DNA from: Escherichia coli
Lineage (GTDB): Bacteria; Pseudomonadota; Gammaproteobacteria; Enterobacterales; Enterobacteriaceae
Length of the DNA stretch: 64,000 nt
NCBI RefSeq assembly: GCF_003991155.1
Contig: NZ_CP031297.1
Strand: one strand, 5' to 3'
In this document: positions 1 to 64,000 of the stretch, piece by piece
How the letters are laid out: the number at the start of each line of letters is the position of its first letter
How positions within the stretch are numbered: position 1 is the stretch's first letter
The notes under the pieces: generated by a model
Database searches by the model: none
The model's input: only the letters and a program-made list of their open reading frames with translations
Told to the model about the DNA's origin: nothing
Translations under genes and position numbers: made by a program

Positions 1-400
1 TTTCCATCCAGTGAATGGCGTTGATGCCAGAACCACAGCAGGGCTCATAAAAGTCTGCCGAAGACTGTGAGCCAACAATGAGTGACATCAAGCGGCCAAT
101 CTCTGGAGGAGTGGGGAAGTAATTGGTGCCCTTCTTGTGGAAGCCAGACATGCTTAGGACGTAACCCAAAACATCGCTGGTGGGGTCGCGCTTAATGGCG
201 GCAGACAGGACGTGAGAGAGCTCGAAGGCGACCGGCTGAAGTTCTTCCGGGATCTCCTCCTTGGCTGGGTATAGGCCAGTCTGCAAGTATGCCCACTGGT
301 CAATAAAGGCCTCAACAAACCGAGATGTGCCCATTCTGTATCGGGACTGCTCGATGAGAGATAAAGCCTTGGATGTAAGTTGCTGTGTTTCTGGTGACAT
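1..400 (-). CDS. N6-adenine DNA methyltransferase, N-terminal part (gene continues beyond window start)
   Basis: Minus-strand translation from ATG at 400: MSPETQQL...NYFPTPPEIGRLMSLIVG...FYEPCCGSGINAIHW, matching the (F/Y)xTP and DPxCGSG region of N6 methyltransferases; SD GGAG upstream; not in ORF track because no stop falls in the window. Confidence 0.7.
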   Translation of the reverse strand, partial: MSPETQQLTSKALSLIEQSRYRMGTSRFVEAFIDQWAYLQTGLYPAKEEIPEELQPVAFELSHVLSAAIKRDPTSDVLGYVLSMSGFHKKGTNYFPTPPEIGRLMSLIVGSQSSADFYEPCCGSGINAIHWME

Positions 401-491
401 AAGCGCTCCAGTTTGTTCTGACGAAACATTCAAGAGGTAGAAACGAAGAACCCCGCCGAAGCGAGGTTCTTTGCTTTCCTGCCTGATCGCC

Positions 492-635
492 TTAATGCCG
501 AAGCAAAGACGTCTTGATAAAGTCGGGGCAACCGGACATTTCCCGGTCGATGAAGTCCTGACGTTTCGCCAGCGGCCATTTCATGAACGCCGCGAGCGGG
601 ATGCGCTTATTCGTGTTAGTATTGCCTTGCAGCAT
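492..635 (-). CDS. Small hypothetical protein (47 aa) upstream of the methyltransferase gene
   Basis: ATG at 635 preceded by AAGGAG at 7 nt spacing; MLQGNTNTNKRIPLAAFMKWPLAKRQDFIDREMSGCPDFIKTSLLRH. Confidence 0.3.
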   Translation of the reverse strand: MLQGNTNTNKRIPLAAFMKWPLAKRQDFIDREMSGCPDFIKTSLLRH

Positions 636-771
636 AACAAAGCTCCTTAATTGCTTGATTGTGTTGTAAGGGCTGCAACGAAGGTCGAAGAGCGATGCGG
701 CCCTTATTTATGATTATTACAGCATCATAAAATAATATCAAGAGACAATAAAACGATACCAAGAAACAAAA

Positions 772-787
772 CTTTCACATGTGAAAG
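772..787. promoter_or_regulatory. Perfect 16-bp palindrome CTTTCACATGTGAAAG (copy 1 of 4), putative operator
   Basis: Exact palindrome in an AT-rich divergent intergenic region; identical copies at 18191, 39250 and 54646. Confidence 0.5.
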
Positions 788-847
788 TCTCCCCGCTGTC
801 CACCTCGCACACTCCAAACGCCCAAACGCCCAAATAACTTGTCTATC

Positions 848-875
848 TGCCCAAAATGGGCGCGTAAGCGTCCGA
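848..875 (+). promoter_or_regulatory. Motif B (GCCC-AAAAT-GGGC dyad followed by TAAGCG), copy 1 of 8
   Basis: Recurring dyad/hairpin motif located upstream of plus-strand transcription units. Confidence 0.4.
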
Positions 876-961
876 TAGAAAGTAATTGTTAGTGAGATAT
901 TGACTACACGGAATATGGCTATATCATAGAATCATAAAATGATGCTGTAAAAGTGATATGT

Positions 962-1339
962 ATGCCAAAGCAAGCAAATCATCTCCGTTTGAAGAAACCT
1001 TGCGCCAACTGTCCATTCCGGAAGGAGGGCGCTATCGAGCTGGCCCCTGGGCGATTAGAAGGCATCATCAACGACATCGTTGAAAACGACATGACGACGT
1101 TTCATTGCCACAAGACCGTGCACTCAAAGTCAGGTGGTGAATGGGATGAAGAGGGTAACTATGCACCTTCGGGACAAGAGTCGATGTGTGCCGGTGCTGC
1201 GGCTTACTTGATGAAAATAGGCAGGCCGACAGTGGCTATGCGAATTGCCTTTGCGTTTGGTGATGCAAAGGTGTCCGACTGGGACGAAGCTCAAGAGCTG
1301 GTTGTCGAGCCTTTGGTACAAGGGGACCGAAATGAGTAA
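962..1339 (+). CDS. Hypothetical protein with Cys/His cluster (CANCPF...FHCHKT)
   Basis: ORF 953..1339; first ATG at 962; first gene of plus operon. Confidence 0.65.
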   Translation: MPKQANHLRLKKPCANCPFRKEGAIELAPGRLEGIINDIVENDMTTFHCHKTVHSKSGGEWDEEGNYAPSGQESMCAGAAAYLMKIGRPTVAMRIAFAFGDAKVSDWDEAQELVVEPLVQGDRNE

Positions 1340-1613
1340 GCGATATGCGGTAGTGCCGCATCCGAAACTGAAACGAGAGTACAAAGGTCGGCTGGTCAGA
1401 ACTACTCGGGTACTAAAAAACGGCTGGGGGTTGATCCCTCTAGGGGCTGTGGCAACGGTCACGCATCAGTCTCCCAAGGGATCAGAACTGACCTTTGAAC
1501 CATGCGACTGCTGCGGCCTGAAAGCCATTATCAGTCATGTAAGCATGGACTCCATTGAATTTATCGAACCGATTACTGAGGAAGAAGATGGACGAGAACA
1601 AGCTCAACATTGA
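1332..1613 (+). CDS. Hypothetical protein
   Basis: ATG at 1332 with AAGGGGA upstream, overlaps preceding stop; in-frame part of ORF 1245..1613. Confidence 0.55.
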   Translation: MSKRYAVVPHPKLKREYKGRLVRTTRVLKNGWGLIPLGAVATVTHQSPKGSELTFEPCDCCGLKAIISHVSMDSIEFIEPITEEEDGREQAQH

Positions 1614-2262
1614 AACGGTCGATGGGCACAACGAGCTGGTAGTCAGCTTTTTGTCCAGAATGGTAAGCCTGAGTGACGAGGAAAAGCAGACAGTATTGTC
1701 CTGCCTTCCGGACACCGGCAAACAAACAATCACCCAGCTCTATGAGGCGCTGCGTTCTCAAGGGCACCAGGATCTTGCAGAGAAAGTCGAACCATACCTC
1801 CAGCAGGGGGTGTTTGGGCCGATCTTCGATAACGCCAAGTCCAAGGTGTTCGTTCGGGACGAAGCGCCTTTTTTCCTCATGGATGAAAATCCTTTGAACT
1901 GGGATGACGCTAAAGCATTCAATCGCCTACGTATGAGTACGACCTGTGTTCTTGGCCGTGGCGGCTGGACTATCGGTGAGCGCTTTGATGACCGCTTTGA
2001 TACCGAGGTGGGCGGAACACAGCTTATCGTCACTCAGTCACTCAACGAAAAAGGTGAGATTGAAGGAGGACTTCCTACCTCGATGTCGCTGAATGACTTT
2101 GCTGAGTTCCCTAAACAGCCAAGGCCTCCTCAAATAGTCGATTACCAGGAAGACAAGCGATACACGCTTGAGGAAGCGGAAGCTATCCCTGAGCTCGCAC
2201 CAGTGGTTCAGCGTCTGAAAGAGCGCATCGAAGAGTATGAGGAGAGAAGAGCCCATGATTGA
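1588..2262 (+). CDS. Hypothetical protein
   Basis: ATG at 1588 with GAGGA upstream; ORF track start 1555 is TTG. Confidence 0.75.
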   Translation: MDENKLNIETVDGHNELVVSFLSRMVSLSDEEKQTVLSCLPDTGKQTITQLYEALRSQGHQDLAEKVEPYLQQGVFGPIFDNAKSKVFVRDEAPFFLMDENPLNWDDAKAFNRLRMSTTCVLGRGGWTIGERFDDRFDTEVGGTQLIVTQSLNEKGEIEGGLPTSMSLNDFAEFPKQPRPPQIVDYQEDKRYTLEEAEAIPELAPVVQRLKERIEEYEERRAHD

Positions 2263-2761
2263 CCTGACATGCCGCCTTTGTGCTGGTTCCGGTGTTTATG
2301 ACTTTTCCCCTTCCAAAGAAACCTGCGGTATGTGCCAAGGGCATGGGAAATTTGTTGACGCCAAAGCAATGCTGGTGGCTGCCATCGAGCTGGCAAAGAA
2401 GCAACGCGAGCCTGTCATTGAAGTGGTAATGGGGTTGGTGCTCCAGGGTGTGGATGTTAGAGGGAAGGAGCCTGGAGAGCGGTTCAAGGCTGCTCAGGCC
2501 TTTAACGCCCCAGGGCACAACCTATTACGATACGGGTGGGATGCTTGGGAGCTCTATGCCCTCCATGAGGGTGTAAGTCCAGAACTTGCATCGCTTGGCC
2601 GAAGTGTGATGCGCGAGTGGCATAGCCATTCATGGGGCCGGTTCAGTGGAGAGGTAGGCTTTAACGCCGCCGAGATCATGATCAAACAGGCCAAAGACAA
2701 CCCAGAAAAAGCAGAAGAGCGCTGGGCGTTCCTGCTTAGTGAAGAATGGATGGTGGAGTAA
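2255..2761 (+). CDS. Hypothetical protein with N-terminal zinc-ribbon (CRLCAGSG...CGMCQGHG)
   Basis: ATG at 2255 with GAGGAGAGAAGAG upstream; two CxxCxGxG repeats. Confidence 0.75.
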   Translation: MIDLTCRLCAGSGVYDFSPSKETCGMCQGHGKFVDAKAMLVAAIELAKKQREPVIEVVMGLVLQGVDVRGKEPGERFKAAQAFNAPGHNLLRYGWDAWELYALHEGVSPELASLGRSVMREWHSHSWGRFSGEVGFNAAEIMIKQAKDNPEKAEERWAFLLSEEWMVE

Positions 2762-3078
2762 TTGTCGTGACAGAACAAACCAATAAGAAATTGATGCTGG
2801 ATGAGTCTCCAGATATGCCCCTGCAATTCAAGTGGAGAAAGTTTGGTGGTGCGATTTTTACTGCCACGCAAACAATGGAGCACGTCAAGGAAGGACGTAA
2901 GCTCGGGCCGACTCCAGCAGGGATGCTACCTCAAGAAGTGTGGCTGAACCGCCTGATCGCTATGGAAGAAACCCTGCCACGAGGGAAGTTTTTTGACAGA
3001 TTCCGCCGCCGCGACAAAAACGAGCAGTATGACTTGGCCGCCGATCATCTCCGTCTTGTCGGACAGAAAAAGCGATAG
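2746..3078 (+). CDS. Hypothetical protein (alternative GTG start at 2767 with GGAG SD)
   Basis: ORF 2746..3078 in operon context. Confidence 0.6.
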   Translation: MDGGVIVVTEQTNKKLMLDESPDMPLQFKWRKFGGAIFTATQTMEHVKEGRKLGPTPAGMLPQEVWLNRLIAMEETLPRGKFFDRFRRRDKNEQYDLAADHLRLVGQKKR

Positions 3079-3086
3079 GGGGATAG

Positions 3087-3587
3087 ATGAAAGCCCAGGC
3101 ATACCCACCATCAGTCATTCGTAAAGGCGCTGTGTTGTACGCAGCCCTTTATTACATCTCTGATGATGATAAAGCAAAGGTCGAGGTTACAGAGTGGATA
3201 GTTCGCTCTATTCAGAAACGACGCAACTCAACCAGCGATCAACGCTATGTCAATCTTGCCCAAAAGTTAGATGGGATTACGTGGGGGAAAAGGTCACGGA
3301 AGAATGGGGACTTTGGTTGGTTGCCATCTATACCGAGCTGGTGCTTGAAGCAGTTCCGGGAAGGTGGCGAATTGCCTTTTGGCGTTTATACGACGCGACT
3401 GGCCGCTCTCAAGTTTGCGAAAGTCAGCTTGCAGGAAGAGGTCCAATATTGCGAGGCCGAGCTGAAAAAGGCTCAGACAGAAGAGGATACTCAGGAACTC
3501 CAAGAGGAGCTGGCGGAGAACCAGAGACTTCTGAAAGCTGCTGGAGCAATGGTGAAGCGCGAGCAAAACAAGAAGAAAAGAGGTTGA
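3087..3587 (+). CDS. Hypothetical protein, coiled-coil C-terminus
   Basis: ATG with AGGGGGA SD; ORF 166 aa. Confidence 0.75.
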   Translation: MKAQAYPPSVIRKGAVLYAALYYISDDDKAKVEVTEWIVRSIQKRRNSTSDQRYVNLAQKLDGITWGKRSRKNGDFGWLPSIPSWCLKQFREGGELPFGVYTTRLAALKFAKVSLQEEVQYCEAELKKAQTEEDTQELQEELAENQRLLKAAGAMVKREQNKKKRG

Positions 3588-3590
3588 CCA

Positions 3591-5018
3591 ATGTTACCGA
3601 TCGTCTCCCCCTCCGTAGTAACCAAACAACTTGCGTTCAATCGAGTAGGCGATAAACGCAAGGTTAGGGTTTCGTCCAACTTTTTGGATGTTATGGGGTT
3701 CAAGCCAGGTATGGGCATCGCCGTTGAGCCAGGGGAGGGGATGGGCGGTTTTTCGGTGATCCCAGCGACCGATGAACTACAGACACACCAGGTTTATCAG
3801 CGCCGGTATCAACCAAAGAGTCGCTCCAACAACCCGCTGGAAACCGTTATTGAGTTTTCTGGACAAGGGCTCATAGATAAGTGCTTCCCTCGCTATACAG
3901 AGCGTTTCCACGTCGAAATGCGAAAAGGTCGAGTAGTCTTCACTCCCGTCGCAAACAGAGCCTTTGCCATTGCTGATCGGTTCAGAAAAACCAGCCCTTT
4001 CCGTGCCTTTGTGGCATTGACTGGCGGGGTAGACATTCATGTTATGGAATCGCTTGGCTGGAAGGCTGAGATTGTTTTGGAACATCGTCCAGTTGAAGCC
4101 AGAGACAGAGCATCCGGGCGGAACCTGAGTGAAGTACATGCGCTCAATACGCTGGTGAACAGCTCCCCGCGTATCCTGCTGAATGAAGACATTCATCACC
4201 TGGAGCTGGATCGCCTTGGAGCCTTGCTGGCGGAGTGCCCACCAATTGGTTTGGCCCATTACTCGTTGGGGTGTGATGACCACTCAAACGCCAAAAGTCC
4301 AAGGGACAAAGAGCGTTCTCTTGAAGATCTCTCCACCATGCTCGACATGGTTTACCCGGCACTAAAACAGATCGAGGTCGTGAACCCTGCCGTCGTGCTG
4401 GTGGAAAACGTCCCGAACTTCAAAGCATCCGGAGCCGGGGCGATGATGGGAACGACACTGCGGCGGATGGGGTACTTCCTCACTGAGATGGTCTTGAACG
4501 GTCTGGATTTCGGCGCGTACCAGGGGCGAGAACGCTATTACATGGTGGCGTCGGTCTTCCCTGGGTTCGTTCCACCGAAACCTGAGCAGAGAGCTGGTGG
4601 ACGATTGTGGCCGGTGATCGAGAAGCACCTCGGGGATTGTGCAGACGTCACAGCGTTGAAGTCAATTCAGGCCAGAGAGTCAACTTCTCGCAGGATGCCT
4701 GCGTTCTTGACGAGAGAAAGCACCAGTTGCCCGACCATCCTCAAGTCTCAGGATCGTGGGGTAAAGGATGCAGTGTACATCCAAGACGGTGGCCGCATTT
4801 ACAAGCCATCGGTCGATCTGGTTCAGGAGTTGATGTCGATACCTGATAGCTTTGATATTTCGTGGATGGCAAAAGAACAAGCGACAGAAACACTTGGGCA
4901 GAGTGTGGATTACAGATTGCATTCAGCGGTCATGGCCGCAGTTCGGGATCACCTGAATGTGAATTGCGGTCGCCATACCGTGGTGCAGCACGGTATCAGA
5001 AGTAAGGAAGGTAAATAA
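3591..5018 (+). CDS. DNA (cytosine-5)-methyltransferase-like protein with N-terminal AbrB/MazE-like domain
   Basis: C5-methyltransferase motifs: LTGGVD (I-like), SLGCDDHS (PC-like), NPAVVLVENVPNF (ENV), QGRERYYMVA (QxRxR), LGQSVD (X-like); N-terminal ~110 aa with AbrB-like pattern; paralog of 55614..57239. Confidence 0.8.
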   Translation: MLPIVSPSVVTKQLAFNRVGDKRKVRVSSNFLDVMGFKPGMGIAVEPGEGMGGFSVIPATDELQTHQVYQRRYQPKSRSNNPLETVIEFSGQGLIDKCFPRYTERFHVEMRKGRVVFTPVANRAFAIADRFRKTSPFRAFVALTGGVDIHVMESLGWKAEIVLEHRPVEARDRASGRNLSEVHALNTLVNSSPRILLNEDIHHLELDRLGALLAECPPIGLAHYSLGCDDHSNAKSPRDKERSLEDLSTMLDMVYPALKQIEVVNPAVVLVENVPNFKASGAGAMMGTTLRRMGYFLTEMVLNGLDFGAYQGRERYYMVASVFPGFVPPKPEQRAGGRLWPVIEKHLGDCADVTALKSIQARESTSRRMPAFLTRESTSCPTILKSQDRGVKDAVYIQDGGRIYKPSVDLVQELMSIPDSFDISWMAKEQATETLGQSVDYRLHSAVMAAVRDHLNVNCGRHTVVQHGIRSKEGK

Positions 5019-5674
5019 TGGCAGTCATTTACTACGGCGAGGGAACCCATGACGCCGGTTTCGTCGGGTTCCGTGTCGCACGAACAGTTGGGGTGGCGGA
5101 TGATTACCGGCAGGAATACTTCTCCTTGAGAGAGTATTCCTACGCAACAGCTCACCGGCTGGCCTACAGCTTGGACCGAAAGTGGGAAGCTGAGGCAGAA
5201 GAGGTGAAGCGTCAGAATAAGACTTGTAAGCGGCGACGCAACTCCGGGCCAAATATCATTGCTGAGGGGCTGAGGGCTTATATCAGTATCGAGAACCGGA
5301 GCCGGATGGGGGTGAAGAGAACCTACTTCGCACCTTGTTTTCTCGTCACAAAGCCAGGCTACGGCAATGGGGATATTGTTTTCAGGATTTCCACTCATGG
5401 CTACGCAGAAGCCTACGAAAAGGCGGTGGAAAAATATTGTGAGATCCATGATTTGACGGATGAGCAGTATGTTGAGTTGCTTGACCGTATGCCGAGTACA
5501 GAGGTGTTCACTGGATACCTGCTGAATGCTCTTTTAATACGCGGTCATCGCGCCACAAAAGCTGAAATACTGAGTAAGCTGGGGGCTGCGAAGAATGAAG
5601 ATGACATCACCAATAGCAAAGGGAAAAGCGGCCACAACAGAGTGCGTTGCCCAGAGTATCGGTGGGCGCAATAA
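5018..5674 (+). CDS. Hypothetical protein
   Basis: ATG overlaps preceding stop (TAATG); AAGGAAGG upstream. Confidence 0.75.
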   Translation: MAVIYYGEGTHDAGFVGFRVARTVGVADDYRQEYFSLREYSYATAHRLAYSLDRKWEAEAEEVKRQNKTCKRRRNSGPNIIAEGLRAYISIENRSRMGVKRTYFAPCFLVTKPGYGNGDIVFRISTHGYAEAYEKAVEKYCEIHDLTDEQYVELLDRMPSTEVFTGYLLNALLIRGHRATKAEILSKLGAAKNEDDITNSKGKSGHNRVRCPEYRWAQ

Positions 5675-5729
5675 CAGCGCCAGATGTTCAAACCATGTTT
5701 TATAGCAACACCTCTTTGGGGGCGGAATT

Positions 5730-6347
5730 ATGTTTTTTGATAACAAAGTAGAATCTCACTCGCTCGTAATGGGAGCCAGCGGGAAGGGCAAATCGGTCTT
5801 GTCCGAACAAGTGCGGAAAAACGCGAGGCTGCGCGGTGATCTGCTGGTGGATACTGAGATGTACCGTGAAGGTCGAGGGTTGAAACCATACGAGCATGAG
5901 TACGCTCGTCGCTTAGTTCTGGGGCTAAGTGGACCGTTGCCGCGTGAACTGCGTGGGAAGCCGGTGACGGTTATCTCTGATGTGTCCAGACCAAAAAAGG
6001 TAAAGCGTCAGCCAAAGCAATTTGTTAAGACCGTAAATGGCGTCACCCTTGAACGCCAATTGGTGGCAGATGCAAGAGACCAGTTGGAAATGCAAACAGG
6101 CGTCTGGCTCAAACAACCTCAGCTCATCGAGCTGATGGAAGAGTCGGGCATAGACGAAACTCTAGCCGATTTTGGTGAGGCTGAAACACAGATCCGAGAA
6201 ATGCTGGCGGATGCGTTGGCGATGAAACTGGTAGGGCGCTCATGGCCCAAGTGTGGAGCCCTCTATAACGCGGCAGAAAAGTCCGACGTTAACTTTTCCT
6301 CCGAGCTTGATGCTGCGGCAAAAGAAGCTGGATACATGGTTCGCTGA
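5730..6347 (+). CDS. P-loop NTPase of unknown function (Walker A GASGKGKS at residues 15-22)
   Basis: ORF 205 aa; GGGGG SD; Walker A motif read from translation. Confidence 0.7.
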   Translation: MFFDNKVESHSLVMGASGKGKSVLSEQVRKNARLRGDLLVDTEMYREGRGLKPYEHEYARRLVLGLSGPLPRELRGKPVTVISDVSRPKKVKRQPKQFVKTVNGVTLERQLVADARDQLEMQTGVWLKQPQLIELMEESGIDETLADFGEAETQIREMLADALAMKLVGRSWPKCGALYNAAEKSDVNFSSELDAAAKEAGYMVR

Positions 6348-6554
6348 ATGGGATTTGGTGTGGACAAGATAGATCGGCAAAGTTGGCTCGTTAAATTCAG
6401 GCGAGCGAAGTGTCAGGACACTTTAGACACGATGCGGGATGCGGCCATTCGCAACTATGAAGGGAATATTCGTGTTATCGCGGATATTGTATTGGCCCAT
6501 GAGGCGAGAGAGACAGAAATTGAAAAAGGGATGTTTTGTCTAATAGTTAGATAG
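6348..6554 (+). CDS. Small hypothetical protein
   Basis: ATG adjacent to preceding stop (TGAATG); weak SD. Confidence 0.45.
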   Translation: MGFGVDKIDRQSWLVKFRRAKCQDTLDTMRDAAIRNYEGNIRVIADIVLAHEARETEIEKGMFCLIVR

Positions 6555-6579
6555 TCTGATGAGCTATCAGGTGGTGATT

Positions 6580-6858
6580 ATGAAAAAGAGAATACTTCAT
6601 CTGCCCGTAAAAAAGATTTACTTCGATCAGATCAAATCTGGAGAAAAACCAGATGAATATCGCCTCGTCACAGACTACTGGATAAAAAGACTAGAGGGGC
6701 GCGAGTATGATGAAGTCCATGTTAAGTGTGGCTACCCAAAGGCTGGAGATATGTCCAGGATAGAGATTCGTCCTTGGCGTGGCTTCTCAAGGAACGTCAT
6801 AACGCACCCGCACTTTGGAGATTATCCGGTTGAAGTATTCGCCATCCATGTGAATTGA
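6580..6858 (+). CDS. Small PUA/ASCH-like domain protein (tentative)
   Basis: ATG at 6580 with AGGTGG SD; resemblance to ASCH-type small proteins is from memory only. Confidence 0.6.
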   Translation: MKKRILHLPVKKIYFDQIKSGEKPDEYRLVTDYWIKRLEGREYDEVHVKCGYPKAGDMSRIEIRPWRGFSRNVITHPHFGDYPVEVFAIHVN

Positions 6859-6920
6859 TTTTGGTATTCTGATTTAAAACTATTGTAGCTCAGGTATCAA
6901 AAGAACTTGGGTAATTAAAG

Positions 6921-6950
6921 ATAAGGGGCCGACGGCCCCTTAATTGTTTT
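6921..6950. terminator. Bidirectional intrinsic terminator (GGGGCC-gacg-GGCCCC hairpin)
   Basis: GC hairpin flanked by A/T runs between convergent genes. Confidence 0.5.
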
Positions 6951-7437
6951 AGTTTGTGAATATTGAACAATCGAGGTGGGATAGCGCTTGTTCGTAGCTA
7001 CCTTTGTTGTTCGTCTTACGCAGTGCCACCAGCTCAACAATCAATTGGCTTAAAGCCAGTGATTGAGGCTCCCAGACGCGCTTGCATTTGTCAGCCATGT
7101 TGGCATTTACGTCTGTAATGACGTAGAGGAAATCAGGGACGTCTTTCAAGGTCCCCAGGCCTTTTGCCATATCAACAGCCTCAGGGTTTTGATAGCTTCG
7201 AGTGGCGCTCAGGTCATCGTGGGAAATATAGCTGGCAGATGTCTCAGCGAAACCTAACACCATGCCTTTTCCTGCGCTTTTTGCAATGGCCGAGCCGATA
7301 GCTAGAGTTGGCATGATGGCCTGACCTATTTGGCGGGTAGATGCAGTTGCCAAGCCTGAGGCGATGTTCTTCCCGGCATCTTCGGCAGTGGCAGAGCTGG
7401 TTGTGAGCATCGCAGTTAAAATGATTTTTCCAAACAT
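6949..7437 (-). CDS. Secreted Ala/Gly-rich protein (signal peptide MFGKIILTAMLTTSSATA)
   Basis: ATG at 7437 with GAGGA SD; in-frame part of ORF 6949..7497. Confidence 0.7.
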   Translation of the reverse strand: MFGKIILTAMLTTSSATAEDAGKNIASGLATASTRQIGQAIMPTLAIGSAIAKSAGKGMVLGFAETSASYISHDDLSATRSYQNPEAVDMAKGLGTLKDVPDFLYVITDVNANMADKCKRVWEPQSLALSQLIVELVALRKTNNKGSYEQALSHLDCSIFTN

Positions 7438-7451
7438 ACTTAATTCCTCTA

Positions 7452-9644
7452 TCAATCCATAAAGTCCGACTTTTTGAAGGGCATAGTGCCTTTGCAATCG
7501 GGATACGCTGTGCAGCCCCAGAACTTAGAGGCTCGTTTCTTGCCAGGGGCTTTTCCTTTCCTGAGACGCATCGGGCTACCGCAATCTGGGCAGTCTGGAC
7601 AATCCTCCGCCGCGATACGTTTCTCGGGTTTCCCTCGGTTGTCTGGGAACGTCTTCTTGCAAGCCTCGTTCTGGCAGCCCCAGAAAAAACCGTTCTTCCC
7701 TTTGATCCGGTGCATCTCTCCACCGCAGTTGAAGCATTCGTGTGAAGGAGGCTTCGCGCCCTCGAAGGCTTTAGCCATCGCGCCACCTTCTTTGGTCAGA
7801 ACCGGTGCGGCCACTTTGAGCTGCTCAACCATTTGGCAGATCCAGGTGGAAATCTGCTTCATGAAGACAGACATGTTCCCGGAGCCGGAGGCAACTTTCT
7901 CAAGCTCCTGCTCCCAAGCCGCAGTCATGCCGGGTGATTTGATGGCTGGTGGAAGCACTGCTATAAGCGCATGAGCCTTATCAGTTGCAAGCAGTACCTT
8001 TTTCTGACGCTTGAAGTAGCCTTTATCAACAGCGCCCTGGATGATGCTTGCGCGTGTTGCTGGAGTGCCTAAACCGGCTGTGTCTTTGAGGATTTGTTTG
8101 AACTTCTCCTCAGTCACGAACCGGGCAATGTTCTCCATCGCGGCAAGCAATGTGGCTTCGGTGAAGTGCGGTGCTGGCCGCGTCATTTTGTTTGCCAGCT
8201 CGGCCCCATTCAGCAAGGCAGGTTCGCCCTGGCTAACCCTGGGGAGCTTCTCTTGTTCAACCGGCGCGTCGGTGTCTTCCCCCTCGTCCTTGGGACTGCT
8301 TTCACTATCAGAAGCAAACAAAACCTTCCAGCCTTGTTTGGTAGGTGTCTTACCAGCGGACGCAAAGAGGTGACGCCCACACTGCACCTCGATGGAGGTT
8401 TTGGTGAACTCGAACTCGCTGTAGAACTGCGCGATGTAGAAACGACGGATGGCGTCGTAAAGATTGAACTCGATCTCAGACATGGCACTGATGTCTGTTC
8501 TGGCCGGTGTTGGAATGATCGCGTGGTGCGCGGTCACTTTGGCGTCATTGAATACCCTGGCCTTGCGATGAGGATCTGCGCCAGCCACCAGCCCAGAGAC
8601 GTTCTGATCGGACAAAATGAGCGCCTGGAGAATGTCCGGAATGTCTTCCTTTTGGCTCTCGGGTAGATAACGACTGTCAGTACGAGGGTAGGTGGTCGCT
8701 TTGTGCGTCTCGTACAGAGCTTGAGCTGCATCCAGTACCTGCTGAGCTGTGTATCCCCATCGTTTGCTCGCGTATTGTTGCAGCGACGTTAGATCGAAGG
8801 GGAGGGGGGCTGACTCTTTACCTGGTTTGGTTTCTGCTTTGCTGATAACAGCATTGGCACCATTGACCTGGGAGGCTACCTGCTCGGCATAGGCCTTATT
8901 GACGCACCGGCCTTGCTCGTCACTGCACTCTTCTGGTGGTATCCATTGGGCGGCAAACTGTCCATTCTGTACGGACACGTTCACACCCAGAGTCCAGTAT
9001 GGTGAGGGGGTGAAACCGGCGATCTCTCGGTCCCGTTGACAAACAAGAGCGACGGTTGGGGTGATAACCCTGCCAACGTGAAGAGTGTGGTTGAAGCCGA
9101 CATCTCGGGCCAGCACTGTGTAGAGGCGGCTCACGTTCATGCCTACCAACCAGTCAGCGCGTTGCCGTGCCAATGCGGCGTAGTAGAGTGAGACCGTATC
9201 CTTGCCATCCTTTACGTTGTTCAGCGCTTTCTTGATGCTTGACTCATCGAGAGCCGTCAAACAAACTCGGCGAATAGGGCCAGAGTAGCGGAATCGATCC
9301 AGAAGCGAACGGGCGATAGCCTCACCTTCTCGGTCGTAGTCCGTTGAGATGTAGATGGTGCTCGCCTTTTTGACCAGTCCCTCAACAATTTTGTACTGTT
9401 TGAACGCACTCTTGCGAACGTTGTACCGCCATGACTCTGGTGCAATAGGGAGGGTCTCCAGTGACCATGACTTGTAGCGTTCGTCATAATCGTCTGGCAT
9501 ATACAATTCCAGCAGGTGGCCGAACGCCCACGTAATAACGCGGTTTCCTCCATCATGGAGAAATCCATCACCTCGTTGGGAGGCCTTCATTACGCCAGCC
9601 AAATCTTTTGCCTGAGAAGGCTTCTCGCAGATATAAAGGTCCAT
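7452..9644 (-). CDS. topB: DNA topoisomerase III with C-terminal zinc-ribbon repeats
   Basis: 730 aa; Toprim N-terminus (ISTDYDREGEAIA), type IA topoisomerase core, C-terminal CxxC clusters; GAGGAG SD. Confidence 0.95.
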   Translation of the reverse strand: MDLYICEKPSQAKDLAGVMKASQRGDGFLHDGGNRVITWAFGHLLELYMPDDYDERYKSWSLETLPIAPESWRYNVRKSAFKQYKIVEGLVKKASTIYISTDYDREGEAIARSLLDRFRYSGPIRRVCLTALDESSIKKALNNVKDGKDTVSLYYAALARQRADWLVGMNVSRLYTVLARDVGFNHTLHVGRVITPTVALVCQRDREIAGFTPSPYWTLGVNVSVQNGQFAAQWIPPEECSDEQGRCVNKAYAEQVASQVNGANAVISKAETKPGKESAPLPFDLTSLQQYASKRWGYTAQQVLDAAQALYETHKATTYPRTDSRYLPESQKEDIPDILQALILSDQNVSGLVAGADPHRKARVFNDAKVTAHHAIIPTPARTDISAMSEIEFNLYDAIRRFYIAQFYSEFEFTKTSIEVQCGRHLFASAGKTPTKQGWKVLFASDSESSPKDEGEDTDAPVEQEKLPRVSQGEPALLNGAELANKMTRPAPHFTEATLLAAMENIARFVTEEKFKQILKDTAGLGTPATRASIIQGAVDKGYFKRQKKVLLATDKAHALIAVLPPAIKSPGMTAAWEQELEKVASGSGNMSVFMKQISTWICQMVEQLKVAAPVLTKEGGAMAKAFEGAKPPSHECFNCGGEMHRIKGKNGFFWGCQNEACKKTFPDNRGKPEKRIAAEDCPDCPDCGSPMRLRKGKAPGKKRASKFWGCTAYPDCKGTMPFKKSDFMD

Positions 9645-9877
9645 TAAGCAGCTCCTCTCATCTTTGATTCCAGATTCGCCAGCTCAGTCCAGCTTTGAGC
9701 CAGACCTTTGACTTCGGGGTAGTCTCTGGAGAGGTTTTCGAGGACTCCAGAAATGACATAGGCCGCTTCGCTGGAATTACCCCTCGAACCGGCCTCCTGG
9801 AGCATGATTAATAAAGCGTCGAAGAGCTCAGCCTTACGGCCTAGCTCTGTCTGGTTTCTTATTTCAGAGCTTTGCAT
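9644..9877 (-). CDS. Small hypothetical protein, translationally coupled to topB (TAATG overlap)
   Basis: ORF 77 aa ending 1 nt into topB start. Confidence 0.5.
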   Translation of the reverse strand: MQSSEIRNQTELGRKAELFDALLIMLQEAGSRGNSSEAAYVISGVLENLSRDYPEVKGLAQSWTELANLESKMRGAA

Positions 9878-10476
9878 GGGTTCACCACTGAATAGGGACG
9901 CACGGACTCGCGCACAATGCGGCGATCTGCGTCAGTTACAGCCTGACTGGTGCAAAAGTGCGTCCAGGCATTCAGATAATCTTTATAGGTGTGGGTAGGT
10001 GGTATGCAGCCGGTTACAACGTCCTTGGGGATGTTTGTGGTTCCCTCGGCTTCCACAAAGCGCCAATCGTGCTCGTCCATACCTTTGCCACCATCGCAAT
10101 AGCGTTCCCAGCGTGACAACTCGTACAGCGAGTAGCCTTTGCCTTTATTCATGGACTTGAAGGTATTGATGGCTTCGTTGACATCCCCGTGCTGTTTGAT
10201 CCCTGCTGGAGTTTTATCTGAACCAGCGGAGTCATCTTTGACCTTGTTCATCGTTGCGCTGACATTACCGTCGCCCAGCACATGGATATAACCAGGTTGA
10301 CGTAATGCAGCACCACCGCGCCCCATGTTGTCCCATGCCATCGACAGTTCCCGGCTAACTCGGGCAGGTTTGTCATTTTCGGCAGGGGCAGTCTGGGGCT
10401 GAGGCTTTTGCTCGGGGGCGTTAGAGGCACACCCGGCCAGAATTGCCACTCCCAGAATTGCTATCAGTTGTCTCAT
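9859..10476 (-). CDS. Lipoprotein (MRQLIAILGVAILAGCASN lipobox)
   Basis: ATG at 10476 (residue 55 of ORF 9859..10638); lipobox LAGC. Confidence 0.75.
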   Translation of the reverse strand: MRQLIAILGVAILAGCASNAPEQKPQPQTAPAENDKPARVSRELSMAWDNMGRGGAALRQPGYIHVLGDGNVSATMNKVKDDSAGSDKTPAGIKQHGDVNEAINTFKSMNKGKGYSLYELSRWERYCDGGKGMDEHDWRFVEAEGTTNIPKDVVTGCIPPTHTYKDYLNAWTHFCTSQAVTDADRRIVRESVRPYSVVNPCKALK

Positions 10477-10599
10477 CGTGTCGTTCCTCATAAAAAATTG
10501 TCGATGAGCCCATTCTAAAAGGGGGGGGATGGAAAGCTGGTTTCTCAAACTGCCCAAATTGGACAGATAGGCGTGTGTGCGATCTAAAGGTGTTTTGAG

Positions 10600-10648
10600 A
10601 GCATGTAGCGACGAGAAATACGATAGGAATATGGTCAACCTACATGCT
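10600..10648. promoter_or_regulatory. 9-bp inverted repeat AGCATGTAG / CTACATGCT spanning the relaxase start codon
   Basis: Arms at 10600-10608 and 10640-10648 in the divergent intergenic region. Confidence 0.3.
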
Positions 10649-13616
10649 GAAAGCCCTTAACAAGTTATTTGGTGGGCGAAGTGGAGTGATCGAGACCGCG
10701 CCGAGCGTCAGAGTGTTGCCGCTTAAAGACGTGGAAGATGAAGAAATCCCTCGATACCCACCTTTTGCCAAGGGCCTGCCAGTGGCCCCACTAGACAAGA
10801 TACTGGCAACCCAAGCTGAACTGATTGAGAAAGTGCGGAACTCTCTCGGTTTCACTGTGGACGACTTCAACCGGCTTGTTTTGCCGGTGATCCAGCGGTA
10901 TGCCGCGTTTGTTCACCTGTTGCCAGCTTCCGAATCACACCACCACCGTGGCGCTGGTGGTCTGTTCCGACATGGGCTTGAAGTGGCCTTCTGGGCAGCT
11001 CAGGCATCTGAGTCAGTTATCTTTTCCATCGAGGGGACGCCTCGTGAACGCCGTGACAATGAGCCGCGTTGGAGACTGGCGAGCTGTTTCTCCGGGCTGC
11101 TGCATGATGTGGGTAAACCGCTCTCGGATGTGTCCATTACGGACAAAGACGGGTCAATCACATGGAACCCGTATTCGGAGTCACTTCATGACTGGGCACA
11201 CCGTCACGAAATCGACCGTTACTTTATCCGGTGGCGCGACAAGCGACACAAAAGACATGAGCAATTCTCGCTGCTGGCGGTGGATCGAATTATTCCGGCT
11301 GAGACTCGGGAGTTTCTGTCCAAGTCTGGCCCGTCCATCATGGAAGCGATGCTGGAAGCTATCTCAGGAACCAGCGTCAATCAGCCTGTGACCAAGCTGA
11401 TGCTTCGCGCTGACCAAGAGAGCGTCTCACGGGACCTTCGCCAGAGTCGTCTCGATGTGGACGAGTTCTCCTATGGTGTGCCTGTCGAGCGGTACGTGTT
11501 CGATGCCATCCGCCGCCTGGTTAAAACCGGAAAATGGAAGGTCAATGAGCCAGGCGCGAAAGTCTGGCACCTCAACCAAGGTGTATTCATTGCCTGGAAA
11601 CAGCTTGGGGACCTTTATGACTTGATCAGCCACGACAAGATCCCCGGTATTCCACGAGACCCTGACACACTGGCCGACATTCTCATCGAACGTGGTTTTG
11701 CTGTACCAAACACGGTGCAGGAGAAGGGTGAACGTGCGTACTACCGCTACTGGGAAGTTTTGCCTGAGATGCTCCAGGAGGCGGCGGGATCGGTGAAGAT
11801 CTTGATGCTCCGACTCGAATCAAACGACCTGGTGTTTACGACTGAGCCTCCTGCGGCTGTTGCTGCGGAAGTTGTTGGTGATGTTGAGGACGCTGAGATT
11901 GAGTTCGTTGATCCTGAGGAAGTCGATGACGACCAAGAGGAAGATGTGTCAGCTCTGAACGATGACATGTTGGCCGCAGAGCAGGAAGCAGAGAAAGCTC
12001 TAGCTGGTCTTGGCTTTGGTGATGCGATGGAGATGCTGAAAAGCACCTCAGATGCTGTCGAGGAGAAACCAGAGCAAAAAGATGCTGGATCAACGGAATC
12101 ATCTAAGCCTGACGCTGGCAAGAAGGGTAAGCCGCAGAGCAAACCGGGCAAAGCAAAACCGAAGAGTGATACAGAGAAACAACCCCACAAACCAGAGGCA
12201 AAAGAGGATTTGTCCCCTCAGGACATTGCCAAAAACGCACCACCTTTGGCAAACGACAATCCGTTACAAGCACTCAAGGATGTTGGGGGTGGACTGGGGG
12301 ACATCGACTTTCCGTTTGACGCATTCAGCGCATCGGCAGAGACAGCCAGCACTGACGCAACAAACTCAGAAATCCCAGATGTGGCAATGCCCGGAAAGCA
12401 AGAGAAGCAGCCAAAACAGGACTTCGTTCCACAAGAACAAAACTCCCTGCAGGGCGATGACTTTCCAATGTTCGGTAGTTCTGATGAACCGCCATCATGG
12501 GCGATTGAGCCGCTCCCTATGCTGACTGACGCACCAGAACAAACAACACCAGCGCCAGCAATGCCACCTACGGACAAACCTAATCTGCATGAGAAAGACG
12601 CAAAGACCTTACTCGTTGAGATGTTAGCCGGGTACGGAGAAGCATCGGCGTTGCTTGAACAAGCGATCATGCCTGTTTTGGAAGGTAAAACGACGCTGGG
12701 CGAAGTCCTATGCCTGATGAAGGGTCAAGCCGTCATTTTGTACCCGGATGGCGCTCGGTCGCTGGGTGCGCCGTCAGAGGTTCTCTCGAAGCTGTCCCAC
12801 GCCAACGCGATTGTTCCAGACCCGATTATGCCAGGTCGCAAAGTTCGTGATTTCAGCGGAGTGAAGGCAATTGTACTGGCGGAGCAGCTTTCAGATGCAG
12901 TCGTAGCGGCCATTAAGGATGCCGAGGCGTCAATGGGGGGATACCAGGATGCCTTTGAGCTCGTCTCTCCCCCTGGCTTGGATGCAAGCAAGAATAAGTC
13001 TGCACCGAAACAACAAAGCCGAAAAAAGGCGCAGCAGCAGAAGCCTGAGGTTAACGCCGGTAAACCCTCGCCTGAACAAAAGGCGAAAGGTAAGGACTCC
13101 CAGCCACAGCAGAAGGAGAAGAAGGTCGATGTTACTTCTCCGGTTGAAGAGCCGCAGCGCCAGCCGGTCCAAGAAAAACAGAACGTGGCTCGCCTTCCTA
13201 AGCGGGAGGTTCAACCAGTGGCTCCTGAGCCCAAAGTTGAGCGTGAGAAGGAATTGGGACACGTCGAGGTGCGAGAAAGGGAAGAGCCAGAGGTTAGGGA
13301 GTTTGAGCCGCCTAAGGCGAAAACAAACCCGAAAGACATCAACGCGGAAGATTTCTTGCCGTCTGGTGTTACGCCTCAGAAAGCACTCCAGATGCTCAAG
13401 GACATGATCCAAAAACGCTCGGGCAGATGGCTCGTGACACCTGTCCTGGAAGAGGATGGCTGCTTAGTAACCAGTGACAAAGCCTTCGACATGATTGCCG
13501 GTGAAAACATCGGCATCAGCAAACACATCCTCTGCGGGATGCTGAGCCGGGCACAGAGACGGCCTTTGCTCAAGAAACGTCAGGGAAAACTGTATTTAGA
13601 GGTAAATGAAACATGA
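10644..13616 (+). CDS. traI: Conjugative relaxase with HD-type metal-binding motif (MOBH-like), long acidic/Lys-Pro-rich low-complexity middle region
   Basis: 990 aa; SESHHHRGAGGLFRHGLEVAFWAAQ motif; immediately upstream of and overlapping the coupling-protein gene. Confidence 0.85.
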   Translation: MLKALNKLFGGRSGVIETAPSVRVLPLKDVEDEEIPRYPPFAKGLPVAPLDKILATQAELIEKVRNSLGFTVDDFNRLVLPVIQRYAAFVHLLPASESHHHRGAGGLFRHGLEVAFWAAQASESVIFSIEGTPRERRDNEPRWRLASCFSGLLHDVGKPLSDVSITDKDGSITWNPYSESLHDWAHRHEIDRYFIRWRDKRHKRHEQFSLLAVDRIIPAETREFLSKSGPSIMEAMLEAISGTSVNQPVTKLMLRADQESVSRDLRQSRLDVDEFSYGVPVERYVFDAIRRLVKTGKWKVNEPGAKVWHLNQGVFIAWKQLGDLYDLISHDKIPGIPRDPDTLADILIERGFAVPNTVQEKGERAYYRYWEVLPEMLQEAAGSVKILMLRLESNDLVFTTEPPAAVAAEVVGDVEDAEIEFVDPEEVDDDQEEDVSALNDDMLAAEQEAEKALAGLGFGDAMEMLKSTSDAVEEKPEQKDAGSTESSKPDAGKKGKPQSKPGKAKPKSDTEKQPHKPEAKEDLSPQDIAKNAPPLANDNPLQALKDVGGGLGDIDFPFDAFSASAETASTDATNSEIPDVAMPGKQEKQPKQDFVPQEQNSLQGDDFPMFGSSDEPPSWAIEPLPMLTDAPEQTTPAPAMPPTDKPNLHEKDAKTLLVEMLAGYGEASALLEQAIMPVLEGKTTLGEVLCLMKGQAVILYPDGARSLGAPSEVLSKLSHANAIVPDPIMPGRKVRDFSGVKAIVLAEQLSDAVVAAIKDAEASMGGYQDAFELVSPPGLDASKNKSAPKQQSRKKAQQQKPEVNAGKPSPEQKAKGKDSQPQQKEKKVDVTSPVEEPQRQPVQEKQNVARLPKREVQPVAPEPKVEREKELGHVEVREREEPEVREFEPPKAKTNPKDINAEDFLPSGVTPQKALQMLKDMIQKRSGRWLVTPVLEEDGCLVTSDKAFDMIAGENIGISKHILCGMLSRAQRRPLLKKRQGKLYLEVNET

Positions 13617-15478
13617 CAATGAGTTATGACCCGCTCGCCTACGAGATGCCGTGGCGGCCCAACTATGAAAAAAATGCTGTAGCAGGCTGGCTTGCCGCCT
13701 CCGGCGCGGCTTTGGCCGTAGAGCAAGTCAGCACGATGCCTCCGGAGCCCTTCTATTGGATGACGGGGATCTGTGGCGTGATGGCGATGGCTCGTTTGCC
13801 AAAGGCTATCAAACTTCACCTGCTCCAAAAGCATTTGAAGGGGCGTGATCTGGAGTTTATTTCTATTGCGGAGCTCCAAAAGTACATCAAGGACACGCCG
13901 GACGATATGTGGCTTGGTAGTGGGTTCCTGTGGGAAAACCGCCATGCCCAGCGCGTGTTTGAGATCCTGAAACGCGACTGGACTTCCATCGTAGGGAGAG
14001 AGTCCACGGTCAAAAAGGTTGTCCGGAAGATACAGGGTAAGAAAAAGGAGCTGCCAATCGGCCAGCCCTGGATTCACGGGGTAGAACCCAAAGAAGAGAA
14101 GCTGATGCAGCCACTCAAGCACACTGAGGGGCATTCGCTGATCGTTGGGACCACCGGCTCGGGCAAGACCCGTATGTTCGACATCCTGATTTCACAGGCC
14201 ATTCTGCGTGGGGAAGCCGTGATCATCATAGACCCGAAAGGGGATAAGGAGATGCGGGACAATGCACGACGTGCCTGTGAAGCTATGGGGCAGCCGGAAA
14301 GATTCGTCTCATTTCATCCAGCATTCCCGGAAGAGTCGGTGCGTATCGACCCTCTGCGTAACTTCACCCGCGTGACTGAAATTGCAAGTCGTTTGGCAGC
14401 GTTGATCCCGTCCGAAGCAGGGGCCGACCCGTTCAAATCATTTGGATGGCAGGCACTGAACAACATCGCTCAGGGCTTGGTCATCACTCATGATCGTCCC
14501 AACCTGACAAAGCTCCGCCGATTCCTTGAAGGTGGCGCTGCTGGCTTGGTCATCAAGGCCGTTCAGGCTTACTCAGAGCGAGTTATGCCCGACTGGGAGG
14601 CAGAAGCAGCGGCTTATTTGGAGAAAGTCAAAAACGGTTCGCGTGAGAAGATCGCTTTCGCGTTGATGAAGTTCTACTACGACATCATCCAACCTGAGCA
14701 CCCAAACTCTGATCTGGAAGGCTTGCTGTCGATGTTCCAGCACGACCAAACCCACTTCTCCAAGATGGTGGCGAACCTCCTGCCGATCATGAATATGCTG
14801 ACGTCCGGGGAGCTAGGCCCTCTGCTGTCTCCAGACTCATCTGATCTGAGCGACGAACGCCAGATCACTGATTCCGCAAAAATCATCAACAACGCTCAAG
14901 TTGCTTATCTGGGGCTCGACTCCCTGACCGACAACATGGTTGGTAGTGCTATGGGGTCCATCTTCCTGTCAGACCTGACAGCGGTTGCCGGTGACAGATA
15001 CAACTACGGCGTCAACAACAGACCCGTAAATATCTTTGTTGATGAGGCTGCTGAGGTGATCAACGACCCGTTCATCCAGCTCCTGAACAAAGGTCGCGGT
15101 GCGAAACTTCGTCTTTTCGTTGCAACTCAGACTTTTGCTGACTTCGCAGCTCGACTGGGTAGCAAAGACAAAGCGCTCCAAGTGTTGGGGAACATCAACA
15201 ACACGTTTGCTCTGCGTATCGTCGATGGTGAAACACAGGAGTATATCGCAGATAACTTGCCGAAGACCCGGCTCAAGTACGTCATGCGGACTCAAGGCCA
15301 GAACTCGGATGGCAAGGAGCCCATTATGCACGGAGGCAACCAAGGCGAGCGTTTGATGGAGGAGGAAGCTGATCTGTTCCCAGCCCAGTTATTGGGAATG
15401 CTTCCGAACCTGGAATACATAGCCAAAATTTCAGGCGGAACAATCGTAAAAGGCCGTCTGCCCATATTGACCCAGTAA
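13613..15478 (+). CDS. traD: Type IV coupling protein (TraD/VirD4 family)
   Basis: 621 aa; N-terminal TM segments; Walker A GTTGSGKT; Walker B IFVDEAAE; ATGA overlap with relaxase. Confidence 0.9.
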   Translation: MTMSYDPLAYEMPWRPNYEKNAVAGWLAASGAALAVEQVSTMPPEPFYWMTGICGVMAMARLPKAIKLHLLQKHLKGRDLEFISIAELQKYIKDTPDDMWLGSGFLWENRHAQRVFEILKRDWTSIVGRESTVKKVVRKIQGKKKELPIGQPWIHGVEPKEEKLMQPLKHTEGHSLIVGTTGSGKTRMFDILISQAILRGEAVIIIDPKGDKEMRDNARRACEAMGQPERFVSFHPAFPEESVRIDPLRNFTRVTEIASRLAALIPSEAGADPFKSFGWQALNNIAQGLVITHDRPNLTKLRRFLEGGAAGLVIKAVQAYSERVMPDWEAEAAAYLEKVKNGSREKIAFALMKFYYDIIQPEHPNSDLEGLLSMFQHDQTHFSKMVANLLPIMNMLTSGELGPLLSPDSSDLSDERQITDSAKIINNAQVAYLGLDSLTDNMVGSAMGSIFLSDLTAVAGDRYNYGVNNRPVNIFVDEAAEVINDPFIQLLNKGRGAKLRLFVATQTFADFAARLGSKDKALQVLGNINNTFALRIVDGETQEYIADNLPKTRLKYVMRTQGQNSDGKEPIMHGGNQGERLMEEEADLFPAQLLGMLPNLEYIAKISGGTIVKGRLPILTQ

Positions 15479-15527
15479 GAGCAGAGCTATGTGTGACAAG
15501 AAGTATAGAAATTACGAGGTAGCCATC

Positions 15528-16073
15528 ATGGTCGATGTGAACCCTTTCGACAGGGTTATGAATGAATTGAAAAGTCGTGGCCGCAAGAACGCTCACATCC
15601 TGAGCATCCTCCAATTCGACTGGCCTGCATCGGAGGCCATCATCGAGAAGCTGAGCTGCTACATCACAGACGGGATTAAGGCTAATCAGGAGCCTGTGAT
15701 TTACCCGATCATTGAAGAAGCTCTGCATCGCTACAGCCAGCTCGTGTTTCATGAGCAGAGAGAGAAATATGAAGACCCGGCCAGAATTGGGGCATTTCTG
15801 GAAACCCTGATCACCGAAACCTGCCGGGCGTTGGAAGTGCAAATTGTCGATAGTGGCGGTGATTCATGGTCTGTCGATTCAGGAGAGTCGTTCTCACTGT
15901 GGCTTTCTTCCCATCCAGGAGAACTATCCATTAACCCGCAGCCCCATGAGGATGAGACCTCTTTGCGTGGCTTGCTGTATGAGCTCATCACCTGTGAGAG
16001 CGTGAAAACTGTTTTAAGGAGAACCGACTATGAAGAAGCCGTGGTTGCTGGTCGCATGGCTGCTGGTTATTGA
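15528..16073 (+). CDS. Conserved transfer-region protein, unknown function
   Basis: ATG at 15528 with GAGGT SD; in-frame part of ORF 15489..16073. Confidence 0.7.
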   Translation: MVDVNPFDRVMNELKSRGRKNAHILSILQFDWPASEAIIEKLSCYITDGIKANQEPVIYPIIEEALHRYSQLVFHEQREKYEDPARIGAFLETLITETCRALEVQIVDSGGDSWSVDSGESFSLWLSSHPGELSINPQPHEDETSLRGLLYELITCESVKTVLRRTDYEEAVVAGRMAAGY

Positions 16074-16659
16074 GTTGCTGGCAATATTGCTGCTGATCCC
16101 TGGCGACTGGACAGACAGAGCCATCAAAAGGGAATCCGAGCTGGTGGAACAGAGTCTTGGTGTCGAAGCAAGAGACTGGATACAGAACAAAGCATCTACC
16201 TGGTTCAGGTCGAGCGTTATTGATTCAGGATTCTATGAGGGGATGTACCAAACGCTGATCCCATCAGAAGAGGAGCGCCAGAAGTCCAAGGGGATGCAGG
16301 ACATGGGCAAGGGCTGGTTTGTGTGGGTCAAAGGCCGCATGGAAGCCTTTGTCAACGTCATTTACCAGTTCTACACAAGGTTGGCACTGTTAGCCGCGTG
16401 GGCTCCCTATATGCTGATCCTGTTCGTACCTGCGGTATATGACGGGATGATGACATGGCGAATTAAGCGGACCAACTTCGATTATGCGAGTCCGGTTCTC
16501 CATCGTTACAGCGTTCGCGGAACGATGTACCTGATGGCCGGATTGTTCATCGCGTTCTTCATCCCCATAGCGCTCGATCCGGTTGTCATCCCGATGACAA
16601 TGATGACGTGCTGTGTCCTGGTTGGCCTGACGTTCGGCAACCTCCAGAAACGGGTATAG
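16030..16659 (+). CDS. Integral membrane protein of the transfer cluster
   Basis: AAGGAG SD; several hydrophobic segments. Confidence 0.8.
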   Translation: MKKPWLLVAWLLVIELLAILLLIPGDWTDRAIKRESELVEQSLGVEARDWIQNKASTWFRSSVIDSGFYEGMYQTLIPSEEERQKSKGMQDMGKGWFVWVKGRMEAFVNVIYQFYTRLALLAAWAPYMLILFVPAVYDGMMTWRIKRTNFDYASPVLHRYSVRGTMYLMAGLFIAFFIPIALDPVVIPMTMMTCCVLVGLTFGNLQKRV

Positions 16660-16668
16660 GGAGGGAGG

Positions 16669-17115
16669 ATGAGCTACTCCGTTATAAATCAAGATGGGGT
16701 GCATCTGTGCGACATCCCATTGAACGTCTACCAGGTGATACGTCGCCAATCCTTGTCTGCGTTGTGGCTTTACTGGGCGCAGAGCTTGAATTTGGTGAAG
16801 GTGCTCATTGCTTGCGTCGGAAAGATGATCTTTGTGATGCCGGTAATGTGGTTCTGGGTGCTGGTGGTGTGCCGCTTGGTTGAACCAGAACGTATCTCAG
16901 ACGTGTCAGGACTTATCTCTCCGGACGTGATCGGGTGGGCCGCTGGTGCGGCCATCACCCTCATTATCTTTTCCGTATTTACACGCCCAGCGTTGTACGG
17001 ATACCACAACTTTTTCAAGCAGCATATTTGCTCAAGAGTAAAGCAAGTAACGCCGGAACTCAGAACAGTCACTGGGCCACTGTTCTTTTACCGAAACGAA
17101 ATTGGAACGATATAG
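16669..17115 (+). CDS. Integral membrane protein of the transfer cluster
   Basis: GGGAGGGAGG SD; hydrophobic segments. Confidence 0.8.
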   Translation: MSYSVINQDGVHLCDIPLNVYQVIRRQSLSALWLYWAQSLNLVKVLIACVGKMIFVMPVMWFWVLVVCRLVEPERISDVSGLISPDVIGWAAGAAITLIIFSVFTRPALYGYHNFFKQHICSRVKQVTPELRTVTGPLFFYRNEIGTI

Positions 17116-17124
17116 AGAGGAACC

Positions 17125-17502
17125 ATGAAAGTAACTAATAGACTCCAACTGCTGGCACTGGGGCTGTGTATAGCCGGTACTGCCATCGCGGCTCCTGATG
17201 TGCTCAATGACGACGCAAAGCTCAAGAACCTTGAGAAGGTGTGTCCCGACTGTCAGATGGTGGCAAAAGATGTACTCAATCTGCGGGTTGAAAACTGCCA
17301 GCTCAAAGACACTTCCAGTGCAATGATGATTGGCACCATGCAAAATGACCCTATGTTTTCGTTTATGCTGGCTGTACACACAGCGGCAGGCTCGGAGGCA
17401 TACAAAACGGTAGTTGGTGCCGCTGGCAACCATGTTGACTGTGAAAACCCGTTGAACTGGATCAAGCTGACCCAGCAAGCGATTAAAGGTGGCAAAGTCT
17501 AA
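17125..17502 (+). CDS. Small secreted protein (signal peptide MKVTNRLQLLALGLCIAGTAIA)
   Basis: GAGAGGAA SD; signal peptide. Confidence 0.8.
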   Translation: MKVTNRLQLLALGLCIAGTAIAAPDVLNDDAKLKNLEKVCPDCQMVAKDVLNLRVENCQLKDTSSAMMIGTMQNDPMFSFMLAVHTAAGSEAYKTVVGAAGNHVDCENPLNWIKLTQQAIKGGKV

Positions 17503-18164
17503 TGCGTAAGAGAGATTTCTTTTTTGGAGAGGTGTATGAGGGGAGTGGAGGAGCCACTCTACGACTGAGTGATATGGAACCATTGGCAAGAAAAGTGTCG
17601 GCAGAGTTCTTCACTGCACAACTGAACCGTATACTGAAAGAGCATGACGGTCAGTTGACGCTCAGCGATGGAACGTCGTACCCCAGCTTTTGGAGCTTCA
17701 TCGACAAGGTTGATCCAGAGCAGGTTGGTTTCGTGGAGATCTACGCTCGGCAGGATGTTAACGATAATGTTGAAGCGACACTGGCGTGTGACATCGTTTT
17801 GGTAAATGGTGTGATCACCGTTAAACCTCACTGGTGTGCTTACAAAGACATCAGGGCTGACGAAGTGATTTCCACCTTACTGGTGCCTTTGCATTTGAAG
17901 GCTCTCCAGGGTAAGGCTTACATTCGCTGGGATGATGGTGAAACCGAACCTCTGTTACAAAACGACGACTATCAGGCTGAACTTGAAAATGTGTTTAGTG
18001 TTTCCAAGTACCCATCAGCCATGAGCTGGGGCGATACAGCAGACCAGAAGGTTAAGCAGTACAAGATGGACCTTGAGTGCGCCACAGATGTTGGTCGTCG
18101 AGGTGTCTCATCAGAGCAAGCATGGGATGCTTATCGAGAACTCCGTTACAATAGAACAGTGTGA
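17502..18164 (+). CDS. Hypothetical protein of the transfer cluster
   Basis: TAATG overlap; AAAGGTGG SD. Confidence 0.8.
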   Translation: MRKRDFFFGEVYEGSGGATLRLSDMEPLARKVSAEFFTAQLNRILKEHDGQLTLSDGTSYPSFWSFIDKVDPEQVGFVEIYARQDVNDNVEATLACDIVLVNGVITVKPHWCAYKDIRADEVISTLLVPLHLKALQGKAYIRWDDGETEPLLQNDDYQAELENVFSVSKYPSAMSWGDTADQKVKQYKMDLECATDVGRRGVSSEQAWDAYRELRYNRTV

Positions 18165-18190
18165 AACAAGCGGCCATCGGCCGCTTTGAA

Positions 18191-18206
18191 CTTTCACATG
18201 TGAAAG
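18191..18206. promoter_or_regulatory. Palindrome CTTTCACATGTGAAAG (copy 2)
   Basis: Exact copy, intergenic. Confidence 0.5.
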
Positions 18207-18251
18207 TTTTTCGCCTCCCGCTCTTATCATCTCCTCGAATAAACCTCCATA

Positions 18252-18281
18252 AAGTGCCCAAAATGGGCCGTAACAGCACTG
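18252..18281 (+). promoter_or_regulatory. Motif B (GTGCCC-AAAAT-GGGC ... TAACAGCA), copy 2
   Basis: About 45 bp downstream of palindrome copy 2. Confidence 0.4.
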
Positions 18282-18344
18282 TTCCTAGATTGATCAATTA
18301 AGAGACGATTACTCCGTGATGACGACAAGTTATTTGGAGGGTCT

Positions 18345-18488
18345 ATGTCCGCACAAGCTCACGTCAGAGAAAGCGAAAGCTCATCTGGTTCATTCATCTC
18401 CTGGCAGTTCCTTGTCTGGCAGGTGATGTTCGTTATAGGTGTTGTTGCAGGGATGAACCTGGAACACGCATTCAATTTTCTAGGTTAA
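18345..18488 (+). CDS. Small hydrophobic protein (47 aa)
   Basis: ATG with GGAGGG SD; stop overlaps next start (TAATG); not in ORF track (below size cutoff). Confidence 0.35.
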   Translation: MSAQAHVRESESSSGSFISWQFLVWQVMFVIGVVAGMNLEHAFNFLG

Positions 18489-18865
18489 TGGGAGGAAGTG
18501 TGAACCTTAATAAACAATTTTTCTGGTTTTTGATGAACGCGGTGCTGATGTGCATCTTCATCGTTCCAGTGGCCGTCGCGTTTTGGCTGTCTGCTTTTGC
18601 GGCAGGTTTTGACTGGAGTCAGTGGGTTAAGTTGGCTGCTGATACGGCCAACAGAGCTGCAAGTGACCCGGCCAAGGCTCTGGGCACGGTTCAGACCTAC
18701 TGGGGCATTCTCAGCTTCTTCCTGCTGGCGGCGTACAGTCTGATGTTCAAGTTTAAAGCCAATGCTAACAAGGAAGTGAAAACTCTGGAGGTGGCCCGAC
18801 CAGCCAATGAAGTTAGCGTTGCGGCTTCGGAAAAACATTCGGAAGCGGTTCCTCAAAATCAATAA
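18488..18865 (+). CDS. Membrane protein of the transfer cluster
   Basis: ORF 125 aa with two hydrophobic segments. Confidence 0.75.
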   Translation: MGGSVNLNKQFFWFLMNAVLMCIFIVPVAVAFWLSAFAAGFDWSQWVKLAADTANRAASDPAKALGTVQTYWGILSFFLLAAYSLMFKFKANANKEVKTLEVARPANEVSVAASEKHSEAVPQNQ

Positions 18866-18882
18866 CCGATCCAGTAAACGCA

Positions 18883-18912
18883 AAAAAGGCGGCTTAGGCC
18901 GCCTTTTTTTAT
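18883..18912 (+). terminator. Intrinsic terminator (GGCGGC-ttag-GCCGCC + T-run)
   Basis: Perfect GC hairpin followed by TTTTTTT. Confidence 0.7.
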
Positions 18913-18920
18913 TTGTCGCT

Positions 18921-18952
18921 GGAAGTGCCCGAAAAGGGCGCGAAGCCGTGGC
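18921..18952 (+). promoter_or_regulatory. Motif B (GTGCCC-GAAAA-GGGC), copy 3
   Basis: 10 bp after terminator, 60 bp before next operon. Confidence 0.4.
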
Positions 18953-19009
18953 AGAAAATCAGTGACCCTGAATGAGAATACAGGCCACTAGGAAAAGAAG
19001 AGGGTTGCT

Positions 19010-19291
19010 ATGAAGCCTGTAAAGATACCGCGCCGGGTCGATGAGCCCCCGCATCTGCTGTTGTGGAGCGCAGATGAGTTGGCCCCGATGCTTTTGGGGC
19101 TAACGATAGGGGTCATCATCGGTAAGGCTCTGATCTGCTTTCTGGGGGGGTTACTTGTAACCAACCTTTATCGCCGATTCAGGGATAACCATCCGGATGG
19201 ATACCTGCTCCACATGATCTACTGGGCCGGGTTCATCATGACCAAGGCCAAATCTCTCAAGAACCCGTTTGTCCGGAGGTATTTGCCTTGA
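19010..19291 (+). CDS. Small membrane protein of the T4SS cluster
   Basis: AAGAGGG SD; hydrophobic core. Confidence 0.8.
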   Translation: MKPVKIPRRVDEPPHLLLWSADELAPMLLGLTIGVIIGKALICFLGGLLVTNLYRRFRDNHPDGYLLHMIYWAGFIMTKAKSLKNPFVRRYLP

Positions 19292-19914
19292 ACCTGAAAA
19301 AGTATCTCAAGACCTGGGAAGGGACCCAAACAGAAAATAAGTGGGGGCGAATCTTCCAGGGTGGTCTTATTGCTATCGTTTTCCTGCTGGTGGTCCAAGT
19401 ATTCAGCAAGGAAACCATCGTCACTATCCAGCCTTTCACGCTCACGGAAGAAGCCTGGGTGACGAAAAGTAACGCCTCTCAGTCCTATAAAGAGGCTTGG
19501 GGTTTCGCTTTTGCTCAGCTCCTTGGCAATGTGACGCCAGGAACCGTTGACTTTGTGAAAGAACGGATCACCCCGCTTCTCTCCCCGAGCATCTATCAGG
19601 ACGTGATTGATGCCATCGAAATTCAAGCTCAACAGATCAAGAACGACCGCGTAACCATGCGGTTTGAGCCGCGTTTTGTTGAGTACGAGCCCAAGAGCGA
19701 CAAGGTGTTTGTCTACGGATATTCCTACGTCAAAGGGGCTTCTTCTAACGAAGAGCGTAGCGAACGCTCCTACGAGTTCGCCATCAAGATTTCAAACTAC
19801 GCGCCCGTGCTGGACTACATCGACACCTATGTAGGAAAGCCACGCACCAAAACTGTTTTGGAGCAACTCCAGCGCAAAGAAGAAAACCGGAGAAAGCATG
19901 AAGAACAACGCTAA
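19288..19914 (+). CDS. Membrane-anchored T4SS protein (TTG start)
   Basis: TTG start with GGAGG SD overlapping preceding stop; single N-terminal TM. Confidence 0.7.
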   Translation: MNLKKYLKTWEGTQTENKWGRIFQGGLIAIVFLLVVQVFSKETIVTIQPFTLTEEAWVTKSNASQSYKEAWGFAFAQLLGNVTPGTVDFVKERITPLLSPSIYQDVIDAIEIQAQQIKNDRVTMRFEPRFVEYEPKSDKVFVYGYSYVKGASSNEERSERSYEFAIKISNYAPVLDYIDTYVGKPRTKTVLEQLQRKEENRRKHEEQR

Positions 19915-20815
19915 ACTTTCGCTCCTGGCGCTGTCCTTGGCGCTTGGAACTTCAATGGCCTATGCCTCGGATGACATTCCTGTTGTCCCGGCCAGTGTTA
20001 TGAAAAAGGATGTTCCTGCCCCTGTGACGTCAGGACAAAGCTCCCATGAGGTTGTGGGCAGCATGAATGAAAACCCCTTACTGACGATGAAGCCGGGGGT
20101 TAACCAGATCATCCCGATAGCCGTTGGTCATCCGAACCGAATCGTCACGCCTTTCAGCAATCCTGAGATCGTTTCAACATCTCTGACCGGGGCGACGGAT
20201 AACGGCCAGTGTGGTGAGGTCTGCATCAAAGAGAATGTGGTCTATGTCGCCACGGATAAGCAGTATCCGGTGACTATGTTCATTACTGAAAAAGGCTCGG
20301 AAGCCCAAGCTCTCAGCCTGACGATGGTTCCCCGTCGTATTCCGCCCAGAGAAGTCTTTCTCAAGCTCGATGGTGGTGTAGGTATCACTGGTGCTTTTGC
20401 CAATACCAAGGCTGAGACCTGGGAACAGAGCCAGCCTTATGTCGAAACCATCCGGTCGGTATTCCGCAAGATTGCTCTTGGTGAAGTCCCTCAAGGTTAC
20501 ACGTTGAACCGCATCCCTGCTGGTGCTGCGGTGCCGAGCTGCGCTCATCCTGGGGTAAAGGTGGATTTCAGCAAGGGGCAATACATGATGGGCCACCACC
20601 TTAACGTGTTCATCGGTGTCGCCCTGAACGTCTCTGATCAGCCTATTGAGTTCAAAGAGGCGTTGTGTGGGAGCTGGGATGTGGCTGCGGTGACTACGTG
20701 GCCGCTTAACGTGCTTGAGCCCGGCCAGAAGACGGAGATCTATGTGGCGAAGAAGCAGAAGCGTGGTCTCGCACCAACGTCTAAGCGTCCATCGCTGCTG
20801 GGAGGTGCCCAATGA
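19898..20815 (+). CDS. Secreted T4SS protein (signal peptide)
   Basis: Signal peptide MKNNAKLSLLALSLALGTSMAYA. Confidence 0.8.
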   Translation: MKNNAKLSLLALSLALGTSMAYASDDIPVVPASVMKKDVPAPVTSGQSSHEVVGSMNENPLLTMKPGVNQIIPIAVGHPNRIVTPFSNPEIVSTSLTGATDNGQCGEVCIKENVVYVATDKQYPVTMFITEKGSEAQALSLTMVPRRIPPREVFLKLDGGVGITGAFANTKAETWEQSQPYVETIRSVFRKIALGEVPQGYTLNRIPAGAAVPSCAHPGVKVDFSKGQYMMGHHLNVFIGVALNVSDQPIEFKEALCGSWDVAAVTTWPLNVLEPGQKTEIYVAKKQKRGLAPTSKRPSLLGGAQ

Positions 20816-22128
20816 TTAAGCGATTTTGGACACAGTTAGACCCCAACAAGAAGCGTTGGGTGTCTATCGCTGGCGGCGTCTTCGTTCTTTTTGCGGTCGT
20901 GACAATGTTCTCTGGTGAACCCAAGAAAGAAGAGAAGCGCGGTCGCCAAGAAACCATCAAGCACGTTCTCACAGACAAAAACACCCGTGAGATCGGGATA
21001 GATTCGTTGTCTGCCGATGTGAAGATGGTGTCTCGTGAAAACTCCGACCTGAAAAAGGAGCTGGAACGAGTCAAGAAAGAGCTGGAGGAAACCAAAACCA
21101 CTGCCGGGAAATCCAGTGATGTTGGCCGTGAGATGACCCGCCTTCGTCAAGATTTGGACCGCCTGACCCAGAAGAACATGGAATTGGCTAAGAAAGTCGA
21201 AACCGGCGCTGCTGGTGGAAAAACATCCTCTTCATCAGAGGATGCCAGAGCCGATGTTAATGGTGCATCTGGTGGTGATGGTCAGTTCATGGAGAAAAAG
21301 CTCGACTACAAAGATCCTGCATCCTTTTTTCGGGACGCACCGCTTCCTGACTCGAAGGGTGGGGCTCCTGCAACTGGCAAGGGAGACGGTCGTGATGCAA
21401 CTAAACCAGGCATCCAAATAGTGAGCTACTCGCAGAAAGCGCCAGAAGTTGAAGAGAAGGACAACAAGGATGATGAGTCTATCTACCTACCTTCTGGCTC
21501 CATCCTGACAGGGGTGCTCATCAACGGTATGGACGCACCAACATCTCAAGGTGCTCGTCGAGATCCGTTCCCTTCGACCCTCAGGATTCAGAAAGAGGCT
21601 ATTTTGCCTAACCGCTTCCGTGCGGATGTTCGTGAGTGCTTCCTGATTGTTTCAGGCTATGGAGATCTCAGTTCAGAGCGAGCGTACCTGCGTGGCGAGA
21701 CCTTCTCGTGCGTTCGGGATGATGGGGGTGTCATAGAAGCGAAGCTGGATTCCTATGCAGTGGGTGAAGACGGTAAGGCCGGTGTCCGTGGTCGCGTCGT
21801 ATCGAAGCAGGGGCAAATCATCGCCAAGAGCTTGATGGCAGGCTTCCTTGGTGGCGTTTCCGAAGCCTTTGACGTCAATCCTGTGCCGGTCGTTAGCACT
21901 AACCCTGGCTCAAATACCCAGTACCAGTCTGTGTTCTCCGACCAGATGTTGCAGGGAGCAGCAGTGAAGGGGGCCAGTAAGGCGCTAGATCGCATCGCTC
22001 AGTTCTATATCGACATGGCCGAAGGCATCTTCCCTGTTATCGAGGTCGATGCTGGCCGTCAGGTAGACATCATCGTGACCAAAGGAACCAAGCTACAAAT
22101 TCGTTCCACCGGGGGAACCAAGAAATGA
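20812..22128 (+). CDS. T4SS protein with N-terminal TM, coiled-coil and C-terminal domain (VirB10/TraB-like by architecture)
   Basis: ATGA overlap; GGGAGG SD; TM + coiled-coil + Gly-rich region. Confidence 0.8.
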   Translation: MIKRFWTQLDPNKKRWVSIAGGVFVLFAVVTMFSGEPKKEEKRGRQETIKHVLTDKNTREIGIDSLSADVKMVSRENSDLKKELERVKKELEETKTTAGKSSDVGREMTRLRQDLDRLTQKNMELAKKVETGAAGGKTSSSSEDARADVNGASGGDGQFMEKKLDYKDPASFFRDAPLPDSKGGAPATGKGDGRDATKPGIQIVSYSQKAPEVEEKDNKDDESIYLPSGSILTGVLINGMDAPTSQGARRDPFPSTLRIQKEAILPNRFRADVRECFLIVSGYGDLSSERAYLRGETFSCVRDDGGVIEAKLDSYAVGEDGKAGVRGRVVSKQGQIIAKSLMAGFLGGVSEAFDVNPVPVVSTNPGSNTQYQSVFSDQMLQGAAVKGASKALDRIAQFYIDMAEGIFPVIEVDAGRQVDIIVTKGTKLQIRSTGGTKK

Positions 22129-22703
22129 AAAATTTGAACATTTTGACCAGAAAGGGCAGTTCCAGAGGCGAGGCTCAAAAGGAACAGGCAGTAAGATCCG
22201 CAAAGATGTTGGGGGTGGGTGCAGCGCTACTTATTTTGTCGGGCTGTTCGACGTTCAACATCGGCAAGGATGAGTATAGCTGTCCGGGAATGCCGAATGG
22301 TGTTCAGTGTATGTCAGCGCGAGACGTTTACGCCGCAACCAATGACGGAAATGTCCCGCGTCCAATGAAACCAGAGGAAGTCGAGGCCAAAGCGGAAGCG
22401 GATGGCGAAGGTTCCTCAAACGTTTCAGCGAACTCATCTAGCTCCGGAGACCCGGTGATTGACAACTATGTCGCACCGCGTCTTCCGGATCGCCCGATTC
22501 CAATTCGTACACCAGCACAGGTTATGCGGATTTGGGTAGCTCCCTGGGAGGACACCAATGGTGATCTCATCGTGACAGGGTATGTCTATACCGAAATCGA
22601 ACCGCGCAGGTGGGTGATTGGGGATGGCACACCGCAAAGTGAGCCAGTTTTGAGACCGCTGCAAACGGTACAACACGAACCGAAGTCTGAAACAACCAAA
22701 TAG
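22125..22703 (+). CDS. T4SS lipoprotein (LILSGCS lipobox)
   Basis: ATGA overlap; lipobox. Confidence 0.8.
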   Translation: MKNLNILTRKGSSRGEAQKEQAVRSAKMLGVGAALLILSGCSTFNIGKDEYSCPGMPNGVQCMSARDVYAATNDGNVPRPMKPEEVEAKAEADGEGSSNVSANSSSSGDPVIDNYVAPRLPDRPIPIRTPAQVMRIWVAPWEDTNGDLIVTGYVYTEIEPRRWVIGDGTPQSEPVLRPLQTVQHEPKSETTK

Positions 22704-22715
22704 GAGATGTTCTTG

Positions 22716-23099
22716 ATGAACGCAAATCAGTTGGCGAATGCCTCAAGTAAAAACAACGCACTCTTCCTCTTCCTGGGGTTGATGGTGGTAGCCTTCCTGC
22801 TCGTGCCGGATCAGGCCCACGCTGGTACTGGTGGTACAGCGTTTGACGACGTATGGGTAACTCTCAAGGATTGGACCCAAGGTACTTTGGGTCGAATCGT
22901 TGCGGGTGCGATGATCCTGGTCGGTGTTGTTGGTGGTATCGCTCGCCAGAGCCTCATGGCTTTCGCTATGGGTATCGGTGGCGGTATGGGCCTGTACAAC
23001 TCCCCGACCGTAGTGGAATCCATCATGTCTGCTACTCTGGAACATGCAGAGAAGGTCATCCCGGCTGTTGTGCAACTCAGCAATGGCCTGGGGGTGTAA
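22716..23099 (+). CDS. Pilin-like protein (long signal peptide + two hydrophobic segments)
   Basis: ATG at 22716 (ORF 22707..23099); TrbC/VirB2-like topology. Confidence 0.7.
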   Translation: MNANQLANASSKNNALFLFLGLMVVAFLLVPDQAHAGTGGTAFDDVWVTLKDWTQGTLGRIVAGAMILVGVVGGIARQSLMAFAMGIGGGMGLYNSPTVVESIMSATLEHAEKVIPAVVQLSNGLGV

Positions 23100-23131
23100 A
23101 AGACACCTTGCCGTTAATCAACGGGTGATAG

Positions 23132-23160
23132 GGGCAGCCTAAAAGCTGCCCTTATTTTTT
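23132..23160 (+). terminator. Intrinsic terminator (GGGCAGC-ctaaaa-GCTGCCC + T-run)
   Basis: GC hairpin + TTATTTTTT. Confidence 0.7.
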
Positions 23161-23206
23161 GGCAAAAAGTCCAGTCATAACAAATTCCAACTATTTCCTT
23201 ATTTGC

Positions 23207-23236
23207 TCAAAAAGGGCACTTCCACAGCCCATGTTT
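23207..23236 (+). promoter_or_regulatory. Motif B variant (GCTC-AAAAA-GGGCAC ... CACAGCCC)
   Basis: Between terminator and giant gene. Confidence 0.3.
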
Positions 23237-23299
23237 ATGCACTCCCTCCCGTAACCTCCAGCATTGGGTTCTTGTAACTCAAAACGAATGGAGAATGCG

Positions 23300-26200
23300 A
23301 TGATCAATTTCAAGCCTAAAATTCCGGCGATGCTTGGGGCTCTGGCGGTTCTTACCGCTGGTGCTGCTCATGCAGAGCTGCTGGAATACACCTTTAAGGC
23401 TCCAGATGGTACGCAACGGTCTCTGACTCCGAATGCCAACTATGCCAACCCAACGGGCAATATCTCGTTTGCCTTGAGTGCCGGTATCGACCGAAAGGTA
23501 AAGATTTCGGTGCTTCGGTCGGATGGAACAGTGGTTTCGACAGCGACCAGCCACCTTCTTGGGGCTACTGATCGCATCACAGTGGGTGGAAAATCCTACT
23601 ATGGTGCGGAACTTCAACTACCAGCTCCAGTTGGTGGGGCATACACTATCAGGGCGGAAATTCTTGCCTCTGATGGTTCTACAGTACAGACGGATGAATA
23701 CCCTCTTACTGTCGATGTGACGCCGCCAACCTACTCTTCGCTTGCCCCGGTTTATAGTAACTATGGGCAGGTTACTAGCGGTGATGTTTGGAAACTGGGT
23801 CTAGGTGGCTCTGAGGATAATGCCTTTTTGCTGTCAGGAATCTCTGATGAGTCACCCATCAAAGGCGTCAAAGCAAAGCTGTATCGTCAAGACGGTTCAC
23901 TCTACAAAGATGTATCCGTGAACTACGATGACGCTAACGGACAAGCTAGACAGTCTTTCCAATCTGGCTTTTTCCCAGCCTCTGACTTGGATGAAGTGTT
24001 TACACTTCAGTTTGAGATAAGCGATAGCGCTGGAAATAGCTATCTTTCACCTCGTCAAAAAGTGATGTTTGATAGCATAACCAATGCTCCGTCTGCACCT
24101 TTTGGTGTTTATGACCCTTCAAGTACAAACAACTTAGGCCCTGGATTAACCGGATTTGTTGCTTACACTGAGGGCATGACAGTTAAAACTAACCCAATCA
24201 AGTTAGCTTGGCGTGTTCCGCGTGATAACTGGCATGAGTATAGAGAAGGTGGGATAAATATGACCAATGCCTTGGGAGAGATGTCCAAGGTAGGAGAAGA
24301 TGCCAGCTATGTTTATCTCGTCACAACCGCACCTTATGGCAATACCGACGGCAATTATTGGCGTTGGGTGAACTTCGGCCAGTGGGGGGGAGGCGGTATT
24401 GCTTATAACCTCACACTCTCTCCATCAGCGCCTAAAAGTCCCAGACTTTTGGGTGTGGACTACAATTACAGTGATATAGGATGGTCTAGTTTTTACCGCT
24501 ACTGGGTGAACAATTCTGTTCTTCCTGTCACTGTTAGTAGTATCCGTGTCAAAGTTGAACCAAGGCCTTACGTTCAAACTGCCGTTCACAGGGGAAGCTG
24601 TGAAATTCCTGTTGGTCAAGATAGCTGCGTGATTGCAAATAGCTTCACAATGGCTAAAGGCACAACAGGGTACGTCCACGATAATGCGACAGTTTTCAAT
24701 CCGGATAAATCTCTTCGCTCGAATCCTCTTTGGGCAGAGGTTAACTGGAACGATCAGCACTACCCTCAGCTAAGTCAGCAGTTCGATCAAAATAGCAAGG
24801 TATTTACCTTATTCGTTAACCAGCCAGGACGAGGCGCTTACTTTGATAGGCTGCGTCTGCGAAGTGCATGGATTGAAGATAGCAAAGGCAACAAGCTGTC
24901 TCCAACTGGTGGGTTAATAGCCAACAACTGGGAGAACTACACTTACCAGTGGGATCTTAAAACTCTCCCTGAGGGGCAATACAGTCTTGTTGCCGCAGCA
25001 GAGGAGATGCACGGGCCTTTAACGCGACAACCAATGTTCCAGATAACGTCTGATAGAACGCCACCAACCATGACACTCAGTGTGGCAGATGGAGCAGCTA
25101 TCCAGACTCTAGATGATGTTGTTATTACCTTGGCTGATGCTATCGACCCTTCACCTAAATTGACCTCTATTGCCCTTGTAGGGGGGCCTGCCAATGACAA
25201 GGTGCAGTTGTCTTGGCGTGAGGAGTCGAAAGGTCGATTCCGCCTTGAGTACCCGGTAATGTTCCCTTCTTTGAAGGAAGGGGAATCTTACACGCTGACT
25301 GTTTCCGGTGAGGATGCACAAGGCAATGCGGTTCAAAAGGCTGTTGGCTTCGAGTACAAACCTCGTCAGGTAATGCTGGCGGATGGGATGGATGGCAAGG
25401 TCATGGTCCCCGCTGTCACTCATGAATTTGTTCATGCAGATGGCAAACGGATCATCGAAACCAAGCCGCTGACGCTCAGTGATGGTGCTGTCGTGACAGG
25501 TTCATACGACGTGTTTGCGACCCTACGTTCTGATGCGAAAGTACCGCTGGTGGTTAATGGGGTGCGTATCGAGCCAGGCCAGACAATGGGGATCATGAGC
25601 CAACATGATTTCGGTGCGTCAGGTGGTCGTTTGAGCATTCCGGTTAAACCTGCTGTTCCTGATGTGGTCGGCTCTTCCAGCCTTCTTGTCATGACCTCCG
25701 CGCCGAACTCACCCATCTTGGTTGTGGACATCAATACCTGGAAAGGGACGGCTAAGCTCTCTGCTGAATCATGGACAATTCGCCAGGTCATTGACCCAGT
25801 GAAAATCTATGCCCTGCCAGAGTCGGGTGTGCCTTGCCGGTTCACCACGAAAGAGGATGTGGCTATGGCCGCAGACCCAATTCGTGACCCGGTGTGTTTG
25901 CTCCAGTGGGACAGAACTCCAGATGAGGCTGAACAAACTACGCAGGACAACAACGGGATGAAAGTTGCTGGGCTGGTGGGGCAGGCTGTGAGCATTGGTG
26001 AACAACCTGTCGAATACAGCCTGTACCTGTTCAGTGGTGACGGTTCCAAGGTAAAAGTTGGGTCTGGCTCTCAGAACCTGACGGTAACTACTGCCTATGG
26101 CTCTGTTGGCTACACCCCGATTGATGACATTGCTCAGGTGAATCGCGTCATTGAAGATTTTGATGTGAACTTCAAGCAGAGCAAGGGGCCAGACTGTTCT

Positions 26201-34841: not shown

Positions 34842-35845
34842 TGCAAAAAATTCTACGGATCATGGCCGTTAGCGCGGTCTTTTGGGTTGGTTCGGTATCG
34901 GCTGACCCTGGGTGCCAGAATGCGGAAGTGATCGGCGGAAAACTGATTACTGACATCTGCTGGAGCTGTATTTTCCCTATCAAAGTAGCAGGGGTTCCTA
35001 TAAGTGGTGGAGGCGGATCATTCCCGAGTGAAGCCGTAAGCAACCCTCTGTGTATGTGCAAGGATAATCTAGGGGTCCCTCGGCCTGGAGTCACCACTTC
35101 TATGTGGGAGCCAGCACGGCTCGTTGAATTTCAGAGAGTGCCTGGCTGCTCATCAGTCTTGAATGGTGTCAGGTTCCCGTTTGATAGGACTAACCAAGGG
35201 CATCATGGCATGGGAGACATGGATGGTGGTGATGGTTCTTTTATGCACTATCACTACTATGCGTTTCCTCTGTTGGTGATGCTCGATTTATTTATTAAGC
35301 AGACCTGTAATGCTGATGGGTATATGGATCTCGACATCATGTACATGTCGGAGCTCGACCCGACCTGGAACAATGATGAGCTCGCTTTTTTTACCAATCC
35401 AGAGGCGGCGGCAGTAGCAAACCCAATTGCGGCGGCTGCGTGTACTGCTGATGCTGTCTCATCAACCGCTGGAAAACCTTTAAAACAGCTTTTCTGGTGT
35501 GCTGGTTCATGGGGCACCCTGTATCCATTTAGTGGCAACCAGAATGGTGGAAAAGGTGTTATCCGCGATAGCAGTCTTCTTAGCACAAGGGTTCTGGCTG
35601 CTTTGCATCGCCGGGGGTTAGCGTGGAAGACAATGGGTTCTGAGGCTATGTGTAGAGGCGTTATTAGCCCAACACTACCCAAAACGCAGTACAAATTCAC
35701 GCTATTGCATCCGGTTCCAGAGACAAACTCATCTCACGTAATTGGCGAATCCACTCTTACGTGGGGTCTGGCGCGAACTATACCGGCAATTGGGCAAGAC
35801 CCTATTTACACCATCTGGCGATGGAATGATTGCTGTAACAATTGA
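34838..35845 (+). CDS. TraU-like periplasmic pilus-assembly protein (tentative)
   Basis: ATG at 34838 overlapping preceding stop (ATGA); signal peptide; Cys/Trp-rich; TraU assignment is by position and composition. Confidence 0.7.
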   Translation: MMQKILRIMAVSAVFWVGSVSADPGCQNAEVIGGKLITDICWSCIFPIKVAGVPISGGGGSFPSEAVSNPLCMCKDNLGVPRPGVTTSMWEPARLVEFQRVPGCSSVLNGVRFPFDRTNQGHHGMGDMDGGDGSFMHYHYYAFPLLVMLDLFIKQTCNADGYMDLDIMYMSELDPTWNNDELAFFTNPEAAAVANPIAAAACTADAVSSTAGKPLKQLFWCAGSWGTLYPFSGNQNGGKGVIRDSSLLSTRVLAALHRRGLAWKTMGSEAMCRGVISPTLPKTQYKFTLLHPVPETNSSHVIGESTLTWGLARTIPAIGQDPIYTIWRWNDCCNN

Positions 35846-35960
35846 GCAGACCCTAACGAATTTGCACGGGCATTTTAGATTATGCCCCAAAAGGGCCACT
35901 ACACGTACAGGTGGCCCTTGTCTTCTCAGATAGCATGGGAAGGTTGAAATGGAGAACACA

Positions 35961-38756
35961 ATGCGAAGTCATAATTACTTTATGAAAGCTGTGGCCTCGC
36001 TGTTGACAGTAACCATGTCTGCGCTGCCGATACATTCCTACGCTAACGGTAGCCAAGACCAGGACATCACAGCGGTGGGTAAAGAGGCCCAGGCTTTCGG
36101 ACAAAACCTCTCAAACTCATTCAAGTCGAGCTCGGGGACTGTGCAAGATGGCACAATCTCTATGCCGACGTTGAAAGACGGTCAATTCCAAATGAACGGG
36201 GGGAGTCAGATTAATGTCAATGATCTATTCCCCGGAACGAGCGGGACCAACAATAAACCTGATAGTTATTACTTCCCTGATGCCAATAAACCTGATGTGG
36301 GCGGTCTGCAAGGCATTTACGACTCTGGCGATGACATGGACAGCGTGGGGAATAATGCAAAAGGGTCGCTGTGGAGTGATGCCAATAGTGCTAATCCATC
36401 AATCTCTGGTGCGGCATACAAGGTTCTTCTCGATGCCTCTAATCGATCACGCCCTGATTTCAGTAATGACCCGGTACTAAATCTAAGCAAAAAGACCTAT
36501 GAGGATATGGACCTCATCGCAGGTGGCTTTGGGGATTGTTCTGCCGAAACAACCATCAATCAGAATACTATCAACGCCCACATTCCAGAGTATGAACGGT
36601 GTCAGCGTGTTGTAGATCAAAGCGCGGACTGTGAGGTTGTCCATGACTACGACGCCTCTGTGGTGAAGCACTATGATGGTCCATATAACCTCAAATCTTG
36701 TGGAGAAGGCTGTACTGAGTTGTGGATTGGTCGAGTGGGGGACAACTACTGGAGTGGTAACTGCAAGATTTATGAGGAGTACACGCGGGTCCAAGTCAGC
36801 AATCCAGATGCCATAGTGTCTGCAACGCTTGAATACGCCAAGTGGGATGACTACATGCAAGTGTGGGTCGGTAAGTCCGGCCAAGAGACTAAAGTGTGGT
36901 CTGGCCCAGATGGCAACTTCCCTCCAGAAACAGCCGGTAGATGTGAGCTCTCCACGAGTTGGGAGCGAAACCCTAATGTTGATGTCACTCCCTATTTTAA
37001 GAACGTGAAAGATGGTGATGTTGTTACGTTTAAGATCCGCGTTTCAGTAAGTGGCGAAGGTGAGGGTTTTGGCCGCATAAAACTCCGCTATGACCCATCG
37101 AAAGCCATTACCAAGGATGAGTGGGCTCCACAGAGCTGCATGGATTCAGCCAAAGGGGTGGTAGATGGTTTTGCGGAAGGCGAGATCACATGTATAGATG
37201 ACCCGACTGATGCTACTGGCTGCACAGTCATCAATGGGATCAAAGTTTGCGAATCTCAACTCAAGCCGTCACCTTTGCCTGGTATTCCAAAACTATGCAA
37301 AAAGGTTCGAGTTAAAGCTGACTATGACTTCTATAAGGGGCAAATGGACTGCTGGACAGACCCTCAAGGTGAAACGCACTGTCCGGTAAACACGGGCGGG
37401 AATCTCGATAGCTGTCAGAAATATGAAGAAAACCCTCAGTGCGGCTTCATCAGTTCCAAATGTGTTGATGGTGCTCAGGGAAGTTCTGGTACGTGCTACG
37501 TCCACGAGGATACTTATGACTGTGGTACAGATGTTTCTGTTCCGACCTTGGAAAAGGAAACTGAGTACCAGTGCGGTGGGCCTATACGCTGCATGGGAGA
37601 TGACTGCCTTGATTTGACCAAAACACAAAGCACTGATTTTGCTCGCGCTACTGCGTTGCTCAATGCAGCCCAATTCATGACGCAGGATATGAGCTGCACA
37701 GGCCAAGATGGGGATGACAATCCTACCGGGGATGAAAACGTTATTTGCTCTGCTTTTGCAGGGGAAGCTGGCGAATGCAAGATAGCTGTTGGGGGAGTTT
37801 CTGATTGCTGTGAAAAGCCAACCAATATATCTCTTGCCGATTATCTGAACCTAATAATGGCCGTTCCAAAGCTCGATGGCGCAGTGATGGGGCTGACTGA
37901 TGGTAATGCGCTTAAAGGTGCTTATCAGGTACTTAGGGAACCTGCCCTTCAAGGGTGGACAGAAGTCACAAAACCGTTCACAAGTTATATAGAGAACGTT
38001 TCAGGTGCTGTTGATTCGTTCTTCCAGCCTGTAGAGCAGTTTGTTGATCAACTCATTGACCAGCTCAAAGAGCAAGTCAAAGAAGTGATGATGGATGTCA
38101 TGAAATCAGCAGGCCAAGATGCAGCAACAGAGCAGGCGGCTGCCGCAGCATCTGAACAAGCTGCCGAAGCAATGATGGAGACTGCGACAACATGGCTTAG
38201 CACTGCCATGACGATATATACCGTCTATGTCGTTGCGATGGTGATGATCCAGATGATTTATAAGTGCGAGGAAGAAGAGTTCACTATGAACGCAAAAAGA
38301 GCGCTCAAGAATTGCACCTATGTAGGCTCTTATTGTAAATCTAAGGTGTTGGGCGCTTGTATTGAAAAAAGAGAAGCGTATTGCTGCTTCAATTCTCCGC
38401 TCTCTCGTATTATACAAGAACAGGTTCGCCCTCAATTGGGGCAGAACTTTGGAGACCCCAAAAATCCTCAGTGTGAAGGGATTCCACTAGATAAAATTGC
38501 CGAAATTGATTGGAGCAAAATTAATTTGGATGAGTGGCTTGGGATATTACAGCAGAACGGTAAATTCCCTGATCCGGCCTCAATAAATCTCGACTCGCTG
38601 ACTGGAGCAGGGAATGACTTCAATATTGACGGGACGCGGAAGAATGCTCAGGAAAGGGCGTTGGAGCGGTTGGAAGGGATTGATATTGACGCGAAGCGAA
38701 AAGAGGCGACAAACAGCATAGACCCTCAAACAGGCGCGCCAACTGGTGGTGGATAA
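35961..38756 (+). CDS. Cys-rich mating-pair stabilisation protein (TraG/TraN-like)
   Basis: ATG at 35961 with GGAGA SD; signal peptide; more than 30 Cys; C-terminal hydrophobic segment. Confidence 0.8.
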   Translation: MRSHNYFMKAVASLLTVTMSALPIHSYANGSQDQDITAVGKEAQAFGQNLSNSFKSSSGTVQDGTISMPTLKDGQFQMNGGSQINVNDLFPGTSGTNNKPDSYYFPDANKPDVGGLQGIYDSGDDMDSVGNNAKGSLWSDANSANPSISGAAYKVLLDASNRSRPDFSNDPVLNLSKKTYEDMDLIAGGFGDCSAETTINQNTINAHIPEYERCQRVVDQSADCEVVHDYDASVVKHYDGPYNLKSCGEGCTELWIGRVGDNYWSGNCKIYEEYTRVQVSNPDAIVSATLEYAKWDDYMQVWVGKSGQETKVWSGPDGNFPPETAGRCELSTSWERNPNVDVTPYFKNVKDGDVVTFKIRVSVSGEGEGFGRIKLRYDPSKAITKDEWAPQSCMDSAKGVVDGFAEGEITCIDDPTDATGCTVINGIKVCESQLKPSPLPGIPKLCKKVRVKADYDFYKGQMDCWTDPQGETHCPVNTGGNLDSCQKYEENPQCGFISSKCVDGAQGSSGTCYVHEDTYDCGTDVSVPTLEKETEYQCGGPIRCMGDDCLDLTKTQSTDFARATALLNAAQFMTQDMSCTGQDGDDNPTGDENVICSAFAGEAGECKIAVGGVSDCCEKPTNISLADYLNLIMAVPKLDGAVMGLTDGNALKGAYQVLREPALQGWTEVTKPFTSYIENVSGAVDSFFQPVEQFVDQLIDQLKEQVKEVMMDVMKSAGQDAATEQAAAAASEQAAEAMMETATTWLSTAMTIYTVYVVAMVMIQMIYKCEEEEFTMNAKRALKNCTYVGSYCKSKVLGACIEKREAYCCFNSPLSRIIQEQVRPQLGQNFGDPKNPQCEGIPLDKIAEIDWSKINLDEWLGILQQNGKFPDPASINLDSLTGAGNDFNIDGTRKNAQERALERLEGIDIDAKRKEATNSIDPQTGAPTGGG

Positions 38757-38783
38757 AAAAAGGGGCCTTTCGGCCCCTTTCTC
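38755..38783. terminator. Bidirectional terminator (GGGGCC-tttc-GGCCCC flanked by A and T runs)
   Basis: Between convergent genes. Confidence 0.6.
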
Positions 38784-38794
38784 ATGTAGATTGA

Positions 38795-39655
38795 TTACGC
38801 TTCTGGGTAAACAAATAACTCTGCTTTTCCCTGATCAAGAAGGTAAGGGAAAGCAACTTTTTCGCCATTATCCAGCTCAACCGATTTTGGAGCAAGGTAG
38901 AGGTAGGCCCAAGCTGGTAGCTGTTTGCTAATAGCTGCGTAGATCGCTTGCTGAGGAGCATGGCTTGCTGCCCCATTACCGACATTCACAAAGTTGTATG
39001 CGGTCTCATGGCCTGATGTGAAGGCATACGCTGTACCTTGAACGCCAGAGACAAAATTAGGAGCTGACCCTAGGCGAGGCTCCACGATTTTCACCTTAAC
39101 GGAACACATGTCAGCTACCTTACTTTGTCCGTTCACCCACGTCGGGCAACCCCATTCATTCTTGTAGAACTGATAGGTTAGGCGACCGTCTTTGTCATAC
39201 AGAAGCGTGAAATTGGCACCCAAATCAGTCAGCGCTGACTCAATGGAAACTTTCACATGTGAAAGAAATTTGGCCTGAGCGTCTGCCGGTGAAACTGCTT
39301 CGTTAGCAGGCATCCAAGCGATCAAGCTATTGCGAGCGCCATGCTGTTTGGGGCCGATAGCCCAGTTCGCAAGGTTGACCAAGCCACCTTGCCAGTCGGT
39401 CATTCCGAGCTGAGGGGACATGTAGCCAGACAGCACGTAGGCTGCCCCAAACGTTTTGGTGTCGGTCAGACGCTCCAGCTTGTCACGCGGAACAGAAGCG
39501 TCTTGGATGCCTGTTACCAGGCCACCGGCCTCCGCGATGTTGTAAGCGCGACTGTGATTGGTTTTGTACGCTGTGGGTTCGTAACTGCTGGTGGATGCAC
39601 AGCCAGATAGAGCTGCTACAGCCAGAGCCACGGTGGTGATTAAAGCCTTTTTCAT
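38795..39655 (-). CDS. Lipoprotein (LSGC lipobox)
   Basis: GGAGA SD; signal peptide + lipobox. Confidence 0.8.
   Translation of the reverse strand: MKKALITTVALAVAALSGCASTSSYEPTAYKTNHSRAYNIAEAGGLVTGIQDASVPRDKLERLTDTKTFGAAYVLSGYMSPQLGMTDWQGGLVNLANWAIGPKQHGARNSLIAWMPANEAVSPADAQAKFLSHVKVSIESALTDLGANFTLLYDKDGRLTYQFYKNEWGCPTWVNGQSKVADMCSVKVKIVEPRLGSAPNFVSGVQGTAYAFTSGHETAYNFVNVGNGAASHAPQQAIYAAISKQLPAWAYLYLAPKSVELDNGEKVAFPYLLDQGKAELFVYPEA
39250..39265. promoter_or_regulatory. Palindrome CTTTCACATGTGAAAG (copy 3), located inside the lipoprotein gene
   Basis: Exact copy within coding sequence. Confidence 0.35.
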
Positions 39656-39734
39656 GTTGTTCTCCGTTCTTACCTGAGTTGAATCTGATTTACTTCGATA
39701 ATATCACAGCATCAAAAAATGCAACCATAAAAGA

Positions 39735-39762
39735 CAAAAAAAAGCCCCTCGGGCGAGGGGCA
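39735..39762 (-). terminator. Intrinsic terminator for the minus-strand gene (GCCCCTCG-ggc-GAGGGGC + U-run on minus strand)
   Basis: Hairpin with A9 on plus strand immediately 3' of gene 39778..40419. Confidence 0.55.
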
Positions 39763-39777
39763 AAGGTTTGGGCTGGG

Positions 39778-40419
39778 TTATGCTGCTTTTGTTTTCTCGG
39801 CTTCGTCTGCGATTTCCTTGTCGCCGGTTGCAGATTCCGGAGCGGCTTCGGCCACTTCACCTTCTTTGCCTTTGCTGTGGGCGGAAATGCGAGCCCGTTT
39901 CTCGATGCCGATGATTCGACCGGCCAGCTTGATGAGGCGTTGCTGCCATTGGTAAGTGGCGTCGGTGCGCTGCTTGCTGGTCAGTACGGTGTTCAGCCAG
40001 AGAGTGTCAACGATCCCCATCAGGGTATCCAGTTTGCGGATCAGGTGTGCAAACTGAGCAACCTGAGGAGAGTTGATCTCGATGGTGTATTCATTCGGGT
40101 TGGTGTAGCCGGGCATCATGTCGATGCCGTTGTCTTCCATCAGCTTGTTGAGCTGGGCGGTAGCTTTGTCCAGGTCTTCGGAGACCTTGGAAATGTGTTC
40201 CAGGATGACGGTTTCAACCTGGTCGATTTCGTCCTGCTCACCGATGATGCGAAGGATCACGTCGATGGAGAACAGGGAGTTGGAAACTCGCTCAAAGCTG
40301 CGTTCCATGACGCGCTGAGCTTGGAGGCTGTTTACTTTCAGAACTTGCTTGAAAACAGGGCGAGAGTAGTGGTTGCTGCGGTCGTTGTTTGTGTCCAGTG
40401 CTACTTGTGCTTCTGCCAT
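39778..40419 (-). CDS. Hypothetical protein with Lys/Glu-rich C-terminus
   Basis: ATG at 40419 with AGGAG SD (residue 21 of ORF 39778..40479). Confidence 0.75.
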   Translation of the reverse strand: MAEAQVALDTNNDRSNHYSRPVFKQVLKVNSLQAQRVMERSFERVSNSLFSIDVILRIIGEQDEIDQVETVILEHISKVSEDLDKATAQLNKLMEDNGIDMMPGYTNPNEYTIEINSPQVAQFAHLIRKLDTLMGIVDTLWLNTVLTSKQRTDATYQWQQRLIKLAGRIIGIEKRARISAHSKGKEGEVAEAAPESATGDKEIADEAEKTKAA

Positions 40420-40497
40420 TAGAGATACTCCTAAATTTGAGGTACAGATAAACGCACTGGAAAGGATAAATGCGGTCAATCTGTAACCTGACCTCTC

Positions 40498-40530
40498 GAA
40501 GTGCCCAAAATGGACAGTTACAGCGTTTTC
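40498..40530 (+). promoter_or_regulatory. Motif B (GTGCCC-AAAAT-GGAC ... TTACAGCG), copy 6
   Basis: Divergent intergenic region before the array. Confidence 0.4.
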
Positions 40531-40565
40531 TGTTTAGCAAAGGTGAGCTATATTTGAATCATCTT

Positions 40566-40616
40566 AGTCGCTCTGCGGCTATAGGTGAGATAGCTGGTCT
40601 CCGAAAACAAACAGCA
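40566..40616 (+). promoter_or_regulatory. Conserved leader element C, copy 1 (hairpin GAGA-TAGCTGG-TCTC + CGAAAACAAACAGCA)
   Basis: Seven related copies, each before a gene block. Confidence 0.45.
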
Positions 40617-40713
40617 TCTAGTCTTATGCCGTATGGCATTACTTAACCCCAAGCCGGGGGCTTCTCCCGGTTTTCGGGTGTTGCCCCTGTTTTTTTTACA
40701 TAGGAGCAACACC

Positions 40714-41034
40714 ATGCACATCATCACTTTCATTGTAGTTCTGCTTGCATCTCTGGGCGCACTGTACGTAGGCGCGAAGGCATTTGCTTTTTCCTTCATC
40801 GTTCTCGCTAAAGTGTTCCAGCGTATCGGTTTGTTCCTTTGGAACAAATTCGCAGTTCCTGCAATGCGGTCTGTACAGGCCGTCATCAAAGAACGTGCTG
40901 CCAAGGCTGAACAAGCCAAAGCAGTCGTTGAACCTGAGGTAACTCAAGTTCAAGAAGTCGCTAAACAAGAACCTGACTGGGATTATCTCGAAATCCCGAC
41001 TTACCTTCGTAAGGGCAAGGAACTTGTTTGGTAA
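40714..41034 (+). CDS. Small membrane protein carrying an FtsZ C-terminal-peptide-like tail (EPDWDYLEIPTYLRK)
   Basis: ATG at 40714 with AGGAG SD; N-terminal hydrophobic 35 aa; C-terminus matches the FtsZ conserved C-terminal peptide (E. coli ...EPDYLDIPAFLRKQAD, from memory). Confidence 0.75.
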   Translation: MHIITFIVVLLASLGALYVGAKAFAFSFIVLAKVFQRIGLFLWNKFAVPAMRSVQAVIKERAAKAEQAKAVVEPEVTQVQEVAKQEPDWDYLEIPTYLRKGKELVW

Positions 41035-41073
41035 TAACTGTCGCTGAGTAATCTTCGACACTTTCAAACCCAT

Positions 41074-41113
41074 CGGGGCAACCATACCCCGACGGGGATG
41101 TTGCCCCTTTTTG
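41074..41113 (+). terminator. Terminator-like hairpin (GGGGCAAC ... GTTGCCCC + TTTTT)
   Basis: GC stem + T-run after gene 40714..41034. Confidence 0.45.
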
Positions 41114-41128
41114 CTTAGGAGCAACATC

Positions 41129-41221
41129 ATGGAAATCGCTATCATCGCTTTGTGTATCCCTGCTGGTTGGGCAATCTCTCGTCCTTTCGTGAGAATCGCT
41201 GAATCGTTCGGTTACTGCTGA
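41129..41221 (+). CDS. Tiny hydrophobic peptide (30 aa)
   Basis: Same TAGGAGCAACAYCATG context as the preceding gene; MEIAIIALCIPAGWAISRPFVRIAESFGYC. Confidence 0.35.
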   Translation: MEIAIIALCIPAGWAISRPFVRIAESFGYC

Positions 41222-41337
41222 TAGTCAACGCAAAGGGAGGGGGCAACCCCTCTCTTTCTGGTCAAGCCTCTGTGGCTTGTCCTCAAAGTCTTCTGGTGTC
41301 AGTTGGCTTTGACGACAAGCTACAGGGGGAATGTCGA

Positions 41338-41523
41338 ATGCAACAGAATCTTCATGTTTACGACGATCACGCAGGCATCATCTATCTGGCTGATGGACGC
41401 GAGGTGAAATTTGATCCGAAACTGTATTCCAGCTCCTACCAGGCGCACAGTGAAGCAGTGAAGTGGGCCAAAGAAACCGGGGTCATTGGTCAAAACGACG
41501 ATGTGGTGATGTTCGTCCATTGA
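41338..41523 (+). CDS. Small hypothetical protein (61 aa)
   Basis: ATG at 41338 with AGGGGGA SD. Confidence 0.5.
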   Translation: MQQNLHVYDDHAGIIYLADGREVKFDPKLYSSSYQAHSEAVKWAKETGVIGQNDDVVMFVH

Positions 41524-41600
41524 GGGAGTAGCCTCCAGGAGAGGCTACTCTCCTCGCTCCTTAAAAGTCTTCTTACTCATGGTGAATACCATCAGTAAGC

Positions 41601-41660
41601 AGATTTTGTTCTCTTCGGAGAGCGAAAAGTGCGATAGCTGGTCGCCAAAAACAAACAGCA
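41601..41660 (+). promoter_or_regulatory. Leader element C, copy 2 (hairpin CTCTTCGGAGAG, hairpin GCGA-TAGCTGG-TCGC, CAAAAACAAACAGCA)
   Basis: Part of a 121-bp block identical to 46436..46556. Confidence 0.5.
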
Positions 41661-41742
41661 AATTAACGTTAATTTACTAGCCCAACCGGGCGCATCCGCC
41701 CGGTTCGGGACGTGGTGCGCCTGTCACAATAGGAGCGCACCT

Positions 41743-42711
41743 ATGTCTCAATACTCTCAATTCTCAGTAAGCAAGGTTTTCGGTATGCCCAGCATTCCGG
41801 AGAAGGTAACGGCCATCGGCTACGCTGACGGTTCAAACCCTTTCATCCCTGCCACTGATACCAACTACGTTTTCCGCAAAGAGTTTCTGCGAGAGGTCTT
41901 GGCCTATCTCAAAGAGCCTGGCGGTGACGCATTGTTCGTAACCGGCCCTACCGGGTCTGGCAAAACCTCAGGTATCACCGAGATCGCTGGTCGTCTCAAC
42001 TGGCCTGTTCAGCAAATCACTGCCCACGGGCGGATGGAGCTGACAGATCTGATTGGACATCACGCTCTGGTCGCGGAAAAGCCTGGTCAACCACCTGTCA
42101 TGAAGTTCATGTATGGACCTCTGGCAGTCGCTATGCGTGAAGGTCATCTGCTCCTCATCAACGAGGTGGATTTGGCCGACCCTGCCGAGCTGGCTGGTCT
42201 CAACGATGTCCTTGAAGGGCGTCCCCTTGTGATCGCTCAGAATGGCGGGGAAATCATCAAGCCGCACCCGATGTTTCGTGTGGTCGTTACTGGTAACTCT
42301 ACGGGGTCCGGTGATGCTTCTGGTTTGTACCAGGGGGTGATGATGCAGAACCTCGCAGCTATGGATCGCTATCGTTTCACCAAAGTAGGGTATGCGGATG
42401 AGGAAGCTGAACTCAGCATTCTTGGCCGTGCTACTCCGAAACTTCCGGAAAATGTGCGGAAGGGAATGGTTCGGATTGCTAATCAGGTCCGCAAACTGTT
42501 TCTTGGCGAAAACGGTGAAGATGGTCAGATCAGCGTCACCATGTCCACTCGGACGTTGGTGCGTTGGGCGAAACTGTCTCTAGCGTTCCGTGGTGCCCCA
42601 AATGCTCTTGAATACGCCTTGGATCAAGCTCTGCTTATCCGTGCGGCCAAAGAGGAGCGTGAAGCCATCCTGCGTGTTGCGAAGGATGTGTTCGGGGACC
42701 AATGGCGCTAA
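41743..42711 (+). CDS. AAA+ ATPase, MoxR/CobS-like
   Basis: Walker A GPTGSGKTS; Walker B LLLINEVD; 322 aa. Confidence 0.85.
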   Translation: MSQYSQFSVSKVFGMPSIPEKVTAIGYADGSNPFIPATDTNYVFRKEFLREVLAYLKEPGGDALFVTGPTGSGKTSGITEIAGRLNWPVQQITAHGRMELTDLIGHHALVAEKPGQPPVMKFMYGPLAVAMREGHLLLINEVDLADPAELAGLNDVLEGRPLVIAQNGGEIIKPHPMFRVVVTGNSTGSGDASGLYQGVMMQNLAAMDRYRFTKVGYADEEAELSILGRATPKLPENVRKGMVRIANQVRKLFLGENGEDGQISVTMSTRTLVRWAKLSLAFRGAPNALEYALDQALLIRAAKEEREAILRVAKDVFGDQWR

Positions 42712-42721
42712 GAGGTGACGC

Positions 42722-43630
42722 ATGAAGAAAAATGACTGTTTGTGCCGTCGTTACACTGCTAAAGAGTGGGGCAATGACGAAACCACAATAGAAGTCTTCA
42801 TTGGCTACAAGTTGCTCCGGGAGCCCAGCTCCTCGGAGCCAGGCCAATTCACGATGGTCGAGCTACGCCGAACCGTCACTGATGGGAAAGCTGAAAATTG
42901 GTCTGAGACAAAGCTCGAAGGACCTTTTGAAGCTAACGGCCCAGACACGATCCCAATGTCCTACAAGGACAAAGAAAGCCAGTATGTGTCACAGTTTCTC
43001 AGCCAGGGGTACACCTTTCTGGATGAGGTGCTGGTAAACGCAGAGACACAGACGGTGCTGGAAGGGGGGAATGTTTCAGCCGGACAAACAGCCAGCTTGG
43101 GATCTCTCAACTGGCTGTTATCTCCGCCCTCTGAGTTACCTCCAGGTGACATAAACCTCTTCAAAGGTTTTGTTGCTGGGGTTTTTGCCAAAGGAGCCGG
43201 TTTAATCGGCTTTGAGGTTGCTCGGAGCGAAGGCTCAAATGACTTGCTACCCAGTGTGCTGATGCGTACTGACAGCGGTTATGAGCTTGGGGTTAGCACT
43301 GGACTAGGCGAAAACACTATCCATCCAGCTACGCTGGAAGGCGCTGGTGAACTCCGCCCGGAACATGGTCACAAACCCCTGCTGATGTTGGTTTACCTGC
43401 AACAGCGTTTCGCGGATGACTTTTCAAACGTAGAGAAGCCGCTGGTGGCATTCTGTGATGAACAGGGTGATACCTTCGACTACGAGCGTTTTGATTCACT
43501 AAAACCCCTCATTGAACGGTTTGGTTTCAGCTACGACGAAGTAAGAGCAGATGCAGAAAGGCTTGGCCTTGTATCTGAGCTGATTCGCCTGGCAGAGATC
43601 GACGCCGAACAAGAGGATCACTTTTTTTAA
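42722..43630 (+). CDS. Hypothetical protein
   Basis: AGAGGTGA SD; 302 aa. Confidence 0.8.
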   Translation: MKKNDCLCRRYTAKEWGNDETTIEVFIGYKLLREPSSSEPGQFTMVELRRTVTDGKAENWSETKLEGPFEANGPDTIPMSYKDKESQYVSQFLSQGYTFLDEVLVNAETQTVLEGGNVSAGQTASLGSLNWLLSPPSELPPGDINLFKGFVAGVFAKGAGLIGFEVARSEGSNDLLPSVLMRTDSGYELGVSTGLGENTIHPATLEGAGELRPEHGHKPLLMLVYLQQRFADDFSNVEKPLVAFCDEQGDTFDYERFDSLKPLIERFGFSYDEVRADAERLGLVSELIRLAEIDAEQEDHFF

Positions 43631-43675
43631 CCCTTACGGGGGCTTGCTCCCCGAAAGGGGCGTTGGCCCTCTCCA
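43629..43675 (+). repeat. Intercistronic GC-hairpin element (AACCC-N-CGGGGG...CCCCG type), example 1
   Basis: Starts at the preceding stop codon; one of at least 17 similar elements between genes from 43.6 to 63.8 kb. Confidence 0.6.
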
Positions 43676-43693
43676 AATAACTTGGAGGTCATG

Positions 43694-44221
43694 ATGTCTA
43701 AAGGCGTCAACAAAGTAATTCTGGTCGGTAATCTCGGTTCTGACCCGGAAATTCGCTACATGCCAAGCGGCACTGCCGTTGCCAACTTCAACGTTGCAAC
43801 AACGGATACGTGGCGCGATAAGCAGTCTGGCGAGCAAAGAGAGCATACTGAGTGGCACCGTATTGTGCTTAAAGGTCGTTTGGCGGAAGTCGCTGGTGAG
43901 TACCTGAAAAAGGGCTCCCAAGTCTATCTCGAAGGGAGCAACCGCACCCGGAAGTGGACTGACAGCCAACAAATCGAGCGCTACACCACCGAAGTACACT
44001 GCGTTGAAATGCAGATGCTTGGTGGTCGTGGAAATGCACCTCAGGACAACTCTCAACGTGCAGCGCCCCAAAAAGGGCAACGTACAGGAGCCGGTACGCA
44101 ATCTGCTCCTGTGCAGCAATCAGCACCGCAAGGTGGTATGGGCGGAGGCTATGGTCCCGCTCCTGATGGCTGGGATGATGACATCCCGTTCATGCGGCTG
44201 CACCACTTGGCTGGCGGGTAA
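43694..44221 (+). CDS. ssb: Single-stranded DNA-binding protein
   Basis: OB-fold N-terminus, Gly/Gln-rich linker, acidic tail DDDIPF. Confidence 0.95.
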
Positions 44222-44238
44222 CACCGCCAACTCTTACT

Positions 44239-44284
44239 AAACCCCACGGGGGCACTCATGCCCCGAGGGGGTCATGGTGTCCTC
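44239..44284 (+). repeat. Intercistronic GC-hairpin element, example 2 (CATGGTGT pairs with ACACCATG at the recT start)
   Basis: Upstream segment is complementary to the SD/start region. Confidence 0.6.
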
Positions 44285-44315
44285 AAACCGTTCATTCGTG
44301 AATTGGAGAAACACC

Positions 44316-45305
44316 ATGTCTGATAACAAATCTCTTGTAACCCGTATCGCAAGCCGGTTTGGCGTGGACACCCGAAAGTTCTATGAAACTTTGAAGGCGA
44401 CCGCATTCAAGCAGCGAGATGGAAGTGCCCCGACCGATGAGCAGATGATGACGCTCCTGATCGTGGCTGAACAGTACGGTTTGAACCCTTTCACTCGGGA
44501 AATCTATGCGTTTCCTGACAAGCAAAATGGGATCATTCCGGTAGTAGGTGTTGATGGTTGGAGCCGCATCATCAACGAGCATCCCCAGTATGATGGCGTC
44601 GAGTTCGTGTATTCGGACAAGATGGTCAGAATGCAGGGGGCGAAAGTTGACTGCCCTGAGTGGATTGAATGCGTGATTTACCGTAAGGACAGATCTCGCC
44701 CTATCCGCATCAAGGAGTTCATTGATGAGGTGTACCGTGAACCGTTTCAGGGTCAAGGTCGCAATGGTGCTTACACTGTTGATGGCCCCTGGCAAACGCA
44801 CACCAAGCGTCAACTCCGGCACAAGTCGCTGATCCAGTGTTCTCGTGTCGCATTTGGTTTCTCTGGTATTTATGACCAGGATGAAGCTGAACGCATCCGT
44901 GAAATGGAGCAGGCATCGGCCATTAACCCGGCTATTGCCAATCTCCCTTCACCATCTCAAGTTCAAAGCCAAGAGCCTTTGGCTATTGAGCACAAAGAGC
45001 TTGACCCGATCCTAACCAAACTCGCAAATCGCGCCATTGCTGAAAACGCATGGTCTGCGGCGCATGAGTATGTGAAGGGACGGTATGAAGGTTCGGAACT
45101 GCAATATGCGACTCAATTCCTTCGTGACAAGGAGATGGATCAAATGGAGCCTCCGAAACCTGACTACCAGGAAGCGCACGAGCAAGAGTCCGCCGCTGGT
45201 GGTTCTGCAAATGCTGAACCTGGTGCCGAAGAAATGCCGCCTTTGAGTGACGAGGACATGATCCCTGTTACAGAAGAGGAGGGCGCGGAAGGCAGTTACT
45301 ACTAA
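44316..45305 (+). CDS. recT: RecT/Red-beta-like single-strand annealing protein (tentative family assignment)
   Basis: ATG at 44316 with GGAGA SD; followed by YqaJ-type exonuclease; acidic C-terminus. Confidence 0.7.
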   Translation: MSDNKSLVTRIASRFGVDTRKFYETLKATAFKQRDGSAPTDEQMMTLLIVAEQYGLNPFTREIYAFPDKQNGIIPVVGVDGWSRIINEHPQYDGVEFVYSDKMVRMQGAKVDCPEWIECVIYRKDRSRPIRIKEFIDEVYREPFQGQGRNGAYTVDGPWQTHTKRQLRHKSLIQCSRVAFGFSGIYDQDEAERIREMEQASAINPAIANLPSPSQVQSQEPLAIEHKELDPILTKLANRAIAENAWSAAHEYVKGRYEGSELQYATQFLRDKEMDQMEPPKPDYQEAHEQESAAGGSANAEPGAEEMPPLSDEDMIPVTEEEGAEGSYY

Positions 45306-45346
45306 CCCCAACGGGGGGGACTCCCCCGCTGGGGGAGATCTCCCTC
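45303..45346 (+). repeat. Intercistronic GC-hairpin element, example 3
   Basis: CGGGGGG-act-CCCCCG hairpin then GGAGATCTCC palindrome. Confidence 0.6.
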
Positions 45347-45367
45347 CTAACCATTGGAGAGAGGTCC

Positions 45368-46378
45368 ATGAAAATAGTCAACCTATCGCAACGCGAGGAA
45401 GATTGGCTTGATTGGCGGCGTCAAGGTGTAACAGCCACTGACGCCGCTATCCTGCTCAATCGGTCTCCGTACAAAACACGATGGAGACTGTGGGCCGAGA
45501 AGACTGGGTATGCGCGTGAAGTCGATCTGAGTCTTAATCCGCTGGTTCGCCGGGGGATAGAAAACGAAGATGCTGCAAGACGCGCTTTCGAGGAGAAGTA
45601 TGATGACATGCTGCTCCCCGCCTGTGTCGAATCGGTTCAATACCCGCTCATGAGGGCCTCCCTGGATGGCCTGAGAGATAACGGGGAGCCCGTCGAGCTG
45701 AAAAGCCCGAGTGCGACTGTCTGGGAAGATGTTTGTGCTGAGAAAGCAAACAGCAAGGCATACCAGCTTTATTACCCGCAGGTGCAACACCAGCTCCTGG
45801 TAACGGGGGCCAAGCAAGGCTGGTTAGTCTTCTACTTTGAAGGTCAGATTCAGGAGTTTCCAATACTCCGAGACGAAGCCATGATTCAAGAAATCTTGGC
45901 CGAGGCTAAAAAGTTCTGGCAACAGGTAGTAGACAAGAAGGAGCCCGACAAAGATCCAGAGAGAGACCTGTACATACCGCAAGGTGAAGAGGTCAACCGT
46001 TGGATTGCTGCTGCTGAGGAATACCGCCTCTATGATGCAGAGATTCAGGAGCTGAAACAGCGACTGTCTGAGCTTCAAGAAAGGCAAAAGCCTCATCTCG
46101 ACACCATGAAGTCCCTCATGGGGGAATACTTCCATGCCGACTACTGCGGTGTGATGGTAACGAGATACAAAGCGGCTGGCCGGGTAGACTACAAAAAGCT
46201 GTTGGCTGATAAGGCGTCAGGCGTGAAGCCTGAGGATGTTGACCAGTACAGAGAGAAGTCATCAGAGCGGTGCCGTGTAACGGTTACTGGCTCTGTGAAG
46301 CCACGGTACATTGTTGATGAGGACGTGCTTGCTCCTCTTGATGATTTGCCGGAAGAAGTAGAGACGTTCTACTGGTGA
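45368..46378 (+). CDS. YqaJ-like recombination exonuclease
   Basis: N-terminal TATDAAILLNRSPYKTRWRLW pattern; 336 aa. Confidence 0.8.
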   Translation: MKIVNLSQREEDWLDWRRQGVTATDAAILLNRSPYKTRWRLWAEKTGYAREVDLSLNPLVRRGIENEDAARRAFEEKYDDMLLPACVESVQYPLMRASLDGLRDNGEPVELKSPSATVWEDVCAEKANSKAYQLYYPQVQHQLLVTGAKQGWLVFYFEGQIQEFPILRDEAMIQEILAEAKKFWQQVVDKKEPDKDPERDLYIPQGEEVNRWIAAAEEYRLYDAEIQELKQRLSELQERQKPHLDTMKSLMGEYFHADYCGVMVTRYKAAGRVDYKKLLADKASGVKPEDVDQYREKSSERCRVTVTGSVKPRYIVDEDVLAPLDDLPEEVETFYW

Positions 46379-46435
46379 GTGGGGGATTTTCCCCCGCTTT
46401 CCCTTGGGGATTCTGGGAGTCTCCAACGGAAAGCA

Positions 46436-46495
46436 AGATTTTGTTCTCTTCGGAGAGCGAAAAGTGCGATAGCTGGTCGCCAAAAACAAACAGCA
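46436..46495 (+). promoter_or_regulatory. Leader element C, copy 3 (identical to copy 2)
   Basis: 121-bp identity with 41601..41721. Confidence 0.5.
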
Positions 46496-46577
46496 AATTA
46501 ACGTTAATTTACTAGCCCAACCGGGCGCATCCGCCCGGTTCGGGACGTGGTGCGCCCCCAACTTTTTGGAGTGCATC

Positions 46578-47855
46578 ATGACTAAAGTGAACCATCTACA
46601 AAGCCTCTGTGTTATCCACGTAGACTTTGACATCTGGAGTGGACAAACCCGTTTGTCTGCATCTGATCTCAAGCTGGGCGAGGGTGGTGAAATTCCACCT
46701 GAGAAAGTAGCTCAACTGGGAAGTAAGAAGATCTGTGATCCGGCTAAGCTGAAAGGCTTTCATCGCCTGAAAACAGAAACTCGTCGCCTCCTGCTGAAAT
46801 TCGGTATGCCGTTCATGAACGGATTTGCCGTACCCGTCAGCAAGACCGATGAAATCTGTAACAAGCTGAATGACATCAACTTTCAGTTTAACCAACTGAA
46901 ACAGGATTTCATCAAAGGTTACAACAAAGCCGTGGATGAATGGTGTCAGGAGAACCCTGAGTATGAACGAGCTATCCGTGCCGGAGCCCTTCCAAAGGAA
47001 ACGGTCGAGGAGCGGATTGGCTTTGAGTACCAGGTGTTCATGATCCAGCCTGTGAACGAAGATGAGGCCAACGCCAAACGCCTTAACCGCAAGGTTGAGC
47101 GCCTGGGTGACGATCTCATCTCCGAAGTGGTTCAGGAAGCGAATAAGTTCTATATGGAACGTTTGGCCGGTCGAGACCAATGTGCGGTCACTACTCGGCA
47201 GACACTCCGTAACATCCGCGACAAGGTGGATGGGCTTAGCTTCCTGAACAGCGCTTTTAACCCTCTGGTCAAGCTGCTCGACCAAACCCTCCGGGGATAC
47301 GAGCAACATGCCGATGGCCGAAACATCGTTGCGCCTTTCTTTTATCAGGTCGTGGCCGCAGTGCTGATCATGAGCGAGAGGGACCGCATCGAGCAGTATG
47401 CCAATGGCTCGATTACTGTAGAGGGCATGGCTAATGACATTGGCGGTTCGGGAGCCCAGATGGGGGACCGTTCTAAAGATGAAAAGGCCGAACAGAAAAG
47501 CGATAAAGCCGGTGAGCTTATCCCTGCAACAGAGGGTGGCGAAACCAAGCAGCAACAGGTAGGTGGTACTGAATCTGTTCAATCAGAACAGACTAACAGC
47601 GGTGGTAACTCTGTTGACCTGGATGAAGACATCGACAACTTCTTCAAGAGTTTTGCAGAACGAGGCGAGGGTGAATCGGAAGATGAATCCAATGCCGGTG
47701 ATGTGGTTCGAGAAGAGCGTGTTGATGTTGAGGATGAGCTGGTTTTGCCTGAGGAAACTCCGGTAGAGCAAGAGCCTGTCCAAGAGGAGACGACAGAGGA
47801 GCCTCTCAACCAGGAGCTGCCTAAAACTGACGACGATGGCGACTATTTCTTCTAA
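46578..47855 (+). CDS. Hypothetical protein with acidic C-terminal tail
   Basis: ATG at 46578 with GGAG SD; 425 aa. Confidence 0.8.
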   Translation: MTKVNHLQSLCVIHVDFDIWSGQTRLSASDLKLGEGGEIPPEKVAQLGSKKICDPAKLKGFHRLKTETRRLLLKFGMPFMNGFAVPVSKTDEICNKLNDINFQFNQLKQDFIKGYNKAVDEWCQENPEYERAIRAGALPKETVEERIGFEYQVFMIQPVNEDEANAKRLNRKVERLGDDLISEVVQEANKFYMERLAGRDQCAVTTRQTLRNIRDKVDGLSFLNSAFNPLVKLLDQTLRGYEQHADGRNIVAPFFYQVVAAVLIMSERDRIEQYANGSITVEGMANDIGGSGAQMGDRSKDEKAEQKSDKAGELIPATEGGETKQQQVGGTESVQSEQTNSGGNSVDLDEDIDNFFKSFAERGEGESEDESNAGDVVREERVDVEDELVLPEETPVEQEPVQEETTEEPLNQELPKTDDDGDYFF

Positions 47856-47939
47856 TAGTCACTTCAACTAAACCGACCCGGAGGGGATAGCCATTCCCTC
47901 CAGGGGTGGACTATCTCCTTCCCTACCAGGAGAAAAGAT

Positions 47940-49736
47940 ATGTCCAAAAAACGCACCATTTACAGCGCTCTACCAATCGTGGCCGCAGCCTATGGTGAAA
48001 AACTCGGTGTCAAAGTCGCCATCGGTAACGATGACGCATACACCGATGGTAAGACCATCGTGGTTCCGAATATCCCCGACGACTATCCTCACATGGATGC
48101 TGTCTGGGGGTATTTGGCCCATGAAGCAGCCCATGTCCGGTTTACGGACTTTGGTGTTGAGCGCCGCAGAGGTCTTCATGCTGAGTTGTCCAACGTTTTG
48201 GAGGACTGCCGCATAGAACGGGCCATGATGGAACTCTTCCCCGGTACGTCGCAGACCCTGAATGAGGTTGCTCGCTATATGGCTCAAGCTGGTCATTACG
48301 AGCACGTCACAGACAAAGAGGCCCCTGCCTCCATTCTGACAGGGTTTTGTTTGTACTGGTTGCAAACCAAGGCTGTAGGGCAATCCGTCCTTCAACCCTA
48401 TCTCGATTCGGCTACCCCCGTATTCGAGCGCGTGTTCCCTCAGGGTGTTGTTGTTCGGCTGAACGCTTTACTGCGTAAGGCTGTGAACACTAAGTCAACC
48501 GCAGAGGTGACATCCTTGGCCGACCAAATCATCAAGATGATCGAGGAGGAAAAGGAGAAAGAAGAGCAAAAGCCCCAGAATGGTCAGGATGGTAACAACC
48601 AGCAGAATGCTGGTGGCAACCAACCTCAGAACAGTCAGGGCGGAAGTGGTAACGATCAAAACCAAGGGCCTGATGCCAATGGTGGTGATCAGCAAGGTAA
48701 AGACCAGAAGCAAGACGATGCTAACGGGAAATCTGATCCGAAAGGACAGGGCGACCAAGGCAAGTCGGATACTGATGGTGGCAGCAAGGCAGGACAAAGC
48801 CAGGCTGGTGGCAATTCTGACGCGGCGAAACAAGACGCGGCCAAAATGCTCCAGCAGGTTCTGAATGCCGGTGCCGGTGATTTGCGTGGTGACGCGCATG
48901 ATGCACTTAAAGCCGAGCTCAACCGGGTGGCTCAAGATAAGGGGGACAGTAGCTATATGACTGTTCGCTCTGCTGTGAACACCCAGGACAACCCTGCTGT
49001 TGGCAAAAGCCTGGTAGGGGATGTGAAGAGCACCACTTCAAAGATAAGAACGCAGCTCTACGGATTGGTCCAGGCCAGCCAGCGAGTTGCTCACCGTAAC
49101 CAACGATCAGGGAAGCGTGTGGATGCTCGGAAACTACATCGTGTAGTGACGGGTGATACCCGCGTATTCCTCAAGCCAGAAGCCAAGAAACGCCCTAATA
49201 CGGCGGTTCACATCCTGGTTGATATGAGCTCCTCGATGGCCTACAAGGCCGCCAATGGAAAGGAGCGTCAAGACATTGCGCGGGAAGCGTCCTTGGCTAT
49301 TTCGATGGCTCTGGAAGCAATACCCGGCGTAAACCCGGCAGTCACCTTTTTTGGTGGCAACCGGAACCAGCCAGTGTTCAGTGTCGTGAAGCATGGAGAT
49401 ACGGTTCAGAATCGGGCCGGTCGGTTTGGGTTCAAAGCAACTGGCGGTACGCCTATGGCGGAAGCTATGTGGTATGCAGCTTTTGAACTCACCAAGACCC
49501 GTGAAGAGCGAAAAATGTTGATCGTAGTGACTGACGGGCAGCCTCAAAGAGCCCCGGCATGTCGCTCAGTGATTGACCTCTGTGAACGAAGCGATGTTGA
49601 GGTGATCGGCATAGGGGTAGAGACTACCGCAGTGTCAGGACTGTTCCAAAAGAACATTGTCATTGATGATGCGGCAGCTCTGCAACGCACACTGTTTAAG
49701 TTGATGGAGCGGTCATTGACTGCTTTTGCAGCTTAA
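47940..49736 (+). CDS. VWA-domain protein, CobT-like architecture (N-domain, Gln/Gly/Asp-rich linker, C-terminal VWA)
   Basis: MIDAS motif VDMSSSM, then GGTPM and VTDGQP. Confidence 0.85.
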   Translation: MSKKRTIYSALPIVAAAYGEKLGVKVAIGNDDAYTDGKTIVVPNIPDDYPHMDAVWGYLAHEAAHVRFTDFGVERRRGLHAELSNVLEDCRIERAMMELFPGTSQTLNEVARYMAQAGHYEHVTDKEAPASILTGFCLYWLQTKAVGQSVLQPYLDSATPVFERVFPQGVVVRLNALLRKAVNTKSTAEVTSLADQIIKMIEEEKEKEEQKPQNGQDGNNQQNAGGNQPQNSQGGSGNDQNQGPDANGGDQQGKDQKQDDANGKSDPKGQGDQGKSDTDGGSKAGQSQAGGNSDAAKQDAAKMLQQVLNAGAGDLRGDAHDALKAELNRVAQDKGDSSYMTVRSAVNTQDNPAVGKSLVGDVKSTTSKIRTQLYGLVQASQRVAHRNQRSGKRVDARKLHRVVTGDTRVFLKPEAKKRPNTAVHILVDMSSSMAYKAANGKERQDIAREASLAISMALEAIPGVNPAVTFFGGNRNQPVFSVVKHGDTVQNRAGRFGFKATGGTPMAEAMWYAAFELTKTREERKMLIVVTDGQPQRAPACRSVIDLCERSDVEVIGIGVETTAVSGLFQKNIVIDDAAALQRTLFKLMERSLTAFAA

Positions 49737-49753
49737 CAGGAAGTGAAACGACA

Positions 49754-49787
49754 AACGGCTATCCCTTCGGGGGTGGCCGTTTTTATT
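49754..49787 (+). terminator. Possible intrinsic terminator
   Basis: ACGGC...GCCGT stem with inner CCCTTCGGGG, followed by TTTTTATTT. Confidence 0.4.
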
Positions 49788-49797
49788 TGGAGAGTCT

Positions 49798-50133
49798 ATG
49801 AACCAATTCCATTCATCTTTGGATTTGTATCATCGGAACAAAGGTAGAAGGGCTACAGTGCCGGAGACGCCTTTTTTACTGCTTGCTAAGCGCATTCCTC
49901 CGATGTACTGGAGACTGTTCCAGGGTGTTACTTTGGATAGTCGTATGGGATACACAGGCAGGCGGCAGTTCCACCGTCTTGGGCAAGCAATCGACTGGGC
50001 AAAGTCATCAGTTGGCGATTCCTGGTCAAATAAGCGCTTTCACAAGCCGGTAGGCCTCGATGTATTGCTGGCCTGTACTGCGAGTAAGGTGCCTGAACAT
50101 CTGGTCGAAGAACTGAAAAGACGGGGCAGTTGA
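49798..50133 (+). CDS. Hypothetical protein
   Basis: GGAGA SD; 111 aa. Confidence 0.7.
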   Translation: MNQFHSSLDLYHRNKGRRATVPETPFLLLAKRIPPMYWRLFQGVTLDSRMGYTGRRQFHRLGQAIDWAKSSVGDSWSNKRFHKPVGLDVLLACTASKVPEHLVEELKRRGS

Positions 50134-50145
50134 TGCGTCTTTGAG

Positions 50146-50178
50146 CTTTGCACCCGAAAAGGGCAGTTTGAGCGTTCC
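50146..50178 (+). promoter_or_regulatory. Motif B (GCACCC-GAAAA-GGGC ... TTTGAGCG), copy 7
   Basis: Stem GCCC/GGGC with GAAAA loop. Confidence 0.4.
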
Positions 50179-50267
50179 TGTTCACACAGCTCTCGTGGAA
50201 CAATCAAAGTGAGGAGGGAATACCCTCCCACTTTCTCAGAGGCCTTCATTGAGGGTTGCTGAGAAAG

Positions 50268-50327
50268 TGAATTTTGTCCTCTCTGAGGGCGAAACGTGCG
50301 ATAGCTGGTCGCCAAAAACAAACAGCA
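50268..50327 (+). promoter_or_regulatory. Leader element C, copy 4
   Basis: CCTCTCTGAGGG hairpin, GCGATAGCTGGTCGC hairpin, CAAAAACAAACAGCA. Confidence 0.5.
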
Positions 50328-50397
50328 TTCAACCTCAGCCTAAGGGCGCACTGCGCCTGACAGGCTCTGTGTGCCCAAGTTACTTTAAGGAGCACAC

Positions 50398-50937
50398 ATG
50401 TCTCATCTGAACAATCTCAAATCCGTAATGATCTCTCTCGCCGCCGAACATAAGCTGCCTGAAATCTACCAGGATGACATCACTACCGATGTGGAGTCTC
50501 TGGATCGATTCGATGGTTTACGTCTGGTCTGGCTGTTGCGGTCTTGCGGCAGCGTATTGGTGCCAGCGGAAGTTGGCGTTAATCCGATCTATATCACCCA
50601 TTGGTTGTGGTCTAACCACGGTCAACAGGTGGTTCCATTCTCTGTGGATACCCGCACGGGGTTGATTGAAAAAATCGACTTCGAGCAAGCTGAAAAGCTG
50701 ATCATGCAGATGCCTTGCAACCTCTCTTCATTGCAGAACAAGGAATACTTGGTTGACCAGGTAAACCGAGTATTGCAACGAGGTTGTGAAATGCGTATCT
50801 GGGGTATCTTCGAGTCTCCAAGCTCGGTGGAATCCGTTGGTGGTTGGAAAGAGTGGCAGAGCTATTTCAGCTCTACTGGGAATCGACTGATGGCCGATTT
50901 CGTTGGTAAAGCCATTCGATTCACCAACCCTCGATAA
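50398..50937 (+). CDS. Hypothetical protein
   Basis: AAGGAG SD; 179 aa. Confidence 0.75.
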   Translation: MSHLNNLKSVMISLAAEHKLPEIYQDDITTDVESLDRFDGLRLVWLLRSCGSVLVPAEVGVNPIYITHWLWSNHGQQVVPFSVDTRTGLIEKIDFEQAEKLIMQMPCNLSSLQNKEYLVDQVNRVLQRGCEMRIWGIFESPSSVESVGGWKEWQSYFSSTGNRLMADFVGKAIRFTNPR

Positions 50938-51027
50938 ATCGCCGTTCAACCATTAACCCTAATTAACCCTATGGGGCTCCGATAGCCCTGAGGGGACGGG
51001 GCTCCGCAATCGCAATAAGGAGTCCCT

Positions 51028-51528
51028 ATGAAAAACCTATCAGCTTTGGAAGCAGTTCTTGACTACGACAAACCTTCTCGACGTTTTCTTGATGAGCTCA
51101 ACGAAAACCAGATGAAGGATTTGTCCGGGGAAATCTTCGCCAAGCTCTACTGGAGCAAGCGTAATCCCCAGTGGTACGAGAAAGACACCAATCGGCTGTT
51201 TGCACGACTTCGTTGGGTTCAGCGCATCATCAAGAAGCGCTTGAAAACCGGCAAGGTTAAACCTGAACTGACAGAAAATGGTTCAGTGATGGAGCGCTTC
51301 AACTTCCCTTATGGTGACACTCTCGATTTCTTCCATCGGTACTTGCGACATCCCAAATGGGAGGTTGTGTATCAAGAATCGGGGTGCAGTGCCTTTTGGA
51401 AAAATGAAGCAACGCTTGAGCTATGCACCTACTGCGAAGGTGATGTGGTCATGATGAAGGCTCCTGATGAAGCAACCTTCTTTCGTGATTGCAATCGCCT
51501 TAGCTGGTGGTATGCAGATAACGCTTGA
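51028..51528 (+). CDS. Hypothetical protein
   Basis: AAGGAG SD; 166 aa. Confidence 0.75.
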   Translation: MKNLSALEAVLDYDKPSRRFLDELNENQMKDLSGEIFAKLYWSKRNPQWYEKDTNRLFARLRWVQRIIKKRLKTGKVKPELTENGSVMERFNFPYGDTLDFFHRYLRHPKWEVVYQESGCSAFWKNEATLELCTYCEGDVVMMKAPDEATFFRDCNRLSWWYADNA

Positions 51529-51601
51529 TCTTAATCCCTAACCAGGGGCGAACCGGCCCCTGATGGGAGCATGGTGCGCCCCATCTATGATGGAGGACGC
51601 C

Positions 51602-52486
51602 ATGTTCAAATCATCAGTATGCTCCTACGAAAACAGGGGGCCTTACGGAAACAACAAGTACCGAGGCAACTGCTCGGGCTTTATCGTTAAAGACTTCATT
51701 GAGTCTTACATGAGAAAGCCGAACGGGCTGGTGGCAGACCCAAGTGTTGGGGGTGGCTCTAGCATCGACGTTGCCAATGAACTTGGTGTCCGTTTCAAAG
51801 GGACAGACTTGCATCAGGGGTTCAACCTGTTGCGGGATGACTTCCTTTCGTTCCTCGGAGAGCCTGCACACCTGATCTGGTGGCACCCTCCTTACTGGGA
51901 CATGATCCAGTATTCAGGTAAGCAGTGGGGCGAGCCCAACAAATGGGATATGAGCCGCATGAATTTGCCTGAGTTCGTTGAAGCCCTTGAGCTGGCCGTT
52001 ATGAATATTCATGACGCCTGTGAGCGAGGAGGGCATTACGGAATCCTCATGGGAAACCTGAGGCGCGATGGGGATTATTTCAACCTGTCCAGCCTTGTGG
52101 AACGTATCGCACCTGGGAAGCTGGTGGATGAGATCATCAAAACACAGCACAACTGTGTGAGTGACCGAACTCAGTATTCCGGGAAGCTGGTGCGTATCGC
52201 CCATGAAAAGCTGTTGGTGTTTCGTCGTAACGACGTTGCCTCATCGCTCTGTCTTCTTGCTGCCGTACACCGTCGAGCAACCAATATGGTTTCGACTACG
52301 TGGAAAGCTGCAATACGCCGAACCCTACAGGGGAAAACGTTGAAGCTGGAGCAGATTTACAAAGAGATTGAACCCTACGCAAAGCATCGAGAGAACAACC
52401 ACTGGCAAGCAAAGGTCAGGCAAGTTCTTCAAGATGCCAGGTTCTTTATTCGCATCGAGGTAGGTGTCTATGCACTTGCTGAGTAG
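51602..52486 (+). CDS. Putative DNA methyltransferase (motif I-like ADPSVGGGSS, motif IV-like HPPY)
   Basis: ATG at 51602 with GGAGGA SD; motif order I then IV about 50 aa apart. Confidence 0.65.
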   Translation: MFKSSVCSYENRGPYGNNKYRGNCSGFIVKDFIESYMRKPNGLVADPSVGGGSSIDVANELGVRFKGTDLHQGFNLLRDDFLSFLGEPAHLIWWHPPYWDMIQYSGKQWGEPNKWDMSRMNLPEFVEALELAVMNIHDACERGGHYGILMGNLRRDGDYFNLSSLVERIAPGKLVDEIIKTQHNCVSDRTQYSGKLVRIAHEKLLVFRRNDVASSLCLLAAVHRRATNMVSTTWKAAIRRTLQGKTLKLEQIYKEIEPYAKHRENNHWQAKVRQVLQDARFFIRIEVGVYALAE

Positions 52487-52551
52487 CCCAACCGGGGCGT
52501 GACATCCCGGAGGGGATTGGTCGCGCTCATCAACAACAAAGGAGCGTGACC

Positions 52552-52776
52552 ATGAACGTACAACTTCAAGCCAGCAACAATGTGCTGTTGGCGCAAATCG
52601 AAAGCAAAGGCCTCACTGTTGAAACGCATTGTCGCAGTGGCTTTTGTGGCATGTGCCGGGTTCGTCTACTCGAAGGTCAAGTGGCTTATGACGAGACGCC
52701 CATCGCATTTGTCAAAGAAGGGGAAGTGTTGGTTTGCTGCGCTAAAGCAAAAACCGATGTGACCTTGGAAATTTAA
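52552..52776 (+). CDS. YfaE-like 2Fe-2S ferredoxin
   Basis: 74 aa; C-x4-C-x2-C ... C pattern (HCRSGFCGMCRVRL...VLVCCAK). Confidence 0.8.
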   Translation: MNVQLQASNNVLLAQIESKGLTVETHCRSGFCGMCRVRLLEGQVAYDETPIAFVKEGEVLVCCAKAKTDVTLEI

Positions 52777-52837
52777 CCCATCCGGAGGAGCCTTTCCTGC
52801 GGGTGGGGCTCCTCTATCCATTACGAGGAGAAACACT

Positions 52838-53227
52838 ATGTCTATCAATACCAAAGTTGAACAAATCGCATACGGTCATGCTACCGCTCTAGTGCTCAGT
52901 GAACTGGGCCAACAAGAGAATTGGTGCAAGGCTTATGAGTATTTGTCTGAGTGTGTAGAACGGGGAGACGAACCTGAGGATCTGGTCGTTTGGCAACCGT
53001 TTGAGCACTGGGAATGGAAAGACATTCTGGAGCAGATCGAGAGCGAAGCCGAGTCTCTGCTTTCGACTATTAAGTCGGTTTTAGGCTTGGCCCACAAAGG
53101 CATCATTCAGTCAGCAATTGACTGCTCTCTGGATTCGGACATGACCCAGCTTGACCTGATTGGAATGGTCGAGCTCGGAAGTGAAATCGAAGATGGGGAG
53201 TGTGCTGGAGGTGGCTATGCAGCTTAA
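52838..53227 (+). CDS. Small highly acidic protein
   Basis: GAGGAGA SD; about 20% Asp+Glu. Confidence 0.7.
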   Translation: MSINTKVEQIAYGHATALVLSELGQQENWCKAYEYLSECVERGDEPEDLVVWQPFEHWEWKDILEQIESEAESLLSTIKSVLGLAHKGIIQSAIDCSLDSDMTQLDLIGMVELGSEIEDGECAGGGYAA

Positions 53228-53669
53228 CCGATACACGGCCAGGGAGTCTGACAAAAGTCGGATACTTCGGACCATAGGCTGGTGCAAGCGCAACCACCTT
53301 ACACTTGCCGGTCTTCCATACGAGGACAATCTTGCAGGAAGTGATGGGATCAGCATAGAGATCATCACTCCTCCTGGTATGTCGCGGGAAATGTTGGAGC
53401 AAGCCGTCAGAGAGGGGTATTCAGAGCGAGATGTCGTAAGGCATCGCATTCTGGAGTGCCCTGTCGGTTGGTTCATGGAAGCTGATGGCAAGGCATTTGA
53501 TCATGAAGTGTTCCACGATTACGTGGTGGCTCATGGTTATGGCGAACCTTCCAGCGAAGCCTATGAGCTGGCGGAGCGGTGGTTCTGGCAGGGCAACGAT
53601 TATGCGTTGATAGCTGCGGAAATAGTTGCTCGTGATCTTTGTGTTCGTGATGACGAAGATGAGGACTGA
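53217..53669 (+). CDS. Hypothetical acidic protein
   Basis: ATG at 53217 with GGAGG SD; C-terminal DDEDED. Confidence 0.7.
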   Translation: MQLNRYTARESDKSRILRTIGWCKRNHLTLAGLPYEDNLAGSDGISIEIITPPGMSREMLEQAVREGYSERDVVRHRILECPVGWFMEADGKAFDHEVFHDYVVAHGYGEPSSEAYELAERWFWQGNDYALIAAEIVARDLCVRDDEDED

Positions 53670-53673
53670 TCCT

Positions 53674-53949
53674 ATGGATGCTGTAGCGCATATAGCAGCA
53701 GATAACCTTGTACCGGCATGTGGAGGTGCAGAGAAGCCGTTTACCGTTAGTGGTAGACAGTGGCTTTACTGCTATCACCCAGCCAGTGGGAGGCACTGCT
53801 ACTTAGACCTCGATAATGACCGTCCAGTCTGGCATCGAGGATTTCATCCTGCTTTTCATCCTGAGCTTGAGTTCGCTGATGAAGCTGAGTTGCTTCGACC
53901 AGTTGAGCGAAAGCCTGACCATGAAGAGCTGGAGGATTTTTACTTTTAA
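53674..53949 (+). CDS. Small hypothetical protein
   Basis: ATG at 53674 with GAGGA SD. Confidence 0.6.
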   Translation: MDAVAHIAADNLVPACGGAEKPFTVSGRQWLYCYHPASGRHCYLDLDNDRPVWHRGFHPAFHPELEFADEAELLRPVERKPDHEELEDFYF

Positions 53950-54006
53950 CCCACGGGGCCGCTCTTCCTGATGGGAGACGGTCCTCCATTCTCAAAGGAG
54001 AAGACC

Positions 54007-54198
54007 ATGAAAGATCACAGTCAAACGATTGTGTTCCCTGGGAACAATGTTGAATCACTTGCTGAGGCTAACGCCATGTTGAGCGCTGTGTCGGAAGATG
54101 CACGTAAAGCCAGCAATACGGAAGACAAACGTGACCTTGAATCGCTTCAAGGCTGGCTGGAAGAGAACATCAATTCTCAACTGGCAGGCGTGAAGTAA
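54007..54198 (+). CDS. Small hypothetical protein (63 aa)
   Basis: ATG at 54007 with AAGGAG SD. Confidence 0.6.
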   Translation: MKDHSQTIVFPGNNVESLAEANAMLSAVSEDARKASNTEDKRDLESLQGWLEENINSQLAGVK

Positions 54199-54266
54199 CT
54201 ATGACTGTAACCCCACTGGGGGCTTCATGCCCCTGTGGGGGCATGGTGCCCGTAAAAGGAGTCACC

Positions 54267-54620
54267 ATGAATGCAGTGAAGATGATCCAGAAGGAAAACC
54301 AGCTTGAGCTGCCGCTTTTCTTCCTGGATGAAGAGCCGAAGACCGCAGAAGTCATTCCATTTGAGCCAAAGCCTGAATGGACTGATGATGAGGTAAGGCA
54401 GTTACGTGATGGGCTTTTATGGCATAGCCTTAGAGTCCTTGCTGATGGTCGAGCTGGAAGTGAAATCAAGCAGGAAACGATGGCTTGGGTGATGTCCGAT
54501 GAGGTACATCCATTCTCATTTGTGGTCTGCTGCGATGAAGCAGGTTACGATCCATCTGGAGTAAGGGAAGGCGTGAAGTCTATCCTAAACCGCTTAGCGC
54601 GGGTTAAAGCGGGGGGTTAA
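54267..54620 (+). CDS. Hypothetical protein
   Basis: ATG at 54267 with AAGGAG SD. Confidence 0.7.
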   Translation: MNAVKMIQKENQLELPLFFLDEEPKTAEVIPFEPKPEWTDDEVRQLRDGLLWHSLRVLADGRAGSEIKQETMAWVMSDEVHPFSFVVCCDEAGYDPSGVREGVKSILNRLARVKAGG

Positions 54621-54645
54621 CCCCCTGCTTTCCCAGTGGCATCGA

Positions 54646-54661
54646 CTTTCACATGTGAAAG
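54646..54661. promoter_or_regulatory. Palindrome CTTTCACATGTGAAAG (copy 4)
   Basis: Exact copy 20 bp upstream of leader element C copy 5. Confidence 0.5.
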
Positions 54662-54681
54662 TTTGTGCCCCTCGGAAAGCA

Positions 54682-54741
54682 AGATTTTGCTCTCTGTCGA
54701 GAGTGAATAGTGAGGTAGCTGGCCTCCCCAAACAAACAGCA
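54682..54741 (+). promoter_or_regulatory. Leader element C, copy 5 (stems CTCTC/GAGAG and GAGG/CCTC)
   Basis: Stem sequences differ from other copies while base pairing is kept. Confidence 0.5.
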
Positions 54742-54811
54742 TTCTACATAACCCTTGGGGGATCACTGCCCCTCGGGCTGGTGGTTCCCTGACAAACATG
54801 GAGCCACAACT

Positions 54812-55156
54812 ATGACTACTCTTGCCAGCTTTGCGAATCCGATTTCTGTTATTCAACGCTCACCAACCAGTGGGGTGTTTGGCACAAATCAGTTCGTAGG
54901 AGACAAAGAGGGATTTGTACAAAAGGTGCTCGGAAAGTGGTACTGCAATCCAGGGAATACCATTCCCGTTGAGAGCATGTCCCACCTTGAGCAGGCGGAG
55001 AAACTGTATGACTTCTATGTCAAGTATCTCCAAGTGAAAGAAAAGATCTCTGTGAACCTTGGCCGGGTGCTGCATAAGCTGTACAGCACTGGTTCTATCA
55101 AGGAAGCAGAGATCGTGCTTGAAGCAATAAAGGCTCAGGCTGGCGTAACAGCTTGA
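54812..55156 (+). CDS. Hypothetical protein
   Basis: ATG at 54812 with GGAG SD. Confidence 0.7.
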   Translation: MTTLASFANPISVIQRSPTSGVFGTNQFVGDKEGFVQKVLGKWYCNPGNTIPVESMSHLEQAEKLYDFYVKYLQVKEKISVNLGRVLHKLYSTGSIKEAEIVLEAIKAQAGVTA

Positions 55157-55164
55157 GCAATCTA

Positions 55165-55233
55165 CTAACCCTAAACCGGGTGCATCCGCCCGGTTCGGGA
55201 CGTGGTGCGCCCCCAAACTATTTGGAGTGCATC
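55165..55233 (+). repeat. Intercistronic hairpin/leader identical over about 60 bp to the leader at 46498..46577
   Basis: CCGGGYGCATCCGCCCGGTTCGGGACGTGGTGCGCCCCCAA...TTGGAGTGCATC shared. Confidence 0.6.
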
Positions 55234-55536
55234 ATGGAAAAACATAACCTCAAATCCGGATTCAGCATCTATTTCGCTGACGTCCATTTCGAGAAACAAG
55301 TCTACGCATTCGGCTCAGGACTTGGCTTCACCTCTGTGATTTACGCCTACTCGCTGGGCCGAGATCCGGAAGAAGCTGAGAAGCTGGCGCTTGAAAAGTA
55401 CGACTCTGACGAAACGAAGGTGAAGAAGGTGCATGTCAATCTGGCTCGCAGCCAGGACATCAACCGCTACACCTTCCCTGAACAAATGGCTGGCTTTGCT
55501 AATGCCATTCAGTCTCACGGCATCGCTGTGAACTGA
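55234..55536 (+). CDS. Hypothetical protein
   Basis: ATG at 55234 with GGAG SD. Confidence 0.7.
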   Translation: MEKHNLKSGFSIYFADVHFEKQVYAFGSGLGFTSVIYAYSLGRDPEEAEKLALEKYDSDETKVKKVHVNLARSQDINRYTFPEQMAGFANAIQSHGIAVN

Positions 55537-55613
55537 GAACCACTTTAAACCCATCGGGGCCATTACTTCCCGATTGGGACGGTAGTGGCCTCTCAACCGA
55601 AAGGAGAGAGCTC

Positions 55614-57239
55614 ATGGCTACTATCGTAAACACCAAGTTAGGAGAACATCGAGGCAAGAAGCGCGTCTGGCTGGAAGGCCAAAAGCTACTGCGTGAAGGT
55701 TACTATCCTGGCATGAAGTATGATCTGGAGCTGAAAGATTCCCAGGTTGTGCTTCGCGTCAAAGAGGAGGGTAAGTTCACCATCAGTAAGCGTGAGCGCA
55801 ATGGCCGGGTGTCTCCAATCATCGATCTGACCGTGCAGGAGCTTGCTACCGTTTTTGACGGTGTAGAGATGCTCCGCGTGTTCATCCGTAACGGCGCAAT
55901 TGTGATCTCTGCTCACCATCAACAAGAGCGAGTGATCGAGCGCGTCAACCGGCTTATCAGTAAGCTGGAGAATGGAGAATCGCTTTCGGTATGCAGCCTC
56001 TTTCATGGGGGTGGTGTGCTTGATAAAGCGATTCACGCCGGTTTTCACAAGGCGGGAATTGCCAGTGCCATATCTGTGGCCGTGGAGATGGAAGGGAAAT
56101 ATCTCGATTCGTCTTTGGCAAATAACCCGGAGCTTTGGAACGAAGATTCTATTGTTATCGAATCGCCAATCCAGGCTGTGAATCTCAGCAAACGCCCACC
56201 ACAGGTGGATGTTTTGATGGGGGGCATACCGTGTACCGGCGCGTCAAAGTCAGGTCGCAGTAAGAACAAGTTGGAGTTTGCCGAATCGCATGAGGCGGCA
56301 GGTGCCATGTTCTTCAACTTCCTGCAATTCGTAGAAGCGCTAAACCCAGCCGTTGTGCTGATTGAGAACGTGCCTGAGTACCAGAACACCGCTTCGATGG
56401 AAGTGATTCGTTCGGTGCTCTCTTCGTTGGGTTACTCCCTACAAGAGCGCATTCTCGACGGCAATGAGTTTGGGGTTATTGAGCGCCGCAAGCGTCTTTG
56501 TGTTGTTGCGCTTTCCCACGGGATCGACGGGTTTGAACTTGAGAAGGTTCAGCCTGTTCGCACCAAGGAAAGTCGCATACAGGACATCCTGGAGCCAGTT
56601 CCGCTCGATTCTGAACGTTGGAAGTCATTTGACTATCTGGCTGAGAAGGAGTTGAGAGACAAAGCTGCTGGCAAGGGGTTCTCTCGCCAGCTTCTGACTG
56701 GCGACGATGAGTTTTGCGGCACCATAGGTAAGGACTATGCAAAATGCAGAAGTACCGAACCTTTCATTGTTCATCCAGAACAGCCGGAGTTGTCTCGCAT
56801 CTTTACACCGACAGAACATTGTCGAGTGAAAGGGATACCAGAGGAACTCATCCAAGGTCTGTCGGACACTATTGCCCACCAGATTCTCGGGCAATCGGTA
56901 GTCTTTCCCGCGTTCGAGGCTTTAGCCCTCGCATTAGGGAACAGCCTGTGGAGCTGGGTTGGAATGATGCCAATCATGGTCGAAGTCGTGGATGAATCAC
57001 AGCCGGTGATCGGTGGTGAAGACTTCCATTGGGCAACGGCATTGGTTGACGCAAAGGGCACTCTCAAGCTGTCACCGGCAGCGAAAAAACAGGGGATGCC
57101 CTTCAACATTATGGATGGTCAATTGGCTGTCTATTCACCTAACGGAACTAAAAAGAGCTGCGGCCATGAGCCTTGCGAATATCTCCCGGTAATGATGTCC
57201 GGAGACGCAATCATGGTCACTTCATCTTTGGTTCATTAG
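55614..57239 (+). CDS. DNA (cytosine-5)-methyltransferase-like protein with N-terminal AbrB/MazE-like domain (paralog of 3591..5018)
   Basis: Motifs LFHGGG (I), GGIPCTGAS (PC), ENVPEY (ENV), RRKRLCVVA (VIII), LGQSVV (X). Confidence 0.85.
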   Translation: MATIVNTKLGEHRGKKRVWLEGQKLLREGYYPGMKYDLELKDSQVVLRVKEEGKFTISKRERNGRVSPIIDLTVQELATVFDGVEMLRVFIRNGAIVISAHHQQERVIERVNRLISKLENGESLSVCSLFHGGGVLDKAIHAGFHKAGIASAISVAVEMEGKYLDSSLANNPELWNEDSIVIESPIQAVNLSKRPPQVDVLMGGIPCTGASKSGRSKNKLEFAESHEAAGAMFFNFLQFVEALNPAVVLIENVPEYQNTASMEVIRSVLSSLGYSLQERILDGNEFGVIERRKRLCVVALSHGIDGFELEKVQPVRTKESRIQDILEPVPLDSERWKSFDYLAEKELRDKAAGKGFSRQLLTGDDEFCGTIGKDYAKCRSTEPFIVHPEQPELSRIFTPTEHCRVKGIPEELIQGLSDTIAHQILGQSVVFPAFEALALALGNSLWSWVGMMPIMVEVVDESQPVIGGEDFHWATALVDAKGTLKLSPAAKKQGMPFNIMDGQLAVYSPNGTKKSCGHEPCEYLPVMMSGDAIMVTSSLVH

Positions 57240-57299
57240 TAACTCACCGGGGCAATGCCGAAAGGCCTTTGCTCCGGCCTATCCGAAAGGAGAGTAATC

Positions 57300-57731
57300 A
57301 TGAAAATCGAAACTGTTGTGCCTTTACCTCCCGAGGATTCAGGCCTTCAACACTGCATTGCCAGGTTCCATAACCGCAACATGGATTCCAAGCGAAAAGA
57401 CAAGACCCGTTTTTTCAGGAGGGAGCCGGTTATGATCGTAAACCCAGAGACCAAAGCAAAGGTTCTCCGGTATGCGATGGGCAACCCTGGGAATTTATCC
57501 ATCACAAAGCTGGCGGTCGCGCTGGATTACGATGCGGTAGATGCTCTGGGTGTTCGTTTTAAAGACACTGTAAATCTTGAGGTTCGCAGAGCCAGGCGCT
57601 GGGAAGTCTGGCAGTGGTTCTGGAACCATCCGGATCAAAGTGTCCAACTGTCAATCAAATTGGGCGTGGTTGGCGCTGTGTTGGGAGTCATGGGCTTCCT
57701 GACTGGCGTAGCTCCGTACCTCTTGGGATAA
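57300..57731 (+). CDS. Hypothetical protein with C-terminal TM helix
   Basis: ATG at 57300 with AAGGAGAG SD. Confidence 0.7.
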   Translation: MKIETVVPLPPEDSGLQHCIARFHNRNMDSKRKDKTRFFRREPVMIVNPETKAKVLRYAMGNPGNLSITKLAVALDYDAVDALGVRFKDTVNLEVRRARRWEVWQWFWNHPDQSVQLSIKLGVVGAVLGVMGFLTGVAPYLLG

Positions 57732-57804
57732 ACCAATAAAGCCGTTAACGGGCAATGTAAGTCCGGAGACGGCTTGCATTGCTCTCTCGAAAGTGGAGAG
57801 TCAA

Positions 57805-58359
57805 ATGAACACATTAGAACAACTTGTAAATCAGAGAGTGCTTGAGGAAGGTCTGAAAAAGGCGAAGCCATTGGCCGCGCAAATGGGGCTTGAATCTGTA
57901 CCTGATGAGATGCTTGAAATGATCTGCCCAAACTTGAACTACTCTGGGCAGTTTACGCCAGCTCTGTACGCGAGATTTCAAAGCGTAAAGCGATTACTGA
58001 AAGAGTTGTCGGAACAAACCTCACCTAAGCACGGGCATATTGTGAAGTTTACCAACCAATATGGGAGCTACGATGAGTCAGCTTTGCTGTTCAAAGAAGG
58101 CGACGTCAGAAACCAGAACTTGGTTGCTTGTGTGGGCGGGAAGACGATAAATCTCGGAGAGCTAGAGCTTCGAGATTATGGGCTCAATATGCACATCGGT
58201 TGCGGTGGACCATTTGAGCCGATCTCAGAAGCGCAGATTCAGTCCTTGTCTGAGTTTGACTTCTATGAGACGACCTACAGATTCTGGGGCCAGAATCCAT
58301 GTGGAAACGGGATGATAGACATCACCGTCCCTATGAAACGTTGGTTCTTGACTGTGTAG
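57805..58359 (+). CDS. Hypothetical protein
   Basis: ATG at 57805 with GGAGA SD. Confidence 0.75.
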   Translation: MNTLEQLVNQRVLEEGLKKAKPLAAQMGLESVPDEMLEMICPNLNYSGQFTPALYARFQSVKRLLKELSEQTSPKHGHIVKFTNQYGSYDESALLFKEGDVRNQNLVACVGGKTINLGELELRDYGLNMHIGCGGPFEPISEAQIQSLSEFDFYETTYRFWGQNPCGNGMIDITVPMKRWFLTV

Positions 58360-58454
58360 CTTCAACCTGAGTGCGCCGAGAAATCGGCGTACCGGCCCCT
58401 TAAAAAGGGTAATCAGCGCAGGGGGAAACCCCGCGCTTTCCCAAGCATCTCGGT

Positions 58455-58523
58455 TTCCCAGGGTGCTTCGGAAAGTGCCTTAGGCGCTCAAGTGCGGTAG
58501 CTGGCTGCCAAAAACAAACAGCA
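58455..58523 (+). promoter_or_regulatory. Leader element C, copy 6
   Basis: GCGGTAGCTGGCTGCCAAAAACAAACAGCA. Confidence 0.45.
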
Positions 58524-58591
58524 AATTATCAACCCTGACGGGAGCACCTCCTGTTAGGGGGGCTCCGTCATAAACTGAACGGAGATATAGC

Positions 58592-58978
58592 ATGTCTAAA
58601 AACGTCAACGATGTTTTTTCAAACCGAACTTCTTTGGAATGTACTGTGAATGCAGCGCTGGATCGTCGTATCGGTCTGCGTGTCGGGTTCCCTCATTACA
58701 GAGAAGGAGCAAACGGTGTGGTTTGTGAGATCGAAGCAGAGTACCCATTGCTCAACACTCATTCGAGTGTTGCATGGCCCCTGCTCGATGAACTCAACAG
58801 TTACACCATCCAAAAAAACCAATCGCTCATTGATCACATTGATAATGCGGTCGCTGAACTGTTGAAACACAAGGCTCGTCTACAGCTTGATATTCAAAAG
58901 CTGCAAGACGGTGACATTGATCTGGTGAAACAGGCCAAGCAGCAATACGAAGACAACCAGATGTCGAGTAGCAGCTAG
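58592..58978 (+). CDS. Hypothetical protein
   Basis: GGAGA SD; 128 aa. Confidence 0.75.
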   Translation: MSKNVNDVFSNRTSLECTVNAALDRRIGLRVGFPHYREGANGVVCEIEAEYPLLNTHSSVAWPLLDELNSYTIQKNQSLIDHIDNAVAELLKHKARLQLDIQKLQDGDIDLVKQAKQQYEDNQMSSSS

Positions 58979-59065
58979 TTCAGGTCTGATAGCCAGGATT
59001 CAATTTTAACCCTACCGGGGTGCTTTCCCGGAAGGGATGGGCACCCTGCTAATCCAGGAGGCCCT

Positions 59066-61519
59066 ATGCAACAAACATTAAACTTTGATCTATCAGAACA
59101 ACCCATCCCAGTGCTTTTGCGTGGGGATAAGTGGGATTCTGTTTGGTCAGAACTGACTGATAACGAGGATTTGAACTTCGTTGATGCCAGTAGAGGAACC
59201 AGTCTGTCATCGTTGATCACGTCATCGGTTGAGTCCATTCACACGGCCTTAATTGATGGGTGGACCATGATGATCGGCTATTCCAGTGGTAAAGATTCTG
59301 AAACGGTCTTGCACCTGTTCCTGATGGCCCTGATCCGGGCTGTAAGGAGTGGGGCGACCATCAGCCAGCACCACTTCATCTTGCACACTGACACACTGAT
59401 CGAAAGCCCAGAGGTAAGGTGGCTGGCGGATCAGAAACTGGCCGAGCTGGAGCGTTTCATTGCGAAGGAAAACCTTCCTCTGACCATCGTTCTAGCAAAG
59501 CCTGGGATCTCGCAGAGTTGGACGGGCCGAATCCTTACTGGGAGGGGGTTGCCTACGTTTTCCAACTCCACGGCCCGCCAGTGTAGCCAGGATTTAAAAA
59601 TCACCTCTGCCAAAAGAGCGAAGGCAGCTTATATGCGAGAGCTTCCCAAAGAGGTTCGACAGAAAGTCTGCCTTTTGCTGGGCAGTCGTGATGCTGAAAG
59701 CACTATTCGTGCGGCCAACATTGCAAAACAGCGAGGAAGCTCAGATCGCGTCATTAAGACGAAAGATGGGGGTGAGCTGTATGTGGTGAAAAACTGGTTG
59801 GCGAGTGATGTCTGGGAGTTCTTACTATCCGCTGGCATGGGCTCAGCATATCCTCTGCCAAGTTACTTGGAGAGCAATGTCACTACGGCAGAGCTTTACA
59901 AGGCGGCAACAGGGGAGTGCGTGTGGTCGGCAACAGAGAAGAAGGCCAGTGACGCCTGTGGCGCTCGCTTCGGTTGCTGGGCTTGCCAGGCTGTTGGGTT
60001 GGATAAGTCAATGGAGACGTTGCTTGCCACGGACCCTGAAAGGCATGGCTATATGTCGGGGCTGAACCGCATCCAGCGCTACTTGGCAAAACGCCGGTAC
60101 GCATGGGAAGACCGCCATCCCGTAGGTCGAACGATTTACGAGGGCGGATACATCAAAATACAGCCGGACGTTTACAGTCCTGTTTTCCTAGAACGATTGC
60201 TTCATGTCTGTTGCAGCATGGACTACATGGAGCAAAAGAGAGCTGATGAGCTGGCATACAAGCTGGCTACTGGTCAAGCAGAGGATAACGACTGGAACCG
60301 TCGAATGGCAGAGCCACAATTCCGGATCATATCGGAAGAGGCTTTAGTCCATATCGACTTCATGTGGGCCTTCCATCATTTCAATGATAAGCCTTTCCAT
60401 GCCCTGGAGATTTACCACAGGGTTTGGTCGATGGGTGATCTGGACTTGCTGGAAGACGAGCCGCAGTGTGAAACCGTTCCTCAGTCACCAATTCCGAAGC
60501 CATTGTGGTTGAAGGTTGGTCGCTGGGGCGATGGTTCGCTTTCTGATGGCTTGGCCGATCCGTTAGCGGAAATGGCTTACTTTGACGGCGGGGATGACCC
60601 GTTGGCAGCGCAAGTGATCAATACCGCAGACGGAAAGAGAAGGGTGGTTTGCTTCGCAGAAGATGATGAAGTGAAAGTCGATCCCGACTCCGCTGCGTTC
60701 ATCATCTGGAACGAATACCCGCGACTAAGGGAGTCTGTACTAAAGGGACATTATACGCCCGGTAGTGCAGCGCAGTTCTACCTTCGGTTCGGAGCAATCC
60801 AGCTTGCGAAAGGAAAAGGCGCTTTGTATCACCGTATGATGCAAAGAGGTCAAACCTACCACCAGATGGGCCTTACAGGGCTACAGACGATGGAAGGAAT
60901 CCAACAGCGCAAGGATGTCAAAGTGCTTAGCGATGCTAAGTACAAAGATCTGGTGAAGCGAAAAATCAAGGGAAGACTGGCAACGGTACGCTGGTGGGTC
61001 AACTTGCACTTAACGTTCAAGTACCATCTGCACCACCGTACTCCGACGGGGTTGTTCATCGAGAAGCAACTTGACCAGGAAGCAATGGAAGAACAGAAAC
61101 GGCATCAGGAGCGATGGTTTAACTACGTGACTGACGCGATGCTTTGTTACTCCAGCGCATTCTGTATGAGCGTCATGGAAGGGCGAGAGGGGAGCGGAAA
61201 CGCCAACATTCGTCGTTACATGGCCGCGACCAGAAGGAAGGCTTATACGGCCCTCTGCGAGCTCTTGGACAATACTGACGCCCAGTGGATGAATGATGTG
61301 GTCCAGAGTGCCGTAGGGCAGTATGAGGCGATACAGGCAGCCCTAACCGAAGGTTCCGCGCTTGCTATCTATCTCGACTGGATCAACCTACTGTCAAAAC
61401 GCCATCCAGCCTCTTTGGAGCGACATGTCAGAACGATGATCAAGGCGGTTCAACGCTTACATCGCCGCGACGACACAGAGTTGCAAAGAGGACAGCAAGG
61501 CTTGTCCTTGGCCGCATAA
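59066..61519 (+). CDS. PP-loop ATP pyrophosphatase family protein (PAPS reductase/DndC-like N-domain) with long C-terminal extension
   Basis: 817 aa; PP-loop IGYSSGKDS; Cys cluster CGARFGCWAC; AGGAGG SD. Confidence 0.85.
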   Translation: MQQTLNFDLSEQPIPVLLRGDKWDSVWSELTDNEDLNFVDASRGTSLSSLITSSVESIHTALIDGWTMMIGYSSGKDSETVLHLFLMALIRAVRSGATISQHHFILHTDTLIESPEVRWLADQKLAELERFIAKENLPLTIVLAKPGISQSWTGRILTGRGLPTFSNSTARQCSQDLKITSAKRAKAAYMRELPKEVRQKVCLLLGSRDAESTIRAANIAKQRGSSDRVIKTKDGGELYVVKNWLASDVWEFLLSAGMGSAYPLPSYLESNVTTAELYKAATGECVWSATEKKASDACGARFGCWACQAVGLDKSMETLLATDPERHGYMSGLNRIQRYLAKRRYAWEDRHPVGRTIYEGGYIKIQPDVYSPVFLERLLHVCCSMDYMEQKRADELAYKLATGQAEDNDWNRRMAEPQFRIISEEALVHIDFMWAFHHFNDKPFHALEIYHRVWSMGDLDLLEDEPQCETVPQSPIPKPLWLKVGRWGDGSLSDGLADPLAEMAYFDGGDDPLAAQVINTADGKRRVVCFAEDDEVKVDPDSAAFIIWNEYPRLRESVLKGHYTPGSAAQFYLRFGAIQLAKGKGALYHRMMQRGQTYHQMGLTGLQTMEGIQQRKDVKVLSDAKYKDLVKRKIKGRLATVRWWVNLHLTFKYHLHHRTPTGLFIEKQLDQEAMEEQKRHQERWFNYVTDAMLCYSSAFCMSVMEGREGSGNANIRRYMAATRRKAYTALCELLDNTDAQWMNDVVQSAVGQYEAIQAALTEGSALAIYLDWINLLSKRHPASLERHVRTMIKAVQRLHRRDDTELQRGQQGLSLAA

Positions 61520-61520
61520 A

Positions 61521-61550
61521 AAGCCCTCCTTCGGGAGGGCTTTTTCTTTT
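61521..61550 (+). terminator. Intrinsic terminator (AGCCCTCC-ttcg-GGAGGGCT + T-run)
   Basis: Perfect hairpin + TTTTTCTTTT. Confidence 0.75.
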
Positions 61551-61580
61551 GCACCCCAAAAGGGCAATTACAGCGTTTTA
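61547..61580 (+). promoter_or_regulatory. Motif B (GCACCCC-AAAA-GGGC ... TTACAGCG), copy 8
   Basis: Immediately after terminator. Confidence 0.4.
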
Positions 61581-61599
61581 CCCTTTTAGGTGGCTGTCA

Positions 61600-61657
61600 T
61601 ACTCTTTGTTCATTGTCAGCGCTTGCTGGCTATAACGGTAGCTGGCCCAAAACAGCA
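61600..61657 (+). promoter_or_regulatory. Leader element C, copy 7 (divergent)
   Basis: GGTAGCTGGCCCAAAACAGCA. Confidence 0.35.
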
Positions 61658-61720
61658 ATAACCTAACCCCTCGGGAGGAAACCCCTCCTGGGTTCTCTCC
61701 CACAAACAAAGGAGAGAAGC

Positions 61721-61924
61721 ATGAGCCTAGACAAGTTAAGTCGGCTGGTGGACCAACAACGAAAGATCCAGGATGAAATCGACAATGAAATCATTCTGGC
61801 CGTCAAAGAGGTGTTGGCTACAAACTCAGTCGGTTTAGCCCGTGAGCTTGTTGGGGGTGTCCCGCAAGATCATCCATTCCATCCGTTTTTACTCGCTATA
61901 GCTAAGCAGCTTGACCCGAGATAA
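61721..61924 (+). CDS. Small hypothetical protein (67 aa)
   Basis: AAGGAGAGAAG SD. Confidence 0.65.
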   Translation: MSLDKLSRLVDQQRKIQDEIDNEIILAVKEVLATNSVGLARELVGGVPQDHPFHPFLLAIAKQLDPR

Positions 61925-61995
61925 CTAAGTAACCCAACCGGGTACACCAAGGCCCGGTCGGCTTTGGTGTACCTCCAACCAATTTTGGAGGCACT

Positions 61996-62601
61996 ATGTC
62001 TAATTCAAATTTCGGCTTTCTAGCTCTGGCCTTGCGCCAACGCCTGATCAAACGCTGGTCACTGATGCACTCTGTTCAACCGGAGTCTGTGTTGGAACAC
62101 AGCGCTGTTGTTACCCTGCTTTCCTACCTGGCTGGCAATATTGCCATTCAGCAAGGGAAGTCGGTGGATCTGGCAGTCATGCTTGCTCATGCTTCGTTGC
62201 ATGATGCAGCCGAGGTTCTCTGTTCGGATGTTGTAACACCGGTCAAGAAAGCAAACGCTGTTTTGCAGCGTGAGTTTGAACGACTGGAAAAGGCCGCAGA
62301 GGACAAACTCATCCAGACTCTTCCCGAAGAACTCCAGGATGCAGTCGCCATAGCCTTCGCTCCCGGTGGCTATGAACAATCACTGGTTAAGGCCTGTGAT
62401 ACCTACTCCGCTTACATCAAGTGCAAACTTGAGGTGGCCGCAGGTAATGGCCTTGAGTTCCAGGATGCTCTCAGCAAAATGGAACGTGTTGTTGCTCAGG
62501 TGAAATCGGACTTCCCGGAAATCGACGCTCTGGACAAATGGTTTGGTAACGGACTCGGCCATTCAGTAGATAAACTGCTGGCAGGGGGTAACGATGACTA
62601 A
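61996..62601 (+). CDS. HD-domain 5'-deoxynucleotidase, YfbR-like
   Basis: Aligns along its length with E. coli YfbR as recalled: RWSLM...SVLEHS...SLHDAAEVL...TPVKK...LVKACDTYSAYIKC. Confidence 0.85.
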   Translation: MSNSNFGFLALALRQRLIKRWSLMHSVQPESVLEHSAVVTLLSYLAGNIAIQQGKSVDLAVMLAHASLHDAAEVLCSDVVTPVKKANAVLQREFERLEKAAEDKLIQTLPEELQDAVAIAFAPGGYEQSLVKACDTYSAYIKCKLEVAAGNGLEFQDALSKMERVVAQVKSDFPEIDALDKWFGNGLGHSVDKLLAGGNDD

Positions 62602-62863
62602 TCCAATCCCTGGCGACATCAAGATTAAGGACTTTGGCCGCGACCGGAAATTCCGTTCGGTTGATGAGCTTCAAAGCACTTTGTCAGAACAGTACAAAGG
62701 TCAGCATGTCAGCATCGTTTACCCTGCAAAGCCCAGCGGTTTACTCCGCACGGTTTTTGTCAGTGTCGATGATGCTGGTGGCGTGAATCGAACCTATGGG
62801 GACCAGTCTCCTGTCGATTTTTCTGCCATCAAAGATGACCTGTATGTACCAAGTGACCTGTAG
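62594..62863 (+). CDS. Hypothetical protein
   Basis: GGGGGTAA SD; overlaps preceding stop. Confidence 0.65.
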   Translation: MTNPIPGDIKIKDFGRDRKFRSVDELQSTLSEQYKGQHVSIVYPAKPSGLLRTVFVSVDDAGGVNRTYGDQSPVDFSAIKDDLYVPSDL

Positions 62864-62876
62864 GAGAGCACTAGCT

Positions 62877-63095
62877 ATGGTGGTGATCATCGTAAACACA
62901 GGACACTATGAGTTTATCGGCCTTGGTGAGACCCACGGACAAGCCACAGAAGGGCTTTTGAAACGCTGGGACGAACACTGCGAACGTAATCCGGATGCTG
63001 AGTCTGGTTACATGCAGGAGCTGATAGAAGAAGGAAGCGCACAAGTTGTCGAGATGGAGCCCGGCTCCGCCGTAATTTACGGACTTGACGGCTAA
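62877..63095 (+). CDS. Small hypothetical protein (72 aa)
   Basis: ATG at 62877 with AGGAGA SD. Confidence 0.5.
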   Translation: MVVIIVNTGHYEFIGLGETHGQATEGLLKRWDEHCERNPDAESGYMQELIEEGSAQVVEMEPGSAVIYGLDG

Positions 63096-63168
63096 GCCTT
63101 CTCAACTAACCCACTCGGGCGCATCATCCCGAGAGGGTGTGGTGCGTCCTAACCAAAAGGAATGCACT

Positions 63169-64000: not shown

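What the first reader, a model, noticed from the sequence alone, without database searches (positions are those of the whole stretch)
772..787. Perfect 16-bp palindrome CTTTCACATGTGAAAG present four times
Exact copies occur at 772..787, 18191..18206, 39250..39265 and 54646..54661. Three are intergenic and lie in front of gene blocks; one sits inside the lipoprotein gene at 38795..39655. Four exact copies of a 16-mer palindrome in 64 kb is strongly non-random and fits an operator for a dimeric regulator. No obvious regulator gene is identified in the window.
Basis: seen in the sequence. Interest (0 to 1): 0.6.

Follow-up and report, generated by a model that had tools for sequence, protein, structure and literature searches.

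The report
Known IncC plasmid parS centromere sites
The four identical palindromes are real, and they are four of the 14 published docking sites (parS) where the ParB partition protein of IncC multidrug-resistance plasmids binds so that plasmid copies are shared out at cell division; this was described in 2024, so it is not new.

Summary
Observation confirmed. CTTTCACATGTGAAAG occurs exactly four times, at the stated coordinates. There are no degenerate extra copies, and chance predicts about 0.4.

The window is the IncC (A/C2) conjugative plasmid backbone. It differs at 2 of 64,000 bases from pR148 positions 32001-96000.

The 14-bp core TTTCACATGTGAAA, flanked by AAAC/GTTT, is the published IncC parS (Muranyi et al., NAR 2024, PMC10954446). 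R55 carries 14 copies, and ParB bound three tested parS probes (two R55 copies and SGI1 DR2) in gel-shift assays. SGI1 mimics two copies to hijack partition.

The four window copies are the 8th to 11th of the 14 sites, listed near R55_55, R55_74, R55_91 and R55_109.

The cognate gene is parB, a ParB/KorB-domain protein with a GERRWRA motif.

All four sites are unchanged at orthologous positions in a Shewanella plasmid whose local flanks are 89% identical.

The "operator for a dimeric regulator" reading is partly right. The sites bind a dimeric helix-turn-helix protein, but the demonstrated role is as a centromere. Sites 1 and 2 lie 62 and 50 bp upstream of AcaCD-type boxes, so KorB-like regulation remains possible but untested.

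Verdict: already known, low interest.

The parts
769..790 (.). parS site 1 (AAAC-TTTCACATGTGAAA-GTCT). Intergenic, 176 bp upstream of the ORF starting at 962. By order it is the 'R55_55/vcrx036' site of the published list.
   Evidence: Exact core. Equals pR148 32773 and R55 43332. It is one flank base away from the perfect 22-bp site that was bound in gel shift. The core is conserved in the Shewanella plasmid while the spacer to its right is only 70% identical.
18188..18209 (.). parS site 2 (GAAC-TTTCACATGTGAAA-GTTT). Intergenic, after the 17502-18164 gene and its GC-rich hairpin, and ahead of the small ORF 18345-18488 and the traL block. This is the 'R55_74 / HS904_RS00445 / vcrx068' site.
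   Evidence: The 22 bp are 100% conserved in Shewanella baltica SF1039_p1.
39247..39268 (.). parS site 3 (AAAC-TTTCACATGTGAAA-GAAA; on the other strand TTTC-core-GTTT). It lies inside the lipoprotein gene and is the 'R55_91' intragenic site.
   Evidence: The 22 bp are 100% conserved against 84-90% identical flanks. Homologues at 39% identity encode LLSEMK at this position and lack the site, but carry a core 0.07-0.8 kb outside the gene.
54643..54664 (.). parS site 4 (CGAC-TTTCACATGTGAAA-GTTT). Intergenic, ahead of 54812-55156. This is the 'R55_109' site.
   Evidence: It sits at the centre of a longer imperfect palindrome, 54626-54681 (I2).
849..861 (+). AcaCD-box-like motif GCCCAAAATGGGC, 62 bp to the right of site 1.
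   Evidence: Regex hit. The promoter of vcrx036 is listed as AcaCD-regulated with an adjacent parS. Calling this motif the AcaCD box is my inference.
18256..18268 (+). AcaCD-box-like motif GCCCAAAATGGGC, 50 bp to the right of site 2.
   Evidence: The motif and its spacing are conserved in the Shewanella plasmid. vcrx068 is listed as an AcaCD-regulated promoter with a parS.
38795..39655 (-). Lipoprotein gene (286 aa, lipobox LSGC) that contains site 3.

Best explanation
The four palindromes are four of the 14 parS centromere-like sites of an IncC conjugative plasmid.

Each site is a 22-bp inverted repeat: a 14-bp invariant core, TTTCACATGTGAAA, with AAAC/GTTT-type flanks. It is bound by a symmetric oligomer of the plasmid's ParB. 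ParB is the second gene of the parAB053 operon and ends 610 bp to the left of the window.

Shown in the literature:
- ParB binds such sites specifically.
- A 4-bp insertion at the centre abolishes binding.
- ParA plus ParB stabilise a replicon that carries one site.
- Extra copies, such as the two mimic sites on SGI1, destabilise the plasmid, which is centromere-type incompatibility.

Inferred here: ParB carries the ParB N-terminal domain, an HTH and a KorB domain, with the GERRWRA and ENxQR motifs of ParB-family CTPases. It therefore probably loads at these sites as a CTP-dependent clamp and spreads, giving ParA several partition-complex nucleation points around the 130-kb backbone.

A second, regulatory role on neighbouring AcaCD-activated promoters (sites 1 and 2) is possible but unproven.
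For: Identity of the element: the window differs at 2 of 64,000 bases from pR148 positions 32001-96000, and is 100% identical over the first 20 kb to many IncC plasmids.

Identity of the motif: the paper gives the core as TTTCACATGTGAAA with AAAC/GTTT flanks and 14 copies in R55. It lists them near R55_6, _08, _13, _14, _24, _29, parA, _55, _74, _91, _109, _130/xerC, _170 and _174. Four are intragenic: _6, _08, _91 and xerC.

I find 14 exact cores in pR148, in the same order and with the same four intragenic ones. The window copies are numbers 8-11.

Cognate protein: pR148 and R55 encode the same ParB, WP_001207227.1, which is the R55 ParB used in the gel shifts. Its Pfam domains are KorB (4e-38), ParB_N and HTH_ParB. 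Its best solved relatives are KorB, Noc and Spo0J, and the GERRWRA motif aligns.

Selection on the sites:
- Shewanella baltica SF1039_p1 has 13 exact cores.
- All four window sites are retained there at orthologous positions, while their local flanks are 89% identical. The chance of 64 unchanged bases is about 7e-4, and of 13 unchanged cores about 1e-9.
- The identical core accompanies ParB orthologues down to 51% identity.

No core lies in the antibiotic-resistance insertions at about 100-138 kb of pR148.
Against: None of the four window copies was itself used as a gel-shift probe. The tested probes were the parA-promoter copy, the eexC copy and SGI1 DR2.

The 14-bp core alone was not bound, so flanks matter, and each window copy deviates from the perfect 22-mer at 1-3 flank positions.

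No one has shown which of the 14 copies are needed for partition.

CTP binding, clamp loading and spreading by IncC ParB are inferred from motifs and from KorB (PMC11790492), not measured.
Confidence: 0.9

Rival explanations
1. The sites are mainly transcriptional operators. ParB, acting like KorB of RK2, or another dimeric repressor, binds them to control the gene blocks to their right, in particular AcaCD-activated transfer and maintenance operons. Partition would be secondary for these four copies.
For: ParB has a KorB domain. The parA-promoter copy overlaps the -10 box, and IncC plasmids repress PparA 8-11 fold. In pR148, 5 of 14 cores lie within 75 bp of one of only 17 GCCC-N5-GGGC boxes, where about 0.24 is expected (my Poisson estimate from the counts is about 5e-6). 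In related elements, 25 of 166 cores have such a box within 150 bp, against about 4 expected. The authors raise this idea themselves and say work is ongoing. KorB is known to silence at a distance as a CTP clamp (PMC11790492).
Against: No expression data exist for these promoters. None of the four sites overlaps a sigma-70-like -35/-10. Sites 3 and 4 have no AcaCD-like box nearby, and site 3 is inside a convergently oriented gene. The spacer between site 1 and its box is poorly conserved and has indels, which argues against a fixed protein-protein geometry. The partition and incompatibility functions are demonstrated.
Confidence: 0.3
2. The palindromes act at the RNA level, as hairpins: terminators, processing sites or stability elements.
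For: Sites 2 and 4 fold better than shuffled sequence (-9.7 kcal/mol, z = -3.0; -15.5 kcal/mol, z = -4.0). Site 2 is followed by TTTTT.
Against: Site 1 (z = -1.8) and site 3 (z = 0.06) do not fold better than shuffles. The terminator scan calls none of them. The stem is AT-rich with a 4-nt loop. One copy is antisense inside a gene. Rfam finds nothing in the window. Protein binding to the double-stranded site is shown experimentally.
Confidence: 0.02
3. The palindrome is the target of a restriction-modification, methylation or site-specific recombination enzyme of the plasmid, or a remnant of a small mobile repeat.
For: The plasmid encodes several methyltransferases and a XerC-like recombinase. 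The core contains ACATGT and CATG. One exact core and one 1-mismatch copy lie inside the xerC-like gene.
Against: A specific sequence 16-22 bp long far exceeds the length of restriction-modification targets. The flanks of the copies are unrelated, so this is not a mobile repeat. No rearrangements are seen between the copies in about 1,000 plasmids, which are collinear over the first 20 kb. ParB binding explains the sequence requirements, including the loss of binding after a central 4-bp insertion.
Confidence: 0.02

Closest known systems
IncC/IncA plasmid parS sites of the parAB053 system (R55; Muranyi, Szabo, Acsai & Kiss, Nucleic Acids Res 2024, PMC10954446)
   Same: The 14-bp core, the flank pattern, the copy number (14), the order of sites on the backbone, which four are intragenic, and the ParB protein (WP_001207227.1) are all the same. 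The window copies are those sites.
   Different: Nothing of substance differs. These four particular copies were not the ones used as gel-shift probes.
SGI1 DR1/DR2 parS mimics
   Same: The same 22-bp motif. It is bound by IncC ParB and lies next to AcaCD-dependent promoters, 10 bp from the box in SGI1.
   Different: Those copies sit on a chromosomal island that parasitises the plasmid's partition system. The window copies are the plasmid's own sites, and their distances to the AcaCD-like boxes are larger (50 and 62 bp).
KorB and its 12 OB operators (TTTAGCSGCTAAA) on IncP-1 plasmid RK2/RP4
   Same: A ParB-family protein with a KorB domain. About a dozen palindromic sites are dispersed round a broad-host-range conjugative plasmid, some beside promoters and some far from them. 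One protein serves partition with a ParA partner and can repress transcription. KorB is the best solved-structure match (8qa8, E = 9e-21).
   Different: The site sequence and length are different. Global regulation by IncC ParB has not been shown. IncC ParB has GERRWRA where KorB has GARRYRG. No KorA- or TrbA-like clamp-locking partner has been identified for IncC, although the 2024 paper infers an unidentified extra regulator of PparA.
Chromosomal ParB/Spo0J-parS (consensus TGTTTCACGTGAAACA, from my own knowledge of the literature)
   Same: The half-site hexamer is the same: TTTCAC / GTGAAA. The N-terminal and HTH domains are homologous (Spo0J 1vz0 E = 8e-19, Noc 7ol9 E = 2e-19).
   Different: The IncC site has two extra central base pairs (TTTCAC-AT-GTGAAA) and different outer flanks. 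The half-sites are therefore spaced differently, and cross-binding with host ParB is not expected (inference, untested). The sites are spread over the replicon rather than clustered only at the origin.

Membership tests
IncC/IncA parS (ParB-binding centromere sites) | Invariant 14-bp core TTTCACATGTGAAA | tested here: met
   All four copies match exactly.
IncC/IncA parS (ParB-binding centromere sites) | AAAC / GTTT-type flanks, with G then T immediately to the right of the core. These are required because the core alone is not bound. | tested here: met
   Flanks are AAAC/GTCT, GAAC/GTTT, AAAC/GAAA (TTTC/GTTT on the other strand) and CGAC/GTTT. G follows the core in 4 of 4 copies. GT follows in 3 of 4 on the + strand, and in 4 of 4 if site 3 is read on the other strand. 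There are 1-3 deviations from the perfect 22-mer, within the range of the 14 published sites.
IncC/IncA parS (ParB-binding centromere sites) | Located on the conserved A/C backbone at the published positions | tested here: met
   The window is pR148 32001-96000. There are 14 cores in the published order with the same four intragenic ones, and site 1 was also found at the matching R55 position. The figure naming each site could not be read, so the match is by order and gene context.
IncC/IncA parS (ParB-binding centromere sites) | Cognate parA-parB(-053) operon on the same replicon | tested here: met
   In pR148, parA is at 29421-30206, parB at 30210-31391 and 053 at 31440-31712, just left of the window start at 32001. 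The ParB protein accession is identical to that of R55, and it has KorB, ParB_N and HTH_ParB domains.
IncC/IncA parS (ParB-binding centromere sites) | Specific binding by ParB, and a contribution to partition or incompatibility | not testable with these tools
   Published gel shifts exist for three other copies, and stability and incompatibility assays for SGI1 copies. There is no direct test of these four.
IncC/IncA parS (ParB-binding centromere sites) | Purifying selection on the site relative to its surroundings | tested here: met
   In the Shewanella baltica plasmid the four 16-mers are unchanged against 89% identical flanks (P about 7e-4), and 13 of the cores are unchanged (P about 1e-9).
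Transcriptional operator (KorB-OB-like) | Site overlaps, or lies at a functional distance from, a promoter whose activity changes when the protein binds | tested here: inconclusive
   There is no overlap with sigma-70-like hexamers. Sites 1 and 2 are 62 and 50 bp upstream of AcaCD-like boxes, and such co-location is enriched plasmid-wide. Sites 3 and 4 have no such box. No expression data are available.
ParB-CTPase sliding clamp loaded at parS | CTP-binding motifs (GERRxRA, ENxQR) in the N-terminal domain, plus CTP-dependent clamp closure at the site | tested here: inconclusive
   The motifs GERRWRA and IENIQRDDL are present and align to KorB and Noc. The biochemistry cannot be tested here.

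The most novel reading that the evidence does not exclude
IncC ParB may be a KorB-like CTP clamp with two jobs. From the parS copies placed beside AcaCD boxes (window sites 1 and 2, and three more on the plasmid) it would tune AcaCD-activated transfer and maintenance operons. That would couple plasmid partition, or ParB titration by parasitic islands, to conjugation control.

The same palindrome also appears to be a shared 'centromere currency' used well beyond SGI1. Islands of the MGIVchHai6 type, which encode a MobI homologue, occur in many marine Gammaproteobacteria. They carry two copies about 11-12 kb apart, one of them about 140 bp from an AcaCD-like box.
Probability: 0.3. Interest if true: 0.5.

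Novelty: already known. Interest (0 to 1): 0.15.

Why it matters
IncC plasmids are major carriers of carbapenemase and other resistance genes. Their stable inheritance, and their eviction by SGI1-type islands, both depend on ParB binding to these sites.

For the scan, the value lies in showing that a reader working from sequence alone recovered a genuine protein-binding motif that had already been validated experimentally.

Two questions remain open, and both could be tested:
- whether the promoter-adjacent copies also regulate AcaCD-dependent operons;
- how widely other mobilisable islands borrow the same centromere.

Tried and rejected
- Chance: rejected by shuffles.
- Dispersed repeat or mobile element: rejected, because the flanks of the four copies do not align.
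- RNA hairpin or terminator: folding is significant for only two of the four copies, and no terminator calls were made. Rfam found nothing in the window.
- Literal search of papers for the 16-mer: no hit. The motif was found through a keyword search instead.
- R55 under its GenBank number JQ010984 is not in the collections. The RefSeq copy NC_016976 was used instead.
- The 'spread' listing of ParB tblastn hits skipped the 60-80% identity class. Diverged relatives came from the genome contigs pattern scan instead.
- Eight Heimdallarchaeota hits in that scan are an unrelated coincidence. The palindrome there lies inside what looks like an intron-containing tRNA gene. ARAGORN did not call this gene.
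- A follow-up paper on ParB as a global regulator of IncC was looked for and not found in the searchable library.

Full report
**1. Observation**

The 16-mer CTTTCACATGTGAAAG occurs exactly at 772, 18191, 39250 and 54646. No further match exists at up to 3 mismatches. The 14-bp core TTTCACATGTGAAA has no extra match at up to 2 mismatches. Shuffled sequence gives a mean of 0.39 and 0.27 matches, and none of 100 shuffles reaches four.

Aligning 100 bp on each side of the four copies shows no shared sequence beyond one extra A on the left. These are four independent sites, not copies of a larger repeat.

- Three copies are intergenic.
- The copy at 39250 lies in the minus-strand gene 38795-39655.
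- That gene's product begins MKKALITTVALAVAALSGC, a lipoprotein signal, and the palindrome encodes L-S-H-V-K.

**2. What the window is**

The first 20 kb are 100% identical to many IncC (A/C2) conjugative multidrug-resistance plasmids. The whole window differs at 2 of 64,000 positions from pR148 (NC_019380) coordinates 32001-96000.

The window covers the methylase and vcrx genes, topoisomerase III, traI/mobH, traD, the traL-traN transfer blocks, bet/exo/ssb and downstream backbone genes.

**3. What the palindrome is**

A full-text search led to Muranyi et al., Nucleic Acids Res 2024 (PMC10954446). That paper reports the following:
- Purified ParB, the second gene of parAB053, binds three tested 22-bp sites specifically.
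- The core alone is not bound.
- A 4-bp insertion at the centre abolishes binding.
- ParA plus ParB stabilise a replicon carrying one site.
- SGI1 carries two mimic sites that stabilise SGI1 and expel the plasmid.

The paper lists the sites by nearest ORF: R55_6, _08, _13, _14, _24, _29, parA, _55, _74, _91, _109, _130/xerC, _170 and _174. The copies in _6, _08, _91 and xerC are intragenic.

On pR148 I find 14 exact cores, plus one copy with a single mismatch, in that same order and with the same four intragenic ones. The window copies are the 8th to 11th. I conclude they are the published R55_55, R55_74, R55_91 and R55_109 sites.

Site 1 was also located at the matching position of R55 itself. 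The perfect 22-mer at the eexC site and the AATC variant at the parA promoter match the paper's description.

**4. The binding protein**

In pR148, parA is at 29421-30206, parB at 30210-31391 and 053 at 31440-31712.

ParB of pR148 and of R55 share one protein accession. Pfam finds KorB (4e-38), ParB_N (1e-12) and HTH_ParB (2e-10). The closest solved structures are KorB (8qa8), Noc and Spo0J. The alignment shows GERRWRA and IENIQRDDL, the motifs that bind CTP in this family.

By analogy with KorB (PMC11790492), clamp loading at parS is likely. It has not been shown for this protein.

**5. Evidence of selection**

Shewanella baltica plasmid SF1039_p1 shares the backbone at about 86-94% identity and has 13 exact cores.

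All four window sites are present there at orthologous positions, with the 16-mer unchanged. Sequence within 150 bp on each side is 89% identical overall. If the sites drifted like their flanks, the chance of 64 unchanged bases would be about 7e-4, and of 13 unchanged cores about 1e-9.

Among them, ParB orthologues at 84%, 65% and 51% identity still accompany the identical core.

The intragenic copy shows turnover. Lipoprotein homologues at 91% identity keep it. Homologues at 39% identity encode LLSEMK there and lack it, but have a core 0.07-0.8 kb outside the gene.

**6. Operator or centromere?**

None of the three intergenic window sites overlaps a sigma-70-like promoter.

Sites 1 and 2 lie 62 and 50 bp to the left of GCCCAAAATGGGC motifs. 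I take these to be the AcaCD boxes of the vcrx036 and vcrx068 promoters, which the 2024 paper names as AcaCD-regulated promoters with an adjacent parS.

Plasmid-wide, 5 of 14 cores lie within 75 bp of one of only 17 such boxes. About 0.24 is expected, and my Poisson estimate from the counts is about 5e-6. The co-location is therefore not accidental.

However, the spacer at site 1 is poorly conserved and has indels. Sites 3 and 4 have no box, and no expression data exist. Repression is documented only at the parA promoter, where the site overlaps the -10 box.

My reading:
- binding site of a symmetric HTH protein: shown;
- centromere function: shown for the family, inferred for these four copies;
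- regulatory function at sites 1 and 2: plausible, about 0.3.

**7. Rivals**

- RNA hairpin function is inconsistent across the copies, with z-scores from 0.06 to -4.0.
- Rfam finds nothing in the window.
- A restriction, methylation or recombination target, or a mobile repeat, does not fit the length of the motif or its unrelated flanks.

**8. Comparison with known systems**

This is the IncC parS itself.

It works like KorB-OB of RK2, where a dozen dispersed palindromes are bound by a ParB/KorB protein that serves both partition and regulation.

It shares the half-site TTTCAC with chromosomal parS (TGTTTCACGTGAAACA, from my own knowledge) but has two extra central base pairs.

**9. Verdict**

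The finding is real and strongly non-random. It was correctly read as a protein-binding palindrome, but it was already described and tested experimentally in 2024. Novelty: already known. Interest: low.

The side observations listed separately are the only parts that may go beyond the literature I could search. They are the cores in MobI-type islands, the plasmid-wide enrichment next to AcaCD-like boxes, and a second repeat family next to site 4.

Noticed in passing
L024/L025 (Alcanivorax hongdengensis contig21, cores at contig positions 43060 and 54401); L015/L016 (Marinobacter sp. 1-4A, 528444 and 540745); L125/L126 (Idiomarina aquatica, 10762 and 22495); also L010, L026, L028, L029, L041-L043, L051, L056, L059, L060, L070, L077, L078, L098, L099: Chromosomal islands in marine Gammaproteobacteria carry two copies of the IncC parS core about 11-12 kb apart. 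These islands encode a distant MobI homologue (25-31% identity). L024/L025 also has an excisionase-like gene, type I restriction-modification genes, a resolvase and an S8 peptidase. One core (AAC-core-GTTTTGG) lies 77 bp downstream of the mobI-like ORF. The other (TGAC-core-GTCA) lies beside the excisionase-like gene and about 140 bp from an AcaCD-like box. The islands look like the MGIVchHai6-type islands of Rivard et al. 2020 (PMC7449626). The 2024 parS paper does not mention that island family.
   Followed up: partly
window 40583-40621, 41592-41665, 46427-46500, 50259-50332, 54673-54746, 58490-58528 (+ strand): A second repeat family has six intergenic copies, all on the + strand upstream of ORFs. 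Each has the invariant sequences TAGCTGG and AAACAAACAGCA, and a short stem around TAGCTGG that varies in a compensatory way (GCGA/TCGC, GAGG/CCTC, GAGA/TCTC). One copy starts 12 bp after parS site 4. Two copies are part of a 121-bp repeat that is 100% identical, at 41601-41721 and 46436-46556. There is no Rfam match and the function is unknown.
   Followed up: partly
window 54626-54681: parS site 4 sits at the centre of a longer imperfect palindrome with 31-nt arms that are 84% complementary. As RNA, the central 36 nt (54636-54671) fold at -15.5 kcal/mol (z = -4.0). The right arm runs into the repeat family described above.
   Followed up: partly
pR148 (L001-L004): cores at 5620, 18314, 32773, 50192 and 153530: Five of the 14 parS cores lie within 75 bp of a GCCC-N5-GGGC (AcaCD-like) box, and only 17 such boxes exist on the plasmid. 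The paper names four such promoters. At 18314 the box is 73 bp upstream of the core, so there the core would lie downstream of the promoter, just before the ORF that starts at 18344.
   Followed up: partly
L121 (Cupriavidus pampae contig, cores at 8080, 8311 and 8771; ParB-like gene from about 10091): Three exact cores with different flanks (CAC/GAC-core-GT) cluster upstream of a ParB-like gene. That gene is only 33% identical to IncC ParB, in a betaproteobacterium. This suggests the core is used by a wider ParB clade.
   Followed up: no
L022, L044, L045, L046, L061, L071, L119, L124 (Candidatus Heimdallarchaeota MAG contigs): The same 18-mer sits in a conserved stretch of about 110 nt flanked by GCCTCGA...TCGAGGCACCA. 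This looks like an intron-containing tRNA gene (probably tRNA-Glu UUC) in which the intron pairs with the anticodon arm. It is unrelated to parS. ARAGORN in its default mode did not call it.
   Followed up: partly
L034, L052, L090, L095, L103, L108, L110, L128 compared with window 38795-39655: A parS core recurs next to homologues of the lipoprotein gene across diverged plasmids and islands, but its position moves. It is intragenic in the A/C lineage and lies 0.07-0.8 kb outside the gene elsewhere.
   Followed up: partly
window 41063-41098, 44237-44272, 50965-50995, 54209-54239, 55544-55579, 63737-63767: A family of GC-rich hairpins of the form AACCCCAyGGGG...CCCCGAGGGG occurs at gene ends. 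They are probably intrinsic terminators or similar intergenic stem-loops.
   Followed up: no

What the first reader, a model, noticed from the sequence alone, without database searches (positions are those of the whole stretch)
3591..5018. Two paralogous Dcm-like C5-methyltransferases fused to an AbrB/MazE-like N-terminal domain
The genes at 3591..5018 and 55614..57239 both carry C5-methyltransferase motifs (I, PC, ENV, QxRxR, X) behind a roughly 110-aa N-terminal domain of the KRKVRV...GFKPGMGIAV / KKRVWLEGQKLL...GYYPGMKYDL type, which resembles swapped-hairpin AbrB/MazE DNA-binding domains. They are diverged paralogs about 50 kb apart. No partner endonuclease was recognised by motif next to either. 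They could be self-regulated orphan methyltransferases that protect incoming DNA; the PC motif of the first copy is atypical (SLGCDDHS).
Basis: partly seen in the sequence, partly recalled or inferred. Interest (0 to 1): 0.6.

Follow-up and report, generated by a model that had tools for sequence, protein, structure and literature searches.

The report
IncC plasmid cytosine methylases, MraZ-like heads
These are the two known orphan cytosine-C5 DNA methylase genes of the IncC resistance-plasmid backbone, one already shown to shield the plasmid from EcoRII, and both carry an N-terminal DNA-binding-type barrel that neither Pfam nor the papers I could search describe.

Summary
The window is IncC (IncA/C2) plasmid backbone. 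ORF 3591..5018 is the published dcm2/vcrx042, and ORF 55614..57239 is dcm1/vcrx109.

**Catalytic domains.** Both are C5-methyltransferase homologues, 26% identical to each other. Copy 2 has canonical motifs. Copy 1's whole family lacks the Pro of the PC motif (consensus SLQCDDFS) but keeps an invariant Cys, ENV and RxR.

**Function.** Published knockout primers map exactly onto copy 2. Its deletion made an IncC plasmid about 2700-fold more sensitive to EcoRII. No nuclease was recognisable among the annotated genes beside either. Expression follows the conjugation activator AcaCD, clearly for copy 2 and only weakly for copy 1, and nothing here supports self-regulation.

**Verdict.** The genes and their role are known. 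The fold assignment of the N-terminal domain is a modest novelty. Its function and copy 1's activity remain untested.

The parts
3591..5018 (+). Copy 1: the IncC backbone gene known as dcm2 / vcrx042 (475 aa), a C5-methylase homologue with a non-canonical motif IV.
   Evidence: ORF. RefSeq WP_000936897.1. Named in papers. Pfam partial hit. Family alignment A1.
3615..3950 (+). Copy 1 N-terminal barrel (about residues 9-120): two beta-beta-alpha-beta-beta repeats, basic (pI 9.8).
   Evidence: AlphaFold full-length model, pLDDT 90.9. hhalign to the copy 2 N-terminal domain. Charge.
4002..4976 (+). Copy 1 methylase domain (about residues 138-462). Invariant in the family: G146, D148, C228, E272, V274, R313, R315, G436-Q437-S438.
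   Evidence: The family profile aligns to M.HhaI residues 72-188, with C228 on the catalytic Cys81.
4263..4286 (+). Copy 1 motif IV, SLGCDDHS. The family consensus is SLQCDDFS: no Pro before the catalytic Cys.
55614..57239 (+). Copy 2: the IncC backbone gene known as dcm1 / vcrx109 (called 'dcm3' in the pKAZ3 paper), 541 aa, a canonical C5 methylase.
   Evidence: ORF. RefSeq WP_000201432.1. Pfam full-domain hit. Knockout primer match.
55614..55970 (+). Copy 2 N-terminal barrel (residues 1-100) plus a long linker helix (102-119). Basic, pI 9.7.
55980..56948 (+). Copy 2 methylase domain (residues 123-445) with motifs FHGGG, GIPCTGAS (C207), ENVPEY, ERRKRLC and LGQSV.
56949..57236 (+). Copy 2 C-terminal extension (residues 446-541). 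It has no family match and is present only in close relatives. Most homologues end near residue 460.
849..861 (+). AcaCD box GCCCAAAATGGGC in front of the 11-gene operon (962..6858) that contains copy 1.
   Evidence: Pattern search. It maps onto the published ChIP-exo site at pVCR94 20382-20410 upstream of vcrx036. Gene packing.
50152..50164 (+). AcaCD-like box in front of vcrx098. This is the nearest mapped AcaCD site upstream of copy 2.
   Evidence: Published site at pVCR94 75267-75295.
54673..54741 (+). One of six copies of a conserved intergenic element. It precedes the block vcrx107-111, of which copy 2 is the third gene.

Best explanation
**What the genes are.** Both genes are orphan (no partner nuclease) cytosine-C5 DNA methyltransferases of the conserved IncC plasmid backbone. 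They belong to two old sister families that share one architecture: an N-terminal, basic, single-chain MraZ-like double-AbrB barrel, then a linker helix, then the methylase domain.

**How they are expressed.** Copy 2 is expressed as part of the AcaCD conjugation regulon. Copy 1 sits in an operon behind a mapped AcaCD site, but its own RNA changed little.

**What they do.** They methylate plasmid DNA so that it survives restriction in new hosts. This is shown genetically for copy 2, which protects against EcoRII, so its specificity must cover CCWGG. It is inferred for copy 1, which keeps the catalytic Cys, ENV Glu, RxR and AdoMet-binding acidic residues despite lacking the Pro of PC.

**The N-terminal barrel.** It is most likely an accessory DNA-binding module that raises the enzyme's affinity or residence on DNA. 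It is less likely to be an operator-specific autorepressor. This last step is inference only.
For: **Identity.** More than 1000 PLSDB plasmids typed IncC/MOBH carry each region at 95-100% identity. Both genes are named in the literature.

**Catalysis.** Copy 2 has the full PF00145 domain and aligns to M.HhaI. The copy 1 family keeps C228, E272, R313 and R315 invariant across 35 sequences down to 33% identity, and C228 aligns to HhaI Cys81.

**Function.** The pKAZ3 'dcm3' deletion raised EcoRII restriction about 2700-fold from a dcm- donor. Its H1 primer equals window 55567-55616, and its H2 primer covers the stop codon region.

**Regulation.**
- An AcaCD box lies at 849-861, in front of the operon holding copy 1.
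- vcrx109 RNA was 501 in the first condition (presumably the intact plasmid), 4 in the acaCD deletion and 2677 on induction.

**N-terminal domain.**
- The two families' domains are homologous.
- The AlphaFold model has pLDDT 89.8.
- Net charge is +5/+6 and pI about 9.7, against acidic catalytic domains.
- The profile finds 1096 cluster representatives. Of the best 146, 105 carry a methylase domain. The other 41 are at most 271 aa, apart from one 1131-aa low-complexity false positive.

**Orphan status.** Neighbours differ in every context examined.
Against: - **No biochemistry on either protein.**
- **Conflicting methylome data.** Bisulfite sequencing of V. cholerae carrying an IncC plasmid found CCWGG unmethylated and no clear new motif. 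That fits poorly with a constitutively active CCWGG methylase.
- **Negative screen.** A transposon screen did not find any dcm gene necessary to escape restriction in V. cholerae.
- **Copy 1 expression.** Copy 1's RNA is low and not significantly AcaCD dependent: 48, 31, 113.
- **Copy 1 motifs.** Its motif I is shortened (LTGGVD) and Pfam sees only part of the domain.
- **Fold evidence is moderate.** Foldseek E-values are above 0.1 and TM is about 0.5. No sequence method links the domain to AbrB or MraZ.
- **DNA binding by the barrel is not tested.**
Confidence: 0.6

Rival explanations
1. The N-terminal barrel is an autorepressor. It would bind an operator near the gene's own promoter and set methylase levels, as the N-terminal helix-turn-helix region of M.SsoII-type methylases does.
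For: AbrB, MazE and MraZ are all transcriptional repressors that bind DNA through this fold. The domain is basic. Precedent for DNA-binding regulatory heads on C5 methylases comes from my own knowledge of M.SsoII and M.Ecl18kI.
Against: - Copy 1 has no promoter of its own. It starts 3 nt after the preceding gene and is seventh in an operon.
- Copy 2 is the third gene of its block, and its RNA falls from 501 to 4 without AcaCD.
- Upstream regions and neighbours of homologues are unrelated. A sequence-specific operator would have to be re-created in each context.
- No sigma-70-like promoter was found in 53500-58500.
Confidence: 0.15
2. Copy 1 is not a working DNA methylase. It could be a catalytically weak paralogue that acts as a DNA-binding or regulatory partner, or it could act on another substrate such as single-stranded DNA or RNA.
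For: - There is no Pro in motif IV, motif I is shortened, and Pfam and TIGR00675 match only part of the domain, well below the curated cut-off.
- The family profile matches DNMT2-type tRNA methylases over a longer stretch than it matches M.HhaI.
- Relatives exist in which a degenerate methylase-like domain is fused in front of a canonical one (P0260, P0215).
- The single deletion had no reported phenotype.
Against: - Invariant Cys, ENV Glu, both Arg of RxR, GQS of motif X and conserved acidic residues at the motif II and III positions, across sequences only 33% identical, argue for selection on catalysis.
- The full-length model is confident throughout the catalytic domain.
Confidence: 0.2
3. 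The N-terminal barrel is not a DNA binder. It would instead mediate protein contacts such as oligomerisation, docking on the relaxosome or on single-strand-binding protein, or export through the conjugation channel into the recipient.
For: MraZ barrels assemble into octamers and larger rings. The genes are co-expressed with transfer functions.
Against: The same domain occurs in phage-encoded homologues that have no conjugation system and in chromosomal contexts. Its positive charge fits nucleic-acid binding better.
Confidence: 0.1

Closest known systems
IncC/IncA-C2 backbone genes dcm1 (vcrx109) and dcm2 (vcrx042), as named by Wang 2019 (PMC6555945), Roy 2020 (PMC7498323) and Dimitriu 2024 (PMC11602122)
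   Same: These are the same genes. Their lengths are 1626 and 1428 bp, the RefSeq proteins are WP_000201432.1 and WP_000936897.1 (one accession away from the WP_000936896.1 that Wang cites), and the knockout primer matches exactly.
   Different: None of these papers describes the N-terminal domain, the family-wide loss of the Pro in copy 1's motif IV, or the recognition sequences. Gene numbering differs between papers: copy 2 is 'dcm1' in two of them and 'dcm3' in the third.
MraZ (PDB 1N0E, 9SZ7), a single-chain tandem AbrB-type barrel and repressor of the dcw operon
   Same: Best structural match by two programs. It has the same order of two beta-beta-alpha-beta-beta repeats in one chain and a basic surface.
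   Different: There is no sequence similarity: hhalign probability 0.5% to E. coli MraZ. There are no conserved DXXXR motifs. Here the barrel is the head of an enzyme rather than a free-standing regulator.
AbrB / MazE / SpoVT / VapB swapped-hairpin DNA-binding domains (Pfam PF04014 clan)
M.SsoII / M.Ecl18kI-type C5 methylases with an N-terminal regulatory DNA-binding region (from my own knowledge)
   Same: A C5 methylase with an extra N-terminal DNA-binding module.
   Different: That module is a helix-turn-helix. It sits in a true restriction-modification pair and binds the shared promoter. Here the fold differs, there is no nuclease partner, and the genes lack promoters of their own.
B3-like pseudobarrel DNA-binding domains of restriction enzymes (EcoRII-N, BfiI-C, NgoAVII)
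   Different: Scores are lower than for MraZ, and these domains are attached to nucleases, not methylases.
Orphan methylases of plasmid leading regions (Samuel 2024, PMC11541004), and the pESBL methylases cited there that act on entering single-stranded DNA
   Same: Plasmid-borne methylases without a nuclease that are thought to, or shown to, protect DNA on entry.
   Different: The position of these genes relative to oriT was not determined here. By my recollection of pVCR94, oriT lies near vcrx001 and so outside the window. Expression here follows AcaCD rather than the single-strand promoters described in that paper.
E. coli Dcm / M.EcoRII (CCWGG)
   Same: Both protect against EcoRII. NCBIfam gives a weak match to the Dcm subfamily model (E 4e-13).
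   Different: The score of 48.7 bits is far below the subfamily cut-off of 710. The match to the solved Dcm-like chains stops before the target-recognition region. Dcm has no MraZ-like head.

Membership tests
Cytosine-C5 DNA methyltransferase (Pfam PF00145 / TIGR00675): copy 2 | Full-length match to the family model, with motifs I (FxGxG), IV (PC), VI (ENV), VIII (QxRxR) and X in order. | tested here: met
   PF00145 covers residues 127-441, E 1e-28. Motifs FHGGG, PCTGAS, ENVPEY, ERRKRLC and LGQSV are conserved in 30 homologues. It aligns to M.HhaI. The TIGR00675 score of 94.4 is just under the cut-off of 100.65.
Cytosine-C5 DNA methyltransferase: copy 2 | Adds 5-methylcytosine to DNA. | not testable with these tools
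   The support is indirect and genetic: deleting the gene makes an IncC plasmid about 2700-fold more sensitive to EcoRII. No methylation map assigns it a motif.
Cytosine-C5 DNA methyltransferase: copy 1 | Full-length match to the family model. | tested here: inconclusive
   Pfam matches only residues 228-320, E 7e-8. TIGR00675 gives 38.3 bits against a cut-off of 100.65. The family profile reaches M.HhaI at E 1.7e-12 over motifs IV-VIII.
Cytosine-C5 DNA methyltransferase: copy 1 | Pro-Cys dipeptide in motif IV. | tested here: not met
   The window has G-C and the family has Q-C or G-C. The Cys is invariant.
Cytosine-C5 DNA methyltransferase: copy 1 | Catalytic Cys, ENV Glu, RxR arginines and motif X are conserved. 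| tested here: met
   C228, E272, V274, R313, R315, G436, Q437 and S438 are invariant in 35 sequences.
AbrB/MazE/SpoVT superfamily (PF04014 and clan) | Significant sequence match to a family model. | tested here: not met
   No Pfam hit at E <= 0.001 for 42 N-terminal domains. The best related hit is SymE_toxin, E 0.02, in one member. The PDB sequence profile search found nothing relevant.
AbrB/MazE/SpoVT superfamily | Swapped-hairpin barrel built from two beta-beta-alpha-beta-beta units. | tested here: met
AbrB/MazE/SpoVT superfamily | Binds DNA. | not testable with these tools
   Only a basic pI of 9.7-9.8 supports this.
MraZ family (PF02381) | Sequence membership and two DXXXR motifs. | tested here: not met
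   hhalign of the N-terminal profile against E. coli MraZ gives probability 0.5%. The equivalent positions are not conserved in alignments A2 and A3.
Type II restriction-modification system | An adjacent restriction endonuclease gene, conserved alongside the methylase. | tested here: not met
   Flanking ORFs have no nuclease match. Neighbours differ in all six other contexts examined. The downstream 218-aa ORF is not similar to the one in the Ralstonia locus. All dcm deletions are viable.
AcaCD conjugation regulon of IncC plasmids | An AcaCD box upstream of the operon, and AcaCD-dependent RNA. | tested here: met
   Copy 1's operon has a box at 849-861 that coincides with a published ChIP-exo site, but its own RNA change was not significant. 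Copy 2's RNA was 501, 4 and 2677. It has no box directly upstream; the nearest is at 50152.
Leading-region anti-defence genes | Location among the first genes to enter the recipient, on the transferred strand. | not tested
   oriT is not in the window, and the direction of transfer was not established here.

The most novel reading that the evidence does not exclude
The MraZ-like barrel defines a large, undescribed class of methylases carried by mobile elements: at least about 1000 clusters at 50% identity, on plasmids, ICEs and phages. In this class an AbrB-type DNA clamp would let the enzyme load on, or stay with, the element's own DNA, possibly as it is transferred or as it enters a new cell. 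Protective methylation would then be fast and largely confined to the element. That would reconcile strong EcoRII protection of the plasmid with the reported absence of CCWGG methylation on the host chromosome.
Probability: 0.2. Interest if true: 0.6.

Novelty: new variant of a known kind. Interest (0 to 1): 0.35.

Why it matters
IncC plasmids are major carriers of multidrug resistance with a very broad host range. Their methylases are part of how they cross restriction barriers.

The genes and the anti-EcoRII role of one of them are already published, so the main claim is not new. Three things are added here:
- The extra N-terminal domain shared by both proteins has a specific, testable fold assignment, as a single-chain AbrB/MraZ-type DNA-binding barrel.
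- This architecture is widespread on mobile elements. Complete proteins among the best matches carry the barrel only with C5 methylase domains.
- Copy 1's odd catalytic motif is a conserved family trait rather than decay.

If the barrel proves to target or tether the enzyme, it would explain how an orphan methylase can protect a plasmid efficiently without re-methylating the host genome.

Tried and rejected
- **Pfam on the N-terminal domains.** Scans of both full proteins and of 42 N-terminal domains gave no significant family for the N-terminus. The Pesticin_RB, SymE_toxin and other hits were all weak.
- **PDB sequence profile search with the N-terminal alignment.** It returned only chance T-cell-receptor hits at E about 1.
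- **hhalign of the N-terminal profile against real E. coli MraZ.** Probability 0.5%, so homology to MraZ cannot be claimed from sequence.
- **NCBIfam, PADLOC and PHROGs.** They returned only generic methylase models for the two proteins and nothing informative for the neighbours.
- **P0334 (1131 aa, 11 matched stretches).** It looked like a new context for the domain but is a low-complexity repeat protein and a false positive.
- **A partner nuclease.** The 218-aa ORF that overlaps copy 1's stop codon has no Pfam, NCBIfam or PHROG match. It is not similar to the downstream gene in the one other copy 1-family locus I compared (Ralstonia). pVCR94 has ORFs of different lengths after vcrx042.
- **Sigma-70 promoter scan of 53500-58500.** It found nothing.
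- **Rfam on the whole window.** No hits.
- **The second recombineering primer of the pKAZ3 knockout.** It did not match within 2 mismatches. Reading the sequence shows the same site with one 1-nt length difference and one substitution.
- **The bisulfite and SMRT study.** I considered it as evidence for specificity and set it aside, because it reports no clean plasmid-dependent motif.

Full report
**What is there.** ORFs 3591..5018 (475 aa) and 55614..57239 (541 aa) exist as described, and all quoted peptide strings are present. The 3-kb and 4-kb regions around them are 95-100% identical to about 1000 and 800 PLSDB plasmids. The records I opened are typed IncC with a MOBH relaxase and F-type mating pore. 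The window is therefore IncC (IncA/C2) backbone. RefSeq annotates both ORFs as DNA cytosine methyltransferases (WP_000936897.1 and WP_000201432.1).

They are the genes the literature calls dcm2/vcrx042 (1428 bp) and dcm1/vcrx109 (1626 bp). A third 'dcm3' (924 bp) is ORF 51563..52486. Pfam sees in it only weak N6/N4-methylase segments and a DpnI-type winged helix, so it is not a C5 enzyme.

**Catalytic domains.** Copy 2 matches PF00145 end to end (E 1e-28) and aligns to M.HhaI. In 30 homologues the motifs FHGGG, PCTGAS, ENVPEY, ExRxR and GQSV are conserved.

Copy 1 matches Pfam only across motifs IV-VIII. An alignment of 35 homologues down to 33% identity shows this is a conserved variant rather than decay:
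- C228, E272, V274, R313, R315 and G436-Q437-S438 are invariant.
- Acidic residues at the motif II and III positions are nearly invariant.
- Motif I is a shortened LTGGVD with G146 and D148 invariant.
- Motif IV reads S-L-(Q/G)-C-D-D-(F/H)-S, never with Pro.

The family profile places C228 on the catalytic Cys81 of M.HhaI. The two proteins are 26% identical over the methylase part. They represent two old sister families rather than a recent duplication.

**The N-terminal domain.** BLAST does not align the N-termini, but family profiles do: hhalign probability 91%, E 1.3e-7. A joint alignment is coherent.

AlphaFold2 on that alignment gives a confident model of copy 2 residues 1-122 (pLDDT 89.8). 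It has two beta-beta-alpha-beta-beta units followed by a long helix. The full-length model of copy 1 (pLDDT 90.9, pTM 0.83) shows the same order of elements.

MraZ is the single-chain, internally duplicated member of the AbrB-type barrels. It binds promoter repeats through a basic cradle.

It is not supported at the sequence level. There is no Pfam hit, no PDB sequence hit, and hhalign to E. coli MraZ gives probability 0.5%. The domains are basic (pI 9.7-9.8, net +5/+6), while the catalytic domains are acidic or neutral.

**Distribution.** A profile of the N-terminal domain finds 1096 representatives among 1.84 billion clusters. Of the best 146, 105 carry a C5-methylase domain. Forty of the other 41 are at most 271 aa, and the ones I read break off within or at the start of the methylase domain. 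The last is a low-complexity false positive.

AlphaFold DB gives 170 structural matches at E <= 0.001. The 50 listed are annotated cytosine methylases or uncharacterised proteins, and every named species is proteobacterial. Two phage genomes encode full-architecture homologues.

Genomic contexts are varied:
- an ICE segment with topoisomerase III, TraT, an ArdB/KlcA anti-restriction gene and RadC;
- a Ralstonia replicon with SSB nearby;
- a contig with UmuDC and three other methylases;
- large elements made of small unknown genes.

None has a conserved neighbour.

**Function from the literature.** Dimitriu et al. 2024 deleted one 'dcm' of the IncC plasmid pKAZ3. They found about 2700-fold more restriction by EcoRII when the plasmid came from a dcm- donor, with small effects for EcoBI and EcoRV. 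Their H1 primer is identical to window 55567-55616 and ends on the ATG of copy 2. Their H2 primer covers its stop codon. So copy 2 is a working anti-restriction methylase whose specificity must include CCWGG.

Wang et al. 2019 reported that a triple dcm deletion abolished transfer. However, their bisulfite data show CCWGG unmethylated on the V. cholerae chromosome and no clean plasmid-dependent motif. Roy et al. 2020 did not recover any dcm gene as needed to escape restriction. The window keeps 158 CCWGG sites, only mildly fewer than expected.

**Regulation.**
- Copy 1 is the seventh gene of an 11-gene, tightly packed operon (962..6858).
- An AcaCD box at 849-861 coincides with the published ChIP-exo site and transcription start upstream of vcrx036.
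- Copy 1's own RNA is low and not significantly changed: 48, 31 and 113 in the three conditions.
- Copy 2 is the third gene of the block vcrx107-111. Its RNA is 501, 4 without AcaCD, and 2677 on induction.
- No ChIP peak lies directly upstream of copy 2. The nearest is before vcrx098, at window 50152.

Neither gene has an obvious promoter of its own. This argues against simple autoregulation by the N-terminal domain, though it does not exclude it.

**Best reading.**
- Shown: gene identity, catalytic conservation, shared N-terminal domain, absence of a conserved nuclease partner, the AcaCD box in front of copy 1's operon, AcaCD dependence of copy 2's RNA, and EcoRII protection by copy 2.
- Inferred: copy 1 is an active methylase with another specificity, and the barrel binds DNA and helps the enzyme engage its substrate.

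The discrepancy between strong plasmid protection and no chromosomal CCWGG methylation may reflect expression only when AcaCD is on, or preferential action on plasmid DNA. This is untested.

**Novelty.** The genes, their orphan status and the protective role are known. I found no description of the N-terminal domain in Pfam, NCBIfam or the searchable literature. Its assignment to an MraZ/AbrB-type barrel, and the size of the family that carries it, are a modest addition.

Noticed in passing
window 40583-40621, 41592-41665, 46427-46500, 50259-50332, 54673-54746, 58490-58528 (+ strand): There are six copies of a conserved intergenic element with the core GTGnGnTAGCTGGnnnCCnAAAACAAACAGCA. A 5-6 bp stem around the invariant loop TAGCTGG is kept by compensatory changes in 2 of its 6 pairs.

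Two copies sit just downstream of AcaCD boxes, in the leaders of vcrx087 and vcrx098. The other four follow terminator-like hairpins.

There is no Rfam match. It could be a leader RNA element (antitermination, processing or stability) or a secondary promoter. One copy precedes the block that holds copy 2.
   Followed up: partly
window 41063-41098, 44237-44272, 50965-50995, 54209-54239, 55544-55579, 61017-61052, 63737-63767; also 41684-41726, 46519-46561, 55174-55216: Two further families of GC-rich hairpin repeats occur in intergenic gaps: AAACCCATCGGGGC...CCCCGA and AACCGGGCGCATCCGCCCGGTTCGGGACGTGGTGCGCC. One copy (55544-55579) fills most of the 77-nt gap directly upstream of copy 2. Their function is unknown.
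   Followed up: no
window 51563-52486 (+): The gene the literature calls 'dcm3' (vcrx100) is not a C5 methylase. Pfam gives two weak N6_N4_Mtase segments in permuted order and a DpnI-type C-terminal winged helix (E 5e-4). Calling it cytosine-specific rests on nothing I could find.
   Followed up: partly
proteins P0260 (734 aa) and P0215 (729 aa), relatives of copy 2: Some relatives carry the barrel, then a degenerate methylase-like domain (ENV replaced, motif IV altered), then a second linker helix and a canonical methylase domain. This is a natural tandem of a pseudo-methylase and an active methylase.
   Followed up: no
window 56949-57236 (copy 2 residues 446-541): Copy 2 has a 96-residue acidic C-terminal extension with no family match. 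It is shared only by close relatives. A Halomonas-type group has a different, longer tail, and most homologues stop near residue 460.
   Followed up: no
window 5018-5674 (+): A 218-aa ORF starts on the last base of copy 1's stop codon (ATGA overlap). It has no database match; the best is an insignificant AP2-domain hit. pVCR94 has ORFs of different lengths after vcrx042, so this ORF is not a fixed partner of copy 1.
   Followed up: partly
literature on window 55614-57239: Two published results conflict and nothing here explains it. Deleting copy 2 makes the plasmid about 2700-fold more EcoRII sensitive (PMC11602122). Yet bisulfite sequencing of V. cholerae carrying an IncC plasmid reported CCWGG unmethylated (PMC6555945). 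Gene names also clash: copy 2 is dcm1 in two papers and dcm3 in another.
   Followed up: partly
phage records PP438435.1 (141637-142965) and MF098558.1 (51737-52993): Dolichospermum phage Dfl-JY45 and Pseudoalteromonas phage KB12-38 encode homologues (40% and 37% identity) that include the N-terminal barrel. Both are annotated only as hypothetical proteins.
   Followed up: no
window 59066-61519 (+): An 817-aa ORF, which RefSeq annotates as phosphoadenosine phosphosulfate reductase, lies two gene blocks downstream of copy 2. An enzyme of that type is unusually large and out of place on a plasmid backbone, and it may be another DNA-modification function.
   Followed up: no

Follow-up and report, generated by a model that had tools for sequence, protein, structure and literature searches.

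The DNA analyzed here, a stretch of 64,000 nucleotides from Escherichia coli contig NZ_CP031297.1 (the window), is backbone of an IncC (A/C2) conjugative plasmid. Positions 17400–19400 are 100% identical to hundreds of IncC (A/C2) plasmids from Klebsiella, Salmonella, Escherichia, Vibrio, and others, which are typed MOBH/MPF_F, and the genes neighboring a small open reading frame (ORF) at 18345–18488, vcrx068 or ORF A, match TraL, TraE, and TraA profiles (Pfam/NCBIfam). Given this identity and these neighbors, vcrx068 sits in the conserved transfer backbone of a plasmid family that has been sequenced very many times. Plasmids of the IncC group are major carriers of multidrug resistance, and their transfer regulon is well mapped. 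The following features lie at the locus.

18191–18206, no strand assigned: perfect 16-bp palindrome CTTTCACATGTGAAAG, a parS-type site 5′ of the vcrx068 AcaCD box
18250–18278, plus strand: AcaCD activator binding motif TAAAGTGCCCAAAATGGGCCGTAACAGCA of the vcrx068 promoter (Carraro 2014, Table S3)
18314–18316, plus strand: transcription start of the vcrx068-vcrx069 transcript, leader of 29–31 nt (5′-RACE, mapped from pVCR94)
18336–18341, plus strand: Shine-Dalgarno (SD) sequence GGAGGG of vcrx068, 3 nt 5′ of the ATG
18345–18488, plus strand: vcrx068, ATG ORF of 47 codons with the 47-aa product MSAQAHVRESESSSGSFISWQFLVWQVMFVIGVVAGMNLEHAFNFLG
18369–18380, plus strand: tandem GAAAGC, two copies, coding ESES (alignment and protein variants)
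18490–18502, plus strand: SD GGGAGGA (18490–18496) and GTG start (18500) of vcrx069, in a conserved geometry
18500–18865, plus strand: vcrx069, 121-aa protein, RefSeq WP_001052530.1 (/.531.1), pVCR94 42975–43340
18882–18909, plus strand: strong intrinsic terminator with a 12-bp stem and T run, closing the vcrx068-vcrx069 unit
18921–18949 and 18985–18987, plus strand: AcaCD box and transcription start, respectively, of the separate traL promoter (Carraro 2014, Table S3, mapped)

The original prediction of a 47-codon ATG ORF at 18345–18488 with a GGAGGG SD and a hydrophobic core holds for the sequence (Kyte-Doolittle 19-residue maximum of 1.89, compared with 2.18 in a 49%-identical homologue). 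Its description as unannotated does not: ORF A is vcrx068 of pVCR94, RefSeq WP_001275801.1 and UniProt G2I9C0, with an identical protein also in NZ_CP022126 and pVCR94deltaX, and the exact protein sequence occurs on at least 1000 contigs of the sequence collection. The gene is already catalogued and published and is not a new one. Annotation of WP_001275801.1 is inconsistent, being present in many RefSeq IncC records and missing from others. The literature covered, which included Hegyi 2017 and the Burrus-lab papers, yielded no phenotype for vcrx068.

Published mapping on pVCR94 could be transferred to the window with a coordinate offset of 24475, which was checked at 2 mismatches in 846 nt. 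The AcaCD motif at pVCR94 42725–42753 (p = 6.6e-11) lies beneath a ChIP-exo peak and has vcrx068 as its first gene, and the 5′-RACE signal for vcrx068 falls at 42789–42791 (Carraro 2014, PMC4207636). In the same study, RNA sequencing gave 0 for vcrx068 in a delta-acaCD background versus 550 upon complementation, and 1 versus 2699 for vcrx069 (Carraro 2014, PMC4207636). The vcrx068 promoter has also been cloned as an AcaCD/SgaCD reporter (Durand 2021). In short, vcrx068 was shown to be expressed only when AcaCD, the master activator of transfer, is present, and it has its own promoter, start site, and terminator. It heads a short bicistronic unit, vcrx068-vcrx069, directly 5′ of the traLEKBVA mating-pore operon. 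The AcaCD motif is 100% conserved in L004 (a divergent IncC copy), L006, and L016 (an Oceanospirillaceae metagenome-assembled genome [MAG]) and 86% conserved in IncA. Work from the Kiss lab describes vcrx068 as one of four AcaCD-regulated IncC operons with an SGI1-like parS/AcaCD-site promoter arrangement (PMC10954446); in our reading, the palindrome CTTTCACATGTGAAAG would be the parS of the vcrx068 promoter region. This palindrome is kept 5′ of the small ORF in two metagenomic relatives (L019 and L018) and in plasmids pVAS19 and pAsa4b. A GGAGG is found at identical spacing before the start codon in 9/9 lineages compared, and the vcrx068 SD is predicted to be about 57% unpaired in the leader.

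The Vcrx068 protein consists of a polar Ser/Glu-rich N-terminus, one hydrophobic helix (approximately residues 17–38), and a short conserved tail. AlphaFold2 likewise placed a helix at residues 15–46, in a fusion model that was otherwise poor, and the product is most readily understood as a single-pass inner-membrane protein of 47 residues. Scans of Pfam, NCBIfam, and PHROGs returned no family match for vcrx068, with only subthreshold noise in Pfam, while TraL, TraE, and TraA matched clearly in the same Pfam/NCBIfam scans.

The TAA stop of vcrx068 occupies 18486–18488, the SD of vcrx069 begins 2 nt after it, and the GTG lies 11 nt downstream. In all lineages that carry vcrx069, a G-rich SD overlaps the stop or follows it immediately, and a GTG or ATG start comes 8–15 nt downstream. 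The conserved vcrx069 start is the GTG at window position 18500, replaced by ATG in two lineages, and the same GTG is the start in RefSeq and pVCR94. A coupling of the two genes through a TAATG overlap, as originally proposed, is therefore not borne out: the ATG at 18488 varies between lineages (in IncA the sequence is TAAGG with 1 nt inserted, and in a distant relative it is TAGGAGG), and vcrx069 starts at GTG 18500 behind its own SD. Since this SD and GTG sit directly behind the vcrx068 stop, it is probable that ribosomes completing vcrx068 assist initiation at vcrx069, a form of translational coupling. Folding predictions leave the vcrx069 initiation region largely paired (0.11–0.36 unpaired) and have its SD pairing weakly with the last vcrx068 codons in four of six lineages (pair probabilities of 0.3–0.6), this pairing being absent in the other two. 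Vcrx069 itself is predicted to have two hydrophobic helices, and its hydrophilic tail is variable; its homologues are 59–99% identical, with near-invariant hydrophobic segments, and it had no match in Pfam, NCBIfam, or PHROGs or in a PDB sequence search. An AlphaFold2 model of a vcrx068-(G4S)5-vcrx069 fusion, built from a 9-row paired alignment, reached a pLDDT of 46 and a pTM of 0.20, at which only helix positions are usable and a Vcrx068-Vcrx069 complex is unsupported.

Because 133 ORFs of at least 25 aa overlap 10 kb here, ORF size by itself means nothing, and the case for vcrx068 and for a second small ORF at 41129–41221 (ORF B) as real rests on conservation and published transcript mapping rather than on the ORFs themselves. 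Diverged copies of vcrx068 were compared from IncA (L005, L010, and L011), divergent IncC (L004), Shewanella (L009), the Oceanospirillaceae MAG (L016), a Hamiltonella plasmid (L012), and metagenomic relatives (L018, L019, L024, L026, and L027). In at least eight comparisons, pN/pS was 0.22–0.49 in frame versus 0.25–2.4, with most values exceeding 0.5, in the two alternative frames, and differences in four phylogenetically independent pairs were distributed 9/9/23 over the three codon positions (chi-square p = 0.008). Between the IncC and L019 copies, 44 of 141 nucleotides differ (31%; 49% protein identity), and both have exactly 47 codons with the same ends; in a simulation for this pair alone, about 5% of randomly changed sequences kept the frame and both ends. 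From the pattern of substitutions, we conclude that vcrx068 is a protein-coding gene under moderate purifying selection. Conservation of the reading frames, which had been named at the outset as a check on both small ORFs, was positive, with a clear outcome for ORF A and a weak one for ORF B.

Values of pN/pS of 0.2–0.5, as seen for vcrx068, denote moderate constraint only. In-frame 6-nt indels were considered as coding evidence and rejected, as they are copy-number slippage of the GAAAGC repeat, which is present in one, two, or three copies depending on the plasmid (RESSSG, RESESSSG, or RESESESSSG); because the repeat unit is 6 bp, such indels carry no coding evidence. In L004 and L016, vcrx068 DNA identity is 97–99%, compared with 84% for vcrx069. 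Strong selection on vcrx068 was rejected as the reason, since the promoter 5′ of the gene is equally identical, and this step in identity is more likely a recombination boundary.

A phmmer search of 1.84 billion representative proteins gave four matches to vcrx068, including two distant ones that are also exactly 47 aa long. A profile of ten diverse members found 26 proteins of 42–83 aa (most of them 45–55 aa), all labeled hypothetical, in Enterobacterales, Vibrio, Photobacterium, Aeromonas-type plasmids, Shewanella, Plesiomonas, Xenorhabdus, and Hamiltonella. Both searches found members of the family in the A/C-like clade only. Every IncC, IncA, pAQU-like, and pAsa4-like plasmid examined has a syntenic homologue of 45–55 aa, with length kept even at 28–49% protein identity, and diverged loci fetched through vcrx069 homologues (59–80% identity) each have a 47-aa gene directly 5′. 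In pVAS19 (pAQU-like; TraL 85%), pAsa4b, and pAhD4-1, the same palindrome, an AcaCD-like box, an SD, and an ORF of 47–50 aa with the same architecture precede the traL promoter. The gene vcrx069 is absent from all three, with only its last few codons kept in pAsa4b, and vcrx068, being retained in plasmids without vcrx069, is thus the more widely kept partner. The layout of palindrome and AcaCD box, vcrx068-like ORF, and traL promoter is common to the window, L019, L018, pVAS19, pAsa4b, and pAhD4-1. Relatives differ in the genes that lie between the DtrJ-like gene and vcrx068, while the position of vcrx068 beside traL is fixed. Taken together, comparison of these loci showed vcrx068 to be kept in the same place and with similar length across IncC, IncA, and the A/C-like clade (pAQU-like, pAsa4-like, and untyped relatives).

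Within subgroups, pAQU included, the helix and C-terminal tail are near-invariant, while sequence and length differ in the Ser/Glu-rich N-terminus. The membrane helix and short C-terminal tail would accordingly seem to carry the function of vcrx068, with the N-terminus acting as a variable spacer. A Comamonas MOBH/MPF_F plasmid with a 67% identical TraL has no small ORF between its DUF4400/DtrJ-like gene and traL, which lies directly 3′ of the DtrJ-like gene; given its absence there, vcrx068 is outside the conserved machine. In the Hamiltonella plasmid (L012), the last vcrx068 codons have been removed by a deletion. The tra region of this plasmid is decaying, traK being interrupted by IS-family genes.

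The second small ORF lies some distance downstream, among the following features.

41075–41112, plus strand: terminator-like hairpin GGGGCAAC...GTTGCCCC followed by T5, after vcrx087 (sequence)
41117–41121, plus strand: SD AGGAG of ORF B (sequence)
41129–41221, plus strand: ORF B, an ATG ORF of 30 codons for the 30-aa peptide MEIAIIALCIPAGWAISRPFVRIAESFGYC, with a double stop TGA-TAG
41235–41260, plus strand: second terminator-like hairpin GGGAGGGGG-CAA-CCCCTCTC followed by TTTCT, beginning about 13 nt past the ORF B stop

Here too, the ORF, its AGGAG SD, and a hydrophobic stretch in the peptide are as first described. The label of unannotated again fails, as ORF B is in GenBank/UniProt as AZU49982.1/G2I9E5_ECOLX, though an annotation was not found in RefSeq records or in pVCR94. 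It is located 3′ of vcrx087 and 5′ of vcrx088, inside the AcaCD-induced vcrx087-vcrx088-hde gene string; the AcaCD box of vcrx087 is near 40497–40525 and its start is near 40560, and the hde (host-defence evasion) genes, vcrx089-093, follow just downstream of vcrx088 (Roy 2020). Of the claim that both ORFs stand at the head of operons, the part concerning ORF A survives, in that it heads a transfer-regulated unit by the T4SS genes, whereas ORF B follows vcrx087 and a terminator-like hairpin. The idea that ORF B shares the leader of the FtsZ-tail gene falls with it, since ORF B lies between vcrx087 and vcrx088 behind that hairpin and not at an operon head.

ORF B is intact in seven lineages (IncC, IncA, Edwardsiella, Xenorhabdus, pK520-MPH, pAsa4b, and pAhD4-1), with 33 aa in IncA owing to a 9-nt duplication and 30 aa elsewhere. 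Its pN/pS is 0.22–0.58 in frame, with mostly larger values in the alternative frames; variable columns are distributed 8/8/16 by codon position, a bias short of significance (p = 0.14). At the DNA level, no change is seen in the SD or in the first seven codons, and the stretch from SD to AUG is predicted to be only 25% unpaired. The 3′ arm of the 41075–41112 hairpin can alternatively pair with GCAACATC just 5′ of the ORF B start; the minimum free energy fold has a GAUGUUGC/GCAACAUC pairing, with z = −5.4 for 41035–41290. The stem at 41235–41260 is kept despite base changes in IncA and Aeromonas plasmids. Nothing above noise was found for ORF B in Pfam, NCBIfam, or PHROGs, and an Rfam scan of 40400–41800 gave chance-level matches only. 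As a separate observation, the 41075–41112 hairpin belongs to a repeated intergenic family. Judging by its conservation, ORF B is probably translated, and its product would probably be either another conserved micro-protein or a leader peptide within the vcrx087-vcrx088-hde transcript. As a candidate leader peptide, it would modulate read-through into vcrx088 and hde. Overall, the central claim of the original prediction, that both small ORFs are translated genes for hydrophobic peptides, is supported and can be called probable.

The explanation that best accommodates these observations as a whole is that vcrx068 is an AcaCD-driven first gene whose product is an inner-membrane mating accessory, with ORF B as a second micro-protein or leader; we hold it tentatively, with somewhat less than even confidence. 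As suggested by genomic context, donor cells would make Vcrx068 together with the type IV secretion machinery, and the protein would be a lineage-specific accessory factor located in the membrane, contributing to assembly, stabilization, or modulation of the mating apparatus. Where vcrx069 is present, Vcrx068 probably works with that two-helix membrane protein. The original proposal that such peptides may be T4SS components is unlikely to apply in the sense of a core part: Vcrx068 has no homology to T4SS components in curated HMMs, including the core MPF_F set TraA/L/E/K/B/V/C/W/U/N/F/H/G, has no Pfam/NCBIfam match, and is absent from the Comamonas MOBH/MPF_F plasmid. That Vcrx068 is a required, overlooked component or checkpoint of the conjugative apparatus of this clade is a candidate reading only and, in our judgment, unlikely; it might, for example, be a pilin or pore-assembly chaperone, or else a signal in the membrane linked to the neighboring ParB-binding site.

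Several explanations do without a mating accessory. The peptide could be irrelevant if vcrx068 were mainly a cis-acting upstream ORF whose translation itself opens a masked vcrx069 SD and GTG. The conserved geometry of the junction, with the stop 2 nt before the SD and the GTG 11 nt downstream, is in keeping with this, as is the predicted pairing of the initiation region (0.11–0.36 unpaired) with partners in the end of vcrx068 in four of six lineages. We nonetheless consider it rather unlikely that this is the main role of vcrx068, as the amino acid sequence is under in-frame purifying selection, helix and tail are near-invariant within subgroups, and the ORF and its promoter persist without vcrx069 in pVAS19, pAsa4b, and pAhD4-1. 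Doubts of another kind concern whether either ORF functions at all, conservation then reflecting recent ancestry and constraint at the nucleotide level (promoter, parS, and RNA hairpins). Such constraint would fit the 97–99% identity of vcrx068 in L004 and L016 beside 84% for vcrx069, the DNA-invariant SD and first seven codons of ORF B, which pair with the upstream terminator arm, and the nonsignificant codon-position bias of ORF B (p = 0.14). It is hard to reconcile with the frame-specific synonymous excess of vcrx068 in independent pairs, with an intact vcrx068 of kept length at 28–49% protein identity, or with an ORF B that is intact in seven lineages and shows, between IncC and pK520, six codon changes that are purely synonymous, and we regard it as quite improbable.

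A toxic peptide had also been suggested. Vcrx068 would then be a membrane-active toxic or lysis-type peptide (type I toxin or holin/antiholin-like) of transfer-competent cells, contributing to conjugation cost or envelope remodeling. A small single-helix hydrophobic peptide encoded ahead of a protein with two helices and a charged tail is superficially holin-like, and expression is confined to the AcaCD-ON state. The searches gave no pointer in this direction, however: no toxin or holin family matched in Pfam, NCBIfam, or PHROGs, no antisense RNA gene was found, the sole minus-strand promoter-like site (18504–18475) being at chance level (1 versus 0.6 expected), and the vcrx068 SD is strong and fairly accessible, unlike the occluded SD of type I toxins. 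We therefore consider a toxic role improbable. Exclusion factors must be present in cells that are not transferring. An entry or surface exclusion factor, the remaining suggestion of the original prediction, would suit a small membrane protein of a conjugative plasmid encoded next to T4SS genes, but deletion of both eexC and sfx abolishes IncC exclusion, these two genes alone reproduce it, and vcrx068 is not among nine TraDIS candidates (PMC11493245). With eexC and sfx explaining all exclusion and vcrx068 RNA at 0 without AcaCD, an exclusion role is contradicted and must be considered very improbable.

The finding that vcrx068 is a selected gene is real but ordinary. AcaCD-activated genes without an assigned role include vcrx068 and vcrx069, and a gene kept clade-wide independently of vcrx069 is a reasonable candidate for targeted knockout; the current picture of these plasmids is unchanged. 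Were Vcrx068 a required component of the apparatus, it would be a clade-specific target against the spread of these multidrug resistance plasmids. What this analysis adds is evidence of in-frame selection, the extent of the family, its independence from vcrx069, a corrected vcrx069 start, the RefSeq inconsistency on vcrx068, and a conserved micro-ORF (ORF B) that RefSeq omits.

Among known systems, vcrx068/vcrx069 of pVCR94 is the same gene pair, with an identical Vcrx068 protein and the same AcaCD box, start site, and neighbors (Carraro 2014, PLoS Genet 10:e1004714); that study lists vcrx068 only as an AcaCD-activated ORF of unknown function (PMC4207636). Type I toxins (Hok, Ldr, TisB, and Ibs/Sho-like) share with Vcrx068 a small single-helix hydrophobic form, but vcrx068 comes without an antisense gene or a match to their families. 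As in translationally coupled upstream ORFs, the vcrx068 stop abuts the SD of a weak GTG start that is predicted to be partly masked; unlike plain ORFs of that kind, vcrx068 encodes a conserved peptide and is present without vcrx069 in three plasmid lineages. The IncC exclusion proteins EexC and Sfx (Humbert 2019; Rivard 2024, PMC11493245) are plasmid-encoded envelope proteins of the same plasmid family, as Vcrx068 is predicted to be, but are larger, Sfx being a 286-aa lipoprotein. Both are expressed without AcaCD and together explain all exclusion, whereas vcrx068 is AcaCD dependent. TrhR/TrhY of R27 were considered as analogues and dropped, as they are transcriptional activators of tra operons. 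In the tra operon of the F plasmid, TraQ, TrbD, TrbE, and TrbI are short, hydrophobic, lineage-restricted, noncore inner-membrane proteins that are coexpressed with the MPF_F genes. Vcrx068 may be compared with them in being likewise short, hydrophobic, and lineage restricted, although it has no sequence similarity to them, and vcrx068 differs from the genes for these small Tra/Trb proteins in having its own promoter and terminator, outside the long tra operon.

The mechanical ORF list gives vcrx069 as 18488-18865 (125 aa), with ATG 18488 as its start codon, but sequence comparison shows that the true start is GTG 18500 (18500-18865, 121 aa). Some records annotate even shorter versions of the gene. 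In Hamiltonella, the region has undergone a deletion that fuses vcrx068 at about codon 38 to the 3'-terminal part of the vcrx069 region, leaving a chimeric ORF of 83 aa or 50 aa.

L012 3001-3252 (Hamiltonella defensa plasmid CP017612), chimeric vcrx068/vcrx069-region ORF; also present in the compared loci L013-L015

At the locus carrying this chimera, traK is interrupted by IS-family genes. Hamiltonella is an insect symbiont, and the A/C-like transfer region on its plasmid CP017612 is in decay.

A very large reading frame lies directly 3' of traA.

23264-28786, 1840-aa ORF

Its homologue in the metagenomic relative L019 contains DUF4165 and bacterial Ig-like domains, and the frame, which lies within the mating-pore gene cluster, seems to encode a giant protein of surface or adhesin-like type.

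Two kinds of intergenic element recur in the window. The first, GTGCGATAGCTGGTCGCCAAAAACAAACAGCA, sits 50-110 nt 5' of successive + strand genes.

40583, 41627, 46462, 50294, 54708 and 58490, copies of the 39-nt core
41592-41721 and 46427-46556, longer copies

Its repetition in the plasmid explains why the sequence search matched each plasmid at 4-5 places. These copies are very probably the rptI repeats, on which Bet/Exo was shown to draw when repairing breaks made by Cas (Roy et al. 2020). The regular placement before genes suggests that the element may also be an RNA element. The second kind, family D5, comprises alike GC-rich hairpins (AAACCCATCGGGGC...CCCCGAnGGGG) located 3' of genes in the AcaCD-induced region, with the first copy immediately upstream of ORF B, the 30-aa frame.

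41063-41098, 44237-44272 and 55544-55579, D5 hairpins

The same region encodes a hydrophobic protein for which Pfam, NCBIfam and PHROGs scans returned no family match.

40633-41034, vcrx087, AcaCD-induced hydrophobic protein

The pVCR94 annotation of vcrx087 begins at an internal ATG near 40712. FtsA, ZipA and further proteins of cell division bind to the tail of FtsZ, whose conserved C-terminal peptide in E. coli is DYLDIPAFLRKQ. The C-terminal end of vcrx087, DWDYLEIPTYLRKGKELVW, is similar to this peptide, and the motif is retained in the homologue of the Aeromonas plasmid pK520-MPH as PDLDVPAYLRKGTNIVW; judged by this likeness, the vcrx087 C-terminus could be a mimic of the FtsZ tail that binds these same partners.

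What the first reader, a model, noticed from the sequence alone, without database searches (positions are those of the whole stretch)
18921..18952. Recurrent hairpin motif resembling a boxB-type stem-loop at the start of transcription units
Eight copies of GYRCCC-(G/A)AAA(A/T)-GGGC followed about 5 nt later by TTACAGCG occur near 848, 18252, 18921, 23207, 28844, 40498, 50146 and 61547. Four of them lie directly after intrinsic terminators and before the next gene block. The GCCC/GGGC stem with a GAAAA or AAAAT pentaloop resembles the lambda nut boxB hairpin as I recall it. It could be a DNA operator or promoter box, or an RNA site that lets transcription read through the many downstream hairpins.
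Basis: partly seen in the sequence, partly recalled or inferred. Interest (0 to 1): 0.6.

Follow-up and report, generated by a model that had tools for sequence, protein, structure and literature searches.

The report
AcaCD activator boxes of IncC plasmid
The recurring "hairpin" is the already-described DNA binding site of AcaCD, the master activator that switches on the transfer genes of IncC/IncA multidrug-resistance plasmids. It sits upstream of each transcription start and is not a lambda boxB-type RNA signal.

Summary

The window is an IncC conjugative-plasmid backbone. It is 100% identical to many sequenced plasmids and about 98% identical to pVCR94deltaX positions 19548-89103.

A weight matrix trained only on 13 AcaCD boxes from outside the window recovers exactly these 11 loci and nothing else.

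Published 5'-RACE and Cappable-seq starts, carried into the window, lie 35-37 nt downstream of every box. The box therefore spans -64 to -37, abutting a missing -35 element. Purified AcaCD footprints the GCCC-N5-GGGC inverted repeat on double-stranded DNA, and deleting it abolishes activation (Kiss 2015).

The boxB reading fails its own refutation test and its defining features:
- only 2 of 11 loops are GAAAA;
- only 4 of 11 stems are perfect;
- there is no boxA partner and no N-like protein.

Verdict: already known and ordinary.

In passing I found a separate, apparently undescribed structured element (TAGCTGG-loop hairpin) in gene leaders between 40.5 and 58.5 kb.

The parts
18922..18949 (+). 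AcaCD box of the traL promoter (the flagged copy): GAAGTGCCCGAAAAGGGCGCGAAGCCGT
   Evidence: Identical to the pVCR94deltaX ChIP-exo motif at 43396-43424. A PWM trained on external sites hits this locus on both strands.
18974..18987 (+). -10-like hexamer GAGAAT (18974-18979) and the traL transcription start (18985-18987), mapped from pVCR94 5'-RACE
   Evidence: TSS 43460-43462 in Table S3 of PMC4207636. The sequence from the box to the TSS is identical in the window. Spacing from box end to TSS is 37 nt.
18882..18909 (+). Intrinsic terminator closing the upstream traI-vcrx069 unit, 12 nt before the traL box
   Evidence: 12-bp stem followed by a T run.
844..871 (+). AcaCD box of vcrx036. An overlapping - strand box at 839-866 faces vcrx035.
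   Evidence: TSS mapped to 906-908.
10547..10574 (+). An overlapping - strand box at 10542-10569 drives divergent vcrx059.
   Evidence: TSS 10609-10611 (+) and 10504-10506 (-).
18251..18278 (+). AcaCD box of vcrx068
   Evidence: TSS 18314-18316.
22140..22167 (+). It lies inside the traB/traV coding overlap.
   Evidence: TSS 22202-22204.
23200..23227 (+). AcaCD box of vcrx076 (1840-aa Ig-like protein)
   Evidence: TSS 23263-23265.
28841..28868 (+). AcaCD box of the dsbC-traC-traW-traU operon, directly after the terminator at 28801-28824
   Evidence: TSS 28904-28906.
35879..35906 (+).
   Evidence: TSS 35941-35943. The box and the -10 element are the only conserved blocks in the IncC/IncA/pAQU-like alignment.
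40498..40525 (+). AcaCD box of vcrx087. An overlapping - strand box at 40493-40520 drives divergent vcrx086.
   Evidence: TSS 40559-40561.
50147..50174 (+). AcaCD box of vcrx098
   Evidence: [quoted passage not shown]
61548..61575 (+). AcaCD box of vcrx114, directly after a terminator at about 61518-61550
   Evidence: TSS 61610-61612.

Best explanation
Each copy is an AcaCD box. This is the 28-bp double-stranded DNA operator (5 bp, then GCCC-N5-GGGC, then a 10-bp 3' extension ending near TACAGCG) of AcaCD, the FlhDC-family heteromeric activator of IncA/IncC conjugative plasmids.

The box occupies -64 to -37 of promoters that have a weak -10 element and no recognisable -35. Bound AcaCD abuts the -35 position and recruits sigma-70 RNA polymerase, in the manner of a class II activator. 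This switches on the transfer operons (traI-D, traL-E-K-B, traV-A, dsbC-traC-W-U, traN) and several accessory operons together.

Shown by published experiments on identical sequence:
- in vivo binding (ChIP-exo);
- transcription start positions (5'-RACE, Cappable-seq);
- AcaCD dependence of expression (RNA-seq, lacZ fusions).

Shown on an SGI1 copy of the box: binding to double-stranded DNA in vitro, and the need for the inverted repeat.

Inferred: the precise contact with RNA polymerase, and that this particular plasmid carries acaCD outside the window.
For: 1. The window is an IncC backbone. It is 100% identical to many IncC plasmids over 18000-23300 and about 98% identical to pVCR94deltaX 19548-89103.
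3. A PWM built only from 13 AcaCD boxes outside the window (SGI1, MGIVmi1 and other parts of pVCR94) finds exactly these 11 loci. There are 15 hits above 12 bits against 0.5 expected, and no other locus scores.
4. Distance from box end to TSS is 35-37 nt at all 10 sites with a 5'-RACE start. The palindrome centre is at -51 to -53, and a -10-like hexamer sits at the right place. No sigma-70 -35/-10 consensus promoter lies at any box: the scans returned no + strand match in 18000-29200 or 51000-64000, and the + strand matches elsewhere (900, 6520, 9461, 10595, 40695) do not coincide with a box.
5. Durand 2021 (PMC8373056): Cappable-seq plus ChIP-exo place the AcaCD/SgaCD site at -64 to -37, with the palindrome GCCCNDWWWGGGC, in a class II arrangement.
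6. Kiss 2015 (PMC4605294): purified AcaCD shifts and DNaseI-footprints double-stranded DNA containing GCCCTAAAAGGGC. Deleting the inverted repeat abolishes activation.
7. Boxes sit at orthologous positions (traI, vcrx068, traL, traV, Ig-like gene, dsbC, traN) in an IncA plasmid and in a distant pAQU1-like Vibrio plasmid. There the box and the -10 element are islands of conservation in diverged spacers.
Against: acaC and acaD are not in the window (tblastn finds nothing). The activator for this exact molecule is assumed from family membership; in pVCR94 it lies about 28 kb beyond the window end.

No binding or transcription start was measured on this molecule; both are transferred from a roughly 98% identical plasmid. 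For vcrx098 no 5'-RACE start was reported.

Two boxes (vcrx068 and traV) lie inside longer upstream operons and so can also be present in read-through RNA.
Confidence: 0.97

Rival explanations
1. A boxB/nut-like RNA hairpin. The motif would be transcribed, fold into a GCCC/GGGC stem with a GAAAA-type pentaloop, bind an N-like Arg-rich protein, and make RNA polymerase resistant to the downstream hairpins.
For: The traL and vcrx098 copies (GCCC-GAAAA-GGGC) closely resemble lambda boxB GCCCUGAAAAAGGGC. The traL copy gives the best fold of the set (13-nt hairpin -6.6 kcal/mol; 40-nt z = -2.6). One exact boxA-like CGCTCTTA lies at 18219, upstream of the box at 18251. The vcrx068 and traV boxes lie within longer operons and can be transcribed by read-through.
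Against: Transcription starts lie 35-37 nt downstream of every box, so the motif is absent from the transcript it controls. The GAAAA loop occurs at only 2 of 11 sites. Only 4 of 11 stems are perfect, 5 have a mismatch, and the A.G mismatch in the traV box is conserved across three plasmid lineages. Fold z-scores are mostly unremarkable, ranging from -2.6 to +1.4. The single boxA match is the number expected by chance on one strand of 64 kb (my estimate) and is spaced 29 nt from the stem, against 8-9 nt in nut sites. The Arg-rich ORFs I inspected are out-of-frame or antisense shadows inside longer ORFs; I saw no credible N-like gene. Rfam finds nothing. The protein that acts on this sequence binds double-stranded DNA.
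Confidence: 0.02
2. An operator for some other plasmid regulator (for example the repressors Acr1/Acr2 or an H-NS-like protein), or a generic dispersed palindrome of the REP/terminator-remnant kind with no specific activator.
For: The core is a palindrome, as many repressor operators are. Three copies abut terminators.
Against: The motif is asymmetric (a 3' extension oriented toward the gene) and sits at a fixed distance from the transcription start. ChIP-exo with tagged AcaC maps to these exact sequences, and expression of the downstream genes rises from about 0 to hundreds or thousands of units only when AcaCD is supplied. [quoted passage not shown]
Confidence: 0.01

Closest known systems
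AcaCD-responsive promoters (AcaCD/SgaCD box) of IncA/IncC plasmids, SGI1 and MGIVmi1-type islands (Carraro 2014; Kiss 2015; Durand 2021)
   Same: Identical sequences at identical backbone positions. Same 28-bp architecture, same -64 to -37 placement and same downstream genes.
   Different: Nothing of substance. This is another sequenced copy of the same plasmid backbone.
SetCD boxes of SXT/R391 integrative conjugative elements
   Same: Same logic. An FlhDC-family heteromeric activator binds immediately upstream of a missing -35 element and turns on orthologous tra operons (traI, traL, traV, dsbC, traF), as a class II type activator (PMC4344509).
   Different: The SetCD motif is 19 bp, and its authors state that it 'drastically differs' from the AcaCD motif. 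SetC/D share only 34% and 23% identity with AcaC/D.
FlhD4C2 boxes of class II flagellar promoters
   Same: Homologous activator family, with an inverted-repeat DNA site upstream of sigma-70 promoters (as cited).
   Different: Different sequence and a different regulon. Not compared at sequence level here.
Lambda nutL/nutR boxB RNA hairpin
   Same: Two of the 11 copies share GCCC-GAAAA-GGGC with boxB GCCCUGAAAAAGGGC.
   Different: boxB acts as RNA downstream of the promoter, with a boxA partner and N protein. Here the motif is upstream of the transcription start, acts as double-stranded DNA, and its loop and stem are not conserved as a hairpin.

Membership tests
AcaCD box / AcaCD-responsive promoter | 28-bp motif with the palindrome GCCCNDWWWGGGC plus an oriented 3' extension | tested here: met
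   A PWM from 13 boxes outside the window recovers all 11 loci at 10-32 bits. There are 15 hits above 12 bits against 0.5 expected.
AcaCD box / AcaCD-responsive promoter | Corresponds to a site bound by AcaCD in ChIP-exo | tested here: met
   The 29-mers of Table S3 (PMC4207636) are found identically in the window at the 11 positions. Binding itself was not measured on this molecule.
AcaCD box / AcaCD-responsive promoter | Box at -64 to -37 of a primary transcription start, with a weak -10 element and no -35 element | tested here: met
   Published starts mapped into the window put the box end 35-37 nt from the TSS at 10 of 10 sites, and -10-like hexamers are present. This agrees with Durand 2021.
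AcaCD box / AcaCD-responsive promoter | Lies on an IncA/IncC (or dependent island) backbone upstream of transfer genes | tested here: met
   The window is 100% identical to IncC plasmids. It is syntenic with pVCR94deltaX, with traI, traL, traV, dsbC and traN downstream of the boxes.
AcaCD box / AcaCD-responsive promoter | Cognate acaC/acaD carried by the same element | tested here: inconclusive
   Not in the 64-kb window. In pVCR94deltaX the FlhC-family gene is at 117749-118300, beyond the window end.
Lambda-type nut site (boxA + boxB) | Motif is part of the transcript, downstream of the promoter it serves | tested here: not met
   The TSS lies 35-37 nt downstream of the box at every mapped site.
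Lambda-type nut site (boxA + boxB) | Conserved stem with a GNRA-like pentaloop (GAAAA or GAAGA) | tested here: not met
   GAAAA occurs at 2 of 11 sites; 4 of 11 stems are perfect 4-bp stems and 5 of 11 have a mismatch.
Lambda-type nut site (boxA + boxB) | boxA (CGCUCUUA) 8-9 nt upstream of boxB | tested here: not met
   One exact match in the whole + strand (18219), 29 nt from the nearest stem. None is found at the other 10 sites, even allowing 1 mismatch. The definition comes from PMC2724277.
Lambda-type nut site (boxA + boxB) | Arg-rich (ARM) N-like protein encoded nearby | tested here: not met
   The Arg-rich ORFs of 40-200 aa that I inspected are out-of-frame or antisense shadows within longer ORFs. 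Only the window was searched.
SetCD box (SXT/R391) | 19-bp SetCD motif | not tested
   The literature states the motifs differ. I held no SetCD matrix to scan with.

The most novel reading that the evidence does not exclude
In read-through transcripts the AcaCD box might have a second life as a small RNA hairpin that affects processing or termination. The traV box lies inside the traL-operon mRNA, the vcrx068 box lies inside the traI operon, and boxes follow leaky terminators at traL, dsbC and vcrx114. Nothing here supports this; it is only not excluded. If an RNA-level mechanism operates on this backbone, the better candidate is the separate TAGCTGG-loop leader element noted in passing.
Probability: 0.02. 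Interest if true: 0.4.

Novelty: already known. Interest (0 to 1): 0.1.

Why it matters
The biology is important but already worked out. AcaCD boxes are the switch that turns on conjugation of IncC/IncA multidrug-resistance plasmids, and genomic islands such as SGI1 copy them to hijack those plasmids. For this scan the value is negative: the motif needs no new explanation. The case also shows how a protein-bound DNA palindrome can mimic a famous RNA hairpin at one or two copies.

Tried and rejected
- RNA folding of all 11 copies. The hairpins are weak (13-nt dG -2.1 to -6.6 kcal/mol) and the 40-nt z-scores are mostly non-significant, so I rejected the motif as a structured RNA.
- boxA search with CGCTCTTA and TGCTCTTTA at 0-1 mismatch. 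One chance-level hit at 18219.
- Arg-rich small-ORF scan. The hits I inspected are shadow ORFs.
- Rfam at gathering threshold on the whole window found no hit. Rfam at E <= 10 on 40540-41760 found only noise.
- Sigma-70 consensus scans. No full promoter lies at any box, which fits activator dependence.
- tblastn of AcaC and AcaD against the window found nothing.
- Literature searches by sequence for the second element (TAGCTGG) found nothing relevant.

Full report
**What is in the sequence.** The flagged stretch 18921-18952 reads GGAAGTGCCCGAAAAGGGCGCGAAGCCGT. It sits 12 nt after a strong intrinsic terminator (18882-18909) and about 60 nt before the traL start codon. About 1.6 are expected, and 0 of 100 shuffles reach 8. 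Exact TTACAGCG follows only two of them; elsewhere the 3' half is degenerate. I can confirm three copies immediately after terminators (18882-18909, 28801-28824 and about 61518-61550), not four.

**What the window is.** The segment 18000-23300 is 100% identical to many IncC conjugative plasmids from Klebsiella, Salmonella, Escherichia, Vibrio and others; 933 records are at least 99% identical. The whole window aligns at about 98% to pVCR94deltaX (NC_023291.1) positions 19548-89103. This is the model IncC plasmid, typed IncC, MOBH, MPF_F. The gene order is traI-traD, traL-E-K-B, traV-A, a 1840-aa Ig-like protein, dsbC-traC-traW-traU, traN, then ssb/bet/exo and many genes of unknown function.

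**Identification.** Carraro et al. 2014 (PMC4207636) mapped the binding sites of AcaCD, the FlhDC-family master activator, on pVCR94 by ChIP-exo, and mapped transcription starts by genome-wide 5'-RACE. Table 1 of that paper lists boxes from the islands SGI1 and MGIVmi1, for example AATGTGCCCAAAAAGGGCCAATACAGCG. Table S3 lists coordinates on pVCR94.

I extracted the Table S3 coordinates from the pVCR94deltaX record and searched the window for them. All eleven + strand motifs in this part of the plasmid occur as identical 29-mers, starting at 843, 10546, 18250, 18921, 22139, 23199, 28840, 35878, 40497, 50146 and 61547.

As a non-circular test I built a weight matrix from 13 boxes that are not in the window: eight from SGI1 and MGIVmi1 and five from other parts of pVCR94. 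It recovers exactly these 11 loci, several on both strands because the core is palindromic, and nothing else. There are 15 hits above 12 bits against 0.5 expected in Markov-simulated sequence.

**How it works.** I carried the published 5'-RACE starts into the window; the sequence from box to start is identical at most sites. The box ends 35-37 nt before the start at all ten mapped promoters, so it spans about -64 to -37, with the palindrome centre at -51 to -53. A -10-like hexamer (GATATT, GAGCAT, GAGAAT, TAAGAT, TAGCAT, TATATT and others) sits at the expected place, and there is no -35 consensus. The consensus scans find no full sigma-70 promoter at any box.

Durand et al. 2021 (PMC8373056) repeated the mapping with Cappable-seq, which captures primary 5' ends only. 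They state that AcaCD and its SGI1 homologue SgaCD bind at -64 to -37, on the palindrome GCCCNDWWWGGGC, in a class II arrangement abutting the -35 position. Kiss et al. 2015 (PMC4605294) purified AcaCD, obtained gel shifts and a DNaseI footprint on double-stranded DNA over GCCCTAAAAGGGC in the SGI1 xis promoter, and showed that removing the inverted repeat abolishes activation. In Table S3 the downstream genes go from about 0 to hundreds or thousands of expression units when AcaCD is supplied.

The mechanism is therefore a base-specific double-stranded DNA operator for an activator that recruits RNA polymerase to promoters lacking a -35 element. Binding, start sites and activator dependence are shown experimentally on identical sequence. 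The exact contact with polymerase is inferred. acaCD itself lies outside the window.

**Comparative support.** The same matrix finds boxes at orthologous places (traI, vcrx068, traL, traV, the Ig-like gene, dsbC, traN) in an IncA plasmid (L005) and in a distant pAQU1-like Vibrio plasmid (L006). In three-way alignments of the traL, dsbC and especially the traN promoters, the box and the -10 element are the conserved islands in otherwise diverged spacers, at constant spacing.

**Why not boxB.** Lambda boxB is GCCCUGAAAAAGGGC, preceded by boxA CGCUCUUA and an 8-9 nt spacer (PMC2724277). Across the family, however:
- only 2 of 11 loops are GAAAA;
- 4 of 11 stems are perfect, 2 have a G.U pair and 5 have a mismatch;
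- the A.G mismatch of the traV box is conserved in all three plasmid lineages;
- the hairpins are weak, and fold z-scores range from -2.6 to +1.4.

There is one boxA-like octamer in the whole + strand, at 18219, and it is 29 nt from the nearest stem. I saw no credible N-like Arg-rich gene, and Rfam finds nothing. Most decisively, the motif lies upstream of the transcript it controls. The only residual possibility is that boxes inside longer operons (vcrx068, traV) are present in read-through RNA. Nothing suggests a function there.

**Verdict.** The feature is already known, and its interest as a discovery is low.

**Noticed in passing: a second repeat.** The same region holds a different repeat that I could not find in Rfam or in the searchable literature. 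It has six + strand copies, at 40577-40617, 41592-41660, 46427-46495, 50259-50327, 54673-54741 and 58484-58524. Each lies in the leader of a gene. The first copy begins 16 nt after the AcaCD-dependent vcrx087 start.

The core is a 4-bp stem of variable sequence around an invariant loop TAGCTGG. It is followed by C-rich/A-rich CAAAAACAAACAGCA and preceded by another hairpin. On 22 copies from IncC, IncA and pAQU-like plasmids the helix pairs in 110 of 110 cells, and three positions show double (compensatory) changes. Register-shifted controls pair in 22-52% of cells. There are no matches on the opposite strand.

I then scanned one genome per species with TAGCTGG-N7-AAAYAAACAG. It gave 140 matches, of which 97 have fully paired flanks against about 2% expected. 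These comprise 89 distinct copies with 23 different stem combinations. Several G.T pairs fall on the sense strand. The two bases after the pattern are CA in 78 of 89 copies, although the pattern did not require it.

Copies are multiple and co-oriented on contigs from Alpha-, Beta- and Gammaproteobacteria. In one betaproteobacterial contig they sit among RecE/RecT-like and PRTRC genes. The loop GCUG can pair with the tail CAGC across the A-rich linker, which would form an H-type pseudoknot. This is a proposal only and cannot be tested by covariation, because both sides are invariant. Whole leaders are strongly structured, with z-scores of -3.2 to -5.6. Its function is unknown. It looks like a sense-strand RNA leader element of conjugative elements and deserves its own evaluation.

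Noticed in passing
window 40577-40617, 41592-41660, 46427-46495, 50259-50327, 54673-54741, 58484-58524 (degenerate copy near 61635-61660); also L007, L008, L009-L128: A strand-specific leader element, absent from Rfam 15 and from the searchable literature. It has a variable 4-bp stem, an invariant loop TAGCTGG, and a tail C(A/G)AAAACAAACAGCA, and is preceded by a second hairpin. It lies in the leader of each downstream gene, with the first copy at +17 of the vcrx087 transcript. Pairing is 100% with compensatory changes on 22 plasmid copies. A species-wide scan gave 89 distinct fully paired copies with 23 stem variants, multi-copy on Alpha-, Beta- and Gammaproteobacterial contigs. A loop-tail pseudoknot (GCUG:CAGC) is possible. 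It is a candidate new cis-acting RNA motif of conjugative elements.
   Followed up: partly
window 41601-41721 and 46436-46556: Two 121-nt intergenic leaders are 100% identical to each other although they are 4.8 kb apart and precede unrelated genes (an AAA ATPase and a DUF3150 protein). This suggests recent gene conversion between copies of the leader element.
   Followed up: no
window 22125-22210: The longest traV ORF starts at 22125, and RefSeq annotates the equivalent start in pVCR94deltaX (46600). The AcaCD box (22140-22167) and the mapped transcription start (22202-22204) lie inside that ORF. The lipoprotein signal peptide MLGVGAALLILSGC begins at the in-frame ATG at 22206. The real start is therefore probably 22206, and the PtraV transcript would be leaderless or nearly so, with a 2-4 nt 5' UTR.
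   Followed up: partly
window 18917-18944 (- strand) and 28836-28863 (- strand): At the traL and dsbC promoters the complete 28-bp motif, including its 3' extension (TTCCAGCG), is also present on the - strand. It scores as high as or higher than the + strand box. Yet it points into the preceding terminator, and no - strand transcription start was reported there.
   Followed up: no
window 18219-18226: This is the only exact lambda boxA-like octamer (CGCTCTTA) on the + strand of the window. It lies in the intergenic spacer 29 nt upstream of the stem of the vcrx068 AcaCD box. One occurrence is about what chance predicts on one strand of 64 kb (my estimate), and I judge the proximity coincidental.
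   Followed up: partly
window 35000-64000: Sigma-70 consensus promoter matches are well below the shuffle expectation: 4 against 11.6 and 1 against 9.2, almost none on the + strand. This would fit a backbone that avoids activator-independent promoters.
   Followed up: no
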